In this document: positions 1 to 64,000 of the stretch, piece after piece | Layout of the letters: each line of letters opens with the position of its first letter | Position numbering within the stretch: position 1 is the first letter of the stretch | Source of the DNA: a virus | Direction: 5' to 3' (one strand) | IMG/VR virus record: IMGVR_UViG_3300035698_006717 | Coordinates: 41,410 to 105,409 of that record | Length of the DNA: 64,000 nucleotides | The notes under the pieces: generated by a model | What the model saw: only the letters and a program-made list of their open reading frames with translations | What the model was told of the DNA's origin: nothing | Databases searched by the model: none | Program-made: the position numbers and the translations under genes

Positions 1-86
1 TTACATGAGGAAATTAAAACTGTATATGTGTATGAAGATGAAATTGAGACATGGAATACTGAATTCAGAAGAATAGGGTTATCAAA

Positions 87-1067
87 ATGAAAATCTTACT
101 AACAGCTGATTGGCACTTAAAACATAAGCATCCATTCTCTCAAGTGGTAGAGGGCAAGGTGTGGGATGAATTATTTGAAGCAAAAATGAGAGTTCTTTGG
201 GAGCTTCCTAATATTGCGAAGAAAGAAGATGTTGATTGGGTAGCTATAACTGGTGATATATTTGATAACACAAATCCACCTGAAGCTATCAAAGCAGAAG
301 TTTGTAAGTTATTGGATAAGTTCTCTTGTCCTGTTTTCATAATAAACGGTAATCATGAAACTGCTAGCTTTGGCAACCATGCCCTTATGGATATAGGCCA
401 AGCATATAAAAGTACTACCAGTAAGAAGTCTCACGTATTTGTATATAATGACCATAATGTTACTGATGGAATAGGTATGTTCCATATAATGATGGAAGGC
501 ATAGATGAAAGATACAGAAATGTCATTAAGTTTGAGGATTCTAGATTTGCTGATTGCAATACAATACTCCTTGGAGATTATCATGCTTTCTTCAAGAAGA
601 ATTATGGTGGTAAGACTTTTGTCTATCCTGGCACTCCATATCCCACTCGTTTTGGTGAAGAAAATCATTCTGTTTGTATTTTGGAGTGTGACGCTCAAGG
701 AAATACAAGAAATAGTAAACAGGTTGAAATACCCTCATATAAATTCCTTGAATGTAACACGAGTGATATTAAAAAGACAATTGGGGATGCCGATGCAAAA
801 GGCTTTCAGTATGTACTTAAAGTCAGGACTACTGCAAAACCAGAAAATATGAATAAGATAGCTTTGAAGCTACGGGAGTATAAGGTCAAGCTGAGCAAAA
901 GAGAAAATTGCTTAGACTTTGTATATTCTATAAAGGCGGCAAAAGTTGTAGCTGAGTTAGAAGATGTGAGCAATAGATCTGTTGAGGATGTTGCTCTTGA
1001 GTACATAGGTAACAATTGCATGTATCCTGAAGAAGGTAAGGCTTTGTTTAAGGAGTTAATGACGTGA
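87..1067 (+). CDS. sbcD: SbcD/Mre11-like metallophosphoesterase nuclease subunit
   Basis: Motifs TADWH, GDIFD, GNHE, LGDYH, YPGTP; SbcC-like ATPase two genes downstream. Confidence 0.9.
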   Translation: MKILLTADWHLKHKHPFSQVVEGKVWDELFEAKMRVLWELPNIAKKEDVDWVAITGDIFDNTNPPEAIKAEVCKLLDKFSCPVFIINGNHETASFGNHALMDIGQAYKSTTSKKSHVFVYNDHNVTDGIGMFHIMMEGIDERYRNVIKFEDSRFADCNTILLGDYHAFFKKNYGGKTFVYPGTPYPTRFGEENHSVCILECDAQGNTRNSKQVEIPSYKFLECNTSDIKKTIGDADAKGFQYVLKVRTTAKPENMNKIALKLREYKVKLSKRENCLDFVYSIKAAKVVAELEDVSNRSVEDVALEYIGNNCMYPEEGKALFKELMT

Positions 1068-1501
1068 GTTATCCTACAAAAAATGTTACTGGTGTATTTG
1101 TAAATGGTGAAAATGTATCTCACCTAATTGATCCTGAAAGTATTGAAATAGATTGGCAGTTTGATAGAACTAAATTGTATTGTGGTGGATCAGATTACCC
1201 TAATGATGTTAGAGTGAATGGTTATCATCCTAAAATTAAAATGAAAACAACATTTATACCAAAAGGTGAATTTGAATTTGATATAGATTTGAATAAAGGT
1301 GCTGAGAAGATACATTTTAATAGATGTATGGTAGATTCTTCTGAAGATGGTGAATTGACTTTGAAGGCTTTTGTAGATAATAATGGTGGTGTAGGTAGGA
1401 TTGATTTGAAATTGGATTGGACAGAAAAGTACTTCCCTACATTTTTGAAATGGTTCAAGAATTTAAGGCGGTACTGGCGGAAGATTAAGGGCGAAGCATG
1501 A
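1064..1501 (+). CDS. hypothetical protein (beta-rich, weak tail-tube-like appearance)
   Basis: GTGA overlap with sbcD stop; no clear catalytic motif. Confidence 0.6.
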   Translation: MSYPTKNVTGVFVNGENVSHLIDPESIEIDWQFDRTKLYCGGSDYPNDVRVNGYHPKIKMKTTFIPKGEFEFDIDLNKGAEKIHFNRCMVDSSEDGELTLKAFVDNNGGVGRIDLKLDWTEKYFPTFLKWFKNLRRYWRKIKGEA

Positions 1502-1658
1502 GCGCTGGCAAAGGTAGTGCAAGGCGTCAAGAAGATACAAAGGCTATCCGTGATAGATGGCCTATGGATAAGAAGCCAGTTGGTGAAACAAAGTTTGGTA
1601 ACTTTTATATGTGCATTAATTGTTACAAACCTGTCATAAATGGAAAGAAGTGCCCAAG

Positions 1659-3518
1659 ATGCGAATCACAAGAATAAAAGCTGAGAATCTATTCAGCTGG
1701 GAAAAACTAGATATTAAATTTGAAGATGGCACATATTCTCTTACAGGCGAGAATGGTTGCGGCAAGTCTTCTATCTTTGAGATTATTACTTGGATTGGAT
1801 TCAAGAAAACTACCAAGAAGAATGTCAAAGGCGATTATGGTAAGAATAATGGCTGGGGGGAATTAGAGTTTGATAATGGTGAATATGTCATTAGAAGAAA
1901 TACCAAAGAACCTATGAGGATATTAGTTAATGGAGAGGAAGCTGAGCAGGATTATGTTGATAATATCCTAGGGTGCCATTATGATACTTTTATGGCATCT
2001 ATTATGTGCAACCAGAAAAGAGTATCTTCATTTATAAATGAGAAGACTGATACTGGTAAGGCTAGGATATTTGGAGAGATGTTAGGAGCAGGTAGCCTTG
2101 ACAAAATTAGATCTAAGGTAAGTAAGCGCAAAAATGAGAGAGAACTAGAGTTTGAAGGTGCGCGCAGTAAGTTTGAACTTTTGACTGAACAGGTGGATAC
2201 TGCTAAGTTAAAGTTTGGAGGTAAAACTCCAAAACAGTACAAGGCAGTTATTGAAAGGGACAAGGGTGAATACCACAAGCTAGTAGCAGGGGAAAAGTTG
2301 CTACAAGATAAGGTAGATAAGGCATATGATATAGCAAATCTTTGGAGAAACTATGAAAGCTCTCATGTAGAATATAATAAGGCTTTGTCAAAACGCAGCA
2401 ATACGGAGACTGAATTAAAAGAGTCCAAAGATAAATTTGATACTATGGAGATACCTGATGAAACTGGGGCAGGTAAGTATGCGGGTATGTTGGTTAAGGC
2501 TGACAAGATATACCAAAAACTATCTACTGAAGTAATTTACCTTGAAGCAGATATACAAAAGCTAGAAGACATCAAGAGTCTAGGTGAAGGGGAATGCCCT
2601 ACTTGTGGTGAGAAAGTTACCATTAAGAAGATTGAACATATTCAAGGTATTATTGATAGATATGGAACAGATCTATACAAGCTTGAAGAGAAACGCGCTG
2701 AGATAGATACTAAGGTTGCCAAAATTAAGGTCAAGCTTAGAAAGATGAAGGAATATGAGGATGAATGGCAAGAGTCAAGGAAAGATGCAGTATTCCTACA
2801 GCGTATCATAGATAACCTACCCAAGATAATTAAGGTTGAACCTCCTAAACAAGAGAAGATGGACGTTTCAGAGCTTAAGTCAGATCTAGCTAGGAGCCGC
2901 GATAAGGCGTTTGAACTTAAGGGGGGTATAAGGGATAGGGTAAACGTATTGAAAGGCTATATAGAAGCTGAGAGGAGCTTAAAAGCGGCTGAAAGTATCT
3001 ATAGGGATAGGGAGAAGGAATACTATGTAGCAAAATGGTTGTTCACTTCCCTACCTTTGATAAAACTTATGTTTATTGAAGAGAATAAGATGGTGTTGGA
3101 GAATGCTATTAATGAATACTTGTCTACTATGAATGTACAGTTCATGGTTAAGATTGATACACAAAAGGAAATGAAATCAAGGAAAGAGATTAAGGATGAA
3201 TTCTCATTCCAAATATTAAGCTCTAACAGGAAGGTTGATAAGGCAGATTTATCTGGTGGAGAGGAGACAATAATACTACTTGCTACTCAGTTTGCTATTA
3301 ATGATCTGATTAATCCTAATTTGAAGCTAGAAATATATGATGAGATTTATGGAGCATTATCTGACAATAATGTCAGCACAGTAGTAGATGCTATAAAGGA
3401 TAGAGGTGAGTCCAAACAGATATTCACTATATCCCACAAACCTGAAATAAGTAACTCATTTGATAGTTCCATTCTAATCAAAAAGAATGAGGAAGGCAGT
3501 TATGTTGAAAGAATTTGA
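1659..3518 (+). CDS. sbcC: SbcC/Rad50-like SMC ATPase
   Basis: Walker A GENGCGKS, zinc hook CPTCG in long coiled coil, signature LSGGE, Walker B EIYDEI, H-loop ISH; start moved to MRITRIK. Confidence 0.92.
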   Translation: MRITRIKAENLFSWEKLDIKFEDGTYSLTGENGCGKSSIFEIITWIGFKKTTKKNVKGDYGKNNGWGELEFDNGEYVIRRNTKEPMRILVNGEEAEQDYVDNILGCHYDTFMASIMCNQKRVSSFINEKTDTGKARIFGEMLGAGSLDKIRSKVSKRKNERELEFEGARSKFELLTEQVDTAKLKFGGKTPKQYKAVIERDKGEYHKLVAGEKLLQDKVDKAYDIANLWRNYESSHVEYNKALSKRSNTETELKESKDKFDTMEIPDETGAGKYAGMLVKADKIYQKLSTEVIYLEADIQKLEDIKSLGEGECPTCGEKVTIKKIEHIQGIIDRYGTDLYKLEEKRAEIDTKVAKIKVKLRKMKEYEDEWQESRKDAVFLQRIIDNLPKIIKVEPPKQEKMDVSELKSDLARSRDKAFELKGGIRDRVNVLKGYIEAERSLKAAESIYRDREKEYYVAKWLFTSLPLIKLMFIEENKMVLENAINEYLSTMNVQFMVKIDTQKEMKSRKEIKDEFSFQILSSNRKVDKADLSGGEETIILLATQFAINDLINPNLKLEIYDEIYGALSDNNVSTVVDAIKDRGESKQIFTISHKPEISNSFDSSILIKKNEEGSYVERI

Positions 3519-3897
3519 AAAATTAGTCAAGATCTGTAAGAAGTCTAATGCGTTGGAGTTTGTTACAGAAGGTGAAGTTGAAAATAATATAGGGGAAACT
3601 GAAATTGGAATCTTTACCAAAGGATTTGGTGTGGTATTCAAGAAAAAGAATTCTGAAGGAAAACCAGCAGAAGAAATTGACAATCCTGATAATGAAGTTG
3701 AAGCTGAAGCTGAAGAAGTAAATGCTGAGATGCCTGAAGATGGCATAACAATAAATGGTAAAGTTCAAAAGGTTAAAGGTGAAGTTGGTATGAGAATTAA
3801 AACTGATACTGGCATAATTGAATTCTTTGTTCCTGAGATTGATGCTTTCTTTGGCGATGGTGATGAAGTAGAGATGAAGTTGGTTAAGAATGCCTGA
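3502..3897 (+). CDS. hypothetical acidic protein
   Basis: ORF track; AGGAAGG upstream of ATG 3502. Confidence 0.65.
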   Translation: MLKEFEKLVKICKKSNALEFVTEGEVENNIGETEIGIFTKGFGVVFKKKNSEGKPAEEIDNPDNEVEAEAEEVNAEMPEDGITINGKVQKVKGEVGMRIKTDTGIIEFFVPEIDAFFGDGDEVEMKLVKNA

Positions 3898-4192
3898 AGG
3901 GAAGGCTGATAAGGAATTCTTTGATGAGATACTTGGAAGAGTAGACTGGGACTACTTCCTACCTGATGTTATTGATTTGAAAGATAAGATTACAATAGCT
4001 ATGCTGATAGAACTTAACGCTACTCAAGCGCTGATGTGTAATTTGTTGAATGAAAATATGGAAGATAATAATAGAGCAGGAGCAGATTGTGTTATCTGCC
4101 CAGATTGTAAAAATGAAGTAGTGCCAGACGCTTTGGGCTACTGCCCTAAATGCAAAAGTGATTTAGCAAGGTTTCTTAAAAAAGGTGCCTAG
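3890..4192 (+). CDS. hypothetical zinc-ribbon protein
   Basis: CPDC...CPKC near C-terminus. Confidence 0.65.
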   Translation: MPEGKADKEFFDEILGRVDWDYFLPDVIDLKDKITIAMLIELNATQALMCNLLNENMEDNNRAGADCVICPDCKNEVVPDALGYCPKCKSDLARFLKKGA

Positions 4193-4617
4193 CATTTAGG
4201 GACATAAAGTTATTTACTTGGTGGATAGTTTCTATTATATTAGGGGTAATGATGGCTAGATTTCATATGTATAAAAAGGTGATAACTTGGGAGCAATTGT
4301 GGAAATGTTGCAACCATAGGAAGTTATGTAGGTTCTGTGACATCATAACAGATGAATGTGAAGATAAGGATTGCAAGCCAAATAATGATACAAAAGCTAG
4401 ATGCCCAATATGGAATGGTATGCTAGAGAATTTGGTTATGGTTCGTAAGGATAACTATAGAAGGGACAATAATGGACAGGAAAGACCGCACCAGAAGTTC
4501 CATGATGAGAAAAGAGATAGTCAAGATTGAGAATGGCTATGAGTTCTACTCTGATGGTACTATGAAGAAGATTGAAAAGGAAGCTGATAAGAAATCCTCA
4601 GATACTTTGGAGAAATA

Positions 4618-5169
4618 ATGAAACTGTTAGGACTTGATGTATCCAAAGCTAGAACTGGATTCTGTCACTTTGATGATGATACACTTGGAGCATATGGTGC
4701 TATAGAGTGCCCTAAAAATTTGAGTAAAATTAAGCAAGATACTCCTGAGTTTGCCGAGTTACTTTGGTGGTACTTTAAGGAGGTAAGAAATTTAGTGAAA
4801 GGATTTCAGCCTGATATCATAGTTCTTGAGAGATTAAATCTTGAACACAATAGGGCTGCAAAAACAATAATTCAATTTCACGCAACAGCTATTTTGGCTG
4901 CAAAAATACCAGTTAGAGGTATACTGTTAGGATACATACATAATAAAACTGCCAAGGCTAAGTTCAAAGCCAACACTAGAGTTAGAGATGTTGACCCTAG
5001 TGTAATTGCAAAAATGAAAGAGCATAAAATAGACAGGCATGTTAAGATTCTTATGGTTGATGCTATTAATGAAAAGTATGGCTTAAATTTAACATACAAG
5101 CAAGATGATGAGGCTGACTCAATAGCCTTAGTTGACACATATTATGCCAAGGAGATATGCGGTGAGTAA
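4618..5169 (+). CDS. RuvC-like Holliday junction resolvase
   Basis: N-terminal LGLDVS..TG, IVLE, C-terminal DDEADSIA acidic motif. Confidence 0.85.
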   Translation: MKLLGLDVSKARTGFCHFDDDTLGAYGAIECPKNLSKIKQDTPEFAELLWWYFKEVRNLVKGFQPDIIVLERLNLEHNRAAKTIIQFHATAILAAKIPVRGILLGYIHNKTAKAKFKANTRVRDVDPSVIAKMKEHKIDRHVKILMVDAINEKYGLNLTYKQDDEADSIALVDTYYAKEICGE

Positions 5170-5536
5170 ATATGATGGAATGACAATAGAAGGTCTGATG
5201 GAAGAGTTTAAGAGAAAGAATATGCCGCTGCCATCTGGATCAGTAGCAAAGGAGCTTATAGGCTTACTACAGGAAAGGGATAATCTTGTTACCAATATTG
5301 GCAATGTTGGTAACACTACTGAGAAGTATCCTGAGACAAAATTCAATAATATCGCAGTTGCGTCATTCTTCTACATTCTTGGGAAATTGTGTATCAAGTA
5401 TGATGAGGAATTATACCTTGAGATTGATACAGTAAGACAGCAGTGTCATTTGAAGGAAGGGTATGCTCTTAAGGATTTTGATGTCAATGTTTGCGATATT
5501 AGTTATTCCTACAAGAAGGGCAAAGGGAAGAAATAA
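5162..5536 (+). CDS. hypothetical protein
   Basis: GTG start after AGGAG, overlapping the resolvase stop. Confidence 0.6.
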   Translation: MSKYDGMTIEGLMEEFKRKNMPLPSGSVAKELIGLLQERDNLVTNIGNVGNTTEKYPETKFNNIAVASFFYILGKLCIKYDEELYLEIDTVRQQCHLKEGYALKDFDVNVCDISYSYKKGKGKK

Positions 5537-5928
5537 TGCCAAAATTTAGCAATAGTTCTAATAGTAAATTGCACACATGCAATGCTGGCCTTATTTCAAT
5601 ATTTGAAGATGCTATTGAAATATTTGATTGTAAGGTTCTATGCGGCCACAGATTGGAGGCTGAACAGAACGCTCTATATGAGCAAGATTATTCTCAGCTA
5701 CAGTATCCTGAATCTAAGCATAATGTATTCCCTTCTATGGCTGTAGATGTAGCTCCATATCCAATTGATTGGGATGATACAAGAAGGTTCTATTTATTCG
5801 CTGGCCTCATTAAGGGTATTGCTTATGGTGCTGGACTTGATATTGTATGGGGTGGAGATTGGGATAATGATACACAAGTCAAAGATAACAAGTTTAATGA
5901 TTTAGTCCACTTTCAACTTGGAAGGTAG
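5536..5928 (+). CDS. M15-family (L-alanyl-D-glutamate type) peptidase endolysin
   Basis: R..EQ..LY, SKHN...AVDV, WGGDW, DLVHFQL motifs. Confidence 0.9.
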   Translation: MPKFSNSSNSKLHTCNAGLISIFEDAIEIFDCKVLCGHRLEAEQNALYEQDYSQLQYPESKHNVFPSMAVDVAPYPIDWDDTRRFYLFAGLIKGIAYGAGLDIVWGGDWDNDTQVKDNKFNDLVHFQLGR

Positions 5929-5930
5929 CA

Positions 5931-6557
5931 ATGCCCAGTACAGATAAAAGGAAGCATTCAACAAAAGCAAAGAAACGGTTTGAAGAGAAGTATCTTCTCA
6001 CAGATGACCGTAGCAACCCGTATTATATGTATGTACCAAATAAAACTGATACAGACACATTACGGAAACTGATGGATACTCGCAACTATATCCGTATTAT
6101 GACACAATTGGACAAAAACCAATACATAGTTGCTCAGTATTATATCTATACTGAGGGTGATATATGGATGTGCGGAGATTCCCTAACATTCAATCAGAAT
6201 CCTGATAAGAAGATATGGTGCGAATGTTTGTGTATGCCAAGGAAAGATAAGTGCATATGCTATGAAGAAGCTACTAATGAATTTCTGAGCGTATGTCCAG
6301 AGTGTAAAAAACTTGGTATATTTATCAAGGATACCGCCTTTAAATGTAAGCATTGTGATTTTGTCCTTAGATGGAATTTGGTAAGTGATCTACCTTTTGC
6401 CAAGATACCGTGCCAGTATTGCCCTAGAGAGATAGGTTGGGATAAGGCTCAGAATATTAGGGAGTTGGTGATTAAGCATTTGGTCAATAGGTCTCACATA
6501 GTTGCTCAATATCAAGAAAAAAAGATTGAAGAAATAATGGAGGGTGAAGGTGAATAA
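5931..6557 (+). CDS. Cys-rich hypothetical protein (multiple CxxC)
   Basis: CPEC, CKHC, CQYC; internal repeat IVAQY. Confidence 0.65.
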   Translation: MPSTDKRKHSTKAKKRFEEKYLLTDDRSNPYYMYVPNKTDTDTLRKLMDTRNYIRIMTQLDKNQYIVAQYYIYTEGDIWMCGDSLTFNQNPDKKIWCECLCMPRKDKCICYEEATNEFLSVCPECKKLGIFIKDTAFKCKHCDFVLRWNLVSDLPFAKIPCQYCPREIGWDKAQNIRELVIKHLVNRSHIVAQYQEKKIEEIMEGEGE

Positions 6558-6942
6558 TTGGATACTAACATTAATAAATAAACCTAAGACATCTGAAGAT
6601 GCTATGGCTTTGGGTCACAGATATTGGAGCTGGTGGTGTGAGCAACGCGGCGTTATTGAATTACCAACTGACCCAGAAAATAGAAATCCATTTTTAAAAG
6701 AAGAGTATTCAATTAAAGGAGTTGGTGATGAATGAACTACAGAAGATTAAAAAATTCCAAGACCCTAATGTTAATATTGGTGATTTGAATAGTCTAGTTG
6801 ACATACTTAATGCTATGGTTGGTGTGATCAATACATTCAGTAAGCAGGTAGAGTTTACTAACTCTGCTATCAAGAAGTTTGATATGCAGATGCAGGAGAT
6901 TGATAAGGTTGTAACTGAAATGCTAGAACAGGAGAAGGAATC

Positions 6943-7368
6943 ATGAGTGAGCTTACTGATTCACAAGGCATAAGCCTGAATCCCACTAGGAATGTAAAAC
7001 GCAAATATGAGAAGTATTGCATATGCGTTGAGTGTGAAAAATTTTCAGTTCAATCTAATCTTGTCGTAAGATACCTATGCACTAGATGCGGAAGGGGTAA
7101 TAATGCTGAAGAAGCTGTTTCTAGATTTGCTGAATGGGATAAGGGTGAGTTAGAGCTTACGGATAAGTCACAAGCCCCTGCCCTAGTTAGAGTTGATGGT
7201 GGCAAGTTGGCATATACTAAGTTCAGAGATGAGATGCAGATCCGTAGTGATATGTTTGTAGGTGGGAAAACTAGAGACTCTATGGGATCTCATAATTTCC
7301 GCAAGCAGTTGAAGAGAGAGCTAATGCATGAGAAAGCATATCGTGGTGAGAAGTCGGATGTAGATTGA
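6943..7368 (+). CDS. zinc-ribbon hypothetical protein
   Basis: CVEC...CTRC; operon-style overlap. Confidence 0.6.
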   Translation: MSELTDSQGISLNPTRNVKRKYEKYCICVECEKFSVQSNLVVRYLCTRCGRGNNAEEAVSRFAEWDKGELELTDKSQAPALVRVDGGKLAYTKFRDEMQIRSDMFVGGKTRDSMGSHNFRKQLKRELMHEKAYRGEKSDVD

Positions 7369-7760
7369 TAATGGATAAAGAATGGATACAACACCTCAGT
7401 GATAAGGATGCATACTATAGGCTGTATGCTGAGTTTCTGATGAAGGTCTATAATGATATTTTAACAACAAGTGATTTTAGGAGTGCCTTTTATAAATGGT
7501 TGGTTGAAGGTGATGGTTACTACAGAGAGAGGCTGAGGAGTCATTTTGAATCAGTCAATTGGCTTTTGAATTATTCAATTGGGTCAATTTGCTTTGAAGT
7601 ATTAAAAATCAATCATCTTAGGATAGAGGATGTAGAAAAGTCAATCTATCGCAAAATGCAATCAAATAAGAAGTTCAATAAATTCTTTGTAAGTTATGGA
7701 AATGAAATAGAGCGGGTGGTTCATGATACCGAAGAACAAGAATGCTCTGAAAAACTTTAA
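7365..7760 (+). CDS. hypothetical protein
   Basis: ORF track, operon-style overlap. Confidence 0.6.
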   Translation: MIMDKEWIQHLSDKDAYYRLYAEFLMKVYNDILTTSDFRSAFYKWLVEGDGYYRERLRSHFESVNWLLNYSIGSICFEVLKINHLRIEDVEKSIYRKMQSNKKFNKFFVSYGNEIERVVHDTEEQECSEKL

Positions 7761-8172
7761 GGGCTTGATTGATAAGCAGCAAAGTACCATAGTAAAGGCT
7801 AAAGCTGCAGGCAAGCCAAATCCAAAGTATGAATCTATTACTGGTACTTGTATGTGCTGTGATAGAGAAAATATTAGGATTGCTAAGAAGATTGAGATGC
7901 TTTGCTCTTATTGTTATAATTGGTGCCACAAATACATATTAGATAATTATGGATACTATTCTAGCAAACACCTAGCGGTAGCAATGTGTGCATTTCAGAA
8001 TTCTATAGAATGTAGGTTTTGCCATAAGGAACTCCCCCGTATCAAGGAGGATGGTGCTATAAGGAAGGGCAAACCAATATGCGATACTTGCTATGAGATA
8101 TATAAGGTGGCCCGTGAGTCGGGGAAGAGAGAACGGGAAAGAAACAAATACAAGAGAAGGGATTTTGCATAA
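7723..8172 (+). CDS. Cys-rich hypothetical protein
   Basis: CMCC, CSYC, CRFC, CDTC. Confidence 0.6.
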   Translation: MIPKNKNALKNFKGLIDKQQSTIVKAKAAGKPNPKYESITGTCMCCDRENIRIAKKIEMLCSYCYNWCHKYILDNYGYYSSKHLAVAMCAFQNSIECRFCHKELPRIKEDGAIRKGKPICDTCYEIYKVARESGKRERERNKYKRRDFA

Positions 8173-8615
8173 TGGGTGAGAATAAGTTTGGTTTTATAAA
8201 CCATACTATTGATAAAATACACGGTGCTGAGCCTTATGTTAGCTTTGTATTAGATTTCAGCAATCTACTGGATCATGATACATTACATCATAGTATCATA
8301 GTAGATTTTGATGACTTATCAAATCTAAGTAAGGTGAATAATATCAGAGGATTTATACTGTTCATGCCTTTCCTATATGAACAGGATGTTTCTAAAATTA
8401 TGAATCGTATAAACAAAATGGAATGGAAGGGGAAGGTTCTGATATTTGATATCAAGAGCAATTGCGCGCAAGATTGGATAAGGAAGGTTCCTACTCTGCC
8501 TGGCATGAGTCTGAGGGGTGTAGAAGATATTGAGCAGAACTTTTTTGTAATGAGATGGAATAAGTTTAGGAATGTTAAGGAACACTTAAAATATGATAAT
8601 GCGGAGATATCATGA
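8172..8615 (+). CDS. hypothetical protein
   Basis: TAATG overlap with the previous gene. Confidence 0.6.
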   Translation: MGENKFGFINHTIDKIHGAEPYVSFVLDFSNLLDHDTLHHSIIVDFDDLSNLSKVNNIRGFILFMPFLYEQDVSKIMNRINKMEWKGKVLIFDIKSNCAQDWIRKVPTLPGMSLRGVEDIEQNFFVMRWNKFRNVKEHLKYDNAEIS

Positions 8616-8695
8616 TATCTCGCAATATATTTGCGATAAAGCAGATATTATCAGGCATCATGATATCCCGCAATATATTTGCGTTAAATCAGATA
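8604..8695. repeat. two ~39-bp direct repeats (48-bp period) with internal palindromes
   Basis: ATCATGATATC(T/C)CGCAATATATTTGCG(A/T)TAAA(G/T)CAGATA at 8609 and 8657; perfect palindrome GAGATATCATGATATCTC at 8604-8621. Confidence 0.9.
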
Positions 8696-8707
8696 GGAGC
8701 ATAAGTC

Positions 8708-9508
8708 ATGGGAGGATTCAGAGGAACTCAAAAAGCAGCTGTGGATAAGGTGATATCAGAAGACAAGCAGCCAGCTGGTAAGAGCACTTGCAATGCAGTT
8801 AGGAAGAACAGTGACGGATATTGTAAACTGCCAGGTGTTGAGGAATTTAGTAGATGTAGGTTACATGGTGGATCTAATGAGTTAGCTGTTGATATATTCA
8901 GAAAGGCTATGCCTTTGGAGAAAGCTGGCAAGCTTGAGGCTTTGCTGAATGATACTATGAGTATGGATAATGAGCTTGCTGCTGCTAAGACTATGTTAGT
9001 TCAAGAGCTTGAGAATTACAATAGGGCAAATTATGTATTGAACTCTTATGTTGAGCAGACTCCTGCGCGTCCTACTCCTGACGATCCTGATTTTGAGCGT
9101 GAGATGGTATCATATAATATTGCAACTGAATTGCATGCCATTATTATGGATAAGGCAGAGAATATGAGAGACAAGTCTTTTGATAATTCTCAGAAGCTGA
9201 TTCGTATTCTAAGTGAGGGAGTTACCAAGAATAATAAGATCAAGGAAGGTAACAAATTCCAGCTTGATGTTAAACAGATTAGCAGACTACTCAAGATACA
9301 GCTAGAGGCTCATCAATATTGCAAGGGGTGCCCGAAGTTGAAGTTAGTAGTGACTCATATTAAGGAGCACACTCAAGATATACCTCTGAACCCCAATTTC
9401 TCTAAGAAGAATAAGGAAGCAGTTGGCCGCAGAGCCTATAAGGATTTGGTAAGTGAAGTTGAGAGTAGAATGGGTGGCGCTGAGGAAGCTGAATTTGAAG
9501 TAGAATAA
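8708..9508 (+). CDS. HGGxSTG-like domain protein, putative terminase small subunit
   Basis: CNA.RK...YC...RCRLHGG motif followed by helical/coiled region, as in many TerS-like genes. Confidence 0.6.
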   Translation: MGGFRGTQKAAVDKVISEDKQPAGKSTCNAVRKNSDGYCKLPGVEEFSRCRLHGGSNELAVDIFRKAMPLEKAGKLEALLNDTMSMDNELAAAKTMLVQELENYNRANYVLNSYVEQTPARPTPDDPDFEREMVSYNIATELHAIIMDKAENMRDKSFDNSQKLIRILSEGVTKNNKIKEGNKFQLDVKQISRLLKIQLEAHQYCKGCPKLKLVVTHIKEHTQDIPLNPNFSKKNKEAVGRRAYKDLVSEVESRMGGAEEAEFEVE

Positions 9509-9554
9509 AATCAATACTCTTCAGTTTAAACAGAGGTATACTATAGATATATAG
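9507..9554 (+). promoter_or_regulatory. repeated early promoter, copy 1
   Basis: AAAATCA-ATACTC-17 nt-TATACT. Confidence 0.75.
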
Positions 9555-10561
9555 CGATAGCTAACTGAACTAGAAAGGCTGAACTAATTATGCTTCTCGC
9601 TGACCATGAATTCAATTTTCCAGAGGACAGGATGACAAATGCTATTAGAAGTAGGTTTGCGATAATGCTATCTTTGAATGGTATATGCAAATCTGATGTG
9701 TATGAACTTTCAAGAACCGATGGGAATTTGCTTGCAGTATGGAATAGATTTTATGAAGAATGGAAGAGTGATAAATCAGATTACTGTATGAGAGACTTTG
9801 CATTTATGTATGAGTGCTACAAATATGAGGAAGTAAAATTCACCATTTGGAGAACATATGCTATGTGGAGATTCCTTATGCGTAGCGCAGTTAGGATAAT
9901 GAGGTTTACTATACCAGTAACTCTAGTAATTGGGGCCTATATCTATTTCAACTAAAATTCAGCTATTTGAACGTATCGGCCTAGGCTATATTAAAGGTAA
10001 GGGAGGAAGGTACTATGTTTTCAATTGTAGCAGCTGAACTGAAGGGTGCAGAATAATGAAACTACAAGACTTATTTGAAGAAGCTGAGAAGGCAAGAAAG
10101 AAAACTGAATTGGTAGCAAAGCCACTTTATGAAGATTGGCATAATAAGCTAACAGATGCTATAGAGTATGCTTTCAAAACCAAAAAAGGTCAAGACATAT
10201 GTGGCCTACCCACTACTCCACTAAGGTTCAAATTTAAAGATGGAACAGTATTTGAAGTAAGACCTGCATATATGAATGCGCAAGGAGATTTCAAGAATGG
10301 CGTATTTAAATGGAGTGCAGGCGAAGTTTTCACGCTGAAGAAGATTCCTACACAACCATTTTAACGAGAGGAGTGTGATGTGGTGTAAGATAGTTGTTAA
10401 GTTGAAGGTAAGAGATCATAGTTGGTGGGAGGATATACCTGATGAGATTATGAATAGCGATGAACTATTGTCTAAATTTATTAAGACTGTCACCGACATC
10501 TTCAAACCGATAGATGTTGAGGTATATCCTGAAGAGCAAATTAATATGGAAGGAATTGTAA

Positions 10562-11122
10562 ATGGGCAAGAGGCCAAAAACGAAAGCTGAAGTTACTCCT
10601 GAAATTGTTGAAGAAAAACCAGCAGAAGAAATTCAGCCTGAAGAAATTCAAGTTGAAGAAACTCAACCAGAAGAAGTAAAGCCAGAAGTAGTTGATGAAG
10701 AACCTGTGGTATATGACAATACAGGAAAGCTGTTCCTGAGATATTTCTTCTCTAATGAGTCAGTATCTTCCAAGGTCATTACCAAGCTGAACAAGAAAGT
10801 GTATTTCCCCAAGAATCCTAATATCAGCCCAGGCTGGTATGTTACATCTGTGATAGAAGAGAAAGATAAGTATGGTGTGATGGATGCTATACCTATTACA
10901 GAAGTTCCTGATGAGCTTTGGGGTAAGAAGATCATAAAAGGTATTTTCATTAAGCCTAATTATGAGAAGGGTGTTATGGAGATCCACAGAGCTATGCCGA
11001 AGGATAAGTTGAAGACTGAGGAGTCTCCAATTATTCACACGGTTCCTCTGAATATGCCCAACTATACTTCTGGTAATACTATTGAGAATATTATCCAGAG
11101 TAAGAAGGACAATAAAAGATGA
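10562..11122 (+). CDS. hypothetical protein with acidic N-terminal EEIQP-type repeats
   Basis: ORF track; low-complexity PEE repeats. Confidence 0.65.
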   Translation: MGKRPKTKAEVTPEIVEEKPAEEIQPEEIQVEETQPEEVKPEVVDEEPVVYDNTGKLFLRYFFSNESVSSKVITKLNKKVYFPKNPNISPGWYVTSVIEEKDKYGVMDAIPITEVPDELWGKKIIKGIFIKPNYEKGVMEIHRAMPKDKLKTEESPIIHTVPLNMPNYTSGNTIENIIQSKKDNKR

Positions 11123-11613
11123 CTTCAAAGAAGCTACCGCCTGAAACAACTTCTGATTATTATGGTAGCTACCCACAAGTCTTCAAGCATTTGAAGAAAC
11201 TAGGAGACAGAGACCAAGAGTGCGGTGTATTGGTCACTTTGGATAAGGGGTGCTTCTTAATCAAGAGGCACCTCATCTCCTTGGGTGGTTGGAATGAAGA
11301 CTCTACTGATCTCAAAGTTCTGTTTAATAGAATAGTTGCTGATAAGGCAAGTAGGTTCCTATTTGCTCACAATCACTCTAACGGAGTTGCTGCTGTAAGT
11401 AAACCTGATGTAAGATTTACCATAGCAGTAATATTCATAGCAGACTTGTTAGAAGTAGATTTTATGGATCACGTTATATTTCCTTACAAGAGGGAGCCTG
11501 TAAGTATTAAACAAAAGTATCCACAATTATTCAAGAGAAACTATCAAGAAGTATTCACAAAGGCAACTAACAAATTTCTACCAAAATATTATGAGCAAAC
11601 AGAGATTGAATGA
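11119..11613 (+). CDS. JAB/RadC-like metalloprotein
   Basis: DQE...LD, AHNHSNG...S.PD...T, DHVI motif pattern of RadC-like JAB domains. Confidence 0.85.
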   Translation: MTSKKLPPETTSDYYGSYPQVFKHLKKLGDRDQECGVLVTLDKGCFLIKRHLISLGGWNEDSTDLKVLFNRIVADKASRFLFAHNHSNGVAAVSKPDVRFTIAVIFIADLLEVDFMDHVIFPYKREPVSIKQKYPQLFKRNYQEVFTKATNKFLPKYYEQTEIE

Positions 11614-11832
11614 AATAGCTGCTAAATGGTATAAGTATATTGACGAACACGATAATTTGTATGGTCATGATATACCTGCTGTTAAATCCAATAAGTCAAG
11701 AAATCCACAAACGTCTGTTATACCAGCAACTCCAAAAGAGAAAGTGGTATACATTATCCGCTGCAATGTTTGTTGCCAGCTTGGTGATGCTGGAAGTGGT
11801 GCTGCCAAGATCTGTGACGCTTGCAGGAAATT

Positions 11833-11879
11833 AAAGTCATAACTCTTCAGGTAGTTCAACTGTATACTTCCTTATATAA
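11833..11879 (+). promoter_or_regulatory. repeated early promoter, copy 2
   Basis: AAAGTCA-TAACTC-17 nt-TATACT. Confidence 0.75.
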
Positions 11880-12055
11880 GCGACTAACCGAAGGGATTTG
11901 ATGATGGATGATAAGAAGCCGAGACTGGGAGAACAGCAAGTGTTTGGCCCGCAGTTTAGAGTCTATACTATGCGCGGCTGGGTTATTTGTGATACAAAAA
12001 AGGAAGTGGAATCTGAGATGCTTGAGATAGAGTCTATGTTGGAAAAGAAATAGAT

Positions 12056-12101
12056 AAAGTCATTACTCTTCAACTTAAATAGATATATATTACTTTTATA
12101 A
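12056..12101 (+). promoter_or_regulatory. repeated early promoter, copy 3
   Basis: AAAGTCA-TTACTC-17 nt-TATATT. Confidence 0.75.
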
Positions 12102-12232
12102 CTGGAAGGGATCTTATGCTAACTACCTATCACTTAACAGAGGAGTTTGAAAAAAGTCTGAGAAAGTATGAGAGACTCTGCCGAAAACTAAAGTTAATTT
12201 CCCATTAAACGCATTAACAAAAGGAGCCTATC

Positions 12233-12565
12233 ATGGCTGACAAGAAAACTAAGAAGACTGTTGCAAAAGCTAAGACGACTGAAGAAGCACCGCTTGAAGT
12301 TAAAAATGAGAAGAAGCTGGAAGGCTTGACGAATGCTACTGTGGCTACTGGTGTTATTTCCTTTAAAGATGGTTCGGGTTCGGCGGATCTTCTCTCTCTG
12401 ATTGTAAAGCACGGCTTCATCCGTGAGAAGGTTATTGAAGCTGGTGAGAAGCTGAAGCTGGCTGGTAAGGCTTTTGCTAAGTCTGACGTTACTGCTAAGT
12501 ATAACAAGGTTGCTGGGATCATAAAGAATCTCCAGAACGCTGGTTTTAAACTTCCTACTGCGTAG
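12233..12565 (+). CDS. basic, Lys/Ala-rich hypothetical protein (possible nucleic-acid binder)
   Basis: AAGGAG RBS; followed by two hairpins. Confidence 0.7.
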   Translation: MADKKTKKTVAKAKTTEEAPLEVKNEKKLEGLTNATVATGVISFKDGSGSADLLSLIVKHGFIREKVIEAGEKLKLAGKAFAKSDVTAKYNKVAGIIKNLQNAGFKLPTA

Positions 12566-12636
12566 CACTCTGGTCTTTTCCTTTCTTCCAGAGTGCCTGA
12601 GAGGGCAGAGCGTTGGGGTACGTTCTGTCCCTCTCT
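12564..12636 (+). terminator. tandem stem-loops after the 12233-12565 gene
   Basis: GCACTCTGG...CCAGAGTGC and GAGAGGGCAGAGCGT...ACGTTCTGTCCCTCTC. Confidence 0.55.
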
Positions 12637-14495
12637 TCACATTTAACTAAGGAGCATGTTATAATGCTATCGCATATCAAACGAAATTTTCAAGAGATTA
12701 AGGGGCTGATAACTCCTGATGATGTTAGTGGTGTAATTTCAGTATCAACTGATAATAATCGCAAAGCGTGTGAGATTGTTGATAAACTTCTCAAGCATGA
12801 AGCTGAAAAAGTCTACCAAGAAGTTAAGATTGATTGTTCAAGTTGCAATTTGGTATTAAATGGAGAACTAATAGTTGATCATGATTCAGATGGAAATTTT
12901 GGAATAAATTTCTGCCCAGTTTGTGGAATGGAACTGAATCATGAGGTTGATAGTATTGTTGAGGTAACACTTCATGTTAGTGTCACTCACAAGAAAAATG
13001 ATGATCCTGAAGACCTTGTTGGAGATTTTGACTTTGATGCAACTTCTCAGCGTAATATGAATATTGATATTAGTGATATAGATATTCAAGATACCAAACT
13101 TATAAGTACAGGGAATTGATTATGAGCAAATTAGAAAAACTATCTGAAGCCTATGGGATGACTATAGAAGAGATGCTAAAGCAGTCTGTAATGGATGGCT
13201 GTTCCCCTGCAATATGTATGAAGGAAGGATGTGATTACACTACTGATATGGAACCTGATCAAGAACGCGGGTACTGTGATGAGTGCGGAGCTAATTCTAT
13301 GAAGTCTGTCTGCATCATAGTGGGGATAATATAACATGTATTCAATAGTAAGATATTACTTTGATGATGAACACCCAGACAGCAAAAAGGTTATCAAGAC
13401 AGGACTAACTTTAGGAGAAGCTCAAGCCCATTGTAATCGAGAGGATACTCATGAGGATGGTGTTTGGTTTGATGGCTATGTGAAAGACTGAAAGGAACAT
13501 TATGGATATCAATAAAAGAGAAATTGAAGATATTAGGAAGATGGTAGATGCTGTTGAGGGATTCTCTAGGATGGTCAATAATATGGGCTTCTCAGAGAAA
13601 GAGTGTGCAGAGCGCGTTGCCAAGGAATTTGTAAGAAATCACAGAACTCTTCAGCAGAGTATGGTAAAATTCATAACTCAAGTTATTATTGAGATCCATA
13701 CTATTACAAAGGCTAGTCCTATTATGTTTGAGGATCTGAGGAATAAGGCTGCTATGGACTGGATTCACGATACTGCTGAAGATACTGTAAGTGCAGACCG
13801 TTACCCATTCCCTTTTGTTTGAAAGGAATTGAAAATGAATATTAGTACCCAAATTGATGCAGAAGCTATTATGATTGAAGCTATCAACGCAGCAAATGCT
13901 GCTGGAGAAGATAAGCTGAGACAGCTTATGGGAGAAGGCCCGCAATTTGATGTAAGGAATGGCGAACGTGTAGTTGGCCATATGTTAGATGTGTGCGGTG
14001 GAGCTTGGGTGAAGATACAAGATGGCAGAAGCCCTCTAATCAGCGCTCTGAAGAAGATTGGTGTTAAGGATGGTAGTGGTAGCTATAAGGCTCAGGACTA
14101 TTCTTGGTGGATTAGCAAGGCACATGGAACTGGGTATAACCTCAATATCAGAACTCAAATTAATCGTCAGGAAATGTCAGTTAATGTTGCTATTGCTAAC
14201 GCTGTAGTAACTGTACTTGCTATTCACGGATTTTCTTCTGGCGTTCACTCTTACGTTGATTAGGAGAAGGTTATGGAAAATGTTGCATCTAATGAGAGTG
14301 GGTGGTATGTTAATACCGAAGAGATGAAAATACTTTGGTGTTATAAGCGTGATGCTATTCCTAATGGAGCGGTTGTTCACAAGGTATGGTTTGATACGGC
14401 AAAAGAGTTCCGTCTATACCTACACTACCGTATGGATGAGACTGCAAGAACACTTGGTCTACTTATTAGTGATATGAAGGATATGGAAAAGAAAT

Positions 14496-15095
14496 ATGCT
14501 GAAAAAGCTGAAATTAAAAGTGAAGTGCAGGTCGGTTGACTGCCCAGCTTTTGAAGATTGTGAGCAGTTACCTACCATAGTAACTACCCATACGGGCAAG
14601 GTTGAGAAGCTGAGGTTTCTATTTGTTGGGGTATCCTCTGAAGAGGCTGCTTCACTACAGAAAGTTATCTCAGCAGTCACAGCTAAACTTGGAGCTGTCT
14701 TTAACTATGCGGTAACATATATGGTGCGTGATGATGTTCCTTTGAGATTCTATCTTGATAAGGAAAGCAAATGCTGCTATAAATATCTGTATAGAGATAT
14801 TGCATATTTGAAGCCTAATGTGATAGTTGCTCTAGGAATTGGCCCAAATAATTTACTCAATAAATTTGCTGGTGGAACTGAGTCTGGTTTCCCTGCAAGT
14901 AGTTTTCATGGTTCCCTATGGCCAAGCAATATAGGTGGATACCCAAATGAGATACCTATGCTGTATACTTACAATACTAGTTCTGGCAAGTTAAAGTCAA
15001 TTGCCAAAGATTTGATTAAGGTATATGGTTACTTGAAAGAATTCAAATGTAATCTAGACATCATAAAGATTTCAAAAATGGAGAATGAAAGATGA
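14496..15095 (+). CDS. uracil-DNA glycosylase family 4-like protein, catalytic motifs degenerate
   Basis: C..DCP N-terminus, FLFVG, C...L..DI..LKP.VIVALG; GEAPG replaced by GVSSE and TYHPS by TYNTS. Confidence 0.6.
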   Translation: MLKKLKLKVKCRSVDCPAFEDCEQLPTIVTTHTGKVEKLRFLFVGVSSEEAASLQKVISAVTAKLGAVFNYAVTYMVRDDVPLRFYLDKESKCCYKYLYRDIAYLKPNVIVALGIGPNNLLNKFAGGTESGFPASSFHGSLWPSNIGGYPNEIPMLYTYNTSSGKLKSIAKDLIKVYGYLKEFKCNLDIIKISKMENER

Positions 15096-15199
15096 ATGAT
15101 TACAATACCAAAGATAGGAAACTTGTATATATCAGCTGTGTAACATTTTGCGCAATAATTATTGTTTTGAGTTTAGCCCTGATATGGGAGGCGTTGTGA
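15092..15199 (+). CDS. 35-aa single-TM microprotein (MNDYNTKDRKLVYISCVTFCAIIIVLSLALIWEAL)
   Basis: ATGA overlap with the upstream stop and GTGA overlap with the next ORF (likely true start 15196). Confidence 0.5.
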   Translation: MNDYNTKDRKLVYISCVTFCAIIIVLSLALIWEAL

Positions 15200-15774
15200 G
15201 GATTTCAGAATTAGCTATGTGTTTGAAGGAACTAGAGATAATCAAGTGGCGCCTGATTAACGGAGATTTTATTGAGTGGGATGAGATGTTGTCTGGTAAA
15301 AGGAATTGGCTGAGCGAGAAGGATAGACCACCACAGTATTACCTTGTTAATGAATTCCCGTTCAATTCTGCTTTCTGTTACATGTTCAGAGACTATCAGA
15401 TTATAGATAGGAAGATTGTTAGATCTGGCAAGCCTTACAATACATTTAACTGTCTCTGCCCTCTGTGGCCAAAAGGTAAGAACTGCCATGATATTCACAA
15501 GCCTCAAAAATTCGTTATTGACCAGATTGAATCAATACCAATAGAGACTATTATGAAAATAATCAAGAAGATACCTCTACATAGGGAACAGCTGAAACTG
15601 AAGCACCTATCTAGTATTTGGAACTTTCATTTAAAGGATAAGGTAGTTGGAAGTAGCAACTCTTTGGGTAACGATCTCTAAGCCCCGTAGAGAGCTTGCA
15701 GCTATTATACCCTACTAGGATACCTCTAGACTATTTCAAGCGGTTTAAGGACTATTACAAGGAGCTTAAATAAG

Positions 15775-16812
15775 ATGAGAAAGGTAGATACGAAAGGGAG
15801 CGGTGAAAGATTGTGGAGTAAATTTGGGTTTGAATTTACTTTTGTACACAAGGCTCCATACTTTAATTGTAATGAAATTTCTTGTTCTAAATGCCCAGAG
15901 CGGCACAACGATGAGATATGCGGTAGTGTTCCTACTTCTACTTGCTATTATGATCAAATAGCTCCTTTCAGAAGAAAACTTCACATAGATAAATTCTTTC
16001 ACAGTACTAAAGTAAGTAATGATCAGTCTATTGAATTGAATACTCCACCTTTCAATTCCATAGATGATATCCATGAGTATTATTGCAAATTATCAAGTTT
16101 TATACAGCGTATGCCTTTTGTAGCTAAGTCAGATACTAGGTATGGAGGTGGCGGTCATATCCATGTAGAAATACCCAAGAGGATGATACATGATGAACTG
16201 TACAAGTTTAAGTTCTTTGTCAACTTGTTTTCTGATGTGAGTAATAGACCATATTTGAATTGGATGTTTAATGAATATGGTGATAACATATCTGCTGAGC
16301 CGTATTTGCTTAATGATGATTTGTGTGATAGTTGGAGTGATGATGTTGGTATGCATCTGATGAAATGTAAAGGTTTTGACTTTTGGAAGCCTGTTGGCGG
16401 TTATTGTATTACCAATAGCTGTGATTTTGGAAGACTAGAAGATTGTGATTGGGGAACAAAAGGAACCGCTATCAGCTATTCACCTGCACAGTATGAAAAA
16501 CCAGATACAATTGAGTTTAGGATATTTGACGCACAAGCTACTTGGGAAGAGCTACTGAGTCATGTATTATTTGTGAACAGATATCTACAGTATATAGATC
16601 AAATAACCAGAAAAAATGTCAGGATACCAGTTACAGTTAGGACTAGAAAACAAGTACTTGGGAAATCAGTAGCCAATAAGTGTGTTGGTGAATTCTATAA
16701 GTTCATCTCAGTTCTTGGGCTGCCAAGTTCCCTATACAGATACTGTGAGCAGAACTACTTGGATAGAAAAGCTATTGGGTGCTTGTTACCAGAATGGGTA
16801 GATGAATTATAA
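15775..16812 (+). CDS. putative amidoligase (COOH-NH2 ligase fold)
   Basis: FGFEF, IELNTPP, GGGHIHV, TIEFRIF motifs. Confidence 0.8.
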   Translation: MRKVDTKGSGERLWSKFGFEFTFVHKAPYFNCNEISCSKCPERHNDEICGSVPTSTCYYDQIAPFRRKLHIDKFFHSTKVSNDQSIELNTPPFNSIDDIHEYYCKLSSFIQRMPFVAKSDTRYGGGGHIHVEIPKRMIHDELYKFKFFVNLFSDVSNRPYLNWMFNEYGDNISAEPYLLNDDLCDSWSDDVGMHLMKCKGFDFWKPVGGYCITNSCDFGRLEDCDWGTKGTAISYSPAQYEKPDTIEFRIFDAQATWEELLSHVLFVNRYLQYIDQITRKNVRIPVTVRTRKQVLGKSVANKCVGEFYKFISVLGLPSSLYRYCEQNYLDRKAIGCLLPEWVDEL

Positions 16813-16813
16813 T

Positions 16814-16862
16814 AAAATCATAACTCTTCAGCTAATTCAGATATATACTACTTCTATACCCT
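16814..16862 (+). promoter_or_regulatory. repeated early promoter, copy 4
   Basis: AAAATCA-TAACTC-17 nt-TATACT. Confidence 0.75.
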
Positions 16863-16880
16863 TAAAGAGAGGAGCCTACT

Positions 16881-17270
16881 ATGGCTTGGAATCCTAGTAA
16901 GAAGAAGTGGGAAAGAGATCCAGAACTTCCTGCCCGTAATACCCTTAAGTGGATAGGGCTTACGAGTGAAGAGAAATATGACGTTAATCTTCAGTTGGGT
17001 CATAGCTGGGGATTCCAGAACGTAATACGTGACGTAGAGAACGCCCCGAATGTTGCTATTGAGAAATACTGTGGAGCCTTTCGTATGGGATTTGGGAAGA
17101 AGATAACTATTGATCCTGTTATCCGTAACGCTCTAAGAAAAGAGTTGATGAAGCGTTGCCGTGAAGGAATCTATATCTTTGCCTCTCGTAATGAGAAAAG
17201 AAAGCTGAGACCTGTAGCTCGTATGCATGATGGAGCACCGACTGGTAAACTCGTTAAAGAATCTGCCTGA
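16881..17270 (+). CDS. basic hypothetical early protein
   Basis: GAGGAG RBS after the promoter; hairpin GGGGGATT...AATCCCCC downstream. Confidence 0.7.
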   Translation: MAWNPSKKKWERDPELPARNTLKWIGLTSEEKYDVNLQLGHSWGFQNVIRDVENAPNVAIEKYCGAFRMGFGKKITIDPVIRNALRKELMKRCREGIYIFASRNEKRKLRPVARMHDGAPTGKLVKESA

Positions 17271-18727
17271 TGGCAACAGGGGGGATTGGGTGCTTATTGA
17301 AGCATCGGAATCCCCCCGTATTATTTGAAGGAGGGTTAATGCTATTCTGGTATTTTTGCGCGGCTCGCAACTCTGAACCTTGTTATACTGAATTAGATTC
17401 AGATGATGATCTAGATTTCAATTACAGAACTGGTGGTGATGGATTCTTTACTGTTGATATTTATGTGGGATATTGAAAGGATAGTGCTGTGAAGATTCAA
17501 GATCTAGAGAACGGAATGGTATCCATGACTAGGGTTAGCCCTATTGATGGGAAAGAGAATACCATGATTATTGTATTGGATATGATCAGCTTTATGGCCT
17601 CGCATGCTATATGGGTAGGAGGTACGGATGTGCAAGGTGCTTTCCCTACCCTATCTGCAGATGAGCGTGAATTCATACGTATTGGCATCACACCTGATCA
17701 GTCTAAGGAGATGTATGAAGATGAAGAAGTTTAAAGTTAATGGAGAATGCTTTTGCGAGGGAGGGACTTATGAGGCTCGTTCTCCTATGGAGGCTATGTA
17801 CAAGCATCTCAAAGATGAGAAGAATATAAGTTTGGAGTGTTTCATGGAACCTATATTTAGTGGTAATGTAAAATTAACCACTATAATAGATGGAATAACT
17901 GTTTGCGGCGGTTATGAGATAAGGGAGATGAAGTAATGAAAATAGTATCTCCCAAAACAAAAGTAGAATACATAGTAAGATGGCAGAAATTCGGATGGGT
18001 AGGATCTGCTATCAATGTGTATGTTAAGAAGAAGCTATTTAGTAAGATACCTTACAAGAAGCGTGTATGGCAGATATTTGGAGAAACTTTCTATGATATG
18101 GAAAGGATGTTCCCTGACAAGCTAACAGAACTATTCCATAAAGCCATGAATGAATATGAAGAGTATGTAGAGGCTTGGAATAATTCATTAAACAAAGGAG
18201 ATTGAATGCTGACACCAAAAGACTATCTGACCGCTCTTGATGTTCAAGATGCTTGTAATCTTTCAGGCGTTGTCCTCTCATTTATGGGAGCTTTGGACAA
18301 GATTAGAGAGGAAGTGAAGGATACAGATAAGATCAATAAGCATCCTATATGCGTTCTATATTCTGACAAGATTGCTCACCTAACAGGAACTCAATCTTAT
18401 GCTGTTACTGCTGTAAGTGAAGCATATCAGGCCTGTCACGATAGGAGTCCTGAATGAAAGGATACAAAGTATTTGACTATGTACTACCTGTTTGGTCAAT
18501 CTGTCCTCTAGTAAATGCTGATACATCTTCAACTACTGATGAGGATGATAAGAAGCTTGATAAGTTTCAGGAATGCCTTAATGTCAATATGGAAACTCTG
18601 GAGGCCAAATCTTGGACAATAGATTGGCCAGATTCTGTTGATTCTGCCAAGTACTTTTCTACATATAATGAAGTTGATGGCTATCTTGGAGCAGACGTTG
18701 TTGGTGTAAAGATCTACTTTTTCTATT

Positions 18728-18781
18728 AAAGTCATAACTCGTCAGCTCATTCAAAGGTATATTCTCTTTATACCCGAACCG
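18728..18781 (+). promoter_or_regulatory. repeated early promoter, copy 5
   Basis: AAAGTCA-TAACTC-17 nt-TATATT ... TATACCCGAACCG. Confidence 0.8.
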
Positions 18782-19919
18782 ATAGGAGTCTGATATGACT
18801 GATGGAGAGAAGAAGATTGTTGAGGATTTCGTTCACCATGATATTAGAGATGAGCCTCATGTAATGACAACTATCGGAGATGTGTTTGATGATGTTAATG
18901 TATTTATGAAGAATATTACTGATATTCATAGAGAAGAGAATCGGTTGCTGAAACTTTTGAGAAGCGGAGGGATAGGTGCTTGAATTTTCTGATGGAATGA
19001 GTATTGATACTTCTGGTGATCTGAGAGTAATCTATAAGTCTGATGGATACTATGTTGTAGGTAATGGAATGATGTGCCCTGTGGATAGTCCTGAAGAAGG
19101 CAAAAGTCTGATGGAAGGGATGTCAAAAGATGGGTCAGCCACTAGGTAATGGAGGGTTTATACTTGATAAGCCTCCTGAGATTAACGCCTTCCGTTTGTT
19201 GGCGTTGAAGGGAAGACTAAAGCTTGAAGTGAATACTGGCCTGAAGTTTAGTTCTCGTGGCCCAGCAACTGGTAATATGGTAAGGAAGGAAATTGGTTCA
19301 ACTACTCGTAGTAAGGCAAAGCTGTTGGCTGAATTTGAGACATACTTGAGACAACTAGGTGTATTGAATGATGGGAAGGAGTAACCTATGAAGTTTATGC
19401 TCATACTGATATCTGTTCTATTATTTACCATTAATTCATATTCCGCTGAAATTGAAACATTTGTAACCTTGAGTAATAATCCTGATGCTGGTTGCGTGTT
19501 GATTACCTATTTGGATTATAGGCTATCTGAGGATGAGCCAAATACATATTCTTTGGTAAAGCTGTATGCTGAAGGGTGGAGGTTGGTTCAAGTAATCAGC
19601 ATACCATCTTATAGAAGCAACTTATATGTTTACTACATGGAAAGGATCGGAAAGTGATTTATTATGCAATCCGTACAAAGTACTCTTCAGGAGTCAAAGG
19701 CTCCAGATGTATGGCTAGAGAGGCTGATGGTAGATCAGTATATATACCTTGGGGGTATGAAGTTAATTGTGACAAGAATCATCAGAATGCTGTGAGGAAA
19801 CTTTGTGAGAAGTTAGGATTGTATGGTAAGCTTGCGTCAGGGTCTTTTAAGGGAGAGTTTGTTCACGTCTTTGTAGAAAGATATTACCAATCTAAGTGTA
19901 TTGAATTTGTTAACTAAAG

Positions 19920-19973
19920 AAAGTCATTACTCGTCAGGTGTTTCAGGTATATCTTACCCTTATACCCGAACCG
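19920..19973 (+). promoter_or_regulatory. repeated early promoter, copy 6
   Basis: AAAGTCA-TTACTC-17 nt-TATCTT ... TATACCCGAACCG. Confidence 0.8.
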
Positions 19974-19986
19974 AGGAGAGCTGATT

Positions 19987-20313
19987 ATGGAACTGCCGAA
20001 GAATGTTTGCGCATCGCTGGCTGATAAGAAGCTAATAGTTGATGAGACTAAGAAACTTCTTGCTTATGCGCATGTTGCTGATGATAACCTTACTTGGCGC
20101 TTCCTAGCGGAGATGTTGGAGAATTCCTGCCGAGCTAATGCTGTTATTCAACTAGATTATTCCGAAGATGGTAGAGAAGGAAATAAGACTTGGTATATTA
20201 TAGAAGGGATGGGGATGGGTGAGAAGTTCCTCTATATTGACTGTTCTAAGGCTGATACTCCTAATTGGGAATATTCTTGGAGTGCTATCTATGATTTGAG
20301 AGATGAGAACTGA
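19987..20313 (+). CDS. acidic hypothetical early protein
   Basis: GAGGAG RBS after the promoter. Confidence 0.7.
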   Translation: MELPKNVCASLADKKLIVDETKKLLAYAHVADDNLTWRFLAEMLENSCRANAVIQLDYSEDGREGNKTWYIIEGMGMGEKFLYIDCSKADTPNWEYSWSAIYDLRDEN

Positions 20314-21376
20314 TTATGATCTCAAATTGGAAGTGGAATTTAGTAATGAGATGTATGGGTACGTGGATGGATTGGTATAGAATAGGGTATGGTGAATGGT
20401 TGGGGGGAGAGCTGGTTACTCTTCCCCCGTTTTTACATGAAAGTATTTATCATGGATGTTATGACTGCTCCCTTGGAAGAACTACAAGCGTATGTTGACT
20501 TCTTACATGAGGAGTGGGTAGATGATCTATTCTATTCAATATATGATGTAGTTGCTGAAGAACGCAACCGTGTTGAATCTATCATAGAGTTGAGATCTAA
20601 CCCCTGAAAGGATTTATCATGGAATTCAGAGGATTAACCAAACAGATGATCATCCCTATCGCTAGGCGGGAGGCTAATTTGTGTAACGCTTGGTGGATAC
20701 TAAGAAACGCTCAGAAAGCTAATAATCCTGAAATTACTGCTCAAATGAAAGCTATGGCTAAAGACTTCATAGCTAGAAAGGACACGTGAATGGCTCTGTC
20801 AAAGATGGATAAGAAGGTACTTGCTGATATGTATAATTCTCTAAGAGCAACTATAATGGCTTGCGCTTCAGAAAGTATTGCTTGTGTCAGGTAAGCTGAT
20901 GCTTGTGATAGTGTTGTACATGATAACATTAAGATATGGATGGACAAAGATGACTAAAATTCAGATAGTCCCAAGAATAGGTGATATTGTTATAGTCAAT
21001 TACAAATATATGGTAGCTGATCAAGAGTCTAGTCAGTTTGTTGATTATATATTCAAGCACGTTGCTTTTGCTGGCGCTATTTCTTCATGGAGGTACTGCT
21101 CTACTAAGCCAAGCCTAAGTAGTGTTGTTGTTACATTTGGTACTGTTCAATTTAATTTCTCCGTCATCGAGCTTATTTGGACAGGACTCAATATAGGATC
21201 TGAAAATCCTCATTATGTTGAAGTAAACTACCTATAATCTTCAAACTCCTAGGAAGCCCGTAGAGCTTAGACAAGATCTAACCCTATCCTAGTACGCCTA
21301 AACCCCTTTCAAGACCGTAGCGAGCCGCCTAGGAGCTTGTAATAGGCTTGTAGGTATAGAACCGAACCCGTAAAAG

Positions 21377-21430
21377 AAAGACATTACTATTCAGTCAGTT
21401 CAGATATACCTTATACCTATACCCGAACCG
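21377..21430 (+). promoter_or_regulatory. repeated early promoter, copy 7
   Basis: AAAGACA-TTACTA-17 nt-TACCTT ... TATACCCGAACCG. Confidence 0.75.
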
Positions 21431-22134
21431 ATAGGAGATGAAAGATGGCTAGGATTTTTTGGGACGCCATAGTAGGTGAAGTATTCTTACCCTTGTGGTA
21501 TCGGATATTTTGTAGAACAGTTTGTAAGATTTTTAGTCACAAACCTATGCGTAGCTTCCCTCCTGATTCAAATAGTAGTAATTGTATTGATACCTATTGT
21601 GAACGATGTGGCAAGTATTTGAACTAACCCCTAGGAGAAGATGAAATGAATAAGCAGGAAGTGAAAGATAAGCTGTTGTACTTTGTTCGTCAGTACGGAA
21701 GACGTATTTCCTTGCCAGGTATATATAGTGATGCCTCTGGTATAGGTTCTTTGAGGACTGAAGGTTGTTCTTGTTGTGCTACTTCCTTTAGGTATTCAAA
21801 ACACGATTGTGATGAAAATGACGCTGCAGATGAAATAATTCAATCCTTTACCATGGATGAACAAATAGAAATTGTTAAGGAGAGCTTGAAAGCAACTATC
21901 AAAGAGTACGGCCTTACCCCTTCTGACTTGGAGTAATACCCTAATAACCCTTGAAAGGTGTTAAAATGATTAGATACACTATAAAGCAAGTAGTTATGTA
22001 GCTGTAACAAACCTTATTTATGAACAGCTACGGTGTACACCAGCTGATCTAACAAAAATTCAAAAGAAATTGCTTATAGCTTGTAATAACATGCTAGAAC
22101 TACTCAGAACAATAAAAAAGGAGGTAGAATCAAA

Positions 22135-23127
22135 ATGAGCAAAAATGATAATGAAGAGTGGACAACAGAAAAAGCTCTCAAGGCTTTTGCTAGCCATAGG
22201 TTTAGAGGCATTAATGTAAAAACAAAAGAAAGTATGAGGAGCATTTTGGATAAACTCAATCTAACAAAAGATCAATTGAAGAAACTCAACCTACTAGAAA
22301 AATCAATTCTCAAATGGGAGCAAAATCAACTTATAGCTTCAGAGATGTCAACATTCACAGATCCAGAGAACTACCCACTCCTAAAGGGACAATTCATTAT
22401 AGAAGCAGATACTTGCCCTCTATGCGTAGAATACAATATTGGCTTAACAAATAATAAGATATGCTTAGAGTGCCCTATCTATCAGATGAACAGTAACCAT
22501 AGAGTGTGTAGAGGTACACCTTATATGACGGTAAGCAGATTCATGCTATCTCCAATTCCCAATTGGGAAGGTGTACATTCCGCTTCAAAAGCAGAGGTAG
22601 TCTTTCTTAATCGAGTTAAGAAAGAACTCATACTATCCTATGAATCACCTCCCCACGTAAGGAATAGCAAGAATACCCCTATTACGTTATATAACAGTAA
22701 TTGCGTACCAGTGTTGTCCTTAGATTGTGATGAAGAGAATGAATCTATGGTAGAAGTAAGAGATGTTAAGGATGGTATGATAATAGGTGAGTTAGAGGTT
22801 GATATGTGTTCTACTGAATACTTAGATTGCATAGACAATATACTACCCTCAGACTCAGAGTTTGCACAGATTAAGGATTGGGACAAAGCAATTGAGAAGG
22901 AAAAGAAGCAATTATTGACTTTCTCTCTAATAGCCCCAAACCTTTGGACTGACACCGATACTGAAAGGTTCTCTATCTATGCTTTTGAGAAGACTAATGG
23001 TAAGACAGGAGTCAAGTATATGGCTTATAATATATTTGATAATGAAGAGCAGAAGGTGATAGGTAAGGACTCTAAGTTGTATACATTTACTGCTGCTGCT
23101 GAGTATGTTAATAACAAGAAGTGGTAG
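22135..23127 (+). CDS. hypothetical protein with Cys-rich domain
   Basis: AGGAGG RBS; CPLC...CLECPI...C motif. Confidence 0.7.
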   Translation: MSKNDNEEWTTEKALKAFASHRFRGINVKTKESMRSILDKLNLTKDQLKKLNLLEKSILKWEQNQLIASEMSTFTDPENYPLLKGQFIIEADTCPLCVEYNIGLTNNKICLECPIYQMNSNHRVCRGTPYMTVSRFMLSPIPNWEGVHSASKAEVVFLNRVKKELILSYESPPHVRNSKNTPITLYNSNCVPVLSLDCDEENESMVEVRDVKDGMIIGELEVDMCSTEYLDCIDNILPSDSEFAQIKDWDKAIEKEKKQLLTFSLIAPNLWTDTDTERFSIYAFEKTNGKTGVKYMAYNIFDNEEQKVIGKDSKLYTFTAAAEYVNNKKW

Positions 23128-23229
23128 ATGTACTACTATCTTGCTACTATGTGGTATACTAGGGAGTAGTGAACATCACTTAGGCATTTTGACTACTGTG
23201 TGGTATGATACTATTATACTATTATGTGA

Positions 23230-23495
23230 TTTATGATTGATTTAATACATGCTTATGCCACATCATGATCAGTCATGATCAAAGCATGCTTTCCACCGCA
23301 TATTCACGCCATTCATGATATCTACCTGATATATTCAGACTAATCAAAATTTCAGCTTCATGATATCTACAGTGTTATTTGCAAATAATCATTAAAATCA
23401 CATCATTGAGAAAATTCATTGGTTAGTCATAGTCATTGAATAGCAAAAATCATTGAAGATGTACATTCAGTGATTAGCAAAAGTCAATGACCTTG
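23230..23495. repeat. non-coding cluster of TCATGA / TCA(A/T)TG(A/G) motifs
   Basis: TCATGATC x2, TTCATGATATCTAC x2 (23312, 23357), repeated TCATTGA/TCATTGG/TCAGTGA/GTCAATGAC. Confidence 0.75.
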
Positions 23496-23598
23496 CCAAC
23501 TCAAGGATTATCTTTCTAAAGTCATAATATATCAAGACTGAATAGTATACCTTTCTAATAGGCGGGAATCCCCTAACCCCTACCCTAGGAGGAAGAAA

Positions 23599-23961
23599 AT
23601 GAACCATCTGTTGTTAGAAAAAGCTATTAAGGATTTGGCGGTAAAGCCTCTAGGTAAGTTCTCTGAAACTGAGGAAATGTTTAAGCGCTCCGGCTCTATA
23701 GGAGCTATTGCACTTGCACCCTACCTAAAAGGGGATAATGAATACTATGCTGACGAGGGAGACGAAGGCTTCTTGATGGAATGGGTTGAAATGTTTGATA
23801 AGCTAGAACCTCTAGCGGGTGCGGTTGAATTTACGGATACTGTTTCTGGTTGTGACGTAAATGTTAAGTGTTTCTTTGGAACTATACTTGTTAAGTGGAT
23901 AAATGAGGTAGGGGGAGTTTCCCTATCTGTTTTTGATATAGAAGCGTATATGGTTTTGTAG
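23599..23961 (+). CDS. acidic early protein, paralog A
   Basis: Aligns end to end with 24596-24952 (LG.FS, LKGD.EY, SGC.V.VKCF.G.ILV.W.N..G..S.S.FDI). Confidence 0.8.
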   Translation: MNHLLLEKAIKDLAVKPLGKFSETEEMFKRSGSIGAIALAPYLKGDNEYYADEGDEGFLMEWVEMFDKLEPLAGAVEFTDTVSGCDVNVKCFFGTILVKWINEVGGVSLSVFDIEAYMVL

Positions 23962-23967
23962 AAAAAG

Positions 23968-24022
23968 AAAGACATTACTCGTCAGCTAGTTCGGGTATAC
24001 CTTACCTCTATACCCGTAACCG
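23968..24022 (+). promoter_or_regulatory. repeated early promoter, copy 9 (more divergent copies at 23518 and ~24529)
   Basis: AAAGACA-TTACTC-17 nt-TACCTT ... TATACCCGTAACCG. Confidence 0.75.
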
Positions 24023-24035
24023 TAGGAGGAAGAAG

Positions 24036-24371
24036 ATGAAAGGTTCTACTGTTTATGAAAGCCTAGAAGATCTAGTGAAGGTACTAGGTGATAGTAAAGA
24101 TTGCAAATACTTGTTAGAAGATATAAAGGAACGGCTTGAAAAGGCTTTGGGAGAAAGAAAACCTTATAGCGTATCTTGGGTAAGTACTGAAACTGATTAT
24201 GCTACTGCTACCGCTATGAGCTTGTTAGTCGATAGCAGAGAGGGTGATACTTGGGTAAGCGAAGAAGGTGAAGAATTCTATAAGCTGATTAATGCGGTTG
24301 ATGAAACTCTAATCGTTATAGAGATGAATATTCCTGGTATGAGTGATTACCTTCTAGTGACGTATATTTAA
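24036..24371 (+). CDS. acidic hypothetical early protein
   Basis: AGGAGG RBS; about 23 D/E vs 11 K/R; no Gln or His. Confidence 0.75.
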   Translation: MKGSTVYESLEDLVKVLGDSKDCKYLLEDIKERLEKALGERKPYSVSWVSTETDYATATAMSLLVDSREGDTWVSEEGEEFYKLINAVDETLIVIEMNIPGMSDYLLVTYI

Positions 24372-24384
24372 AGGAGATCTGATC

Positions 24385-24405
24385 AGGGGGCTTGCCCCCT
24401 TTCCC
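24385..24405 (+). terminator. putative intrinsic terminator
   Basis: AGGGGG-CTTG-CCCCCT hairpin followed by a short pyrimidine run. Confidence 0.5.
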
Positions 24406-24413
24406 ATTAACCA

Positions 24414-24516
24414 GCAAAAGTCAATGACCTGAGGAAAATTCAATGGCACAAATTCAACCCAGAAATTCAATGATCAAAACTCAATGATCAAAACTCAATC
24501 GTCAAAACTCAATGAC
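24414..24516. repeat. 14-bp tandem-like repeats AAAA(C/T)TCAATGA(T/C)C
   Basis: AAAAGTCAATGAC, AAATTCAATGG, AAATTCAATGATC, AAAACTCAATGATC, AAAACTCAATCGTC, AAAACTCAATGAC. Confidence 0.85.
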
Positions 24517-24595
24517 GAGTATTATATAGACAGGGCTAATCAAGCTTGATTAGAGTATATTACCCTTATACCCTAACCCCTCTAGGAGGCAGAAG

Positions 24596-24952
24596 ATGAG
24601 ACAGCACGCGTTGGCTAGTGAGATTAAGAAAGCGGCGGGAGGTAAAGCACTAGGTGAGTTCTCCCTAGCGAACCATATGTTTGATACTTCGGACGTAGTA
24701 GTAGCAAAGGCTTTGACCCCCTTCCTTAAGGGAGATGACGAGTATTTCGTTAGCGACGATGAGGAGGCTTGGAAAGATGATTACCTGATTAGCTTTATTG
24801 ATATAATCCCTACGGCGGGAGAGGTACGGTTTGACGATACTGACTCTGGTTGCTCCGTACACGTTAAGTGCTTCTACGGACTAATCCTAGTACGTTGGAC
24901 TAATAGCGCAGGGGCTGATTCTATCTCTGCTTTTGATATACCTGAGTTATAG
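24596..24952 (+). CDS. acidic early protein, paralog B
   Basis: Paralog of 23599-23961; AGGAGG RBS. Confidence 0.8.
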   Translation: MRQHALASEIKKAAGGKALGEFSLANHMFDTSDVVVAKALTPFLKGDDEYFVSDDEEAWKDDYLISFIDIIPTAGEVRFDDTDSGCSVHVKCFYGLILVRWTNSAGADSISAFDIPEL

Positions 24953-24967
24953 AAAGGATCTGAATTT

Positions 24968-25000
24968 GGCTCTCCTACCCTAAGGAGAGCCTTCATTTTA
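24968..25000 (+). terminator. intrinsic terminator
   Basis: GGCTCTCCT-loop-AGGAGAGCC then TTCATTTT. Confidence 0.65.
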
Positions 25001-25009
25001 CATACCATA

Positions 25010-25450
25010 CGTCATTGGTTTGTACTGTATATGTAAGGACATATGGTAAGCCAATGAGTTGTTCTGTATATGTAATGACATATGTTAGAGCAGGTGATAG
25101 AGCATATGGTAAACCAATGACTATGTAATGTATGTAATAGCATATGGTAAGACAAGTGATAGGACATATGTAAAGAGCAAATGGTATGTGTGTGATACCA
25201 ATGTACTGTACTGTAAATGTAAGGACATATGGTAAACCAATGACCTGCTATATGTGTGTGTAATAGCATATGGTAGGACAAATGTAAGTTCAAATGATAT
25301 GCTATACATTGAGCTGTTATATGTAAATGTAATAGCAAATGTAAGGACATATGGTAAACCAATGACTATGTAATGGAATGTTAAACAAATTGTTAAACAA
25401 ATGTTGTGAAATGTTAAACCAGTGAAATAAATGTAAAATGTTTACCAAGT
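25010..25450. repeat. degenerate array of CANNTG/CANTG motifs, often 12 bp apart
   Basis: e.g. CATATG-ttagag-CAGGTG-atagag-CATATG-gtaaac-CAATG; 30-bp AAATGTAAGGACATATGGTAAACCAATGAC at 25215 and 25337. Confidence 0.9.
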
Positions 25451-26107
25451 TGATATCTACCATATACCATTGGCTAGTTGATTTTATTTGAAACTGATAT
25501 CCTTGTTGCTGCTGTGATTAGCTTGATTTCACAATACACTGATTTCTTTTGGCTTTTCCCCGTTTTGCCATGATTTGGTAATTCAATGACTTTCTCGGAT
25601 TTCCGAAAAAAAGCGGAAAAATCCGAATTTACCCTAAATCGGGCGAATTACCCGAAGTCGGTATAAATACCCGAAAGCGGGTAGAAGGTACTATTTAAGG
25701 GGCTTAAATAGGGGCCGTTTAAGGGTTAAATACGTTTAGAGCCTAGGAAGGTTATTTAAGCGGATTAAGGGAAAACTAATTAACCGTATTAGGTAAATCT
25801 TCTAAGTCCTTTAAAATAGGGTAGTTACGGAGGGCGGGCTTTTAGGCGGATTCTATTTAAACGGTTAAAAAGATAGTTTAAGGTTTTTAAACTAGATAGA
25901 GATTCTAGTTTAAATCGCTGAAGGCGAATTAAATAAAACGTCTTTTTTAGTACTATTAAGACGTTTTTTAAGGCGACTGCTCGCGAGCAAATCTACTTAA
26001 GATATTAAGTTTTCCCCGATAGGGGCTTTAATCGAGTATATTTACTATAACGCCGCTACCCGCTACGGGCTACGGCGATAATCTATTACCCTTATAGGGG
26101 GTTTCTT

Positions 26108-26377
26108 ATGGTCTCGAATTCACTTACTCTAATAGCTTCGGTGACGAACGATCTACCTACTATATATAGGGTCGCTACGGTTAACCCCTTCGCCGCCCTA
26201 CTACCTATCGCCGCCATAGTCGCCGCCGTATACCTTATAGCTTTAACGGTCTACGTGGCGAACGACTACGCCGTTAATACTAATTTACTAAGAATAGAAA
26301 GAGAGGAGCCTATAACCTTAAGAAAGAGCTTTATAGTCGAATACAATAACGGAACTAATAAAACCGTAAACGCTTAG
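26108..26377 (+). CDS. small membrane protein
   Basis: Hydrophobic segment FAALLPIAAIVAAVYLIALTVYV; AGGGGG RBS. Confidence 0.65.
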   Translation: MVSNSLTLIASVTNDLPTIYRVATVNPFAALLPIAAIVAAVYLIALTVYVANDYAVNTNLLRIEREEPITLRKSFIVEYNNGTNKTVNA

Positions 26378-26432
26378 TCTATTACTTCGAATTCACCAAA
26401 TTTTTAAACCGTAAAAGAAAAGAGTTACTACT

Positions 26433-26960
26433 ATGACTACGAAAAAGAATACTACCGCCGCTCCCGTTTCTAAGATCGTTCGCCACGCCGCCGCCGCTCC
26501 CGTAGAGACTCCCGCCGCCGCTACCGTAGAGAAGGTTTCGCTACTATCGGAAAAGGATTTTATTTCTTACGCCGAAAAGAGCGGGACTCCCGCCCTAAAA
26601 TCTTTCGGAAACGTAGGGAGTCGAGTATACGCGAATCCTACCTTTTCGGGAACTACGGCCTTTATTATAGCGGCTCTTTCTACCGTCGATACCAAACGTA
26701 CTAGTTTTACGGTCGCCGATTTCGATTCGGGTATACGGTCGATGAAAACGAAGGAGAACTGGGAACGACTCGACGCTATTTTTAATACGTTCCGTTCCCG
26801 TTTCGCGAGTAACCGTAAAGGCGAAAAACCTTCCCTCGCGAGCAAGTATAAAAGTCCCGTAAAATCTTTACGGACTAGCGGAGTATATAAAGCGTTCGAC
26901 GTTTCCGCTATCGGGACTCCCGAACTAAGAAAGTCCTTCGGATTCGCGGCGGGGAAATAG
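26433..26960 (+). CDS. basic hypothetical protein with Ala/Pro-rich N-terminus (possible DNA binder)
   Basis: 175-aa ORF followed by a strong terminator; no Gln or Cys. Confidence 0.75.
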   Translation: MTTKKNTTAAPVSKIVRHAAAAPVETPAAATVEKVSLLSEKDFISYAEKSGTPALKSFGNVGSRVYANPTFSGTTAFIIAALSTVDTKRTSFTVADFDSGIRSMKTKENWERLDAIFNTFRSRFASNRKGEKPSLASKYKSPVKSLRTSGVYKAFDVSAIGTPELRKSFGFAAGK

Positions 26961-26989
26961 ATCGTTCGCCACCAATAGGCGGATAATAT

Positions 26990-27018
26990 AGGGTAGTCTT
27001 CGGACTACCCTTTTTTTA
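26990..27018 (+). terminator. rho-independent terminator with UUCG tetraloop
   Basis: AGGGTAGTC-TTCG-GACTACCCT-TTTTTT. Confidence 0.92.
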
Positions 27019-27190
27019 TACCTTCCCCGCTCCCTTCCTTCCTTCGTTCGTTCGCCAGACTCCCTCCCTTCCTATAATACCCTAAATCGCCGCTACGGGA
27101 CTTTCGCCCTCATAGGTATAGCTAGGATAGGGTATATCTTCCCCGCCTTATACGGGCCTTCTACGGGCCTTATATAAGCTATTTAGAATA

Positions 27191-27300
27191 TACCTTAAAT
27201 CGGGTAGAATACCCGAATTTATATAGTCGGGCTTTTTACCCGAAGTCGGGTAGAATACCTTATCGGGTAAAATACCCGAAGTAGGGTAATATACCCTAAT
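27191..27300. repeat. cluster of TACCCGA/TCGGGTA motifs in both orientations (matching cluster at 25621-25690)
   Basis: TCGGGTAGAATACCCGA, TACCCGAAGTCGGGTAGAATACC, TCGGGTAAAATACCCGAA. Confidence 0.85.
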
Positions 27301-27580
27301 AATTTAAGCGCTTAAGGGGTAGGGCGTATGCGAACGATTTTATTTTCTAGGTAGCCCTACTTTGGCACCCAGCACACACCGTGAACATTTTTGCCAAGAT
27401 TACCATGCTCAGAATATTTCAGGCAATACTACAAATGAAAAAGCCCACATACCGAAGCATGCAGGCTGAAAAATATTTACAGAAATTTTTTCTGCTGAAT
27501 TTACAATATATACTTCTTGGAATCATCCTTATAGAAAATGGATATAGTTACATCTAGATAGAATTTCATCGCCCAACTCC

Positions 27581-27817
27581 TTAGAATGGAAGATCATCTT
27601 CCTTTGTTGGTGGTTCATATGGGATTTGTTCTCCAACGCCTCCAGCAGGCCATAGATTCAGATTGAGTCTCTTGCAATCTATATATGTCAGAGCTACACC
27701 TGGGTTTAGCTTGATTAGCATCTTACCAGACGGTTCAAGCCAACCCGCTCCTATGCGACATTGCCCGCCAGTATCAGGATCATAGGCTTTTAAGTAGTGT
27801 GTTGGTTTTGAAGGCAT
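27581..27817 (-). CDS. small putative ssDNA-binding protein with SSB-type C-terminal tail
   Basis: RIGAGW...IKL beta pattern; ends EDDLPF. Confidence 0.55.
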   Translation of the reverse strand: MPSKPTHYLKAYDPDTGGQCRIGAGWLEPSGKMLIKLNPGVALTYIDCKRLNLNLWPAGGVGEQIPYEPPTKEDDLPF

Positions 27818-28268
27818 AGCTCATAGTCCTCTCACGAGATGTATAATGGATGAAATCATCTTGACAATTATATAGATTGCTCCTATAGTGAAGACGCCAA
27901 CTGTTACAAACAGTGACAAACAAATTAGTAGTATCATGAGGAAGCGGCTTCCTTGATCTCTATGATACTGGCCTCATGTTCATGCACCCACCAATCACCT
28001 TGAGACTCTATAACAGCTTCCTTGACTTCAAGAATGTTCTCGGCTTGGACTGCAAAGATCTTGAGATCATATCCGTCATGCCAAAGTACAGTAAAAGATT
28101 TCATATTAACCTCTCAATCATAATTGTGTGTATCATTATAATATGTATCAGCTTCAATAGACTCTTCCCTATCAAGGTTGAGTTGTTCAACAGTTCCTTC
28201 AGCTTCTAAAGGATCAAAGTCGTCAGCATCCGAATCAAACTCGACTTCCCGAGGGTGTATTGACATAA

Positions 28269-28934
28269 TTAAGCTCCAATCCTTTTCTTATCCATACCTA
28301 TAGACTTGGTAGAAGTGTTCATACCTTTATTGTATTGGTCTTGGTTAAGGCCATACTGTCGGTACTTAGAAGATTTGTATTTGGTACCACAAGAGTTACA
28401 GACCATATCTACAATTGTTCCCTTATTGCAAGCTGTACATAGCTTATGGTCGGATGGGAAATTGGTAGCCATGTAACCCATCATATAAGATCGGAGTGCG
28501 TCATTCTTCCAAGTGTTAATCTGCTTCTTGAAATACTTGTCTTCGTAGAATGGGCCATATGATTTTGTAAGTTCATCTCTAGCCTCTTTTTGGAGGCGCT
28601 TTTCATTAGTGTTGAACTGATGTTTTATATCATCAAGCAATTCATAGAACATCTTGTACTCATCAGGATCTGCATCTATAGAAATGTAATCTGGAAATCC
28701 TCTGAGAACATATACAGGTATCTTGCAAAATCCAGACAACAGAATAGCATACTTCTTAAGCCGATGTACTTTGAACCTCATATTCTTACGAGGCTCAAGA
28801 ACCTCATCAGGATTGAGATTGTACTTCTCTATAAGTGTTTGGATTATCCTCTTGGCATTATCTGCCTCAGGGCCAATCATTTCACCCATAGCCTTTAGCT
28901 TGCGAATCCTACTTTGGATCTTTTCTAGTTCCAT
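28269..28934 (-). CDS. DUF2786-like domain protein with C-terminal zinc ribbon
   Basis: KIQSRIRKLKAM...EADNA.....LIEKYNL; CTAC..CNSC. Confidence 0.65.
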   Translation of the reverse strand: MELEKIQSRIRKLKAMGEMIGPEADNAKRIIQTLIEKYNLNPDEVLEPRKNMRFKVHRLKKYAILLSGFCKIPVYVLRGFPDYISIDADPDEYKMFYELLDDIKHQFNTNEKRLQKEARDELTKSYGPFYEDKYFKKQINTWKNDALRSYMMGYMATNFPSDHKLCTACNKGTIVDMVCNSCGTKYKSSKYRQYGLNQDQYNKGMNTSTKSIGMDKKRIGA

Positions 28935-29617
28935 TCTTTTCCTCCATATATTTGGATATGTCTATTTTAACAAATGCGTATATTGATAGAACAAATATTG
29001 CTATCCAGCTACTAACTGGAACATGCTGCACAGTATAGAATTCTAGATACATAGAATAGCCTATGCTACCTAGTATGATTGGCATTAGAATCATACTTGC
29101 CAATAGGATACCTCTAATCTTGTTAATCACAAAACACCTCACAGGTTATAAGTTAGCCTCTCCCTTTCTTAAATAATATAAGAAAGAATAACCCTTGTAG
29201 TAATGTTTTTATTAAGGAAGTATCAGATGTACTCTTTACGCTTCATAGTCTTGCGACATTTTCTGCAAGTGTCATAAAGTCTGTTATTAGCATATACCTC
29301 TAAGTTGCGCCTATATCTTACTAGTTCTTCTTTAGAGAGCTTGCCAACTTCAACAGATTTTAAGAATTTGAATTTGCCCATTTGTTACAGTACTCACTCA
29401 CCCTTGTTTTTTGGGTTTGCCGTGTGTGATACCATTGCCACAGTGTGGGCAGAACTTCCACGACTTCTTGAGTTTCTTCATACAGCTGCAATAGTGCGTC
29501 ATGTTCTTTAGCATCCTTTCAAAGGCGTTGATCTTCGGCGAGTCCTTTGGGTCAAACGGTGAGCTAGGGCACCCATACAAGACAACTATGTCATCCATTT
29601 ACAACTCCTATCCTTGT

Positions 29618-29692
29618 TTAATCAATCATGAGAATCATGCCGATTACCGCGCTCACCCACCCAGATATGAATCCCGTTATCCACTCACTCAT
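29618..29692 (-). CDS. 24-aa hydrophobic microprotein (paralog 1)
   Basis: MSEWITGFISGWVSAVIGMILMID; GAGGAGGAG RBS. Confidence 0.6.
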   Translation of the reverse strand: MSEWITGFISGWVSAVIGMILMID

Positions 29693-29820
29693 CTCTCCTC
29701 CTCTGCCTGAGTTTTGGGTGAACCGCGGTAGAGGCTTGCCCCAATGTTGAGTTAATGCGTGCCGCCAATGCACTGGCTACGCAAAACCGTTTAGCTTGCC
29801 GCAGTTCACTAGGTTGTTTC

Positions 29821-29950
29821 ATACAACGGTTAAGCAACGGGTGATAGTTTGCCGATACACTCATCGCAGAAGAACCGACCTGCCGTACTTTTATAACATT
29901 TCTTAGGCTCACCACAAGACTCGCAAATTTCATCCATTGCTGTGTTGTGT
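29821..29950 (-). mobile_element. attC-like recombination site (130 bp)
   Basis: Minus strand ACACAAC-ac-AGCAATGGATGAAATTTGC ... GCAAACTATCACCCGTTGCT-taacc-GTTGTAT; arms pair with G-T wobbles and one extra base. Confidence 0.7.
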
Positions 29951-30115
29951 GAAGTTTTTAGAAACTCCTCTTTTTCCTTAAAAATTGAGCGGAGTATTAC
30001 TATTGCGCCCTGTTTGATAAAAGACCTCGCCTTGTACTCTACAAGGGCCACCTTTAATTCGTCAAAGCTCATTTTTACCACAATAAAGTCCTTTCTAAAA
30101 ATTTGCGAAGCGAAC

Positions 30116-30245
30116 ACACAACGTATTGCAAATGGGTGCTGGCCCACTAACATTCCCGTCCAGAACACTCCACGGCCTCCCCACGCATATCGCACGATTC
30201 TACATGACAACCATCGCACAGGCTGGCACCCTTTGCGTGTTGTGT
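30116..30245 (-). mobile_element. attC-like recombination site (130 bp)
   Basis: Minus strand ACACAAC-ac-GCAAAGGGTGCCAGCC ... GGCCAGCACCCATTTGC-aatac-GTTGTGT; one extrahelical base. Confidence 0.75.
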
Positions 30246-30398
30246 GCTGTGGCTTGGTGGCTCCTCTTGTTCTGAGTTTGGCAAGTTGGCAATAATCTTC
30301 GTGCGTATGAACTTGTAGACCTTACCCAGTTCTGAATGTGACAACTTAGATAAATCCTCGTGGATGTAGCCAAGAATACCATCACGATAATCACTCAT
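30147..30398 (-). CDS. hypothetical cassette-like gene reading into the attC
   Basis: AGGAG RBS; lies between GTTGTGTGCAATG and the 30116-30245 attC. Confidence 0.6.
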   Translation of the reverse strand: MSDYRDGILGYIHEDLSKLSHSELGKVYKFIRTKIIANLPNSEQEEPPSHSTQHAKGASLCDGCHVESCDMRGEAVECSGREC

Positions 30399-30453
30399 AA
30401 CCCAAACTCCTATAAAAGATTTTCACCAAACATTGCACACAACGTCTGTCGTG

Positions 30454-31536
30454 TTACGAAGTCGCCCTTGGCGATTTGGGCCGAACGACGTGAGCCGTAA
30501 CATTTCTCTTTTGTTCCGCCTTATCAGGATAAGTCTTTTGGTTCTTCACAATAGATTTGGTTTGTACCCGTCTATTCTTTACTAAAATTCTAAAATACGG
30601 GCACTTTCCATTGATTGATAGATCCTTTTCATCATTCCCTTTTCTGAACTTAACTATTTCAAATTGCTTTGGATTGAACTTATGGAGAAATGTTATTGGC
30701 ACACCTATAAACCCTTTGTAGTCTGATGGTATATCCTTTGTCTTATTAACATTTATACCATCATAGTTGTCATACTTGGGATATTGAGCTTCATTTCCGT
30801 AGTATCTTTTGGTGAGTGGAATATCTTCGTGCCGTTTAAACGTATCTAAGTTAGTCAACCATAGACAATTGTTTGGAGAAACGATTCTGTTCCCAAAACT
30901 ATCTATCCGAGCTTCTGTTCCATAAAGTTCATAGTGTTCGGGAACAATAAAACCAGAGACCCCTCTACCAATGTTTATTCCTAACCATGCTTTGTTTTCT
31001 TTTATAAGCTTGAAATCTTCCTTATAAGTTATTGCATTGATATTCCCAATTATCAAGAACTTTTTATGGTACTTGACCAATTGAGCTACGTATTCTCTGA
31101 ATAATGAAAATGGAGGGTTAGTAACTACAATGTCAGACTGTTTCAGTAGTTCAATGCTTTCTGAACAACGGAAGTCACCATCCCCAGCAAAGTGAATAAT
31201 GTCGGTTGAGCTTGGTTTGCTTCTTTCACCCTCCGTACCAGTATATTCAAAGTAGAAACCATTTTCATCTTCCGCGGTGTTAAACAAATCTCTTACTTGT
31301 TCCCTGTAACAAGCCGCTATCAATTTCTTGAGACCTAATTCCTCAAAGTTTGAAGCAAAGTAACTATAAAAGTTACTAATTTGAGGGTCATCGCAATTGC
31401 AAAAGACCACCTTGTCTTTAAAGTGGCTCTTATAATGCTTCAATTCACTTTCTATATCTGAAAGTTGCGTGTAGAACTCATCGCTTTTTGATTTCTTAGC
31501 TTTTTGTAATAATCTGTTTGTTGCTTTCCTTGTCAT
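30454..31536 (-). CDS. adenine-specific DNA methyltransferase, M.EcoRI family
   Basis: DEFYT, CNCDDP..SNF, GDGDFRC.E, VVTNPPFSLFREY, YPKYDNYD.INV, GVPITFL.K.NP.QFEI. Confidence 0.9.
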   Translation of the reverse strand: MTRKATNRLLQKAKKSKSDEFYTQLSDIESELKHYKSHFKDKVVFCNCDDPQISNFYSYFASNFEELGLKKLIAACYREQVRDLFNTAEDENGFYFEYTGTEGERSKPSSTDIIHFAGDGDFRCSESIELLKQSDIVVTNPPFSLFREYVAQLVKYHKKFLIIGNINAITYKEDFKLIKENKAWLGINIGRGVSGFIVPEHYELYGTEARIDSFGNRIVSPNNCLWLTNLDTFKRHEDIPLTKRYYGNEAQYPKYDNYDGINVNKTKDIPSDYKGFIGVPITFLHKFNPKQFEIVKFRKGNDEKDLSINGKCPYFRILVKNRRVQTKSIVKNQKTYPDKAEQKRNVTAHVVRPKSPRATS

Positions 31537-32453
31537 TTTTCTACCTGTCTCAATTCAAAGGGTTTTCTTATTCATTTGCCTCTAATGTGTAATGCGTCTT
31601 GGGCAGTACGCTTCATCCTACAGCAAGTGCGGTAGCTTGCAGAAGCCTGAACTATGTTAAATGATCTGTAAGGCTCTCACAACAAACCATACGAAGCCTC
31701 GATTCAAGAGCGGCAATTTTATCCTTTAGCTGTTGTACGTCTGTGGGCTGAGTACATTGTCCTTTAGGTGGCGGCGGACGCACACCTTTCGGACGAATGC
31801 CAACACCACCTTTTGATACTAAGCCTTCCGTAATATCGCTATGCATGCTTGCCACCTTTATAATAAATTTAAGAAGACCATTGCGTGTAACTTGTGCTAG
31901 GGTGTCATTTGATTTATTTCACAACCAGCAGCAGGTGGGTTAATCACTCCCCCTTGTTATGTACCCACTTGGAAAACCATTCAATGGCCTCGCGTTCACG
32001 CATACCAATTGTGTTCTCATCAATAAACCGCCTTGACAGTTCAAGGATAGTCTTCTCAGCCTCACTGTCGGTTGGTGCTGGTGCTTTAGCATCTTCTACG
32101 CACAGCGCACAAACCTGTATAGTCTCGTGCTTGACAATCCCGTGGGTAATACATCGTCTCATATTTATCGGCATCTCTCACTCCTCCTCTGTCTGAGTAT
32201 TGGCCCTGAACTGCTTGTACCTTGTTTGAAATATCTCATAGAACTCTTGGTGCCCCGATTTAAACAAAGCGCCATAAAGCTCACTCAGTAGCTCTACAGC
32301 CTCGCTCTCGGTGGGTGCTGGGGGAGGGGTGGTTAGCCGTTCTTTGATAAAATCCCACGCATCAAGCTCAAAACCTATTGATCCGCAAGCGATGATATTA
32401 CCAATTATCTCCTGTGCTAAGTCGATGTTCATTTCCATATAATCCCTCTCCCC

Positions 32454-32531
32454 CTACTGTGTTAAAACAACCCAAGTCAGATATGCACTGATGACACACC
32501 CTGAAACAAAGCCGCTAAGCCAATCCTTCAT
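32454..32531 (-). CDS. 25-aa hydrophobic microprotein (paralog 2)
   Basis: MKDWLSGFVSGCVISAYLTWVVLTQ; GAGGAGGAG RBS. Confidence 0.6.
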   Translation of the reverse strand: MKDWLSGFVSGCVISAYLTWVVLTQ

Positions 32532-32569
32532 CACTCCTCCTCTGTCTGAGTATTGGGTATGTAATCGCT

Positions 32570-32969
32570 ATTCGCCGCGCAGAACACATCCCACGGAATG
32601 GTTTCTTCTGGCGGGTCTCCAACCAGTATATGTACATTTACTTTCATTCTATTATGAATCCTCTCAGGATTACTCCATTAGTGAATTTAACATATGACTC
32701 TTCTCTATTGCCATGCCCACAACATGCAAAATCAACTCCAGGGAGTGTACCCAGACAAGCATCAGGGTCTCCTATCTTTCCACATTTCTTACATGGCACA
32801 TCAGTAACAGGATTCTTACTATCAGAGAATACCCAACCACCTAACGGAGAGATCTCAATCTCATGACCATGAAAATACCCTTTAGTCATACCGCTTCCTT
32901 ATTTAATTATGATTCGCCGCGCAGAACACATCCCACGGAATGGTTTCTTCTGGCGGGTCTCCAACCAGT
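32570..32969. repeat. 58-bp perfect direct repeat (32570-32627 and 32912-32969) flanking one gene
   Basis: ATTCGCCGCGCAGAACACATCCCACGGAATGGTTTCTTCTGGCGGGTCTCCAACCAGT twice. Confidence 0.95.
32644..32889 (-). CDS. Cys-rich hypothetical protein inserted between the 58-bp repeats
   Basis: PCKKCG...DACLG.LPGV..ACCGHG; own RBS AAGGAAG. Confidence 0.75.
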   Translation of the reverse strand: MTKGYFHGHEIEISPLGGWVFSDSKNPVTDVPCKKCGKIGDPDACLGTLPGVDFACCGHGNREESYVKFTNGVILRGFIIE

Positions 32970-33031
32970 TTTCGATACTCGTTCCTCGCCCACGAGTATG
33001 CCGTCAACACGCTTTCGTCCATATCATCCCC

Positions 33032-33106
33032 CTACTGTGTTAAAACAATCCATGTCAGAAGCGCACTGAACCACCCAGCAACAAAACCTACAAGCCAACT
33101 CTTCAT
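33032..33106 (-). CDS. 24-aa hydrophobic microprotein (paralog 3)
   Basis: MKSWLVGFVAGWFSALLTWIVLTQ; GAGGAGGAG RBS. Confidence 0.6.
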   Translation of the reverse strand: MKSWLVGFVAGWFSALLTWIVLTQ

Positions 33107-33938
33107 TCCCTCTCCTCCTCTGTCTGAGTGGTGGCATAGCGTTCTCCCAATAGTGCGGGTTTTCCTCTTGCCACGGATCGTTTGTCATAAGGTCTGCAAT
33201 GGCGAAAATGTTATCAGAGGTGTCCACAACTTTTACATCAAGAATGTCTTGAACTCTGTGCCATCGCTTCATCTCTCACCCTCCCTTGTTTTTCTGGTAA
33301 GCCACCCAACGGAAGAAGTCGTATTACAAGATGTTCTTCATCCGTCTATCGTTGCATTTCTTACACAAATATCTCTTGCGGTCGGCAAGCTGGCAGTCAC
33401 ACTTGGAAGAGTCAACCCACTTACCACACGAGTTTAGACGCTCTGTCTTTGAGCATAGAACGTTCTTGCATTTTCGTTCGTATACACGAATAACTGAGTA
33501 ATCCCAATCGTGTATCCCAATCATGCATCCTAGTGGCATCTCTCGCTCTCCTGTTATATGGCAATGGGCTATTGACAAAATAGCCCCCAACATACTTTTG
33601 GGTTAAATTGTTACTTCGTTGCCGTCAACTTCTTCACCATCTACCCTATCAACAGCTTCACATATTTCTTCAGTTTTAGCGTAATGGAAGCTGTCCAAAG
33701 GCTTAGATCCTTCACATGCTCTATTTGATTCATCACAGCCATCTTTGAAACCATCTACATATCTGTTCTTCTCTGCCTTTGAAAGATTGTGATCCCAGAT
33801 GCGATTTGTGATAGCAATTACTTCTTTGAAATTCATAGTAGCTCCTAATAGATTGTTTCAGTTTAAGTGGGTAGGAGGCCGCCGCCCCCTACCCTTCCCC
33901 ATCATCACACACAAAAGGGCAGTTCATAACGCTGCACT

Positions 33939-34223
33939 TTATTCTTTATGATTCTTGTTAGCATTAGCAAAGGCAAACCCTGCCCCGCTCATTAATCCAC
34001 CGCCAATAAGAATTTGTACCAACAGGCTAATCAGTTGAGATTTCTCAGCAGGAGTAATATCCAATCCTGCTCTATTTAGGAACAGTATCAAAGCACTCAC
34101 TACAGAGAAAGATATCACAGAATAGATTGCTCTCCTAATCCCCTTCTTCGCTGATATCTTTTTGTTTGACTTCTTGACTCTGTCCTTTGCTTCTCTCACC
34201 ATTTTTCTTGGATTGTAGTCCAT
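33939..34223 (-). CDS. two-TM membrane protein, possible holin
   Basis: Basic N-terminus, two hydrophobic segments, short charged C-terminus. Confidence 0.45.
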   Translation of the reverse strand: MDYNPRKMVREAKDRVKKSNKKISAKKGIRRAIYSVISFSVVSALILFLNRAGLDITPAEKSQLISLLVQILIGGGLMSGAGFAFANANKNHKE

Positions 34224-34456
34224 CTTTATTCCACAGTCCTTTTGCAATAAGATGATTAATCATTATAGCCTTCAACTTCGGCTTTTCTGGTGCTGGAGTA
34301 TTATTCCAGATTTTCTTTAAGTTGCCTTCCATCAAGTTACCTTTGGTTACCTTTTGGTAGGAAGTTACTTCTGTTTTTTTCTTTTTTGGATCTTTCAGTC
34401 TGGTAAGCTCTTCAGCACTAAGTCCACGAGTATGCTTTATGGCTTGCTCTGCATTA

Positions 34457-34753
34457 CTATAATCCTTTTGAGTAGTTGCATATAGATGGATTATCTTCAC
34501 CATTTCCTTTTTCATTTATCTGCTCCGTGATGTAATCGTGTATATCGGTTAATGTTTCAAAGTCGCAGAACTTACTTTGCGATATTTTAATTTTGTATTT
34601 ATCTTCAATATACTCAAGGAAGTCATCAGCATCACATCCGTCTATACCAGTTTCCTCAAGAGTACTATCTAGAGATATTTCTAATGCTGCTAGATGGCTA
34701 GGCATTAGACCTCTAATAGATCTAACAATCCAACTACCTATTTTTTGATCCAT
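34457..34753 (-). CDS. acyl carrier protein-like (phosphopantetheine Ser apparently absent)
   Basis: ISLDSTLEETGIDGCD...IEDKY.IKI.......TL.DI.DYI pattern; DGC instead of DSL. Confidence 0.6.
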   Translation of the reverse strand: MDQKIGSWIVRSIRGLMPSHLAALEISLDSTLEETGIDGCDADDFLEYIEDKYKIKISQSKFCDFETLTDIHDYITEQINEKGNGEDNPSICNYSKGL

Positions 34754-34870
34754 GTCATATCCTTTTCCATTAATAGTTACTTCCCGTTTTCTTTCGTAAT
34801 AGTAATATACTAAAACTTTACTTTGTAGAAAAGGTTTTTCTTATACCAGATCTACTCTCATATCAGTCAA

Positions 34871-35425
34871 CTATTCGTGCCACATCAGTTCAGAGTTTTT
34901 CTCAAGCTCTATGTGATAAGGGCCAATCTTATCAAAGTCCTTCTGGCACCATTTTATTCCATCAAGTGCGCTCTCATATCGTACAAATTCTGAGCAATAG
35001 TATTTATGAGGCTTATCCTTACATATATTATAGAACTCTAGTAGTCCTGCAACATCATATTCAAATCCAACGCAGTCAACCTTCACTCTATTATTAGACC
35101 GTTCTCTTAACTTCTGATGGTCATATTCTGGGAACCTTTTAACAGCAACTATACGTGGCTTGTTCCATTTACGTGTGGTATACTTATCAAAGAGGACAAT
35201 CCTTCCAGATGGCCATTTTAGCTCTGCAATCATCCACTTGCCATTCACCTTGACTATGAACCCAGCATGAGTAGATATTGCTCTATTAAACATATTCTTC
35301 CAACCAGCAGTTGCGTGACGCTTAAGAGTTTCCCAGCTGATAGGAAATCTACTAGCCGTCAGAACTATATCCATTTCCCTCATATTATATGCTTCAGGTA
35401 CAAACGCTCTTTTTTTCTTTCTCAT
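34871..35425 (-). CDS. permuted papain-like (NlpC/P60, YiiX-type) amidase/peptidase
   Basis: THAGF, YD, YYCSEFV motifs in permuted order. Confidence 0.75.
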   Translation of the reverse strand: MRKKKRAFVPEAYNMREMDIVLTASRFPISWETLKRHATAGWKNMFNRAISTHAGFIVKVNGKWMIAELKWPSGRIVLFDKYTTRKWNKPRIVAVKRFPEYDHQKLRERSNNRVKVDCVGFEYDVAGLLEFYNICKDKPHKYYCSEFVRYESALDGIKWCQKDFDKIGPYHIELEKNSELMWHE

Positions 35426-35426
35426 A

Positions 35427-36104
35427 TCACTCTCCTATGAAGTCTCTAGCATATACAGATTTGTGAGCATGCACACCGTCCTCAGTACCTATATGCTGAA
35501 CATATGAAGGCATAGTACAGTACATACTCCAATTTTGACTCCTAGCTTGCTTGCTCATGGTATACTCCCAACCACTTGGTTCGTGTAAAGTCTCTATGCA
35601 ATCTCTACAGAATTCCCTAGTGATTAGACAACCAAATATCCCAATACTTAATTTCTTCAGTACACGGATAGTCCCTTCATTATTAAGATTGATAGATTTA
35701 GATGCTTTGTGACCTTTATAATTGTATACTGATATTGCTCCAAGAAATTTATCCATAGCCTTAGATCTGTTGTACCTATCAATCAATACATTATACCATT
35801 CGCTATTAAATATCATATCAGAATTTAGATTGATAACGCCTTCTAAGTTTTTATGGATACTAAACATCTGAGCAAGAGAGTTCCTAGTTCTGCTTGAGCA
35901 GTTAGACCTAACTTGCATATTCATCTCAGCAGGAGGTATCTTCAGCTTAGATAGAATTTCCATTAGCTTAGTCTTATCATCAGATCCGTCATCAAATATG
36001 TACAAAGGTGGTAAGTTAGTAGATTTGTTTAGAGAGTCTATTGTCCTTTCTAATAGATCAAATCTATTACAAGTTATCAGTATTGCTGCAAAAGAAGGAG
36101 TCAT
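35427..36104 (-). CDS. glycosyltransferase, GT-A/GT2-like
   Basis: ITCNR...L..TI.SL, IFDDGS, NSD, VQHIG. Confidence 0.85.
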   Translation of the reverse strand: MTPSFAAILITCNRFDLLERTIDSLNKSTNLPPLYIFDDGSDDKTKLMEILSKLKIPPAEMNMQVRSNCSSRTRNSLAQMFSIHKNLEGVINLNSDMIFNSEWYNVLIDRYNRSKAMDKFLGAISVYNYKGHKASKSINLNNEGTIRVLKKLSIGIFGCLITREFCRDCIETLHEPSGWEYTMSKQARSQNWSMYCTMPSYVQHIGTEDGVHAHKSVYARDFIGE

Positions 36105-36925
36105 AACATCCCCAACATGTCTTTAATGTTTCTGATTACCACAGATACCTGCGGCTGCCAATTACAATCATCTAATACCCTACACTTAGTCCCAAATGGA
36201 TTCCAAGATTTTTCATAGCGGTGTTTGTTGTTTCCTTTTGCTCCACCCCATCTTCTGCTGTCAGTCCATACTAAATGTTTAGTTCCGCATAAACTGGCAA
36301 GATGCATAGGGCCGCTACTTGGGCCTATGACAAGCCTAGAACTAGCCATCATATCTGTTATAGTCTCCAAAGGCTTTCCCAAAAAGTTATCAGTATGAGG
36401 TATCCATACTGCATTCTTCTGAGTACCTATGCAAGCCATCTTTAACTTGCTCTTGAAGTATTCTGTAACTTCGTTCCATTTGGCTATAGGCCAATCTCTG
36501 TTCTGCGTCTTACGCTTATTGCAACTTCTTGCGTGTATTATTAGATCATACTTATCCTTCTTAGATTTGATTCCAAGTTTAAGGAAGTTCTGATCTTCAT
36601 GCCTCATAGCAGTAGTCTCTTTAGTAGGTCTGAACCATATTAGCTTACAACCTTTGTATTTATCTTGTATAAGTTTCCATTCTCTTTCTGAAAATCTTGG
36701 ATCACCTAATCCTCTAGTCATCCAACATTCGCAATTCTTATCATACTTAGAAGGAATAATCTCATCGGTAAAATCTTTGAATAGTAGTTCAGTACCAGGC
36801 AAAGTGGCAACAACTACTTTGTGATACTTATTGCTAGATGCTTCCATCCTACAACGTGCGTGGTACCTCATTAAGAGCCAACCGAACTCTCCTACCCAAG
36901 GCCCACATAGGAGTACTTTCTTCAT
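36101..36925 (-). CDS. glycosyltransferase, GT9 (heptosyltransferase)-like
   Basis: GEFGW, RDWP..KW, IGPSSGPMHLASLCG. Confidence 0.8.
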   Translation of the reverse strand: MKKVLLCGPWVGEFGWLLMRYHARCRMEASSNKYHKVVVATLPGTELLFKDFTDEIIPSKYDKNCECWMTRGLGDPRFSEREWKLIQDKYKGCKLIWFRPTKETTAMRHEDQNFLKLGIKSKKDKYDLIIHARSCNKRKTQNRDWPIAKWNEVTEYFKSKLKMACIGTQKNAVWIPHTDNFLGKPLETITDMMASSRLVIGPSSGPMHLASLCGTKHLVWTDSRRWGGAKGNNKHRYEKSWNPFGTKCRVLDDCNWQPQVSVVIRNIKDMLGML

Positions 36926-37909
36926 CTAACTGTTTCTCCATTTCTTAACAGTTTCAATAGCATTTACAATACCTTTGGCTGCAACTTCCAAAGACAAGTT
37001 CTCTAGATAGTATTCTCTAGGTGAAAAACTATCTATATTGTTAAGCATATAATCTACTGCATCCCATAAAGTATCCTCAGTTGCTATTATGCCAGTTTTA
37101 TCATTAATGTACTTTTCAGTCCAAAATCTTACGCTATCTAAAACAACTATAGGTAGATTACAAGCTAACATTTCAGGTATAACTCTAGGACAACTATCTA
37201 CAGAGGCTCTAGAACACACGATACCACACTTGCATTTAGAGTACTCCTTAGCTATATCTTTCCGTAGAACGCGGTGACATACCACATTTGTCGGCTTCTT
37301 ACAGGGTGATACGTTACCTAAGTTAAGTATATTAAGCCTACAACGTGCTGTAGAGTACACAAGCTCGTGTCCTTTTATCTTGTATTGGCTTCCGTTGGCA
37401 GGAAAGCATACGTCATATACCTTCTCGCGCTCATAGGGAACCATAATATTATCAGGAGCTGGCTTTATGAATAAGATTGCAGGAATATCTGGGAATAACT
37501 GTTTGCAATTAGTAACCTGAGAAACAGAATCTTGTAGTATCAAGTCATAATCTGTAAATCCTTTTTGAGGCAGATACCTCTTACCTGCTCCATAGTAAAC
37601 CTTGAAAGCATCTGGGAACCTCTTGAGAATTTTGTGGTATTCTGAGAAGCCGCCTCTACAGAATATAACATCTGGAGTAAAGTTCAAAGACCATTGCTTG
37701 AAATCTGGTACTCTAATTTCTGCAAAGTTATTTTTAAATTCATGATACCGATCACCTCCCCAATATGCTACAACTCCAGCATCTTTTGGGCCAACCATAG
37801 AATACAGAAGTTGAGTCCAAACATCATCACAATCTTCAACTTGGCTGAATATAGTTTCAGATGGATTCCTATCTGTAGGGTGCTTACCTCTAAGCATTAA
37901 ATAAATCAT
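36926..37909 (-). CDS. glycosyltransferase, GT-B/GT4-like
   Basis: KGHEL, DSCPRVIPEMLACNLPIV. Confidence 0.8.
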   Translation of the reverse strand: MIYLMLRGKHPTDRNPSETIFSQVEDCDDVWTQLLYSMVGPKDAGVVAYWGGDRYHEFKNNFAEIRVPDFKQWSLNFTPDVIFCRGGFSEYHKILKRFPDAFKVYYGAGKRYLPQKGFTDYDLILQDSVSQVTNCKQLFPDIPAILFIKPAPDNIMVPYEREKVYDVCFPANGSQYKIKGHELVYSTARCRLNILNLGNVSPCKKPTNVVCHRVLRKDIAKEYSKCKCGIVCSRASVDSCPRVIPEMLACNLPIVVLDSVRFWTEKYINDKTGIIATEDTLWDAVDYMLNNIDSFSPREYYLENLSLEVAAKGIVNAIETVKKWRNS

Positions 37910-38648
37910 GGTTCCCTCTTATCCTTGACTCAACAAGTGCTATATCTTCAACAACATCTACTGCGTGAGAATTAGTGTGCACTGGTAACATGTACACCTT
38001 ATACCCATTTTCCAAAGGTCTTAACATACAAATATCTTCTGCCTTCTCTATATAGCCTTTTTCACAGTCTCTGAATAGATCAATAATTGCCGCTCTCTTG
38101 AATACATAAACGCACACCTGCTTAAGAGGATTGCTATACACATTATTTCTATTATATGGTAACGGAGTCCTGCTCATATATATGAGTTCATTTATATGGT
38201 TGACTAATACATGTATGCAATTAGATGTACGGAAATACATATCATCTTTAACTGTAGTGTAACAATTCAGCAAGTGATAACTATTCCTTATTTCTTTGAA
38301 GGACATAATAGCATACTCTATAAGAGAAGTCTCAAGTATAGGTTCGTCACCTTGAACATTTACAATTATCTCCTCATCTAATTGCAATGCAGCTTCTGCT
38401 ACTGCTTCATTACCAGTAGTGTTATTACCAGTAGTCATTCTTGCTTCAACTCCACGCTCTCCCCAAAACCTTTCAACGTGAGATACTATCTCTGAATTAG
38501 GAGTAGCAACATACACATTAGTATCTTTTACTTTCAAGCAGTTCTCTATTACCATATCAATCATCATTTTACCATTTATAGCTGCAAATGGTTTCCTAGG
38601 GAAACGCTTGCTTTCTAACTGAGCTGGAATTACAATTGCAGTATCCAT
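37890..38648 (-). CDS. kdsB: CMP-KDO synthetase-like acylneuraminate/ulosonate cytidylyltransferase
   Basis: VIPA.L.SKRFP.KP.A.I.GK.MI, IVNVQGDEP, YMSR.PLP, AVDV.EDI. Confidence 0.88.
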   Translation of the reverse strand: MDTAIVIPAQLESKRFPRKPFAAINGKMMIDMVIENCLKVKDTNVYVATPNSEIVSHVERFWGERGVEARMTTGNNTTGNEAVAEAALQLDEEIIVNVQGDEPILETSLIEYAIMSFKEIRNSYHLLNCYTTVKDDMYFRTSNCIHVLVNHINELIYMSRTPLPYNRNNVYSNPLKQVCVYVFKRAAIIDLFRDCEKGYIEKAEDICMLRPLENGYKVYMLPVHTNSHAVDVVEDIALVESRIRGNHDLFNA

Positions 38649-39616
38649 TATACCACTCTATTCTTTAAAGGGTTGTCATTAAAGAAATCTATTAATGCTT
38701 TGGCAGCACCAGATTCCATATCTAGTCTACTCTGTTCAGTACAAGATCCAAGGTGAGGGGTAAGATAAGCATTCCCCATAGTAGCCAACTTATCTCTGTA
38801 AGGTTCTTCCATAAATGAATCAATAGCTACTGTGGCTTTAGGGGAATCATTAAGCCACATAAATAGATCCTCTTCATTTATTATACCGCCTCTTGACATA
38901 TTGAGTAGCCGTACATTATCCTTCATACTGTACAGTTCTTTTTTGGTCAGGTAATCATAATTGCTTATTATCTGATCCTCAAGAGGAATGTGAATAGTTA
39001 TAACATCACATTTTGCCAGTATATCTTGCTTGCTTGCTCTTTTCCATTCTGGCATAGGATTCAGAGTCCCAGTAAATTCTAAGTCGTGAACTAGCAAATC
39101 GCAGTCCATGCTATTTAGAATTTTGTATACTATTTTGCCAATACGCCCATAACCTATTATCCCAATTGTACAGTTCTTAAGCTCCCGCCCTATGTATCGG
39201 TTCCACTTGTCATTACTCATATCTTCGCTGACATTCTGTACCTTACGGAGCATATTTAGCATCTGACATATAGTAAGTTCTGCAACTGCGTTAGATGGAG
39301 CCTCTGGAGTATATGCTACCACTATACCGCGCCTCTTGCACTCATCCAAATCTACAGAATCTAATCCAATACCTACTCTTGATATTATCTGTAGATTCTT
39401 ACAAATATCTAAAGCCTCTATATCCCAATTTTCAGTACCTGCTATTACAGCAGCAGGGTTAGCTGACCTTAACTCTTGTAAGAATTCTTCCCTATTGTAT
39501 TTACGCTTTTGGGAGTTCATCTTGAAACAAGTAATGCCGCCATCCTGCAATATCTTGATAGGCTTTTTATTTGTATGCCCAAATGGGTAGGTAGTGATAA
39601 TTGTAGTAGCTATCAT
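38648..39616 (-). CDS. D-isomer 2-hydroxyacid (phosphoglycerate-like) dehydrogenase
   Basis: SRVGIGLDSVD, AVAELT, GIIGYGRIG, NMSRGG, TPHLGS. Confidence 0.92.
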   Translation of the reverse strand: MIATTIITTYPFGHTNKKPIKILQDGGITCFKMNSQKRKYNREEFLQELRSANPAAVIAGTENWDIEALDICKNLQIISRVGIGLDSVDLDECKRRGIVVAYTPEAPSNAVAELTICQMLNMLRKVQNVSEDMSNDKWNRYIGRELKNCTIGIIGYGRIGKIVYKILNSMDCDLLVHDLEFTGTLNPMPEWKRASKQDILAKCDVITIHIPLEDQIISNYDYLTKKELYSMKDNVRLLNMSRGGIINEEDLFMWLNDSPKATVAIDSFMEEPYRDKLATMGNAYLTPHLGSCTEQSRLDMESGAAKALIDFFNDNPLKNRVV

Positions 39617-40308
39617 GGTAGTAAGTTCTCCAATTCTCCAATTGAGTTTCTTATCATTAGTGCATCAATACTGAATGCAACAAGACCGTACCTTCTATAC
39701 TTAAGATAATACTCGTTAGTGTCTTCAACTAAATGGTATCCTCTTTTTCCTTCTGGTATTATATCAGCAAATGTTCTCATAGCTCTTCTGAACCCTTGAG
39801 TATCAAAATCTCCTGCTTTGCCATATGATTTAGATAGGTCATATGGCCCAACCATAAAGCAGCTTATATTATCACAATTCTCTAAAGCAACTAAGTTGTC
39901 TATTGCTATATTGCTTTCTATTTGTATCATTTGCAGAGGTTCTTTATTGCAAAGCTCCATTCTTCCCCATCTATTCTCTCTACAGTACCCAACTCCTCTT
40001 GAAGGGTATTTACATATTCTGTTAATCTTATGTATCTGAGGCACACTATCAATATTGGCAAAAATTACTCCATCAGCTCCTGCATCTAAACACATCCTTA
40101 CTAGCCTCTCATCTATTGTAGGAACTCTAATAATAGGAGAGCAGTCGCAACGGCTAATTATTTGTATACAGTTGAATATAGTTTCATCATTGAAGCATCC
40201 GTGTTCAAGATCAAGAACTACTCCATCATATCCAATAGCACTTGCAAGCATTTCAGAGATTAATGGAGAAGGTATTTGTTGCCAAAGAACCTTCATTTGT
40301 TTAGACAT
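39613..40308 (-). CDS. HpcH/HpaI class II pyruvate aldolase
   Basis: LDLEHG, IRVP, LDAGADG, QIES, VGPYDLS. Confidence 0.9.
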   Translation of the reverse strand: MSKQMKVLWQQIPSPLISEMLASAIGYDGVVLDLEHGCFNDETIFNCIQIISRCDCSPIIRVPTIDERLVRMCLDAGADGVIFANIDSVPQIHKINRICKYPSRGVGYCRENRWGRMELCNKEPLQMIQIESNIAIDNLVALENCDNISCFMVGPYDLSKSYGKAGDFDTQGFRRAMRTFADIIPEGKRGYHLVEDTNEYYLKYRRYGLVAFSIDALMIRNSIGELENLLP

Positions 40309-40955
40309 AGAACACTCCCATCATAGAATTTTGAATAGATAGTTGGAGTTATAATCTTGAATTTTATTCCTGCTTTATCTATATTCTGTAAGACTCTGTA
40401 TATGAAGTGATCTTTCTTCTTTTCCCAATCCATATTATCAGAATCAGTAAATCCTTCTCCATAACAATGCTGAGTACCTTCTTGAGGATTAGAATAACCA
40501 TCTGCACCTATAACATATATATTCTTAGCTCCCATAAGATGAGCTATCATTATTGCCAAGTTGCCACCTATTCGGTAGAATCCTTGTATCCTATTATTCT
40601 TGTATTCTATAGGTTCATTCTTATTGTGGAAGTCATCAGTATACGGAATAGTACACTTACTATTTGATTTATCTTCAACACACTTTAGAGTATCAGAGAA
40701 TAGATGGCTTCCTAGTAGTAATGTAGAAGATGGTTGTATGCATTTGTGAAAACGCTTCAGCCTTTTATTGTTTACCCATAAATGATAATGAGGTTTATAG
40801 AAATGAGTCATCTTATTGATGCCAATAACTACTGGATTAACCTTTCTTGACATCCAATCCTTTATCTTATCATCATATAGACGTACTGAATTAGCAGAGC
40901 CATATATTAGAAAATCTCTGCCCCTATGGTAATTAATTAGTTCTGAGAATTTCAC
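40293..40955 (-). CDS. Maf/DUF115-like (sialyltransferase-type) glycosyltransferase
   Basis: FLIYGSANS, VIGIN, A..IAHLMGAKNIYVIGADG. Confidence 0.65.
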   Translation of the reverse strand: MKFSELINYHRGRDFLIYGSANSVRLYDDKIKDWMSRKVNPVVIGINKMTHFYKPHYHLWVNNKRLKRFHKCIQPSSTLLLGSHLFSDTLKCVEDKSNSKCTIPYTDDFHNKNEPIEYKNNRIQGFYRIGGNLAIMIAHLMGAKNIYVIGADGYSNPQEGTQHCYGEGFTDSDNMDWEKKKDHFIYRVLQNIDKAGIKFKIITPTIYSKFYDGSVLCLNK

Positions 40956-41736
40956 CTTCGCCCCATATCATATCTGTTAATTTTTTCACATCTGGATCAA
41001 ATACTATACTTCTCCAAGTTTCATCATTTTCGTATAATTTCCATCTATTCAGCACATCCATTTCCTGAGCATTACCATCAAATTGTTTACCATTAAAGCT
41101 ACTACCTATTCCATAATTAGGAATTTTATTCAAACCTCTATCAGTATGCTTTAGGCCAAGCATATTGGATATTGCTTTTCTGGATGATTCACTACGGAAC
41201 CAATTATTAAAGTCTATGCAAACAGAATACTCAGGCAAACTATCCTCATAACCTAAATAGCTGTTATAATATTGCTTCAGCAGTCTTTTATATTTACCAT
41301 TCACAATCTGACTGTGTACATAGTTCAGCCTACTAGCTGTCATATTATATGGATCACGGATAGGAAGAACAAAGCATTTTATCTTACTCTTACCATAATT
41401 ATGGTTTGCTATCCTATCCATATTATCCTTAGTAATTTCCACTTCCTCATATCTAGTTATGAGGCATTTCCTATCAGCATATGGATTAGTATCCAAACTA
41501 AGCTGAGGCATCTTATAGTTGTATATACTATGCTCTTGTTTCTTCCTGAATATCTCAGGCTTAAGCGCAAATGTCTTAGGATCAGTATTTAGAAGATGAA
41601 CCTCTCCATCTCCAAAATGATTGATAACCCAATTCATTATGGCATTACTACCGCTACGCTTCATACATAGGAAAATGAATTCATATTCATTCTCAATCTG
41701 AGATAAACGATCTCTGTTAAATGTCACATGTGACAT
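40933..41736 (-). CDS. sulfotransferase-like P-loop protein
   Basis: MKRSGSNAI.NW, IRDPYN.TASR, GSSF...VLNRW. Confidence 0.7.
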   Translation of the reverse strand: MSHVTFNRDRLSQIENEYEFIFLCMKRSGSNAIMNWVINHFGDGEVHLLNTDPKTFALKPEIFRKKQEHSIYNYKMPQLSLDTNPYADRKCLITRYEEVEITKDNMDRIANHNYGKSKIKCFVLPIRDPYNMTASRLNYVHSQIVNGKYKRLLKQYYNSYLGYEDSLPEYSVCIDFNNWFRSESSRKAISNMLGLKHTDRGLNKIPNYGIGSSFNGKQFDGNAQEMDVLNRWKLYENDETWRSIVFDPDVKKLTDMIWGEGEILRTN

Positions 41737-42194
41737 TATACGCTCCACTTGCATATTTGTACAGGACATTCTATATTGAGAGCTATACAACAAGCTATTC
41801 TATGATGTCCTTCCCATATCTCACCACTAGCATATTTGGCAAATGGAACCAAAGGAGCCTCTAAAATAATAACAGGATTAGTAACTCCATTATTCAGTAT
41901 ATCTCCATACAAAGCTCTGAATTTGTCAATCTTATCTTCAATCCACTTATGCTTCCTACCATACAGCTTCTGCATCTTATAGTATGGCCCACTAAACCTA
42001 TTCATTAGTAGAGCTACGTGAGGAGAGTATATCATTCTCAAAGGTCTTTTAACATGAGATGTTGTACAAGATAAATATGCTTGATATCTATCGGGATTAT
42101 ATTGAGCACAAATATTCCTCAAGTCAGATGATTCTATAGTGCGCTCTGAAATAACTTCCAACTTAACTCTTTTGCAAAATCTATTGAAGTTCAT
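41736..42194 (-). CDS. ParB/sulfiredoxin-like domain protein
   Basis: I.NNG..NPV.I, IWEGHHRIA. Confidence 0.65.
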   Translation of the reverse strand: MNFNRFCKRVKLEVISERTIESSDLRNICAQYNPDRYQAYLSCTTSHVKRPLRMIYSPHVALLMNRFSGPYYKMQKLYGRKHKWIEDKIDKFRALYGDILNNGVTNPVIILEAPLVPFAKYASGEIWEGHHRIACCIALNIECPVQICKWSV

Positions 42195-42445
42195 CCTACC
42201 AAGTAATCCTTTCCCATACGTTTTATGACAGCCTTTTCATATTCTGGATTTTCCTCCCACCAGTCTTTATCAAATTCCTTGCTATTCTCATATAACTTCT
42301 TTGACATCTTCTTAGCCATCTTTTGGCATTCTGAAAGGCGCTTCCTAACTTTTAGATCATGTCGAGTATCTGCTTGGTGCATATCATTAACTTCTCTGAG
42401 GACTTCGCATAAAGTCCTTTTGTTGTTTGCAAATCTCATGCTCAT
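42191..42445 (-). CDS. hypothetical protein
   Basis: ATGA overlaps on both sides. Confidence 0.65.
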   Translation of the reverse strand: MSMRFANNKRTLCEVLREVNDMHQADTRHDLKVRKRLSECQKMAKKMSKKLYENSKEFDKDWWEENPEYEKAVIKRMGKDYLVG

Positions 42446-43089
42446 CTGTTCATAAACCTTTCATAAGTTTCTGAAAATGGTAGAAGACCAAACTTAGATC
42501 CACTTTTCCATAAACAATATGCTAGACTAATCTGATCTCTGTATGTATACTTCCGTATCTCTTCCCACCACATTTCCATCAAAGAAGTCACTCTTGCATT
42601 ATTTCTTCGTAACATTATGCCAGGAGCAAATAGGCCAAATTCTTTAGGAAATCCATCTGTACCATAATGAAACAGTTGCTGACTTATTACAGAAGGGGAT
42701 GCTATACCTTGGTTGATAACATAATCACCTTCACTGTAAGCACAATTCCTCCTATTGTGTTTCATTACAGCTATGTCATCAAATCCTAGATGAATTCTTA
42801 GGAATGAATCAAGATTAGTCTTAATTGTGAATCTAGCATCAAGGAAAAGAGAGTAGTTAAACTTTGGCAAGTAATTATGCTGCAATATCTTGATCTTTCT
42901 AGATAGCTTCTGATTGGTTTGATTCTTATCTTGTATTTCAATAAGCTCCCATTTGCTATCCTTCCTTATCTTCAGATTCTTATTCCTGCTATAGAAGCAT
43001 ATGTGCTTCCAATCTTTATTCTCTGCAATTGGTTCATGCAGTTCATATTCATTACCTATTATGGTAGTGTACACAATCTTATCTGCCAT
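42442..43089 (-). CDS. DUF616/TOD1-MUCI70-like glycosyltransferase domain
   Basis: VYTTIIG.EY, SRKIKIL.H, FLDA, H..RNC.Y.EG, RDQISL.Y.LWK. Confidence 0.8.
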   Translation of the reverse strand: MADKIVYTTIIGNEYELHEPIAENKDWKHICFYSRNKNLKIRKDSKWELIEIQDKNQTNQKLSRKIKILQHNYLPKFNYSLFLDARFTIKTNLDSFLRIHLGFDDIAVMKHNRRNCAYSEGDYVINQGIASPSVISQQLFHYGTDGFPKEFGLFAPGIMLRRNNARVTSLMEMWWEEIRKYTYRDQISLAYCLWKSGSKFGLLPFSETYERFMNR

Positions 43090-43651
43090 GCTCTAGGCTC
43101 CAAGTGTGAAGTTTTAATTTTCTGCGCTCCAGTTGAGAAATCAATATATTGTGTTGTTCTTCTTCCATCCTTATCTTCTTCCAGTGCCAAGCTACATGTA
43201 GCTCATTAATCCATTCTATAGTACCATCACCAATCATTTTATTAAGAACTCTATATTCGGCCCCTTCTATATTCAGCTTGCATACAATATGGTCAGTAGG
43301 CTTGCAGTGTTTTTTAATCCATTCGCTGAAATCAATACATTCAACTTTCATATCGTTAGTTTTATGATGATGAATTATCCTCTTGTTCTCTAACAGAGAG
43401 CTTGACTCACTATACTGATTGACTCCTGTCTTAAGAGTTTTGATACAATTAGTATCCCAAACAGCTTTTCCAATAAACTCTACCTGACCACCATATCCTT
43501 TCTTTCTGATGTTCTTTCTCATCTTTAACATTATCTCAGAATTACACTCAAAAGCATATATCATATATTTGCAAGTATCATCACAGTTCTCAATAAAGTG
43601 AATGGTAGAGTTGCCCTTCCAAGCTCCGCAGTCTAGAAATATTTTTCTCAT
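43079..43651 (-). CDS. FkbM-family methyltransferase
   Basis: FLDCGAWKG, YAFECN, AVW, KLNIEGAEY. Confidence 0.88.
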   Translation of the reverse strand: MRKIFLDCGAWKGNSTIHFIENCDDTCKYMIYAFECNSEIMLKMRKNIRKKGYGGQVEFIGKAVWDTNCIKTLKTGVNQYSESSSLLENKRIIHHHKTNDMKVECIDFSEWIKKHCKPTDHIVCKLNIEGAEYRVLNKMIGDGTIEWINELHVAWHWKKIRMEEEQHNILISQLERRKLKLHTWSLEHGR

Positions 43652-43654
43652 AAC

Positions 43655-44197
43655 CTACTTCCACATCAGCTGACGGTTACATTTTCTGACAATAGTGATG
43701 CCATAGTAGAATGGCAGAGTAACTATTTCACAATCATTCTTACAAGTATTCCTTATCTCTGAAGCAGTCTCCCAACAATCATTGCAGTGATCATCAATAA
43801 ACTCTTTTGATGGAGGGTAAGTATCATGAAGAAGAATTATACCATTATCACTAACATGAGGAAAAGCGTTAGCAAAGTCTAATAGGGAGGCATCCTTCTT
43901 ATGCTGGGCATCTATAAATACCAAATCAAATTTCAAGTCATTAGGTATCTCCATAAAGAACTGGTTAGTACTTCTACCATAATATATGCCATTAGTAGCT
44001 CTCATATATTTTTTGTTCACAGCTTTTATTTCTACCGCATATGCTGTCTTTGCAAAAGGGGCTACTACGTTGAAACAATTACAAGCCCTTACTCCTAATT
44101 CAAGATAGTTCTCTAATGCGCCTGCTTCCATCAGTCCTTCTGCAATAGTCTTAACTACCCTAATGTGACTATTCTTATCAAATGGCATCTTCATCAT
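43655..44197 (-). CDS. class I SAM methyltransferase (Methyltransf_24-like)
   Basis: YLELGV, FDLVFIDA.H, GIILLHDT. Confidence 0.88.
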   Translation of the reverse strand: MMKMPFDKNSHIRVVKTIAEGLMEAGALENYLELGVRACNCFNVVAPFAKTAYAVEIKAVNKKYMRATNGIYYGRSTNQFFMEIPNDLKFDLVFIDAQHKKDASLLDFANAFPHVSDNGIILLHDTYPPSKEFIDDHCNDCWETASEIRNTCKNDCEIVTLPFYYGITIVRKCNRQLMWK

Positions 44198-44867
44198 AAC
44201 TCCTATGTAAAAAGTTTAGCAACCTATTATTGTAAATTGCGCATAGATCAAATCCTTCTTTTGCTGTTATTTCATTTCTTTTAGATAATGAATTAGCAAC
44301 TTCCATAGGATTCCTAAAACAACATATGTAGTGAGGTCTAGTAAGGTATGGGTGAAACAGCTCTATAGTAAGAGTAGTCCTTGGGTCTTTCCATCCCCAC
44401 AGCTTCCTATAATTACAGCTATGCACAAGATCTTTTATGCTACTATGAAAAGTTTCAGCTTGGTCTAGTATTGAATCTGAACTAGGAGGGTTTGACCAAC
44501 TACCTCCTGCAGCAGATAGTATTGCATTATTTAATTTGACAAATTCTCTATCTTCATAGTGTCCAAATTTATTGTCTTCTTTAGGGGCAGATTTTACATC
44601 ATCTCCCATATGTACAGTATATTCATCTAAACTTCTTGAGATTAGAGATGTTGCTGATCTATGCATACCTAGTACTACAAAAGTTTTATATACAGAATTT
44701 TCCTTATCTATAGAGTGGAAATCTTCTGCCATCTTCTGGCGTACTGTATTACCAGCCTTGCTATTTCTCGTCTCTTTCCTATTGAGGTATAATGCTTCTT
44801 CCCTTAACCTTTTTCTTTCTGATTCAATCTCTTTCTGCTTCTTTTGATTTGTGCTAATAGGCCTCAT
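44178..44867 (-). CDS. sulfotransferase family protein
   Basis: VLGMHRSATS, WGWKDPR, RNP.EVA.SL.KR. Confidence 0.85.
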   Translation of the reverse strand: MRPISTNQKKQKEIESERKRLREEALYLNRKETRNSKAGNTVRQKMAEDFHSIDKENSVYKTFVVLGMHRSATSLISRSLDEYTVHMGDDVKSAPKEDNKFGHYEDREFVKLNNAILSAAGGSWSNPPSSDSILDQAETFHSSIKDLVHSCNYRKLWGWKDPRTTLTIELFHPYLTRPHYICCFRNPMEVANSLSKRNEITAKEGFDLCAIYNNRLLNFLHRSYDEDAI

Positions 44868-45680
44868 AATGTTATACCATATTCTTGTTGAGTATATAGA
44901 TCAATCCTATTCTTCCAAGCCCTACCGTAAAACCCACTTAGAGGATGCGCCCTACTAGCTTGCTTATGAGTTCCAAATATCTTTCCTTCATAGTGCCACT
45001 CGCACATATGCTCTGGCTTCTTGACACATTGGAATCGTTGTTCATCATTTGCCCAAGGTAATTGCCTTCTATTACTACGAGACAGCACGCACTCCATATA
45101 TCTACCGTCACCCTTGAGGGCTACTGGCAGTACTCCATCCAGTATCACACTTGACTCTAGCGCCCAAGTGAGAATTCCTGTAACCTGCTTCAAGTTTATT
45201 TCTGATATGGTACTTTTTAACGCTCTCTCTCTTAGGGTGCACGTTAGGTGTGAAGTCAAGTTGTACATTCTCAAGCAATTCTTTTTTAAAGCAGAACATA
45301 AATATAGATGGAAATTTCTCTCTGGGCCTATTGAATCCATAACAAGCAACACCTTTATCTAGTTCCTTTATTATAATGTCATCCCATCCTTTTTGCAGAA
45401 GGCAGATATCTGCATCAATTAGTATAACATATTCCGCTGTAACTTTTGTTAAAGCATAGTTGACAGCTATAGCGTGATTGTAAGAAGAACAAATATGCTT
45501 TTGAGGTATTCTACCTAACACTTCCCAATACTTAGGTAATTCATTAGTATCACCTGACACTACGCACTTTAAGCGTATATGGTTATTACCACTTTGGAAT
45601 TTAACAATTGACTTATGCAGAAGTTCAACATACTCTCTAGATCCATCTGCAACAAATGTTACAACATCAATAGTTTTCAT
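44864..45680 (-). pseudogene. GT-A glycosyltransferase split by a +1 frameshift near 45132
   Basis: N-part with IDADI ends ...KCDTGW; the other frame continues LPVALKG...; deleting one base gives DTGW-R-LP. Confidence 0.7.
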
Positions 45681-47071
45681 TAGTAGCTCGGCTGATCAAA
45701 TAATGGTTTCTTTTGCCAAGTTACAAATCCTTGCTTCTTTTCTGGACGGTATAGATCAGTATTCTCCATCCATTCCCTACCAATATCTACAACAATTATC
45801 TCTTTTCCACTTGTAGGATACGCTTGTACTCTTTTGTAAGGATTCTTCCTATGCTTCCTAAATGGAATATCAGTTAGTCCAAACTTGTCTCCCTTAGTAT
45901 GTATCTGATTCTCTGGATTAGTGCGCGGATTAAAATTACCTGCAAAAGCCTTGTAGAATTTCTTGGTTAAAATTGCTGGAGAAGTGACGCAAGCAGGATA
46001 TTTATAACTATAGGCCCGTAGTACTACTTGGTATAGGGTTGGTACCAATTTGAACATGCTGAGAACCTCTTGTATGTGCACTACCCTATCTAGTACCCAA
46101 TCGTCCTCTAGATTAAGGATATACTCATTTGAGGCTTGAGACCAGCACCAGTTAAAAGCCTCAGAATAACTTGCCTTCTTAGGAAAGTTTGCCACTACAT
46201 TACCAACATACTTCTTACACACTTCTGAAACTCTCTTTGCCTTACCTTTTGGTATTGGATCAACATTTATGAATAGTGTAGAGTTCTTCCAATCTACCCC
46301 TAACATATTCTTTGCAAATGAGGCAAAAGTTCTTTCTACAATCTCTGGTCTTATTGTAGCAGTAGTGGTAATCTGAATAGGGATGTCAGGAGTATCCTTG
46401 TACTTCTCTTGTAGTTCTACTATATCCAACAATCTTAATTTCGGAGCAACAAAGTCTGGTTCAATAGCAGTCTTTGATACTACAGACCGTTTCCTAAAGA
46501 ATGCTAGTTTGTCATGACAGAAAAGACTTACCCTTTTGGTATTATGTTCAACATACTTATCTGGATACTTACCAGTATTGACAAACTCTTGTATGAGTTT
46601 AACTGTTTTGACATAACCAGAATTGCACTTGTAGTTCAAATCTTCTATGACATAGAATCCGCCAGTGTTAATACGAGGATATAACCAATTCATAGTATAC
46701 TGCTGGTCTTCTGGCCTATGAGAACCATCATCTATAATGATATCAAACATAGGGCAGTCTTCAAGTATTTTATTCAGAACTTCCTCGTCAGCTTGTTTTC
46801 CTTCATACAAGTGGAACCTATCAGTATCTATGCCCAACTCTTTCATAGTAAGTGGTAGCATATCTAATCCGTAAACTTGAGAATTAGGAAAGTAGTCTAG
46901 CCACATCTTAATAGATGCTCCCTTATCCACTCCTATCTCAAGTATATTGATTTGATCAAGTCTCACATCAGAGAACATGGAATCATAGCTCTTAGTATAG
47001 TAATGCTTCATCGGCCCCTTATCAGTACCGTGGGATTTTGCTAATTTAGTCAGAGATAACATTAGTTCCAT
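45680..47071 (-). CDS. SAM methyltransferase fused to GT-A glycosyltransferase
   Basis: GTDKG..HYY..Y, ILEIGV..GAS, DIIIDDGSH, YVIEDL; C-half TAT.RP, NVDP, LNLEDDW. Confidence 0.88.
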   Translation of the reverse strand: MELMLSLTKLAKSHGTDKGPMKHYYTKSYDSMFSDVRLDQINILEIGVDKGASIKMWLDYFPNSQVYGLDMLPLTMKELGIDTDRFHLYEGKQADEEVLNKILEDCPMFDIIIDDGSHRPEDQQYTMNWLYPRINTGGFYVIEDLNYKCNSGYVKTVKLIQEFVNTGKYPDKYVEHNTKRVSLFCHDKLAFFRKRSVVSKTAIEPDFVAPKLRLLDIVELQEKYKDTPDIPIQITTTATIRPEIVERTFASFAKNMLGVDWKNSTLFINVDPIPKGKAKRVSEVCKKYVGNVVANFPKKASYSEAFNWCWSQASNEYILNLEDDWVLDRVVHIQEVLSMFKLVPTLYQVVLRAYSYKYPACVTSPAILTKKFYKAFAGNFNPRTNPENQIHTKGDKFGLTDIPFRKHRKNPYKRVQAYPTSGKEIIVVDIGREWMENTDLYRPEKKQGFVTWQKKPLFDQPSY

Positions 47072-47709
47072 TCTCCTGTGAATGATAGATAATTCCCATT
47101 CCTATGCAAATCAATATTACCTAGAGTTTTGCTATATTCTTCCCAAGTTATAGGTTGGCCACCAGTTTTGAAGCAAACCATAGATTCATTAATTGTTCCA
47201 TATTCTTTTATAATGCCAAGCAACTGAGATAGGTTGAATTCTGAAGAATAGTAATTTTTGTTTTTGTGAAATTTTGACTTAAGAGTACCGCTTTTCATCC
47301 TCCATTTAAATAATGTAAAATAGAATGACTTTGATACTCTTGACATTTCTTTAATTGTTTTGGCTATATCAGGAGAATGTTCCAATATGCAAGATCCATA
47401 TATCAAATCAAAATTCTTATCACCTACCTTCAAATCAGCCATATCAATACAAATATTAGGGAATCGTTTATTATCTGCGTGATTTAAAAATGTTGAAGAT
47501 ACATCTCCTATTACATAGTGTATCTGAGGGCAAGCCTCTCTAATAGCTTGCGCTTCTATTGCTTCTCCTGCACCTATCTCTAGTATGCTTTCTGGCTTAG
47601 TGGCACATACATAATCAGCAAACAGCTTTCTGTGAGAGTGATCCCTAATGGAGTTGATCCAAGGTATCTTACCAATAACATAATTGTCCCACTTACTTTT
47701 GTAATCCAT
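47062..47709 (-). CDS. class I SAM methyltransferase
   Basis: ILEIGAG, FDLIY...ILEH.PD....IKEM.RV. Confidence 0.85.
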   Translation of the reverse strand: MDYKSKWDNYVIGKIPWINSIRDHSHRKLFADYVCATKPESILEIGAGEAIEAQAIREACPQIHYVIGDVSSTFLNHADNKRFPNICIDMADLKVGDKNFDLIYGSCILEHSPDIAKTIKEMSRVSKSFYFTLFKWRMKSGTLKSKFHKNKNYYSSEFNLSQLLGIIKEYGTINESMVCFKTGGQPITWEEYSKTLGNIDLHRNGNYLSFTGEWN

Positions 47710-48518
47710 TATGCCCCCAATAGATTTTCTTTTTTACCAGATATTTTAGTTCTACCTGATTGTTTAAGATGTTTTATGTACACGCCTTTGCTAGTCTTTT
47801 TACCAAGTGCATCCTCAAGCCTATTATACTTTTCAGCTTCAAATAGACCTATCATGCAATCTCTAAATGTAAATGATAGAAAATCCTTGACTCTTATATT
47901 TGGAGATCTTTTCAGCCTATTAGATATTATTGCAGATAAAAATACTTGGTCAGTCCAACATCTTAGATTAGTACGGAAGTGCCTTTTGTGCTCAGGACGC
48001 TTTGGATCTTCTAGAGTTTTGAATATCTCATCATATTCTGGCAGAGTTGGATCACCACCAGCTCTTATAACATCGCAAGCATAAGCCAATATTTCAAAAG
48101 AAGTAGTGGTATTTTTGGCAAATATAACTCCACCATTAGCATAAGCTCTAGGGCACTTAATACCAATCATATCATTACGGGTAGTAATACCTAATGCAAA
48201 TGGCCATCTAGATACTGCGCTGCACCAATCCTTTACAAAACAAGTATCTGCATCAACAAAAGTAATTACACCATCTGGATTTTTGAAATCTATTTGATCC
48301 TGTAGGAATACAAATTTAAGGCTTTGCATTTCAGTGTCAAATCGTTCTTGACGAATTTTCACATACTTTATATTATGCTTCTCTAGTATATGGATTTGCT
48401 TATCAGTTAGATCAGGCCCATACATAAAGAAATCTGCTTTGACCTTATGCCTTGTTGAGATAAAAAATTTAGCATACCTGAAGTATTCTGAATTACAAAT
48501 TGTAATAACCTTGTGCAT
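47709..48518 (-). CDS. nucleotide-diphospho-sugar transferase (GT-A)
   Basis: FVDADT, ANGGVIF, TDQVFL; start moved to MHKVIT. Confidence 0.75.
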   Translation of the reverse strand: MHKVITICNSEYFRYAKFFISTRHKVKADFFMYGPDLTDKQIHILEKHNIKYVKIRQERFDTEMQSLKFVFLQDQIDFKNPDGVITFVDADTCFVKDWCSAVSRWPFALGITTRNDMIGIKCPRAYANGGVIFAKNTTTSFEILAYACDVIRAGGDPTLPEYDEIFKTLEDPKRPEHKRHFRTNLRCWTDQVFLSAIISNRLKRSPNIRVKDFLSFTFRDCMIGLFEAEKYNRLEDALGKKTSKGVYIKHLKQSGRTKISGKKENLLGA

Positions 48519-49447
48519 TATCTCACCCCTAGGTGGTTCTTTATATTGTCCCATGATATCTGTAGAGTATAGCTGTTTAAGGCAAAATCCCGACAATCTT
48601 GTAATTTTATAGGAGACCAATTTTTTAGAGCATATTCTGCTTTAGTTGCCAATTGCTTTTTCTTGCAAAGGAAAGTATTGACTCCTTCGCATACATACAC
48701 ATCGTTAATAGGAGCGCTGATATTATATATGACAGGAACTCCAGACATAGTAAATTCTAAAAATGTCTGAGGGAATCCTTCTGCTGGGTGCTCTGTGAAT
48801 AGGATACCCACCTTGCCAATAGATATACTATGTGATACTGCATCCATATTTGCAAATGGAGTATATTCTATATAATGGTGAGTATCGCCTACTCTATCTT
48901 TGTGTTTGGCCCCTCCTATCCAAAGTATGCGTCGCGGTTCCATTACTTGCTTGGTAAGTTCCTTGATAAAATGAACTTCATTTTTATCCCCTCTTTTCCC
49001 ACAAAGGATGTAATCATATTCATGACCTTGAGATGGGAACCAATAGTCAGGATTCTTACCTTTGATATGTAATTTAGCATTTCCCTTTATTCTTTCAGGA
49101 GTATCTACTAAAGAAACATGAGCATGCTTATTATACATATTACGGTTGCAACAAGAATAATAGACTTTCTTGTTAGGTATTCTATCAAGAATCATATCTT
49201 TCTTAGGATCGTGCTTAACAGACCATACTATTGCCTCAGGGTGGCTCTTACAAAATTCTACTACATCATGCAAATTAGTAATGCTATATTCCCAAGGCTT
49301 GCGAACTGTCTGTTCACTTAAGTATATCACGCAGCCATACTTCTTTGCATACTCTCTGTATCCACAAGTACACTTACCATCTATCATCATCTGTTGCTTA
49401 GCATTGTGGCCTTTAGATAGACCGCCATAAAGCATTATCAGCTCCAT
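48518..49447 (-). CDS. glycosyltransferase, GT-B/GT4-like
   Basis: EGFPQTFLEF.MSGVPVI. Confidence 0.75.
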   Translation of the reverse strand: MELIMLYGGLSKGHNAKQQMMIDGKCTCGYREYAKKYGCVIYLSEQTVRKPWEYSITNLHDVVEFCKSHPEAIVWSVKHDPKKDMILDRIPNKKVYYSCCNRNMYNKHAHVSLVDTPERIKGNAKLHIKGKNPDYWFPSQGHEYDYILCGKRGDKNEVHFIKELTKQVMEPRRILWIGGAKHKDRVGDTHHYIEYTPFANMDAVSHSISIGKVGILFTEHPAEGFPQTFLEFTMSGVPVIYNISAPINDVYVCEGVNTFLCKKKQLATKAEYALKNWSPIKLQDCRDFALNSYTLQISWDNIKNHLGVR

Positions 49448-50097
49448 GTAATACTCCTATCCTTATTTTTGTTCCACTTCTGTAGACCTCTTTCTGCTCT
49501 CCAAGATCTACCATTATCCTTACAGTATGGCCCACCACGCCAATCTGATCTTTCGTTAGCAGAAGGTAATAAGCTATCAATCATCTTGCTAACAGATCCT
49601 ACTCTAAGCTGCTTCTCTGGATCTTTATCATCCACCATAGATTCAGATAACTGTCTTACTAGATCACCTTTCCAAAGAGAAGGTTGGCAAGCTACTTTAT
49701 CCAATCTTGCAGCGCCTTCTTTAGGGAACCGTATGTATCTTATACCGTGGCTGATAGATGCCAATATGCTATCTAATTTTATCTCTTTAGTGAATAACCA
49801 ATCATCCTCTAAGTGGAATACCCAATCTGATTCTGAATTTTGCCAAACACTCCTAACAGCTTTGGCAAAATTTGGATTATCATTTGTACTTAATTTCCTT
49901 ACTGGGAAATAGTGCCAAGCTACCTTGAGACATTCGTGAGCTAGATCAGTAGCCTTCCTTAATGACATCCTAGGTGCAAAATCTGTATTCAGTATAATCT
50001 GAAATCCTTCTTTACTACTAACATTTTTCTTGAAGCTATCTAAAGTCTGATTTAGAAGATCAGGACGCAAGGTAGCAACTAAACATATATCAATCAT
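49438..50097 (-). CDS. GT-A glycosyltransferase (paralog of the C-half of 45680-47071)
   Basis: ATLRP, FHLEDDW, QPSLW, DPEKQ, D.GR.W. Confidence 0.8.
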   Translation of the reverse strand: MIDICLVATLRPDLLNQTLDSFKKNVSSKEGFQIILNTDFAPRMSLRKATDLAHECLKVAWHYFPVRKLSTNDNPNFAKAVRSVWQNSESDWVFHLEDDWLFTKEIKLDSILASISHGIRYIRFPKEGAARLDKVACQPSLWKGDLVRQLSESMVDDKDPEKQLRVGSVSKMIDSLLPSANERSDWRGGPYCKDNGRSWRAERGLQKWNKNKDRSITWS

Positions 50098-51041
50098 TAC
50101 ATCTCCAAAATTTTGATTAGCTGTTTCATATTCTTTTCTCTGCTACCTATCTTTCTGCGTAATACATTATTTAGGTTCTCTACCTTATCATCTTGGAAGT
50201 CAATACCTTTAATAATCTTTGCAGCTCTTGATATATTATGATCATCATAAATATAGGCTGTATCACTATCTGCATAATCCTTCATCCCATTACGCGGGTG
50301 ATCTCCGCAAACAATTCTAGCTCCACATAGAGATGCTTCCATAGGAACATTATGTAAGCCTTCTAGTTCTGTTGGCGCAAACCATATATCACAAGATGAA
50401 TAAAGATTGCAAAGCTCCTCTCTAGAAGGATTAGATACAAAATCGCTTACCCATATTGGCAAGTTCTTTGGCCTCTTTGTACCAAATGACACATACTTAT
50501 ACTCTGGCCCTAATAAATTGTGTAATACTTTGAAGCTCTCCCATCCTTTACTTGCAAGTTTACTCCATAGACAACCAATTGTTATTCTTTCACTATCTCT
50601 ATTGCTGAGGTCTTCCCACCATTTGAAGTCTATGCCTTGATGGACTAAATGACATTTACCGCCGCAGATATCTTCTATGAATTCTTTTATCCAAATAGAA
50701 TTTGTAATCTTAATGGGAGTACTACTCTTGTAATATTTCATTATCTTATCTTCATCAAATCCTGGCACCCAAATCTCATGACCTCTTATGTACCAGAATT
50801 TCTTACCTATGCCTGATCTGACTGTAGGCTTAACAGATCTTATATCTGTAGCTATTACTACATCAACATCATTCGGCATTTTACGCTTTGGTTTATCGTG
50901 AGGAAACCAATTGAATTTATCATTATTTGTTACTAGGCTACAATCGTGGCCTAATTTCTTTATAGTCTGCTGACATCTTATTAATGTTCTACTTCCACCG
51001 TTATTGCCAAGACCACCGCTGCAGTTGAATGCGATCTTCAT
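50097..51041 (-). CDS. glycosyltransferase, GT4-like
   Basis: NNGGSR, SKGW, LY..CDIW, EGLHNVPMEA.LCG. Confidence 0.85.
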   Translation of the reverse strand: MKIAFNCSGGLGNNGGSRTLIRCQQTIKKLGHDCSLVTNNDKFNWFPHDKPKRKMPNDVDVVIATDIRSVKPTVRSGIGKKFWYIRGHEIWVPGFDEDKIMKYYKSSTPIKITNSIWIKEFIEDICGGKCHLVHQGIDFKWWEDLSNRDSERITIGCLWSKLASKGWESFKVLHNLLGPEYKYVSFGTKRPKNLPIWVSDFVSNPSREELCNLYSSCDIWFAPTELEGLHNVPMEASLCGARIVCGDHPRNGMKDYADSDTAYIYDDHNISRAAKIIKGIDFQDDKVENLNNVLRRKIGSREKNMKQLIKILEM

Positions 51042-51043
51042 GT

Positions 51044-51358
51044 CTAATCACTTTCTAAGTATTTCTCATGATTAGCATCATAGCAACTCTTGCAAATATT
51101 TTTCTCTTCCATATTCTTTCTAATACCGCATTGGACGCAAATCCCTTGAAGCTCTCTTTTTCTTTTCAGATACATTAAGCTCAAATAGGAGTTGTTATAT
51201 CTTTCAAAGCGGTCTTTTCTATCAAGTTGCCTGAATTTTGACCAATCAATAGATACTTTGGTTACTTCTGATCTTTCGCACAATGCGTCAAAGAATCTCT
51301 TCACTTTAGGATTAGTCCAAAATCCTGTCTTGTGTCTCTTTTTTTCTGGTACTGACAT
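51044..51358 (-). CDS. hypothetical protein with C-terminal zinc finger
   Basis: CVQCG...CKSC. Confidence 0.6.
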   Translation of the reverse strand: MSVPEKKRHKTGFWTNPKVKRFFDALCERSEVTKVSIDWSKFRQLDRKDRFERYNNSYLSLMYLKRKRELQGICVQCGIRKNMEEKNICKSCYDANHEKYLESD

Positions 51359-51415
51359 ATATCTTCCTTCGTTTAATAAATATAGTATTTGTCAACTACT
51401 TAGAATAGCAATACA

Positions 51416-52339
51416 TTAGAAAAGTTTTAACAGCTGAGAGTTGACTAGAGATGGTATTTGATACCCATGACACAACTTCCTCCATTTTGCTGGGTCTGGT
51501 TTATCTATTTGTTCTGAAATATACGGCAAATCTTCTCTTAATTTTACAACAGTACTGTTAAGTTTGATCAGATCTATGTTACTTTTTAACTGCTTGAATT
51601 CTTTTGAATCTTCTCCGCAATCTTCTCTTATACAGTTAATGTAGTTTGCTATAGTTCCGTCACATCGCAGATATGATCCAATAGTCTTCTTGAAAGGAAA
51701 TCTGTATACAGATTTCACAGTATCTCCAGAATCTCCTCTAATTATTTTATGTAGTAGGATATGTTTCCAACTACCACCATCAAACTTATCAGATACTGTT
51801 TCTTCAGTAGGCGATTCTCCATTATTTATAATAACTGTAAGGTTAGGAAATCTAGGTATTAATTGCCACATATCTTTATCGTTAGAGAATAAGTAAATTG
51901 TATCACCAGAATGTCTTGCAATATAAGAGGCTAGTACATCATCAGCCTCTTCGTTTTCGCAGTAAATCTTTTCATGAGGAATACAGTCTACAAATTGTCT
52001 ACAAATATCAATAGGGTTGTAATCAATATCTTTTTTAGGTCTGTCTTTATATATGATTGTCTTTGGAGCGTAATCCTTAAACACTCTCTGGTATTTTTCA
52101 TACAATTTCTTTTTTCTGGTAGGATACCTATCTTCACAGATTACAAGATTAGGGAGAGAGTGATCTTGTTTAACTCTTGTGTGAGAGAAGTTTAGAATTT
52201 TGATAAGCCCTATAACAACTCCTGTGTTGACTCCATCATCATTAATTAGATTTTCTTTCTCAGTAGCATGGTAATTACGCCACACTATGTTATTGAAGTC
52301 AATTAGGACGGTACACTTTTTAACATTTTTAAATCCCAT
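51416..52339 (-). CDS. 5'-3' exonuclease / RNase H (PolI N-terminal, FEN-like)
   Basis: LIDFNN, YK.RP, EADDV, SNDKDMWQL, GDSGD. Confidence 0.9.
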   Translation of the reverse strand: MGFKNVKKCTVLIDFNNIVWRNYHATEKENLINDDGVNTGVVIGLIKILNFSHTRVKQDHSLPNLVICEDRYPTRKKKLYEKYQRVFKDYAPKTIIYKDRPKKDIDYNPIDICRQFVDCIPHEKIYCENEEADDVLASYIARHSGDTIYLFSNDKDMWQLIPRFPNLTVIINNGESPTEETVSDKFDGGSWKHILLHKIIRGDSGDTVKSVYRFPFKKTIGSYLRCDGTIANYINCIREDCGEDSKEFKQLKSNIDLIKLNSTVVKLREDLPYISEQIDKPDPAKWRKLCHGYQIPSLVNSQLLKLF

Positions 52340-52594
52340 AGTAATCCCCTTTCGTAACTTAAAGATAATAAAAAAAGTCTTTGTTACCTAGGTTTTTTAA
52401 CGGTTGTATTTAATAACTATCATGAAGTATTTTTCTAGGGAGAGTGTTTTATATATATTAAGGTCACGCTTCCGAAAAACTCGTAAGAAAACCCTATAGG
52501 GGGTGTTTTGTCTATTATATAGTTTTTAGGGGGTAATAGGAAAGATTATAAGAAACATAATCTAAATAAAATTGGGGATTACTAAGGGGAAATT
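52340..52594. promoter_or_regulatory. divergent AT-rich intergenic region between the glycan/exonuclease operon and the packaging operon
   Basis: Strand switch; GGGGATTACT leader on both strands before the flanking starts. Confidence 0.55.
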
Positions 52595-52879
52595 GTGATA
52601 CCTTCAACGCAAGCAAATAAACAAGAAGAAGTAAAAGCTGAGGCAAAAGTAGCAGAAGATCCAAGTCAGGTTAAATGTACGGAATGTAGTAAGAAGTTGG
52701 TCAACAAGCCTCAAAAGAATACCATTAGTGATCACTCAATCTATATGATCAAGAAAAGGGAAGAAGATGTTTATGCTCCATATTGTTCACTTTGTTGTAG
52801 TGGAATGGAATATCGCAAGATTGGTCAAATAGAAACTTATGACACTTATCAAAAGAAACTGAAAGCAGGATTACTATGA
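52595..52879 (+). CDS. zinc-ribbon hypothetical protein
   Basis: CTEC...CSLC. Confidence 0.6.
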   Translation: MIPSTQANKQEEVKAEAKVAEDPSQVKCTECSKKLVNKPQKNTISDHSIYMIKKREEDVYAPYCSLCCSGMEYRKIGQIETYDTYQKKLKAGLL

Positions 52880-53199
52880 AGCCAATCCGAGAAGCATTTG
52901 ATATGGAAATAAAAGCAGGATACCTTAATTGGGAAAAATTAGATAATATGTTGCATGCTGCTCTCTTTACTGTTGACAATCAGTTTAAGACTGTGCGTGA
53001 TGATACAGGAGAGGTAAAAGAAATGAGGACTACCGATACCTTAGACTTCTTTGGTAAATGCATAACAGGTGTAAAGGCTTCCTACAGGGTGATCTCTCCT
53101 AGGTTTGCGAATGGTAAATTGATGTGTGCTGGAATACAGATAGGTATTGCTGATCTTGAAGGAAAGCCTTTCTACTCAAATCCTCCTGTGATGTTCTAA
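52876..53199 (+). CDS. hypothetical protein
   Basis: ATGA/TAATG coupling to neighbours. Confidence 0.65.
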   Translation: MKPIREAFDMEIKAGYLNWEKLDNMLHAALFTVDNQFKTVRDDTGEVKEMRTTDTLDFFGKCITGVKASYRVISPRFANGKLMCAGIQIGIADLEGKPFYSNPPVMF

Positions 53200-55130
53200 T
53201 GGCAGGATTATACAAGAAAGATAAGGTTGGTAATTTTAGAGAGATTAGAACTACACGTGCAGCTAAAGAAGCAGGTATAGATAATATTGGTGATTTTTAT
53301 ATGGATACCTACATGAAGGAAATGGAGGATCTGTGTAAGACTCCAGAAGAAGATTTGGTAGAAGATTCTAAGAATGATGAACAGAATGAACTTTACCCGA
53401 TAGGGTTCAAGCCATTTAATGATACTTGGAGATACGAGCCTGTTACATCAGAATACTTTGCAAGAGTTATGTTAGGGGAGACATTCACCCCTCTACAGCA
53501 AGAGACTATTGACGTAATATGTGGTAAAGATCCATTTCAGTTTACTGATGTCAATAAAGAAGAAGTTGATGATATGTGGGGGAAGAGAAGTGGTAAGGAC
53601 TCCACAATAGCAAAGGGCGTAGCTTACCAAGGGTATAAACTTGCCTGTATATTTAATCCTCAAGAATTTTTAGGTATGGGTTTGGGAAGTACTATTGATA
53701 TAGTTAATGTTGCTTCAACTTCAAACCAAGCTAAAAAGGTTTTCTTCAAGTACCTTACCTCTTTCATAAAATTAGCAAAAGACCCTGCAACAAAAAGAAG
53801 CTGGTTTGCCACTAGAAACTTTTGGTGGGATGTAGGTAAGCAGAAGTTTGTGTATATGGATTTGAGGCAAAAGGATGGTAACATAAAGCAGGACAATATA
53901 GATTTTGGCAGAGGAATTTGTTGCCACTCTCTAACGTCTGATAGGTTTACGGCAGAGGGCCTTAATATCATATTGGCAATAATGGATGAGATAGGAGCTA
54001 TGAGAGCTGAGAATGTATTTGGCTCTGATGAGAGAATGATTGGCCAGTATGACTCTCTTTCGGCTACGGTTAGAGCCACTTCTACTAATGGTATGGGAAA
54101 GATGCTTTGCATATCATATAAGTATGCTAGGAACTGTCCTATGTCACTTTTGGTTAAGCGGAATAAGTCTGATCCTAAAAAGTTTGTTAGGATATATTCT
54201 GTATATGATGTAAGAACAGATACTCCTGAGAAGCAGCTTCGGAGTTCTTTTGCATCAGAGTACACTAAAGATCCAGAAAAAGCTGCTATGATGTATGAGT
54301 GCAAAGATCCTAAGACTGATAAGGATAACCTGTACAGTAATATCTTCATCCTTAACTCTGCTATTGATAGGAAGAATAAATTTACAGTCAATCCGATTAG
54401 GGGTGGCATAGTAACTATTGATAACATATATGATGGAGCAGATAATTTATTAGAGAAATGGTTTGTAGGTGATGAAGATCAATTCTATACTGCACATCTT
54501 GACTTGGCTAAAGGGCAAGTTTGGAAGAAACACGATGCTGCCGCATTAGCATTAGGTCACTTGCAGGAAATGACTGTAACCTATGATGAGCTTTGGAAAA
54601 AGATATACCTAAGAGAATATGGTATAGATTTATCTGAGAATGAAGGACAGCTTAGAATGGGAGTTGTTATTGATTTAGTTATGCAGATTGTATGCAAACC
54701 TGAAGATCAAGAAGTAAGGTTATCTGATGTAAGGAAGTTGCTGATTGATTTACAGCATATAAGGAACTTCAATATATTTAAAGCTACAATTGATGGGTGG
54801 ATGTCAGTAGAGATGTTGCAAGAGCTTAACCATAGCGGGATTGAATCAGAGTTATTATCCATAGATAGGACTACTGCTGCACACCACACTCAGAAGGACT
54901 TTCTACAGCAGGGGTTGTACAAAACATATGATATGCCAATTTGGCATAGAGAGACTAGGGAACTGGTTGAGAAGAATAACAAGGTAGACCATCCAGAGTT
55001 ATCTACAGATAGATTTGAAGAGGAAGGCTATGAGCATGGTAGCAAGGATGTTACTGATTGCACAGCTGGTGTTTGTTATAATTTGAGTGATGAGATATCA
55101 TCTGAGGGTGGCAGTTTACTTCTAGGGTAA
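53199..55130 (+). CDS. terL: terminase large subunit
   Basis: Walker A GKRSGKD, Walker B IMDEI, nuclease HLDLA and VDHP...GSKDVTD; upstream of portal. Confidence 0.9.
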   Translation: MAGLYKKDKVGNFREIRTTRAAKEAGIDNIGDFYMDTYMKEMEDLCKTPEEDLVEDSKNDEQNELYPIGFKPFNDTWRYEPVTSEYFARVMLGETFTPLQQETIDVICGKDPFQFTDVNKEEVDDMWGKRSGKDSTIAKGVAYQGYKLACIFNPQEFLGMGLGSTIDIVNVASTSNQAKKVFFKYLTSFIKLAKDPATKRSWFATRNFWWDVGKQKFVYMDLRQKDGNIKQDNIDFGRGICCHSLTSDRFTAEGLNIILAIMDEIGAMRAENVFGSDERMIGQYDSLSATVRATSTNGMGKMLCISYKYARNCPMSLLVKRNKSDPKKFVRIYSVYDVRTDTPEKQLRSSFASEYTKDPEKAAMMYECKDPKTDKDNLYSNIFILNSAIDRKNKFTVNPIRGGIVTIDNIYDGADNLLEKWFVGDEDQFYTAHLDLAKGQVWKKHDAAALALGHLQEMTVTYDELWKKIYLREYGIDLSENEGQLRMGVVIDLVMQIVCKPEDQEVRLSDVRKLLIDLQHIRNFNIFKATIDGWMSVEMLQELNHSGIESELLSIDRTTAAHHTQKDFLQQGLYKTYDMPIWHRETRELVEKNNKVDHPELSTDRFEEEGYEHGSKDVTDCTAGVCYNLSDEISSEGGSLLLG

Positions 55131-55139
55131 AAAGAGGAT

Positions 55140-55664
55140 TTGATGCAAAAAAAAGAACACAAAGAGTATGAGAAATTAAAGATGGGTGAACTGAAAAACC
55201 CAAATGATACTAAGGTTTCTGGCGAATTGATGGAAGCAGATCTTTTTGAAACTAAACAGACTGCTCAGAAGATAGATGAAGAACGTAAGGCTGATCAGAA
55301 AAAAAGAAGTGGCGAACAAGAAAAGCAATTTAAGTCTGAACAGAAACGTAGAAAGCGTAAAGCGTTTCTCAATCCTTATAAGAAATTTTTCAAATCTATC
55401 ATATCTATGAATACATATGTAGGTATGATACAAAATTTTGAAGAATTAATCCTTGTGATATTTATTGATTCCTTAATGCTTTTTACTCTCGCTAGTTTAA
55501 GCTATATTATCTATATGATGTTTACATCTAAACCTGAAGATAATTTGCCTGTATTAATATTCAAGGCGTCTGCTGGAATAGTAGTGTCCACTATTTGCTT
55601 AGTTGCGCAAGCTAATATTCCTATAGCCAATAAACCTACCAAAATTATTGATGAAGAGGATTAA
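55140..55664 (+). CDS. membrane protein (two C-terminal TM segments)
   Basis: Hydrophobic LILVIFIDSLMLFTLASLSYIIYMMF and second segment. Confidence 0.65.
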   Translation: MMQKKEHKEYEKLKMGELKNPNDTKVSGELMEADLFETKQTAQKIDEERKADQKKRSGEQEKQFKSEQKRRKRKAFLNPYKKFFKSIISMNTYVGMIQNFEELILVIFIDSLMLFTLASLSYIIYMMFTSKPEDNLPVLIFKASAGIVVSTICLVAQANIPIANKPTKIIDEED

Positions 55665-55666
55665 TT

Positions 55667-57277
55667 ATGTTTGCTACTTCAAAAATGGCATTAGCAAAAA
55701 CTGTTAAGGGGAAATTGAAGAGTAGTGATTACTTCACTCAGAGTAGAGTATCTACTGCTCAAGTTGAAGAGGAGGAAGACTATAGAGTTGATAGAATGTT
55801 TATGACTGACGCTTATAGAGTCAACTCTTGGGTTAGGGCAATTGTAGATACTACAGCAGAGAGAGCTTCTCAGCCTGAGATATTCCCCATTCCTTTATCT
55901 ATTAAAATGGATACGCAAGAAAAAGACTACTCTGATGATATAAAGAGGAAGATGGAGAATGTACTTAACCTGATGATGAAACCTAATGATGACTATGAAA
56001 GTTTTTCATCATTACAGAAGAAAGTGCTACACGACATTTTAGTATATGATGATGGCGGAATGGAAATTGTTAGGGGTACTCTTGGAGATGGCAGTAAAGT
56101 GCCTTTTGCTCTTAGGAGTAATGTGAGTGGAGAGGAATTGTATGTTAATGCTAGAAAGAATGGCGTACTGAAATCTAAGGCTTATGTGCAGCTAAGAGAA
56201 GGTAATGAAAAAGCGTGGTGGTCAAAACACGACTTTATGAACTTCATAAAAAATAGGCGTTCTGGTTATGCAAACGGAACATCCCCTATTGAGTCAATTG
56301 CGGCTTCTATCTTAGGTGATATGGAAGCCATGAATTATAATATCCAGTTTTTTGAGAATAACGCTAGGCCTAATCTGGCATTCCTATTCCAGAATCTTGG
56401 TTTTGGTCAAGGCAAGGGAGCTTTGACAAGAGCTAAGAAGTGGTACTATGAAGAACATCTTGGTCAGCCTCACAAGCCTTTGTTTATGGGAACTAATAAG
56501 GGTGAGGTTGAGATACAGCAGCTAACTGTACCCAATAAGGATATGGAATTCTCAGAATGGCAGAGAATGCTTCTTTCTCGTATTATGGCAGTATATGGAA
56601 TGCAGCCGATGGTTATTGGAGCAATTAGCGGTTCTACTGGAATGCTAAATTCTGAGCTACAGGGAGAGCAGTACAAGAAGAATGCAATCATCCCTCTTGT
56701 GAAGTTATTCCTCAATACTATGAATCCTGTTCTTATTTGGGGCAATAATAATTTCAACTATGATGATATATTCCTTACATCTGCTAGGTTAGATATTGAT
56801 GATGAAGCCAAGCAAGCTGAGATTTGGGAGAAATTTCTTAGATCAGGAGTCATTACTATTAACCAAGTACGTGGAGAGCTTCAGATGCCTCCAGTAGATT
56901 GGGGTAATGAACCTTTTGTACCACTTAACTTTTCTCCCCTAAGTGTGCTTACTGAATTCCAACAGTCTCGTATTGAAGCCAATAGGCGTAATAGTATGAG
57001 TGCTGGAGTTGACAATAATGTTGGTGGAGAAGGCGCAGAACCTCCAAAGAAGAAGAAAGAAGATGAAGGTAAATCTCAGATCAAACATATGGTTGATAAT
57101 TTCGATACGCCTACTGGCTTAGAAAGAATTGACCCAACAATAATCAAAGACGTTGTTACTCAGATACTTAAAGAGAAGAATTCTGCTCCAGTATATTTTG
57201 ATACTGGTAATAAGAGTATCAGTGGTGTCGCTAAAAGATATGGATTAAAATGGAACAACATACTGAAGAAACGGTAA
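55667..57277 (+). CDS. portal protein (HK97 family)
   Basis: G.SPIE, FFEN.ARP, KDMEF, I.AVYG..P..IG, G.ITINQVR. Confidence 0.92.
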   Translation: MFATSKMALAKTVKGKLKSSDYFTQSRVSTAQVEEEEDYRVDRMFMTDAYRVNSWVRAIVDTTAERASQPEIFPIPLSIKMDTQEKDYSDDIKRKMENVLNLMMKPNDDYESFSSLQKKVLHDILVYDDGGMEIVRGTLGDGSKVPFALRSNVSGEELYVNARKNGVLKSKAYVQLREGNEKAWWSKHDFMNFIKNRRSGYANGTSPIESIAASILGDMEAMNYNIQFFENNARPNLAFLFQNLGFGQGKGALTRAKKWYYEEHLGQPHKPLFMGTNKGEVEIQQLTVPNKDMEFSEWQRMLLSRIMAVYGMQPMVIGAISGSTGMLNSELQGEQYKKNAIIPLVKLFLNTMNPVLIWGNNNFNYDDIFLTSARLDIDDEAKQAEIWEKFLRSGVITINQVRGELQMPPVDWGNEPFVPLNFSPLSVLTEFQQSRIEANRRNSMSAGVDNNVGGEGAEPPKKKKEDEGKSQIKHMVDNFDTPTGLERIDPTIIKDVVTQILKEKNSAPVYFDTGNKSISGVAKRYGLKWNNILKKR

Positions 57278-58941
57278 CATACCGTACCATTAGCGGAGCA
57301 AGGGCATCCAACTATGGATTTAAGGAAATAGATGGAGCGTTAATATTCTCACACTATCACCTATATAGCAAGGAAAATATTTGGAACAAATTTATTGCAG
57401 CTAATTTTAGGGATGTTGCTGATTGTCATTATCTTGCTTATAAGAATGACTGCGAATTATTGAGAACACGAAAGCGTAAGCTGAGTTCATTTATTAAGAG
57501 TATTTGGGATCAAGATGAAGATGTAGCTTTGATAATGATAAAAGCTATTGTGGCTATGAAAGATGAACCAGAACCTGAAATTATTGATAAGATACTTAGA
57601 GAAATTTTGCCTGGTATTGGTTTTTCAAAGATAAGGAAACCAGATGGTAAGTATTATTGGAAGATAAATGAAAGAAAAAAATTTGATGCAGGTATAGGGA
57701 AGGTACTTGTTTTAACGTATATTAATAACAGTTTTAATAAAGATAATACTTGGAAGTATATTAAGAAAAATTGCTACCTTAAAGATGGAACTTGGCACTA
57801 CAAGAGTAATATTGCTAAAAAGAGAATTGAAAGCATATTAAGTAATTACATCAAAAATGGAGGAATACTTGTGGAACACGTAAATATGGAATTTAACGCT
57901 TTTGTGCCGATGACTGTCGTGAGCAAAGATGCTTTGGGTAGAGATAGATTTTTTGGTAATGAAACTGACGATGAGAAGCATCTATTTGTTTCAGGTGCAG
58001 CTTCTACTACAGGAGTAGATTTTGATACAGAAAGAGTATCAAAGAATTTTATTAAGAAAATGAAAAAACAAGCAGTTGGCCTTCCTCTTAAAGTAGGTAG
58101 TCATTTCAACGCCGATCTAGATAGCACCGTTGGGGTAGTTGTAGATAAGGGCGGTAATGATGATACTTTTGAAGTAGAGGGAAGGCTCCAAGCTTTTGAT
58201 CATAACCCTAATGTTCTCAAGATTGCTCAGAAGATGGATGATGGTATTGCTTTTGGGTTCTCTATTTTCGGGAGAGTGACCAAGACCTTTCGGGAGATGG
58301 ACAAGAAATTGGGTAGGGAAGTAGTTGTTCTGGATGATGGAGATTTGTCTCACATCCTTATAACTGACCAACCTTGCAATAAAGAAACTTTTGCAGAAGG
58401 TATTGTTAAGTCTCTTGTTGATAAATCAGAAGGCGCAGGAAACGGAATCAACGGTTCCAAACCCCGCCAAGAAACTGAGTACAAACACTCCTCTGCCATC
58501 CTAAAGCAAGAGCCTGAGATTACAGCTGCTACAGAATTACCTGATCAGGCTTATCCTATTAACTTTGCTACCAATAAAGTACACAAGGAATATCCCCACC
58601 ACTATGTTAGTGATGGCATCTTATATTTACACAAAGCGTCTCTGGTAAGTTCTTTCAATACTGCAAAAGAGTCTAAGGCTCCTAGCATTGTTGTGAACCA
58701 CTTACTTAACCACTTACAGATTATCGGCCTCCAAAAAGAGGTTGATGATTTTGCTAATTTAAAGAATAGCATGGAAGAACTGGCAAGCGTGAAGGAAAAA
58801 ATTGATGCTTATCTTACAAAACTTGCAGACGACTGCAAAGCTAAAACAATTGGTGTAGAATCTAAAGAAGAAAAAATGAAGATCATTAATGAACTAATAT
58901 TGCAAGTGGCACCGAAAGTTACAGATCTTATTAATAGCTAA
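57250..58941 (+). CDS. prohead protease (HK97-type) with in-frame N-terminal extension
   Basis: VSGAAST..VD.D.E.V, H, FGFSIFG, I.ITD.PCN..TF; internal GGAGG-GTG start at 57871. Confidence 0.8.
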   Translation: MEQHTEETVTYRTISGARASNYGFKEIDGALIFSHYHLYSKENIWNKFIAANFRDVADCHYLAYKNDCELLRTRKRKLSSFIKSIWDQDEDVALIMIKAIVAMKDEPEPEIIDKILREILPGIGFSKIRKPDGKYYWKINERKKFDAGIGKVLVLTYINNSFNKDNTWKYIKKNCYLKDGTWHYKSNIAKKRIESILSNYIKNGGILVEHVNMEFNAFVPMTVVSKDALGRDRFFGNETDDEKHLFVSGAASTTGVDFDTERVSKNFIKKMKKQAVGLPLKVGSHFNADLDSTVGVVVDKGGNDDTFEVEGRLQAFDHNPNVLKIAQKMDDGIAFGFSIFGRVTKTFREMDKKLGREVVVLDDGDLSHILITDQPCNKETFAEGIVKSLVDKSEGAGNGINGSKPRQETEYKHSSAILKQEPEITAATELPDQAYPINFATNKVHKEYPHHYVSDGILYLHKASLVSSFNTAKESKAPSIVVNHLLNHLQIIGLQKEVDDFANLKNSMEELASVKEKIDAYLTKLADDCKAKTIGVESKEEKMKIINELILQVAPKVTDLINS

Positions 58942-58952
58942 GGAATTCCAAA

Positions 58953-59630
58953 ATGGATTTCAGTAATGAAGAAATTGCAAAAATGATGGAAGCTGGCGTT
59001 GCCAAGATTCTTGGTACCTCCGCACCTGAAGAGAAGAAGCCTGAAGAGAACCTTGCCGTAAAGGGCCTTGAGGCTAAAGTTGATGCTGTGATGGATTTCA
59101 TTTCTAAGAATGTTAAGGTTGAGAAACCTAAGACTGTTGAAGAGCAGTTTGAGGAAATGAAGAAGTCTATTCTTGATGCCGTTAAGGACACCAAGAAAGA
59201 AGATGTTGCTGATGAGGACAAGCCTCTTGAGAACATTACCGCTAAGTCTCTTAAGGAGATGGTTACTGGCGTTATCAAAGACGCTGTTGACACTAAGAAG
59301 ATTGTTAAATCAGATTCGCCCAAGGGCCAGTCTGCTGAAGAAGATGCAATTGATGAATTTATCGGTCTTGTTGCTAAGTCTGCTGGTGTAGAGATGGAAG
59401 CTGACGAGGTAGCTGATGAAGATGATGCTGATGATGCTGGTGAGAAGCCTGTTAAGAAGGTTGCAAAAGAGGCTAAGGATACAGTAGTCCAAACTGTAGA
59501 GCAGTTTGACGAACAGGGTACTGAAATTCCTATGGCCAAGCGTCAGAAGATGCAGGAACTTGATAATTACATTGGTGACAAACTGACTTTTGAATTTCAG
59601 AAGCGCGGTATTGTCCCAGGTGATAACTAG
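58953..59630 (+). CDS. capsid scaffold protein (putative)
   Basis: Acidic, helical, low-aromatic protein between protease and MCP. Confidence 0.65.
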   Translation: MDFSNEEIAKMMEAGVAKILGTSAPEEKKPEENLAVKGLEAKVDAVMDFISKNVKVEKPKTVEEQFEEMKKSILDAVKDTKKEDVADEDKPLENITAKSLKEMVTGVIKDAVDTKKIVKSDSPKGQSAEEDAIDEFIGLVAKSAGVEMEADEVADEDDADDAGEKPVKKVAKEAKDTVVQTVEQFDEQGTEIPMAKRQKMQELDNYIGDKLTFEFQKRGIVPGDN

Positions 59631-59712
59631 AAATACTGATGTTAATTGAATAGTATAGTTTAACACTCACCCACACGTAATACGATAACTTACAGTATTT
59701 TTGGAGCAAACT

Positions 59713-60720
59713 ATGAAAGTTAAGAATCTGAAGCAGCTTTCGCAGGCTCTCAAGAAGGCAGTGACAATTGGTAATCTACCGTTTGGCCGTGCGTCATCTG
59801 GTACAATTGCTCAGCCGTTCCTTCCTGATCCTCTTGCTGCTACATTTATTGATATTGTTACGGAGTATAATAATTTCCGTAAGGTTTTCAAGGTGCAGCC
59901 CATGAACAGTCGTGTTCGCACGATTCCTAAGCTGCTTACTGGTACTAAAGTCTATTACCAGCCTTCTGAAGCAACAGAAGGTCGGGAGACTTCCTTCAGC
60001 GCAAGTAACATTGAGCTGCTGGCTAAGAAGTTGTTTGCTTGGATAGAGATATCTGAGGAAACTTTTGAAGATGGTGTTCTTGACATGCGCTCAATGATCC
60101 GTATGCTTTTTGCACGCGGTATGGGCGAAGGTGAAGAAAAAGCATTCCTTACTGGTGACGTTGACCATGGTCAGACCACCGCTACGGAAGCTGATGGAAC
60201 AGATGATTATAATGGTGTATGGTTCAACCGTGATGCACGGCTGGCCTTTGATGGTATTCTCACTATCGGAATTGAATCTGGTGTGAACTATGATGTCAAC
60301 GGTAACTGCACTGTCGATGTATTCCGTCAAGGAATCTATCGGCTTGGTCGTTTTGGCCGTCAGCAGCCTAAGTTGATAACTTTCCTCAATCCGTTTTCGG
60401 CCAATCAGATGCTTGCAGATGATGACCTACGGACTGTTGACAAGTATGGCGCAAAAGCAACTATTCTCACAGGTGAGATTGGTGAGCTTTTTAATAAGTG
60501 GAAGATCATCCAGACAGACTACATCCCAGAAGGATACGGCGTATCCACTCATCGGGATAATGTCATTATTGGTGATCGTCGGCGTGTGAAGTTTGCGGAA
60601 GATGCTATCATCAAGAATGATAGTGTTGTGTGGGCAATCTCTGAGCGCGTTGCTATGGAAGTTGAATATGATGATGCAGTTCTGGTCTTTAACGGCCTGA
60701 CAACTGGTTCAGCTTCCTAA
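59713..60720 (+). CDS. major capsid protein (HK97 fold)
   Basis: LP..LA..FID, SE, I.L.AKK......ISEE..ED, EEKAFL.GD; GGAG RBS before ATG 59713. Confidence 0.92.
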   Translation: MKVKNLKQLSQALKKAVTIGNLPFGRASSGTIAQPFLPDPLAATFIDIVTEYNNFRKVFKVQPMNSRVRTIPKLLTGTKVYYQPSEATEGRETSFSASNIELLAKKLFAWIEISEETFEDGVLDMRSMIRMLFARGMGEGEEKAFLTGDVDHGQTTATEADGTDDYNGVWFNRDARLAFDGILTIGIESGVNYDVNGNCTVDVFRQGIYRLGRFGRQQPKLITFLNPFSANQMLADDDLRTVDKYGAKATILTGEIGELFNKWKIIQTDYIPEGYGVSTHRDNVIIGDRRRVKFAEDAIIKNDSVVWAISERVAMEVEYDDAVLVFNGLTTGSAS

Positions 60721-60753
60721 GAGTTGAAACGCTAATATGATATGAATTTATGT

Positions 60754-60792
60754 GAGGGAGAGATTACATTAGTAGTCTCTCCTTCTTTAAAT
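60754..60792 (+). terminator. terminator after the MCP gene
   Basis: GAGGGAGAGATTAC-loop-GTAGTCTCTCCTTC followed by TTT. Confidence 0.65.
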
Positions 60793-60825
60793 TATTTTTA
60801 CTTAAGAATGAAACACGGAGATATA

Positions 60826-63189
60826 ATGAAACCTAACGAACCAAAAAGAAGAAGCTCGCGTTTATCATCAAGGCAAGCATCTCGCAGAAAAATGATGCCA
60901 ACTAAAGAAGCTGGCAGTAGCGGTAAGCCAACCTTACGTCCTATCAATAATGTGATGAAGTTTGGAACAAAATCTTCTGTCAATCATGAAGGTGACAGAT
61001 TAGTTATAGAAATACATGAAGATGATATTGACGATATATCCCCTATGGATATTGACAAGTACATTAGCTTATATAAATCTCCTTTGATGAGATTGCCTGA
61101 ATTAACTGGGAATGATGTTAATGATATTTACAAGCTAATACCTGCTAAAAGGAAAATGATACACTTTGCTCTATTTATGAATAATATCCAACACTATAGC
61201 GGTGGAAGATATTATTTGGTATATCTTGCTTATATGTTGGCTCAGATGGGCCATAAGGTTACTGTTGTTTCTGACAAGAAGGCATTTTTCCTAAAAGACT
61301 TTGATCGCATAGATGTTGGTAATAGAGTTGAATGGGTTGTTGCAGAGAAGTGCCGCAAATCTAATTGGTTCCTAAAGGCTACAGAGAATCCTTTTGATAT
61401 AATTATCACTAGCCCTTTGGCTAGCGCTGGGTTCCGTTATGCTATGAATTGGGGCATACCTTGCTATGCAGGAATATTTGAGACTCCTAATTATGTTAGG
61501 AAGTATAGGTATGGTGATGATGCAACAGAAGGATACTGGGCAGCATATAAGAAGGGTATAGCTAATTATGCTCACCGCCTATTTACCATATCTCACGAAT
61601 CTTTGAATCATGCAAAAGAATGGCTTGATGATGATAACATGAAAGTTAAGTTCAAGGGCAAGTTTGATCTTATACAACCTGGAATTAATACTTGGGCTGC
61701 AGATAGTGTAGAGTGTGAAGAGAAGAATGAAGTAGTATTTGTAGGTAGACATGTTGACTTTAAGAACCCAAATGATATCATCTTTGCTATATCAAAAATA
61801 GATGAAGAGATACGTCCTGCTGTTAACTTTGTCGGATCTCATAGCTCCAAGCTAAGAGTTGTAATGGAGAAGAATGCTCAGACAGTAGGAGTCAAAATAC
61901 GCTTTTATGCTAATGTTACTGATGAGGAAAAGTTCTATATCATTAAGCGTTCCAAGCTAATGATTTTTCCGTCAGTATTTGAAGGGTTCGGGATACCACC
62001 TGCAGAAGCTCTATATTGTGGCAAGCCTGCTGTAGTATATGATATTCCAGTTCTTAGAGGCGAATATGGCGATACTTTGGAGTACGTCCCTATCAACGAT
62101 GAGAGCGCCTTATACCTTAAAGTAGAGGAACTACTAAAGGATAAGGAGAAACGGCTGAGATCAGGGCTTAACGGGCGTATGGCGTTCTTTAATAAAGATA
62201 ACCCGATCCCCGTTCTACCTTCGTTTACTAAGAAGCAGTTGAGAAAGGCTTTCTATAATGGTAAAGACCTTTCAATAACTGCTGGTATGATTGTTCTTAA
62301 TGGAGCAGATACTATTGAACTTGCTCTTAAGTCTATATATGATTGTGTAGATAGAATTGTTATTGTTGAAGGAGCTGTTAAGGACTATGCTGATAACAAT
62401 CCTAAACTTCACAATAATTGTAGCAGTATAGATAACACTAAAGAGATACTTGGAAATTTTCCTGATCCATTTAATAAGATAGTTGTTATTACTAGGTCTA
62501 ATGGGAAGTGTTGGAAGAATAAGAATGAGATGCAGAATGCTATAGCAGAAGAAATTGATACTGATCTATATCTTAAGGTAGATGCAGATGAGATATTTAT
62601 TGAACCTGATATAGAATATATGAAAAGATTCTTCATGGAAGATCCAGAGCTTACTGTTATACAGATCCTTAAGCACGAATTTTGGAAGGGTTTGGATATG
62701 GTTGCTTGCGGAGGTATTTGGGATAGGACGCAAGCTAGGATGTGGCGTTGGAATAAATGTTTCCGTCATTCCGTAGATAAGAAGACTGGGTTCAATTACT
62801 TCCTAGATGTAGTAGGTGTTGAAGTAAAGGCCCCGAATTATAAGGCGATGAACCTTGTGGAGAAACTTTGCTACCATCTTGGGTATGCGAGGGATGAAGA
62901 TCAGATTCGTGCTAAGATAAATTATTACAAGAATAGAGGTATTGAGCAAGGCGTTACAGATAACTTCTCTAATTGGGAAATGGGAATGCCGACCAACTCT
63001 ACTCACCCTCAAGGGACTACTGCTAAGACGTTTGATGGTTATCTACCCAAAATTTTAAGGAAGGGGTATTTTGATATCAAGACTGATCTGGAGGTGAAAG
63101 AGAGAGTTGAAAATAATACAAATATGATACATTCTCCTGTCAAGAGAAAAGATATTGGCAAGGAAGTTGAACGTCCTCAGAATCATTAA
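60826..63189 (+). CDS. fused GT4 + GT2-like glycosyltransferase
   Basis: SGGRYY, FVGRH..FKN, PS.FEGFGIPPAEAL; C-half MIVLNG, IVIVEGA, VDADE, HLGY; start moved to after CGGAG. Confidence 0.9.
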   Translation: MKPNEPKRRSSRLSSRQASRRKMMPTKEAGSSGKPTLRPINNVMKFGTKSSVNHEGDRLVIEIHEDDIDDISPMDIDKYISLYKSPLMRLPELTGNDVNDIYKLIPAKRKMIHFALFMNNIQHYSGGRYYLVYLAYMLAQMGHKVTVVSDKKAFFLKDFDRIDVGNRVEWVVAEKCRKSNWFLKATENPFDIIITSPLASAGFRYAMNWGIPCYAGIFETPNYVRKYRYGDDATEGYWAAYKKGIANYAHRLFTISHESLNHAKEWLDDDNMKVKFKGKFDLIQPGINTWAADSVECEEKNEVVFVGRHVDFKNPNDIIFAISKIDEEIRPAVNFVGSHSSKLRVVMEKNAQTVGVKIRFYANVTDEEKFYIIKRSKLMIFPSVFEGFGIPPAEALYCGKPAVVYDIPVLRGEYGDTLEYVPINDESALYLKVEELLKDKEKRLRSGLNGRMAFFNKDNPIPVLPSFTKKQLRKAFYNGKDLSITAGMIVLNGADTIELALKSIYDCVDRIVIVEGAVKDYADNNPKLHNNCSSIDNTKEILGNFPDPFNKIVVITRSNGKCWKNKNEMQNAIAEEIDTDLYLKVDADEIFIEPDIEYMKRFFMEDPELTVIQILKHEFWKGLDMVACGGIWDRTQARMWRWNKCFRHSVDKKTGFNYFLDVVGVEVKAPNYKAMNLVEKLCYHLGYARDEDQIRAKINYYKNRGIEQGVTDNFSNWEMGMPTNSTHPQGTTAKTFDGYLPKILRKGYFDIKTDLEVKERVENNTNMIHSPVKRKDIGKEVERPQNH

Positions 63190-63205
63190 ATTGGAGAAAT
63201 GAAAA

Positions 63206-63676
63206 ATGCCTCTTAAAAGAGCACAATCTGTATACAAATGTTTAAGGGTTAAGAAGGCCAAAAGCCCCTTGAAGTCAAGGTGCAATAAAAAGTTGTCAAA
63301 ACAAGGCAACGGCTTTTTGTGCGATAATTGCCTTATTGAAGCAAAGCAGCATAAGATTCCTATCCTTATGTGCGGCGATGTTGGCAAGATTCTGAACATA
63401 CCTTTTAAGAACCAAGTATACGTATGGTTAGACCTTGCTAATAATAATGTTAGAAGTGAAGATGATGAAGCATCAGAAAAGAAGAGGGAAGTCCAGTCTA
63501 AACTTTGGGATAAGTTAGATGACCTTTCTATGGAGAAGTTGAGAGAGTTTTATGAGTCAGTAGGGTTTCGTAATTGGGACACTTTGGCGTTTAAAAATAG
63601 CAACAGAGAAACTTACAAGTTAAGGTTTGCTGTTACTAAAACTATTGTAAATAAATTTGTAATGGAAGGAAGTTGA
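63206..63676 (+). CDS. hypothetical protein
   Basis: GGAG RBS; CDNC motif. Confidence 0.65.
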   Translation: MPLKRAQSVYKCLRVKKAKSPLKSRCNKKLSKQGNGFLCDNCLIEAKQHKIPILMCGDVGKILNIPFKNQVYVWLDLANNNVRSEDDEASEKKREVQSKLWDKLDDLSMEKLREFYESVGFRNWDTLAFKNSNRETYKLRFAVTKTIVNKFVMEGS

Positions 63677-63678
63677 TT

Positions 63679-64000
63679 ATGTCAATGTCATCAGAAAATT
63701 CGCTTAACAAGAGAATTGCAAATATTGATGAAATAGTTTCTTCTCAAGATATAGTAGAGCGCGGAGCAACGCAAGATGATACTGTTGCACCTCAGACTTT
63801 ATTTCATCTTCACGAAGTAGATCTGAATGTAGCTGGAGCAACTGAGCTCAATATATTCATCGGAGAGCAGATAGTATTTCATAGATCTGTAGCAGCAGCT
63901 GTTGAAATACACGTAGTTGATACTGATGTGTCTACTACAGAGCAAGGCGCTGACTTTAGAATTACTTGTAGTCCTGCTGTCCTTGTTGATGGTACTATTA
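63679..64000 (+). CDS. partial ORF, possible virion protein (runs off the window)
   Basis: GGAAGGA RBS, open frame MSMSSENSLNKRIANIDE... to the window end. Confidence 0.5.
   Translation, partial: MSMSSENSLNKRIANIDEIVSSQDIVERGATQDDTVAPQTLFHLHEVDLNVAGATELNIFIGEQIVFHRSVAAAVEIHVVDTDVSTTEQGADFRITCSPAVLVDGTI

Follow-up and report, generated by a model that had tools for sequence, protein, structure and literature searches.

Phages avoid restriction sites. The EcoP15I sites of T7 all have one orientation, and the DNA that T5 transfers in its first step is without EcoRI sites. Messages that are poor in a toxin's motif, or that lack ACA, escape MazF-type mRNA interferases. Dinucleotides, too, can be read: CmdT, of the CmdTAC system, ADP-ribosylates the adenine of GA dinucleotides in single-stranded RNA (PMC11618068), and in the Pbunaviruses F8 and 14-1 thymine in a TG context is reported to be hypermodified, with sugar-like adducts (PMC12191111).

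The phage considered here comes from a salt lake, is uncultured, and has a genome of 105 kb, of which the window is a stretch of 64,000 nt (IMG/VR record IMGVR_UViG_3300035698_006717, positions 41,410 to 105,409). Five small genes carry very little CA in their sense strand: 6 in the 390 nt of gene 16881 (16881–17270), 3 in the 327 nt of 19987 (19987–20313), 3 in the 363 nt of 23599 (23599–23961), 2 in the 336 nt of 24036 (24036–24371), which is the most depleted gene outside the island described below, and 7 in the 357 nt of 24596 (24596–24952). Base composition predicts 13–21 per gene. TG is normal, at 23–35 per gene, and ACA is absent from the first four genes and occurs twice in 24596. These counts are exact, and those made by hand in an earlier, sequence-only reading of the window (few CA, no ACA in four genes, abundant TG) agree with them in every case. 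When the 139 ORFs are ranked by observed/expected (o/e) CA on the coding strand, and the two genes of the island are set aside, the five come lowest, at 0.15–0.40 against a median of 1.07. Genes that neighbor them have CA z-scores of about 0, and one, 22135, is enriched (61 CA vs 48 expected from its protein; z +2.5).

Chance, base skew, amino-acid content or translational codon preference might be held responsible. These are short genes, on whose coding strand C is the scarcest base, but every null model that controls for these factors is rejected. With the proteins fixed and codons redrawn from genome usage, the expected numbers of CA are 15.8, 12.1, 10.7, 10.5 and 16.2, in the order given above (p ≤ 0.0005 each), and the deficit persists in per-gene codon-shuffled nulls, the check set by the sequence-only reading, when amino-acid content and the G>C skew of the coding strand are controlled. 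Pooled over the five genes, C|A codon junctions number 2, where a within-gene synonymous shuffle predicts about 19, and codon preference cannot act on junctions. Nor would chance be expected to place the five lowest of the 137 non-island ORFs all behind one promoter motif. We find this explanation hardly credible.

The depletion of CA is real, and it affects the coding strand only. It has three levels: His and Gln are fewer (1.9% together vs 4.6% genome-wide, p = 3.5e-4; 24036 has neither), NCA codons are avoided, and C|A junctions are avoided, and the purge is present in all three codon phases. CA is the sole strongly deviant dinucleotide of the cassettes—the units that these genes form with their flanking signals—and CG is raised in compensation. 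In them TG, like Met, Trp and Cys in their proteins, is wholly normal, and GA shows no depletion (ratio 1.18). Relative to genome density, ACA stands at 0.08 in the five genes, and TCA (0.11), CAA (0.08), CAG (0.23), CCA (0.26) and CAT (0.28) are depleted alongside it. This is at odds with the rule of a MazF-like, ACA-cutting endoribonuclease that had been put forward for these genes; a ribonuclease that reads CA more broadly is possible.

Each of the five genes is the first ORF behind a copy of one promoter-like motif, which bears out their earlier description as promoter-proximal. A cassette comprises a promoter core (GTATAy..TATACCC), a strong Shine–Dalgarno sequence, one small ORFan and a hairpin, all on the + strand; ‘sense strand’ and ‘+ strand’ are consequently indistinguishable within this genome. 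That of 16881, whose product is basic (129 aa), begins with the motif (CATAACTCTTCAG..GATATATAC..TATACCC) and a CA-free leader with a Shine–Dalgarno sequence (16819–16880); directly 3' of the gene stands a strong hairpin (17279–17317; −26.7 kcal/mol, z −3.8), and CA returns immediately after the stop codon, ahead of this hairpin. Gene 19987 (108 aa, acidic) follows an exact consensus copy of the motif and a leader (19925–19986), and its unit ends in a terminator-like hairpin and T-run (20401–20434), with a single CA from stop codon to hairpin. Gene 23599 (120 aa, acidic), within which lies the sole CCGG of the genome (at 23690), has a variant core and leader (23526–23598), with an array rich in TCA(A/T)TGA ahead of them. 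Gene 24036 (111 aa, acidic) has a further exact consensus copy and leader (23973–24035) and, on its 3' side, a short G+C hairpin and then TTT (24385–24400), a candidate for a weak terminator. Gene 24596 (118 aa), a paralogue of 23599 with 44% identity, has a core (AGTATATTACCCTTATACCC) and leader at 24554–24595, and a terminator-like hairpin and T-run at 24968–24998. From such motifs we infer where transcription of the cassettes would start and end, and that it would be ‘early’. The cassette proteins, those of 16881 and 19987 included, match no family in Pfam or PHROGs, and no RNase family in particular; a search with protein 24596 found only itself, and in the ESM Atlas 22135 matched nothing, while 16881 gave no more than a weak lead to a winged helix.

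The promoter-like motif occurs in ten copies, and behind all ten there is a CA-poor zone of ~400 nt. With the CA density of the genome taken as 1, the zones of the five flagged units stand at 0.23 and those of the five others, which together contain 60 CA vs 106 expected (p ~ 1e-6), at 0.57. Outside the zones the density is normal, at 1.09 upstream of the promoter and 1.08 beyond 800 nt. In the meta-profile, the CA-poor stretch is limited to the interval between the −10-like element and a point near +400 nt, and it fades after about 400–500 nt; the cassettes are short and self-contained, and therefore nearly the whole of each unit falls within it. The other copies, also on the + strand, vary. 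The zone at 9537–9937 is the weakest (16 CA vs about 21 expected). Those of two copies at 11863 and 12084 (11863–12612) are moderately CA-poor; they include gene 12233–12565 (CA z −2.4), with a double hairpin behind it and a leader that is not CA-poor. At 18758–19384 lie a copy and the three small genes that open an operon, and CA per 100 nt runs 2, 3, 0, 4, 0 and is normal afterwards, while the copy with genes 21445 and 21646 (21405–21936) shows a mild deficit. The sequence-only reading had regarded the effect as gene-specific; neighboring 22135 is indeed CA-rich, but the deficit extends beyond the five genes to the zones behind all ten copies. Of a gradient with distance from 27.3 kb there is no sign; 16881 is as depleted as 24596, with 22135 in between.

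Natural selection has stripped the sense strand of CA over the first ~400 nt that would be transcribed off one phage-specific promoter family. The purge is one-stranded, starts at promoters and is found in all codon phases, and therefore the agent behind it reads a single strand, not duplex DNA. Our leading explanation, which we offer tentatively, is that the zones have been selected to escape an agent that reads CA on one strand, most likely that of mRNA; that RNA is read, rather than one strand of DNA, we infer. The agent would be a CA-directed endoribonuclease, or an RNA-modifying enzyme, that inactivates ordinary messages, and it might belong to host defense or to the phage's own host shut-off. 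The first-cistron messages would have been recoded to escape it, their products are probably counter-defense or take-over proteins, and the neighboring island would be the CA rule extended to both strands. Among the phage's own genes we found no candidate for a CA-specific RNase or RNA-modifying enzyme. The reappearance of CA before the 16881 hairpin, and the leader of 12233, count against the reading of RNA. So does the purge of both strands in the island, its apparently untranscribed flanks included, which is easier to explain at the level of DNA.

An enzyme specific for single-stranded DNA—a nuclease, an ADP-ribosyltransferase or a deaminase—might instead hit CA on the non-template strand where transcription bubbles or R-loops lay it bare, just behind very active promoters. 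DarT-type enzymes do modify single-stranded DNA at short motifs, but we know of none with CA specificity. The non-template strand is the one depleted, beginning at the promoter and fading where the meta-profile does, and CmdT weakly modifies single-stranded DNA as well (PMC11618068). The same data fit the reading of mRNA equally, however, and the island flanks would need a separate cause; we think such an enzyme improbable.

The island itself (25585–27330) is nearly without CA and TG on both strands, has a CG o/e of 1.95, and contains genes 26108 and 26433. Clusters of TACCCGAAGTCGGGTA repeats flank it, and its repeat-filled flanks, of about 350 and 190 bp, appear to be untranscribed and are likewise CA/TG-free on both strands. 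As regards a place in a terminal repeat that enters first, as in T5, transcription of the genes on either side runs inward to the island, and the contig that bears it has, in one sequencing run, ~2x the depth of its left neighbors. The cassette promoter core recurs at 26035, as that of island gene 26108. Gene 24596 is intermediate towards the island state: it is TG-poor (z −2.8) and CG-rich (z +3.8), and at six positions it has CG where its paralogue 23599 has TG, the reverse occurring at none. Given the shared core and this intermediate, the earlier suggestion that the cassettes follow a relaxed version of the island rule is a reasonable one.

A related phage retains a CA/TG-poor island, although the island proteins are just 25–32% identical. 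Two cassettes beside its island, with different genes, have 7 CA vs 13.6 expected (p = 0.004) and 8 vs 11.5 (p ~ 0.1); the deficit is thus partly conserved, and weaker there. Other comparisons yielded less. Among the sequencing runs listed as containing the sequence, none is of RNA. Contigs from four salt-lake runs are either identical or too diverged to inform on polymorphism, and those with relatives of the portal (77%) in IMG/VR end at the island edge or are without the early region. The early region matched no GenBank phage in a nucleotide search, the island and early proteins have no relatives in IMG/VR, the portal has no match in GTDB genomes, the conserved island-edge word is absent from IMG/VR, and a search for a 14-base leader motif returned single chance matches only.

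Could the cassettes be neutral relics, former island sequence that is decaying by strand-biased C-to-T change, with TG coming back fast and CA slowly? Raised CG, the intermediate 24596 and the six one-directional differences between the paralogues would be in keeping with this. Against it stand the ten separate promoter-anchored zones, which cover unrelated ORFs; the low His and Gln in proteins whose Met, Trp and Cys, like the TG of their genes, are fully normal; the same bias in the different genes of the relative; and the symmetry of substitutions with respect to related strains (A>G 28 vs G>A 27; C>T 17 vs T>C 22). We give the idea very little credence.

Palindromic words form a layer separate from the cassette signal. 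CCGG, TCGA, CATG and CANTG are avoided on both strands genome-wide, whereas the cassette signal is one-stranded, local and at the level of the dinucleotide, unlike restriction-site avoidance. CATG stands at 0.49 and all four CANTG words at 0.24–0.50, while TGNCA is not avoided; the relative shares the avoidance of CATG and CANTG, and the control phage 14-1 does not. Arrays packed with CANTG and CATATG lie directly upstream of cassettes and island: one that is CA/TG-rich, with six CATG and seven CANTG, upstream of the 23599 cassette (23230–23495); tandem AAACTCAATGA units with five CANTG upstream of the 24596 cassette (24414–24516); and an array of CATATG and CANTG, in 15 and 11 copies, adjoining the island (25010–25590). 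All this would suit a protein or nuclease that recognizes palindromic CA-Nn-TG in duplex DNA, all sites for which are abolished by removing CA from one strand—the cheapest way to do so, it had been proposed. The neighboring early region (9000–23100), however, has lost its CANTG (4 vs 35 expected) at near-normal CA, and a wholesale purge of CA is therefore unnecessary. CAs left over in the cassettes have TG partners at n = 2–8 at chance frequency, two CATG remain, and duplex recognition predicts neither the promoter start, nor the fade at 400 nt, nor the constant strand. This, too, seems to us a long shot.

A sense strand without CA is copied from a strand without TG, and it may be the template that matters: free of a bulky DNA mark in TG context, or of TG-directed nicks, it could be read by the first polymerase. 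The mark might, for example, be a hypermodified thymine made by the phage, from which both island strands are kept clean. Thymine so marked, with sugar-like adducts, is the modification reported for F8 and 14-1 (PMC12191111). Candidate genes for making it are present here: ThyX, matches to which are numerous in Pbunavirus-group phages, an adjoining gene for a P-loop protein (kinase-like, weakly resembling thymidylate kinase), and a large operon of sugar-activation and glycosyltransferase genes with many sugar enzymes. A DNA-level rule also suits the purge of both strands in the non-coding island flanks. But the similarity of ThyX amounts to just about 32%, and is generic; the neighbors of ThyX (the P-loop protein and an FAD-oxidoreductase) gave no informative phage matches; and neither a 5-hmdU DNA kinase, nor a pyrophosphorylase-type transferase, nor a dUMP hydroxymethylase was recognized in the phage, many of whose ORFs are without an assignment. 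CATG and CANTG contain TG and are strongly avoided genome-wide, as if still readable by a nuclease, and the conserved promoter element is itself not free of CA, having three. Phage 14-1, moreover, for which the mark at TG is reported, has no CA/TG-free island or sense-CA-depleted gene, its lowest o/e being 0.63. On balance, we consider a template-strand effect unlikely, though a rival to be taken seriously. DNA glycosylation by a GpC-specific methylase, TET and a glycosyltransferase (bioRxiv 2023.12.21.572611) was set aside; its context is GpC, and the sole DNA methylase found here is EcoRI-like.

The purge is strong enough to have reshaped proteins, at the cost of His and Gln. We know of no earlier description of one dinucleotide purged from one strand in promoter-started units of 400 nt. 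The strand-specific cassettes constrain the mechanism of the island, too: one strand is enough for the CA reader to act on, and what it does is linked with transcription. It is more doubtful that the activity is a new one, able to read bare CA wherever nucleic acid is single-stranded and present in many phages or phage hosts; it could be an immune enzyme directed at RNA or ssDNA, or one by which a phage shuts off its host. Such an activity would explain both the one-strand, CA-free cassettes and the CA/TG-free island.

Set beside the systems with which we began, the cassettes resemble each in part. CmdTAC provides the precedent of an antiviral enzyme that reads a bare dinucleotide on mRNA and blocks translation (PMC11618068), but the specificity of CmdT is for GA, and it is CA that is depleted here. 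The Pbunavirus mark sits on the step complementary to the CA purged from the cassette sense strand; the known enzymes of its pathway were not found in this phage, however, and 14-1 is without CA-free genes or islands. As in the escape from MazF, gene-specific absence of a motif from the sense strand would spare the message, and ACA is absent from four of the five genes, but the depletion extends beyond a toxin motif such as ACA or UACAU: bare CA is purged in every context (TCA, CCA, CAA, CAG), and the purge is anchored to a promoter family. T7 and T5 show that a phage may avoid a sequence locally, or on one strand, in connection with early events. There the avoidance concerns sites of 5–6 bp over whole genomes or terminal regions; here it concerns a dinucleotide, in units of 400 nt that begin at promoters.

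Five small genes on the + strand, starting at 16881, 19987, 23599, 24036 and 24596, are depleted of CA on the coding strand. The CA counts claimed for them in the sequence-only reading (6, 3, 3, 2 and 7) are all exact on recount, and compare with 15.8, 12.1, 10.7, 10.5 and 16.2 expected when the protein of each gene is held fixed and its codons are redrawn from genome usage (p<=0.0005 each); the deficit persists, that is, once protein content is controlled. Observed/expected ratios are 0.15–0.40, against a median of 1.07 for 139 ORFs, and only the two island genes, 26108 and 26433, are lower. Codon preference cannot be the cause, because C/A codon junctions number 2, versus ~19 expected when the own codons of each gene are shuffled among synonymous positions. 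His plus Gln amount to 1.9% in the flagged genes, compared with 4.6% (p=3.5e-4). CA is the sole dinucleotide far from its genome value in these genes; TG is normal, as had been said, and CG is up in compensation. The effect is indeed gene-specific: z is near 0 for adjoining genes, and 22135 has more CA than expected. The suggestion of escape from a CA/ACA-cutting, MazF-like enzyme fares less well in its ACA form. Density ratios are 0.08 for ACA, 0.11 for TCA, 0.08 for CAA, 0.23 for CAG and 0.26 for CCA; all are depleted, so the avoided unit is CA, not ACA, and the ACA deficit is inseparable from that in other CA contexts.

Every flagged gene is preceded by one copy of a promoter-like motif: an element CAtTACTCgTCAG lies upstream, followed by a -10-like GTATAy and by TATACCC, and then come a leader devoid of CA and a strong Shine-Dalgarno sequence. 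Each unit is closed by a hairpin or by the next such motif. These cassettes all lie on the + strand; the flagged proteins are small ORFans, four of the five acidic, and two of them (23599 and 24596) are paralogous to each other. Ten copies of the motif, all on the + strand, are spread over 9.5–24.6 kb, and the core turns up again upstream of 26108. In an alignment of all ten, CA density is 5.5–6.1 per 100 nt upstream, then 2.0, 2.7, 1.2 and 2.5 per 100 nt over the first 400 nt downstream, ~4.2 from 400 to 800 nt, and normal further on. The density of these zones is 0.23 of that of the genome in the five flagged units, and 0.57 after the other five copies (60 CAs vs 106 expected, p~1e-6). The effect is promoter-proximal, as proposed, in being tied to a promoter family, but it extends beyond the five genes, and there is no gradient of CA away from the island. 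Since CA-poor zones follow all ten copies, the signal is a property of the promoter family. The basic 129-aa protein of 16881–17270 has an Atlas model weakly like winged-helix regulators (TM 0.33–0.41, low confidence).

CA had also been thought to be removed to abolish duplex CA-Nn-TG sites. Genome-wide, CATG occurs at 0.49, and all four CANTG words at 0.24–0.50, of Markov expectation, and TGNCA is not avoided. This avoidance is common to a related phage known from metagenome contigs (loci L001, L005 and L006) and absent in the control Pseudomonas phage 14-1. The presumed early region 9000–23100 has lost CANTG (4 vs 35 expected) yet kept near-normal CA, and leftover CAs in the flagged genes have TG at n=2–8 at chance frequency; complete CA removal was thus unnecessary for site loss. 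Nor does a duplex rule predict a single strand, onset at a promoter, or fading past 400 nt. CATG and CANTG are concentrated in arrays beside the cassettes, at 23230–23495, 24414–24516 and 25010–25590. Phage 14-1 has an unannotated 1-kb gap of strong strand asymmetry at 58934–59896 (L131:9934-10896), its left half TG-rich and CA-poor, its right half CA-rich and TG-poor.

The virus record, of which the window is part, is 105,409 bp long and encodes a portal (its identity to SPO1-like phage portals is only ~23%), tail proteins, Pol III alpha, DnaB-like and DnaG-like proteins, ThyX, SbcCD, a UvsX-like recombinase, an EcoRI-like adenine methylase and a 16-kb sugar/glycosyltransferase operon; matching DNA comes from salt-lake metagenomes. 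The neighbours of ThyX are a Rossmann-fold oxidoreductase and a P-loop protein weakly resembling thymidylate kinase (genome 30643–33344; L128:10643-13344); the phage database matches of ThyX, at only ~32% identity, are mostly to the Pbunavirus group, which is reported to mark TG thymines. The methylase (30454–31536, - strand; Pfam E 1e-128), an orphan of EcoRI type among small minus-strand genes, is presumably anti-restriction.

Genes lie on the + strand up to ~25 kb and on the - strand between 52 and 27.5 kb; both sets are thus transcribed towards the 1.75-kb island (25585–27330), where CA and TG are nearly absent from both strands and CG observed/expected is 1.95, versus 0.39 in the rest of the genome. 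In the right part of the island, at 27116–27150, two promoter-core-like motifs on both strands form a near-palindromic pair (GGTATAGCTAGGATAGGGTATATC), which suggests that transcription starts here in both the outward and inward directions, with one start antisense and facing 26433. In one salt-lake run the island contig (24481–27564) has depth 9.2, versus 4.4–6.6 for left-hand contigs, climbing towards the island; either a terminal repeat or a gradient of copy number near an origin could cause this. TCGA is strongly avoided outside the island (15 sites vs ~52 expected) and at expectation inside (10 vs 11.3); CCGG is missing there (0 vs 11.7), so the island is free of one avoidance rule and still under the other. 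The 105 kb hold a single CCGG (65 expected), at 23690 inside 23599; avoidance of this word is absent in the relative.

A 2.85-kb contig of the relative carries, in order, two cassettes that differ from those above but have a promoter-like motif of this kind, a CA/TG-rich array, and an island of its own, poor in CA/TG and rich in CG. Between the two phages the island proteins share only 25–32% identity, yet both islands are CA/TG-poor; the rule outlives the sequence. In a second variant among relatives, the large island protein has a tandem DTVASTLP repeat at its N-terminus (L122:1-110), and the 33-nt DNA repeat that encodes it includes CA. The one-strand effect is replicated more weakly in the relative's cassettes, with 7 CAs vs 13.6 expected (p=0.004) and 8 vs 11.5 (p~0.1). 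Neutral decay of cassettes from island-like sequence has some support, in their CG excess and in the paralogue differences, TG-to-CG six times in a single direction. It fails as an origin, however, against ten independent CA-poor zones, normal Met, Trp and Cys levels, and symmetric substitution spectra.

The agent would read a single strand, its effect setting in where transcription is predicted to begin. Whether RNA, the non-template strand or the template strand is read, the footprint would be identical. In Pbunavirus F8 and 14-1, thymine is hypermodified within a TG motif (PMC12191111), and the template strand might be kept free of such a mark: the geometry fits, a sense strand without CA being a template strand without TG, and a DNA mark would account for the CA/TG purge of the island's non-coding flanks, which argue for a DNA component. 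But no hypermodification enzyme is recognized among the assigned ORFs of this phage, CATG and CANTG, both of which contain TG, remain avoided across the genome, and in 14-1, for which the mark is reported, there is neither a CA/TG-free island nor a CA-depleted gene; we think a template-strand mark unlikely. The CA deficit itself is confirmed and extended, and its first interpretation is supported in part. The simplest target would be mRNA, and from the sequence patterns we tentatively favor an agent that reads CA in RNA, with first cistrons of the cassettes recoded such that they would remain translatable. A CA-directed ribonuclease or RNA-modifying enzyme seems plausible in kind, because CmdT recognizes another dinucleotide, GA, on single-stranded RNA (PMC11618068).

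Follow-up and report, generated by a model that had tools for sequence, protein, structure and literature searches.

Short contiguous repeat arrays are known from several systems in which one small protein binds cooperatively, among them the omega heptads upstream of three promoters in pSM19035, ParR-parC, and the 12-bp repeats of TubR-tubC. A 12-bp periodic signal also marks the nucleation sites of the phi29 protein p6 near the genome ends, where a multimer that reads bendability and no fixed word coats the DNA and controls early transcription and replication. Phage T7 reportedly carries short repeats, SRL and SRR, beside its terminal repetition; in the T7 sequence we counted twelve CCTAAAG cores with a 13-bp period at 174–340, directly abutting the 160-bp terminal repeat. 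In phage T5, the stop signal is found at the inner edge of the terminal repeat, within 1.6 kb of untranslated, repeat-rich DNA that is organised around DnaA boxes and conserved as a cis site (doi 10.1101/866236).

Compositionally biased patches near early modules form a further point of comparison. The Wifcevirus ECML-117 has a CA/TG-poor island (6600–8400) inside its terminal repeat (~5030–8800), which we placed from the record ends of Ro157lw, Mansfield (PhageTerm-annotated) and WFC. Its most TG-skewed stretch (4500–4850; 33 TG and 1 CA per 200 bp) sits just outside one repeat edge, and its most CA-skewed stretch (8600–8900) at the other. In the Pbunavirus phiKTN6, the most TG-skewed patch of the genome is followed by the most CA-skewed one in a single non-coding gap (8150–9200); in both phages this layout is symmetric, resembling a sub-telomeric strand bias. 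For F8 and 14-1, a hypermodified thymine in a TG motif has been described (preprint PMC12191111).

The array described here lies in a virus contig of 105,409 bp, the final 64 kb of which we refer to as the window; positions are those of the window unless stated otherwise. The contig is classed as linear in IMG/VR and as 100% complete by CheckV, with a GC content of 38% and a CpG observed-to-expected ratio (o/e) of 0.43. It encodes a portal, a capsid, tail genes, a DnaB-like helicase, a primase, a DnaE-like polymerase, ThyX and SbcCD. The nearest cultured phages are distant (portal 23% identity, TerL 27% identity); judged by these comparisons, the phage is without a close cultured relative, and it appears to be lytic. 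Both contig ends fall within one repetitive Ser-rich gene region, indicating an assembly gap due to the repeat and no genome end; the physical termini must therefore lie somewhere within the contig. The contig break region (first 1–1340; window 63673–64000) encodes long serine-rich repeats of the SASESxSVSPSA type.

From ~9.5 to 24.6 kb, the window holds a series of small genes, each with a 58-nt promoter-leader cassette and its own terminator. The cassette, AAAGAAAGTCATTACTCGTCAG..TTCAGGTATA..TTATACCCGAACC..AGGAGG, is conserved through 9500–24600, with six strong copies at 16810–24522 and weaker ones at 9503–12052, and is unlike a sigma-70 promoter in appearance. AGGAGG (Shine-Dalgarno) precedes the real genes of this phage. 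Because rightward genes extend to 24952 and leftward genes begin from ~27.5 kb, the array and the island that follows it lie at a point of transcription convergence, with which the maximum of the cumulative GC skew coincides. An intrinsic terminator (24968–24991, plus strand; a 9-bp stem with six GC pairs, then a T-rich tail) closes the last small early gene (24596–24952), and the array begins directly after it. From 24953 to 26107 there is no supported ORF, and direct and inverted repeats are dense; the longest non-coding zone noted in the window contains the array.

A preliminary description of the locus had claimed about 15 CANNTG hexamers, many exactly 12 bp apart, together with several CANTG in non-coding DNA. 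Recounting bore this out. Exactly 15 CANNTG lie in 25010–25590 (eight CATATG, five CAAATG, and one each of CAGGTG and CAAGTG), against 2.2 expected per 581 bp from the genome mean, a maximum of 8 elsewhere in the genome, and 4.3 ± 1.9 (maximum 11) in dinucleotide-preserving shuffles of the array region. The same interval contains 11 CANTG, for which the genome rate is 0.73 per 581 bp and the shuffle maximum 10. Seven of the 14 CANNTG spacings are 12 bp (39, 12, 12, 38, 12, 12, 13, 48, 41, 12, 12, 45, 12 and 50 along the array), and lag 12 gave the top autocorrelation peak (0.406), with the phased part limited to 25029–25440. The sole ORFs are minus-strand frames that cross the repeats; they start with TTG or ATG and are not preceded by a Shine-Dalgarno sequence. 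A coding array was rejected, the minus-strand ORFs (25012–25362 and others) being without start signals.

Two other possible identities of the array were also set aside. A structured RNA was rejected on the absence of an Rfam match in the array and on weak folding (fold z-scores −2.4 and −0.5). A cluster of early promoters was rejected because a PWM based on six copies of the 58-nt cassette had no significant match on the phased units on either strand; within the array gap it gave marginal sub-block matches only, in the spacer at 25535–25560.

To define the unit, we ran an EM motif search from random 12-mers, which converged on AWATGkTAArrC with 25 sites, 24 of them in 25029–25440. This core array (plus strand) holds ~24 copies of the unit, CAWATG followed by an A three bases on, in six runs of two to five units phased at exactly 12 bp. 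A column test was then made on 18 units cut strictly by the 12-bp phase, with the motif not used. Mismatches per unit column were 2, 6, 3, 0, 0, 8, 9, 0, 10, 9, 10 and 1 (out of 18): T4, G5 and A8 are invariant, C12, A1 and A3 nearly so, and the remaining six columns almost free. This heterogeneity (chi2 = 55.3, P = 7e-8) was reached by 0 of 5,000 simulated uniform decays. The array is thus a constrained feature and not a uniformly decaying repeat, and a neutral repeat that keeps CA..TG no better than its spacers does not describe it. The earlier statement that only CA..TG is conserved held in part: the CA and TG columns are among the invariant ones, but A3 and A8 are kept equally well, making the unit a 12-mer and not a bare CA-N2-TG.

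The core array also shows higher-order periods of ~62 and ~122 bp at 66–83% identity, which points to recent block duplication; the likeness of the units comes partly from this, so they are not fully independent. Such duplication, and the fact that no function-linked protein was found, would suit a neutral or nearly neutral minisatellite that arose in a tolerant non-coding gap through slippage and the duplication of blocks. We nevertheless regard this as improbable: conservation differs strongly between columns, the associated box family recurs in two other gaps at different periods, and the words concentrated here are selected against everywhere else, most strongly next door.

These boxes punctuate the array. 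A CCAATGA box (25051–25057, plus strand) closes run 1, and a box of this kind directly closes four of the six runs, with more boxes between runs and after the last one. Further plus-strand boxes lie at 25114, 25198 (CCAATGT), 25237, 25359 and 25419 (CCAGTGA), and inverted copies at 25012, 25306 and 25536. The stretch 25367–25466 is 76% AT (99.8th genome percentile) and carries TGTTAAACAAAT twice. It is followed by a TGAT(A/T)T-rich spacer (25441–25582, plus strand) that has words (TGATATCTAC, TGATTAGCTTGAT) in common with the two upstream gaps, and then by the last box, TCAATGAC (25583–25590, plus strand), whose final base is the last before the CA/TG-free island.

The AT-rich 100 bp has 12-bp repeats of its own and lies immediately 3' of the units, which raises the question of a replication origin, with iteron-like repeats for an initiator beside an unwinding stretch. 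The array is the window's highest-scoring tandem repeat, the phage encodes its own DnaB-like helicase, primase and DnaE-like polymerase, and the layout of three site clusters with small genes between them is reminiscent of plasmid iteron and control clusters. Several features count against this, and we think an origin rather unlikely. There is no initiator-like gene nearby and no DnaA box (no TTWTNCACA within 23–28 kb; 5 in the whole window against 7.7 expected), the replication genes are 20–40 kb away, and the 12-bp units are shorter than classic iterons of 17–22 bp. A site at a GC-skew maximum with convergent transcription is, moreover, the mark of a terminus in cells, although skew is confounded with gene orientation here.

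The array is not alone. Three adjacent non-coding gaps, together 1.2% of the genome, hold 23 of the 132 genomic CANTG (1.7 expected), with 7 in 23128–23598 (P = 3e-6), 5 in 24372–24595 (P = 1e-5) and 11 in the array gap (P = 1e-9); they also hold 14 of the 16 genomic YCAATGAY. In the previous gap, the sister array (24421–24515, plus strand) consists of five TCAATGA boxes, and a 14-bp tandem, AAACTCAATGATCA (×3.8), accounts for three of these; the array stands upstream of gene 24596, whose promoter is without the standard upstream element. The one two gaps upstream (23403–23490, minus strand) has six CANTG boxes, mostly in minus orientation, at spacings of 13, 17, 17, 17 and 17 bp. Its 470-bp non-coding gap (23128–23598) contains TCATGAT(C/A) five times just upstream of the CANTG boxes and six CATG against 0.9 expected. 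Gaps 1 and 2 have in common an 18-nt element, AGCAAAAGTCAATGACCT, around one box, and the array gap has several words in common with both. Each of the three arrays falls between one rightward transcription unit and the next, that at 25029–25590 being the largest, and the two promoters that follow gaps 1 and 2 have either no counterpart or a weak one to the upstream element found in the standard early cassette.

The CA/TG-free island (25591–27360, plus strand) has o/e values of 0.11 for CA, 0.09 for TG, 1.75 for CG and 1.53 for TA, and holds two plus-strand ORFs. The array had been said to abut it directly, and it does so to the base: the last box ends at 25590, with its TG at 25587, and the next CA or TG comes at 25919. 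Clusters of the palindrome TACCCGAAnnCGGGTA, which includes the 3' core of the promoter cassette, ATACCCGAA, bound the island on both sides (25624–25686 and 27186–27299). Within the island, a terminator-like hairpin at ~25937–25970 separates a 350-nt CA/TG-free unit without an ORF. The first island ORF starts 520–1080 bp from the array, and no promoter could be placed there; both points count against the array being a loading site.

The further proposal that the array is the island's compositional mirror image did not survive. CA is not enriched in the array (32 against 31.6 expected); what is in excess is TG (75 against 44) and ATG (38 against 14). The CA+TG density of the array, 39 per 200 bp, is matched at three other genome sites, and its TG-over-CA skew is unremarkable at the 200-bp scale. 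We rejected the mirror image on the CA count and the matched density.

Word avoidance across the genome, scored against a maximal-order Markov expectation, singles out the words that are gathered in the three gaps. The most under-represented 5-mers of the genome are CAATG/CATTG, with an o/e of 0.34 (z = −13), and CACTG/CAGTG, with an o/e of 0.38 (z = −8). Among 5-mer families, avoidance is greatest for CANTG (o/e 0.36, z = −13), and among 4-mers, ranked by z, for CATG (o/e 0.50, z = −18). CANNTG (o/e 0.87) and TGNCA (1.14) are not avoided genome-wide. By region, the o/e of CANTG is 0.10 in the early cassettes, 0.21–0.37 in the head, glycan, replication and tail blocks, and 0.89 in an accessory block at 29.3–33.95 kb, where 20 copies are tolerated. 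This block (29300–33950) is missing from the relative G001, making it probably a recent acquisition, and contains an EcoRI-type adenine methyltransferase (PF13651, E = 1e-128). The avoidance is shared by contigs of relatives (CANTG o/e 0.42–0.43, CATG 0.45–0.58).

The idea that one factor reads CA-Nn-TG draws support in a modified form, for CATG and CANTG, which are purged genome-wide yet concentrated here; CANNTG itself is not avoided. Wide purging combined with clustering in three gaps fits a factor that reads closely spaced CA..TG, and a reader of the words CATG and CANTG is plausible. That the core CANNTG of the 12-mer is not itself an avoided word (o/e 0.87) counts against the array as a loading site. 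The signature of a TG mark was considered and rejected, since neither Pbunavirus, with thymidine hypermodification in a TG context, nor Wifcevirus avoids CANTG; a search of the genome with the HMUDK_hel profile gave no match, ThyX alone being present.

Palindromes are avoided genome-wide as well, with 2 CCGG against 158 expected and 1 GGWCC against 35, and so many avoided palindromes point to heavy restriction pressure. Other avoided palindromes in the whole genome are TCGA, GATC, AAGCTT, ACTAGT, GGATCC, GAGCTC, AACGTT and CATG. The avoidance also argues against blanket protection by base modification. Restriction pressure, evident in CCGG, GGWCC, AAGCTT and CATG, and the concentration of avoided CANTG in the array are what a restriction decoy would call for, in which clustered target-like sites absorb a host nuclease reading CATG or CANTG. 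Such a decoy is highly improbable: on the same molecule it would get the genome cut, a literature search found no CANTG-specific enzyme, the accessory block tolerates its 20 CANTG, and the boxes share flanks (YCAATGAY) beyond the needs of a restriction site.

We searched the phage for a protein that might occupy the array. Profile searches of the whole genome gave no match for HTH_3 (PF01381), RHH_1 (PF01402), HU or ParA-like (PF13614) proteins, a result that speaks against a partition centromere. Neighbouring ORFs matched no Pfam or PHROGs family, and the adjacent 118-aa protein is acidic. For the two island proteins, one of them basic and 175 aa long, we found no homologues and no family matches; three short contigs carry the island protein. 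No binding protein for the array was found in the genome, which again counts against the loading-site reading.

Relatives at 66–77% protein identity are present among IMG/VR and JGI contigs, none of which crosses the array, and a metagenome scan found two relatives, neither extending to it. A 19-mer of the array had one chance match in viral contigs, inside a peptidase gene; searches of viral contigs for the flanking proteins, the promoter cassette and the terminator pattern returned nothing, and the two-box pattern retrieved from prokaryote genomes unrelated tandem repeats only, most of them apparently coding. One relative, Ga0207997_1000118, reaches the right side of the island: a 17-nt word and the leftward terminator (90% identity over 51 nt) are retained, and the contig breaks off 30 nt into the island, counted from the position that corresponds to its right edge, with the last 33 nt CA/TG-free. 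Three CANTG lie in its last 400 bp, the densest cluster of that locus. This is a hint that the island border is retained in the relative, with boxes next to it. At this end of the contig (12951–13401), CACTGATAACATTTTTGCCA occurs twice in the 290 bp adjoining the island edge, against once in this phage. A more distant relative, Ga0315291_10108021 (42% identity over a 221-aa protein), has a 190-bp CA/TG-poor intergenic stretch (1215–1400) with 8 CA+TG per 200 bp; it is rich in TTTAA and GGGTAG words, as is the non-coding part of the island.

The stop of the Ga0207997_1000118 contig just inside the island edge is one of several observations that would suit an element of the genome end, with the island being, or lying within, a direct terminal repeat and the array forming a sub-terminal repeat block that serves concatemer processing or packaging, as in the T7 SRL/SRR, or an entry pause, as in the T5 injection-stop region. 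The cores of T7 and the repeat-rich region of T5 both adjoin a terminal repeat (for T5, doi 10.1101/866236), and ECML-117 has its CA/TG-poor island inside one, flanked by TG- and CA-skewed stretches. This contig breaks in a repetitive gene, placing the true ends internally, and the array zone is the longest non-coding one noted in the window. The nearest cultured phages by TerL, at 27% identity only, include some with long terminal repeats. Against this stand the missing DnaA boxes, the fact that three arrays before three genes are more than a single stop or pac site would require, and the nature of the Wifcevirus patch, which is GT-rich without CA..TG units and alike in position only. On balance, we consider a genome-end element unlikely.

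What the constrained columns, the phasing and the word counts point to is a protein-binding array. Since the array concentrates CANTG that is purged elsewhere in the genome, it probably serves a DNA-binding factor as a docking site, and we predict with considerable confidence that it functions as a protein-binding array. Its more specific role can be proposed tentatively, as an account that may well turn out otherwise: a cis-acting loading site for a sequence-specific factor, from the phage or the host, controlling the border between the early genes and the island. The array would be occupied by many molecules of the factor bound next to one another, which, given the 12-bp unit, would follow a spiral path around the helix. 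Together they would form a nucleoprotein block that governs the boundary separating the early-gene cassettes from the island, its most likely role being control (repression, insulation or activation) of transcription of the island unit. Island DNA could not carry such sites, which would then be collected just outside it.

We favour border control on four grounds: there are three arrays, each between successive rightward transcription units; the two promoters past the smaller arrays are without the standard upstream element or match it weakly; the neighbouring early genes are almost free of stray boxes; and the island itself is unable to hold such sites. A broader idea, which we offer as speculative and somewhat doubtful, is that a single CA..TG-reading factor shaped the lineage, with the first-used island cleared of all CA/TG, CATG and CANTG purged from the rest of the genome, most strongly in the early genes, and the remainder gathered in three border arrays. 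Under a single factor of this kind, the arrays might capture or use it, for example to halt DNA entry, wall off the island or time its expression. Should one CA..TG reader indeed underlie all three patterns, the array would be a natural bait for finding it; should there be no single reader, the array would still be a candidate control site, end-processing site or origin in a lineage without a cultured relative.

Set beside the systems introduced above, the array shares with omega- and ParR-type systems the arrangement of several phased short-repeat arrays, direct and inverted, before several transcription units; here these lie at 23403–23490, 24421–24515 and 25029–25590. It differs from them in that neither an RHH or HTH protein nor a partition ATPase was found in the genome, and the phage appears lytic. 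With the phi29 p6 sites it has the 12-bp periodicity in common; the difference is the fixed word here and that no p6-like or HU-like gene was found. The likeness to Wifcevirus and Pbunavirus is that of a biased non-coding patch by a module with a CA/TG-poor early island, in Wifcevirus, as here, just after a terminator. Their patches, however, are GT-rich with almost no CA, are unphased and lie ~1.8 kb from the island, and their genomes do not avoid CANTG (o/e 1.04–1.07), so the likeness is positional only.

The T5 injection-stop region (Repeat Region 3; Davison, doi 10.1101/866236) resembles this locus as a long untranslated, repeat-dense zone near the first-used early genes. T5, however, has large inverted repeats with paired DnaA boxes, which are missing here, and in this phage no homologues were found of A1 and A2, the early proteins on which the two-step DNA entry of T5 depends. 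In anatomy, the closest match by sequence comparison is the set of T7 short repeats: in each case a non-coding, one-orientation array of some 12 or more cores, with a 12–13-bp period and variable spacers, abuts a special terminal or early module. The core sequences are unrelated, the T7 array abuts a proven terminal repeat and this one a CA/TG-free island that would be such a repeat under the genome-end reading, and the array here is larger (~25 units), with closing boxes and two sister arrays. Repeat arrays next to terminal or early modules are thus already known; what is new is the combination of a position-constrained, 12-bp phased array with a lineage-wide purge of CATG and CANTG and an abutting CA/TG-free island.

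Follow-up and report, generated by a model that had tools for sequence, protein, structure and literature searches.

Several described systems read or avoid very short nucleic acid motifs. MazF-type mRNA interferases are specific for ACA, and transcripts devoid of ACA stay functional; T4 endonuclease IV shows a (T)CA preference on single-stranded DNA. In vertebrate RNA viruses, selection imposed by a nucleic acid sensor, ZAP, results in a genome-wide, partial suppression of CpG. In phage T5, the first-entering DNA has itself lost a recognition site, with no GAATTC in the 10.2-kb terminal repeat, whose first-step-transfer region encodes small membrane proteins and a DNA-binding protein among its early genes and has a repeat-rich signal at its inner edge. 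A further such system is CmdT, a defense enzyme that reads the bare dinucleotide GA in mRNA and, weakly, in single-stranded DNA (ssDNA), and from which escape through site loss was deemed implausible by its authors (10.1101/2024.02.24.581662). Here we analyze a 64,000-nucleotide stretch (the window; positions 41,410 to 105,409 of IMG/VR record IMGVR_UViG_3300035698_006717) of a salt-lake phage in which one short segment has been almost completely purged of a dinucleotide, CA, on both strands, i.e., of CA and TG. Literature searches found no published description of a CA/TG-free phage island, including the equivalent block of the Wifcevirus phages discussed below.

The preliminary description of this DNA had reported some 22 CA plus TG in 1,770 bp with the first ~330 bp empty, and the exact figures are identical. 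Between 25591 and 27360 there are 13 CA and 9 TG, compared to 113.7 and 104.3 (together ~218) expected from base composition, giving observed/expected (O/E) ratios of 0.11 for CA, 0.09 for TG, and 0.10 for both [Poisson P(≤22 | 218) = 6e-65]. On the left, a 332-bp gap separates the CA/TG at 25587 from the next one at 25919; at the other end, a single one is found at 27329 and they become dense from 27363 onward. These positions resolve the borders, already noted as sharp, to 25589 and 27362 (Table 1). When the entire contig (105,409 bp) was scanned in 500-bp windows, the mean O/E was 1.12 (SD, 0.17), compared to 0.05 to 0.16 for the island windows, and the longest run without CA/TG outside the island was 61 bp, making the island the sole stretch of its kind. 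The reported abundance of CG and TA was likewise borne out (O/E of 1.75 and 1.53 in the island versus 0.49 and 0.94 for the window), as was the convergence of the two flanking gene arms, both transcribed toward the island. By context, the residual CA comprise 1 ACA, 7 CCA, 2 GCA, and 3 TCA.

Table 1. Features in and around the CA/TG-free island (window coordinates unless a relative is named; CA and TG values are O/E)
Feature	Position	Strand	Details
Early first cistron, sense-only CA depletion	16881-17270	+	CA 0.29, TG 1.25
Gene	18795-18983		
Early first cistron, sense-only CA depletion	19987-20313	+	CA 0.22, TG 1.33
Two early cistrons, sense-only CA depletion	23599-23961, 24036-24371	+	CA 0.22, 0.15; TG ~1.1
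Early cistron, paralogue of 23599	24596-24952	+	CA 0.40, TG 0.84
Adjacent non-coding array	25010-25588		CA/TG-rich (O/E up to 1.85), CG-free
TCAATGA element	25583-25589	+	Adjoins left border; similar CA-bearing upstream elements precede other early units
CA/TG-free island	25589-27362		1,774 bp; 13 CA + 9 TG; O/E 0.10; sharp borders; unique in contig
Left array	25625-25690		Palindromic TACCCGA..TCGGGTA-type repeats; repeat families D1-D3
Non-coding leader	25691-26107	+	TTTAAG-type repeats; hairpins 25886-25914 and ~25937-25972
Perfect palindrome TGCTCGCGAGCA	25978-25989		In leader; retains 3/22 residual CA/TG
ORF1, 89 aa	26108-26377	+	ATG start, GGGGG ribosome-binding site
Repeat AGATCGTTCGCCAC, inverted copies	26141-26154, 26254-26265		
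ORF2, 175 aa	26433-26960	+	Basic, pI 10.1
Repeat AGATCGTTCGCCAC, copy 1	26473-26486		Inside ORF2 span
Repeat AGATCGTTCGCCAC, copy 2	26959-26972		Direct; overlaps ORF2 stop codon
Intrinsic terminator (predicted)	26990-27017	+	ORF1-ORF2 unit
CA/TG-free non-coding tail	27018-27362		CT-rich tract, right array, G-rich border block
Right array	27186-27300		TACCCGA/TCGGGTA repeats, in non-coding tail
Terminator, convergent right arm	27442-27467	-	80 bp outside island
Islands of relatives	L008 2914-4564; L009 2894-4064; L010 3170-4340		

The left border of the island abuts an early-promoter element, in place of which relative L008 carries TTTTCATGAC. The TACCCGAA core of the left array recurs in early-gene leaders at 18771, 19963, and 21420, and the palindrome in the island leader may be an operator. 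Some 5 of the 22 residual CA/TG fall within copies of AGATCGTTCGCCAC, a motif that is therefore probably functional. A hairpin plus T-run equivalent to the predicted terminator follows the corresponding gene in L008 and L009, and a G-rich block across the right border (AAGGGG..GGGGGAGT..AAACGTA..TATT..TTGCAC..CACA) is common to the window and these two relatives, in both of which the island is also preceded by an array like that at 25010; similar arrays recur upstream in the window. The non-coding tail folded with z-scores that were only modest (-2.5 and -2.1). In the island, no Rfam or tRNA match rose above threshold, and a sigma-70 promoter scan showed no excess (5 found versus 7.5 expected). 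The exact repeat motif TACCCGAAGTCGGGTA had seven matches in IMG/VR, which we attribute to chance since none of them has a depleted island.

Both island proteins had been described as nearly devoid of Gln, Cys, His, Trp, and Met, and residue counts agree: ORF1 contains no Gln, Cys, His, or Trp and one Met, and ORF2 no Gln or Cys, one His, one Trp, and two Met, compared to a genome background of 10.5% for the five residues combined. ORF1 has a single hydrophobic stretch, read as a transmembrane helix, and relatives appear, on reading their sequences without an ORF tool, to carry small hydrophobic peptides at the same position. A word-indexed protein search with ORF2 returned only the self-match, and an exhaustive HMMER search found 16 homologues, most at 30 to 43% identity; an identical ORF2 is present on a 7.2-kb contig. 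The five residues make up 1.2 to 2.7% of 13 of the 14 homologues aligned with ORF2 (6.3% in the remaining one), and the family genes are intact. ORF2 founds a new protein family, all of whose members are nearly without Gln, Cys, His, Met, and Trp. ORF1 had no Pfam or PHROG match, and searches of Pfam, PHROGs, PDB sequences, PDB and BFVD structures (Foldseek), and the ESM Atlas returned nothing usable on ORF2 function; its AF2 model (pLDDT, 75) matched no fold and its best Z in VIA-align wide, 4.7, was not usable.

Six metagenomic relatives (L008 to L013) encode the ORF2 family gene within sharp CA/TG-free islands of their own, the opposite of the normal CA/TG content in relatives that would have spoken against the preliminary description. 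The contig of L010 stops 11 nt beyond its island border. DNA similarity searches with the island and the surrounding 13 kb against 50,697 phage records gave no match, nor did searches of viral contigs with ORF2, the family alignment, and two flanking proteins, or a search of genome contigs. Four IMG/VR fragments encode a portal 77% identical to that of the phage; none extends to the island.

The depletion is not a by-product of composition or codon bias, as shuffling and recoding both restore CA/TG. Synonymous-codon shuffling gave 16.2, 32.3, 29.3, 12.2, and 21.6 CA/TG at codon junctions versus 2, 2, 7, 1, and 0 observed (P < 1/2000 for each of the five comparisons), and recoding the two cassette proteins with genome codon usage gave 32 and 63 versus 6 and 6 observed. 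Across 12 island genes, sense CA and sense TG that are not obligatory are equally scarce (35 versus 34), and the purge continues past the terminator into the tail; in the island, it has a both-strand, DNA-level component. The sharp borders and foreign-looking composition might instead suggest that the island was made by a context-specific (RIP- or deaminase-like) mutator, an alternative already raised in the preliminary description, or that it is a foreign mobile insert or an assembly chimera. For a mutator, TA gain is indeed the expected outcome of C-to-T change at CpA. One-directional transitions would, however, increase TA only, whereas CG is enriched as strongly; the ORFs are not decayed but conserved over 30 to 43% identity with an invariant Trp and the ATG starts kept; and codon junctions actively avoid CA/TG. 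A foreign insert is at odds with the synteny between the L008 locus and the window and with the promoter-like repeats common to the island and the rest of the phage, and domain searches found no integrase, transposase, or recombinase. A chimera is excluded because independent assemblies, i.e., contigs from runs of four different salt-lake studies, bridge both borders without differences. This group of explanations is already largely refuted, and we consider it highly improbable. The depletion in the island is a real and natural feature, ancient, found across the family, and kept by selection; its description as a dinucleotide-level feature reaching into protein composition is supported.

Beyond the features originally described, and in addition to the promoter element at the border and the palindrome counts given below, we found that CA is also avoided upstream of the island, on the sense strand only. 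In five early first cistrons, sense CA O/E is 0.15 to 0.40 in all three codon phases while TG is normal (Table 1). The CA-free zone begins directly after the promoter's upstream element, and cistrons farther downstream are near normal in CA. The early cistrons of L008 and L009 show the same sense-strand pattern. All the early genes are orphans in Pfam and PHROG searches.

This strand specificity bears on an explanation based on DNA mechanics, in which loss of the flexible CA:TG step would adjust the mechanics of a segment serving packaging, ejection, or replication initiation, or its binding of proteins. The repeat arrays, the conserved border block, the long-range pairing in the tail, and the position of the island between the arms would fit such a segment. 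Avoidance confined to one strand of the adjacent genes, however, cannot stem from the duplex as such; the second highly flexible step, TA, is enriched, and the purge spans 800 bp of coding DNA at heavy protein cost. We regard a purely physical role as very unlikely.

Somewhat better placed, though still unlikely, is avoidance of a mark of the phage's own, whereby a base in the CA:TG step would be modified genome-wide and the cassette and the immediate-early template strands would have to stay unmarked in order to be read from incoming virion DNA. This would account for a purge that is symmetric, DNA level, sharply bordered, and inclusive of untranscribed DNA, and avoidance of CA on the sense strand equals avoidance of TG on the template strand. 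On the other hand, no fitting DNA modification gene was found among the annotated ORFs, although many other ORFs have no annotation; the modification-type genes detected comprise only ThyX, an EcoRI-type methylase, and small-molecule-type methyltransferases. Moreover, the near-normal CA content of downstream cistrons in the same early operons implies that such marks, if present, do not stop the polymerase.

The closest counterpart of the island that we found lies in the Wifcevirus phages ECML-117, Mansfield, WFC, and WFH, which show both-strand CA/TG depletion with enrichment of CG (~2.0) and TA (~1.3 to 1.5); as in the window, the depleted block in ECML-117 and Mansfield has sharp edges and extends over 1 to 2 kb. 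The Wifcevirus block, ~2 kb long, holds small genes and a terminator and has a strand-specific CA-poor stretch just upstream, and in ECML-117, as in the window, it lies where a plus-strand arm of small genes meets a convergent minus-strand arm. The purge is weaker in Wifcevirus (O/E of 0.1 to 0.5 versus 0.05 to 0.16) and its genes are on both strands. The cargo is non-homologous (hhalign probability of 0.3% between the ORF2 family and a 208-aa Mansfield protein); sequence comparison thus shows different cargo in phage lineages with the same purge. The resemblance appears to be convergent, bound to position or role and not to a gene family.

In Mansfield, the island (~1600 to 3500) is inside a PhageTerm-predicted direct terminal repeat (1 to 3673), of which it occupies the inner 2 kb, ~170 bp from the inner boundary, and the WFC and WFH records each contain the island twice. 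The terminal-repeat position is known in Wifcevirus, whereas the salt-lake phage is read from contigs alone; by analogy, it lends indirect support to the suggestion that the window island represents a genome end or early DNA. A 3,084-bp contig of the salt-lake phage (X1, 24481 to 27564) has a depth of 9.2 versus 4 to 6.6 for its neighbors, a contig depth and not a copy number. Contig ends recur at 27564 to 27567 (X1, X2, and X4) and also occur at 27374 (X4). The depth of the 3,084-bp contig, these ends, and the end of the L010 contig near its island border are weak hints of a terminal repeat.

The same Wifcevirus position speaks for the idea, put forward in the preliminary description, that first-injected double-stranded DNA (dsDNA) has been stripped of CA/TG to evade restriction or BREX-like dsDNA-reading defenses before protective genes act. 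Wifcevirus isolates are, in addition, insensitive to nearly all tested defense systems, restriction-modification included and EcoP1_I type III excepted, and are not known to have a genome protection mechanism (PMC11990801), and the T5 terminal repeat provides a precedent in its lack of GAATTC. A general loss of restriction sites is nevertheless contradicted by the island itself. Only 16 of the 64 six-base palindromes, just a quarter, include CA/TG, and those without it are not depleted (31 observed versus 22 expected); GAATTC (two copies), GATC (three), TCGA (ten), and CGCG are all present, and TTAA and TATA are 2.5-fold enriched. The strand-specific avoidance in the adjacent cistrons would be left unexplained, and we know of no double-strand nuclease with a two-base site. 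In T5, the avoided unit is a 6-bp site, whereas CA/TG in the first-step-transfer DNA and the rest of the terminal repeat is normal (O/E of 0.64 to 1.27), which makes T5 an analogy of position and not of mechanism. The cassette genes had no Pfam or PHROG match to the T5 pre-early genes (A1, A2, and dmp), and hhalign of the ORF2 family against A2 (probability, 0.2%) indicated no homology. Restriction evasion hence seems to us improbable.

The reading we prefer, tentatively and with a probability of about 40%, is that the island is an early, probably terminal cassette kept invisible to a reader of 5'-CA-3', for which single-stranded nucleic acid is the likeliest substrate. The conserved cassette would consist of a promoter, a small membrane protein, a basic protein of 150 to 175 aa, a terminator, and a structured non-coding tail, placed at the convergence point of the two gene arms. 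It would be expressed early, judging from gene size, promoters, and position, and, as in Wifcevirus, would be located at or beside a physical end of the genome or a terminal repeat. Purifying selection acting on the dinucleotide over long periods holds 5'-CA-3' off both strands, at the cost of a 15-letter amino acid alphabet and context-dependent codon choice. The cause of this selection would be a 5'-CA-3'-recognizing factor active while the cassette must work, putatively one that reads either mRNA or DNA made single stranded during transcription or when the ends of a terminal repeat are processed. Such a single-strand reader would explain both the sense-only avoidance of CA in the early cistrons and the both-strand avoidance in the cassette and untranscribed tail, provided that, as an added assumption, exposure extends to both strands of the island DNA; a double-strand reader or a DNA mark would be the simpler fit to the symmetric purge seen in the untranscribed tail. 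The putative reader might be a host defense enzyme or the phage's own host-shutoff enzyme, and the cassette proteins would serve immediate-early takeover or counter-defense.

To our knowledge no CA-reading enzyme has been described, and none was identified in this genome, in which no MazF or denB homologue was detected either. MazF and T4 endonuclease IV are single-strand nucleases with CA inside a short site, but the island is purged of every NCA context and not of one trinucleotide. Unlike CpG suppression, the island purge is local, near total, and sharply bounded, and it shapes protein composition. CmdT is a precedent for the kind of single-strand dinucleotide reader postulated here, for another dinucleotide, and the site loss deemed implausible in that system has been achieved in the island, though only across a small cassette.

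Motif avoidance is a classic signature of an unseen nucleic acid reader. Here the avoided motif is of only two bases and the purge is near total, confined to a single cassette whose borders are defined to the base pair, and strong enough for an entire protein family to have lost five amino acids. A signal this strong, local, and convergent, shared by salt-lake phages and by culturable Escherichia coli phages whose cargo is unrelated, implies that a selective agent, powerful, specific, and as yet unnamed, acts at the very outset of infection. The question can be put to a direct test, as Wifcevirus phages grow on laboratory E. coli. The CA/TG signature also provides a simple marker with which immediate-early or terminal cassettes can be sought computationally in the genomes of uncultured phages, and the cassette is a natural case of protein evolution within a 15-letter alphabet. 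More broadly, and more doubtfully than for the cassette itself, a widespread undiscovered class of enzymes, deployed as weapons between phage and host, may read bare 5'-CA-3' in ssRNA or ssDNA, with unrelated phages such as the salt-lake phage and Wifcevirus having independently evolved short, CA-free "safe-mode" cassettes at the genome end. If so, the reduced-alphabet cassette proteins would be expressible while a CA-reading enzyme, whether a host defense or a phage shutoff tool, is active.

Between positions 25591 and 27360 of the window there are 13 CA and 9 TG dinucleotides where base composition predicts 113.7 and 104.3 (Poisson P = 6e-65 for the CA+TG count), exactly the numbers of the preliminary description. 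Its other compositional observations also held. The edges are sharp, with a CA/TG at 25587 and then none until 25919, so that the first ~330 bp are indeed free, and on the right a single one at 27329 before they become dense again from 27363; these positions place the true extent of the island at 25589 to 27362. In 500-bp windows over the entire 105,409-bp contig (of which the window is bases 41410 to 105409), the CA/TG observed/expected ratio (O/E) averaged 1.12 (SD 0.17), and the island alone was depleted, with six consecutive windows at 0.05 to 0.16 and all others at or above 0.6. Of the 12 longest CA/TG-free runs in the genome it holds 10, among them the top seven. CG and TA are both enriched, as described (O/E 1.75 and 1.53), in an otherwise CpG-poor genome (O/E 0.49). 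Across the whole contig, TG is slightly in excess, and CpG is abundant nowhere but in the island.

Coordinates of the CA/TG-free islands and associated features
Feature	Sequence	Position	Strand	Remark
ORF1	Window	26108-26377		89 aa
ORF2	Window	26433-26960		175 aa
Relative's island	L008	2914-4564
Relative's island	L009	2894-4064
Relative's island	L010	3170-4340
Relative's island	L011	76 onward
Logan contig	X1 record 2	Window 24481-27564		Both borders covered
Logan contigs	X2 records 12 and 14, X3 record 18, X4 record 27			One border bridged by each
First cistrons poor in sense CA	Window	16881-17270, 19987-20313, 23599-23961, 24036-24371, 24596-24952	+
Shared early promoter and leader, 60 nt	Window	11833, 16820, 18728, 19920, 21377, 23968		AAAG(T/A)CAT(T/A)ACT..TCAG, ~8 nt spacer, GGTATAT.., TATACCCGAACCGATAGGAG, ATG
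Non-coding arrays	Window	25010-25588, 24414-24516, 23230-23495
EcoRI-type adenine methyltransferase	Window	30454-31536	-	430 bits to PF13651
Sugar-metabolism cluster	Window	35427-51041	-	15 kb

Four salt-lake metagenome runs (X1 to X4, each from a separate study) yielded Logan contigs that match the region with zero differences and bridge both borders, which speaks against chimeric assembly. The repeats bracketing the island vary between phages, each set matching motifs found at other sites of the same phage (TACCCGAA in three early-gene leaders of the window phage; TTTACTTATA both within and outside the island of L009, a metagenomic relative), evidence against a foreign insert.

The depletion is due to selection at the dinucleotide level rather than to composition, codon bias or mutation. 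When synonymous codons were permuted among positions, protein and codon usage being kept, ORF1 and ORF2 carried 16.2 and 32.3 junction CA/TG versus 2 and 2 observed (P < 1/2000), and recoding with genome codon usage gave 32 and 63 versus 6 and 6 actual. All three TGs in ORF2 are obligatory (ATG start, one Met, one Trp). A mutator converting CA to TA or CG had been put forward as an alternative; a one-way deaminase would not yield joint CG and TA enrichment, whereas selection through synonymous routes (NCA to NCG, NNC-A to NNT-A, NTG to NTA) predicts exactly this. Assembly chimera, mobile insert and mutator are all essentially excluded.

The cassette is ancient as well as natural. A word-indexed protein search gave no ORF2 homologues; an exhaustive HMMER search found 16, mostly at 30 to 43% identity. 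Gln, Cys, His, Trp and Met together account for 1.2 to 2.7% of residues in 13 of the 14 aligned with ORF2 (6.3% in the remaining one), against a genome background of 10.5%, and one Trp is invariant. Family members are encoded at six metagenomic loci, each within its own sharp CA/TG-free island, the opposite of relatives bearing the gene at normal CA/TG. One locus, L008, is syntenic with the window, with the same 208-aa protein in the right arm. The conserved layout comprises an array rich in CA/TG and without CG; the border, immediately past a TCA(A)TGAC element; one or more small hydrophobic peptides ahead of the family gene, which is followed by a terminator; a CA/TG-free tail of 240 to 470 bp, in which a CT-rich tract is accompanied by promoter-like repeats particular to each phage; a conserved block of G-rich sequence spanning the right border; and a ~200-bp spacer leading to the convergent arm. 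The CT-rich tract can pair with the G-rich block in a long-range stem closing a 350- to 430-nt tail (folding z versus shuffles, -2.5 for window 27018-27365 and -2.1 for L008 4140-4568). ORF1 is a small protein with a single hydrophobic segment that probably spans the membrane. ORF2 is basic (pI 10.1; AlphaFold pLDDT 75), and sequence and structure comparisons gave no convincing relative.

The purge recurs convergently in unrelated phages. The Escherichia coli Wifcevirus ECML-117, taken as one case, has an island at ~6.6 to 8.4 kb (O/E 0.2 to 0.5; CG ~2.0), where, as in the window, a plus arm of small genes meets a minus arm. The equivalent block lies at ~1600 to 3500 in Mansfield, inside the PhageTerm-predicted direct terminal repeat (1-3673), and occurs twice per record in WFC and WFH; a terminal repeat of ~3.7 kb has been reported (PMC6563267). 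The Wifcevirus island encodes proteins that bear no relation to ORF2 and its homologues, and the purge therefore tracks position or role, not ancestry. Wifcevirus isolates are reportedly insensitive to nearly all tested defence systems, including restriction-modification, except the type III system EcoP1_I, and are not known to have a genome protection mechanism (PMC11990801). Literature searches found no published description of a CA/TG-free phage island.

General evasion of restriction sites, the function first proposed, fits the island poorly. Only 16 of the 64 six-base palindromes contain CA/TG, and the remaining 48 are not depleted (31 seen versus 22 expected); the island has GAATTC (2), GATC (3), TCGA (10) and CGCG (5), with a 2.5-fold enrichment of TTAA and TATA. 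The phage encodes an EcoRI-type adenine methyltransferase, and the island nonetheless has its two GAATTC sites. T5 is the textbook first-step-transfer phage; unlike the island, its left terminal repeat (1-10219) has normal CA/TG (O/E 0.64 to 1.27) and simply contains no GAATTC, and its A2 protein bears no relation to the ORF2 family.

Both gene arms are transcribed toward the island, as described. On the plus strand, tail and replication genes (DnaE-type polymerase, DnaB, primase, ThyX), SbcCD and many small genes run into it; the minus arm (5'-3' exonuclease, sugar-metabolism cluster, methyltransferases, small genes) stops at a terminator 80 bp beyond. Among contigs assembled from independent runs, ends fall at 27564 (X1), 27567 (X2) and 27374 (X4) and a start at 27565 (X4), the X1 contig covering exactly 24481 to 27564 has a word depth above its neighbours, and the L010 contig ends 11 nt beyond its own island border. 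Taken together, these features might point to a physical terminus or the edge of a repeat, but contigs are unable to demonstrate either. In X1, a related, more abundant phage (single contig, depth ~40) shares 27439 to 27489 with five differences; it has its own CA/TG-free sequence on the left and a spacer shorter by 114 bp (27302-27489). The sugar-metabolism cluster includes a cytidylyltransferase, an HpcH-type aldolase, a 2-hydroxyacid dehydrogenase, a sulfotransferase, at least seven glycosyltransferases and several methyltransferases; a further glycosyltransferase, of 815 aa (60742-63189), adjoins the capsid gene. The contig ends enter an apparent Ser-rich repeat protein. These genes may serve virion glycosylation.

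Neighbouring early cistrons show a strand-specific satellite effect. Five small plus-strand genes upstream of the island have a sense CA O/E of 0.15 to 0.40 in all three codon phases, normal TG and few Gln or His residues; most of the products are small and acidic (pI 4.3 to 4.5), and 23599 and 24596 are paralogous. They are the first cistrons of early units behind a common promoter that does not resemble a standard sigma-70 one, the CA-free zone starting right behind the final CA of its upstream element, and CA is near normal in downstream cistrons. L008 and L009 have the same pattern. The non-coding arrays have the inverse composition to that of the island (CA/TG O/E as high as 1.85, CG absent) and are dense in TCAATGA/CATATG-type repeats; comparable arrays precede every CA-poor unit in L008 and L009. 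In ECML-117, a strand-specific CA-poor stretch at 4400 to 4900 (CA 0.12 to 0.44, TG ~1.2), upstream of the island and by our own coordinate mapping just 5' of the terminal-repeat start, parallels these cistrons.

A factor reading duplex DNA cannot produce a strand-specific bias, which points to mRNA or one exposed DNA strand and weighs against the second-ranked rival, in which the cassette evades a host factor that reads double-stranded DNA. Within the islands the bias is symmetric (non-obligatory sense CA 35 versus sense TG 34 in 12 genes) and the purge extends over the tail past the terminator, indicating a DNA-level component there. The first-ranked rival is that the sequence avoids a DNA mark which the phage itself makes at CA/TG, and a mechanical property of the DNA ranks third. 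We infer instead an immediate-early, probably terminal cassette from which 5'-CA-3' would be kept out, the reason being a factor that reads CA and acts at the time the cassette has to work. The strand-specific cistrons favour a reader of single-stranded nucleic acid, and both strands of a terminal-repeat segment would plausibly be single-stranded during end processing. Dinucleotide readers do exist, as CmdT reads GA in single-stranded RNA (10.1101/2024.02.24.581662).
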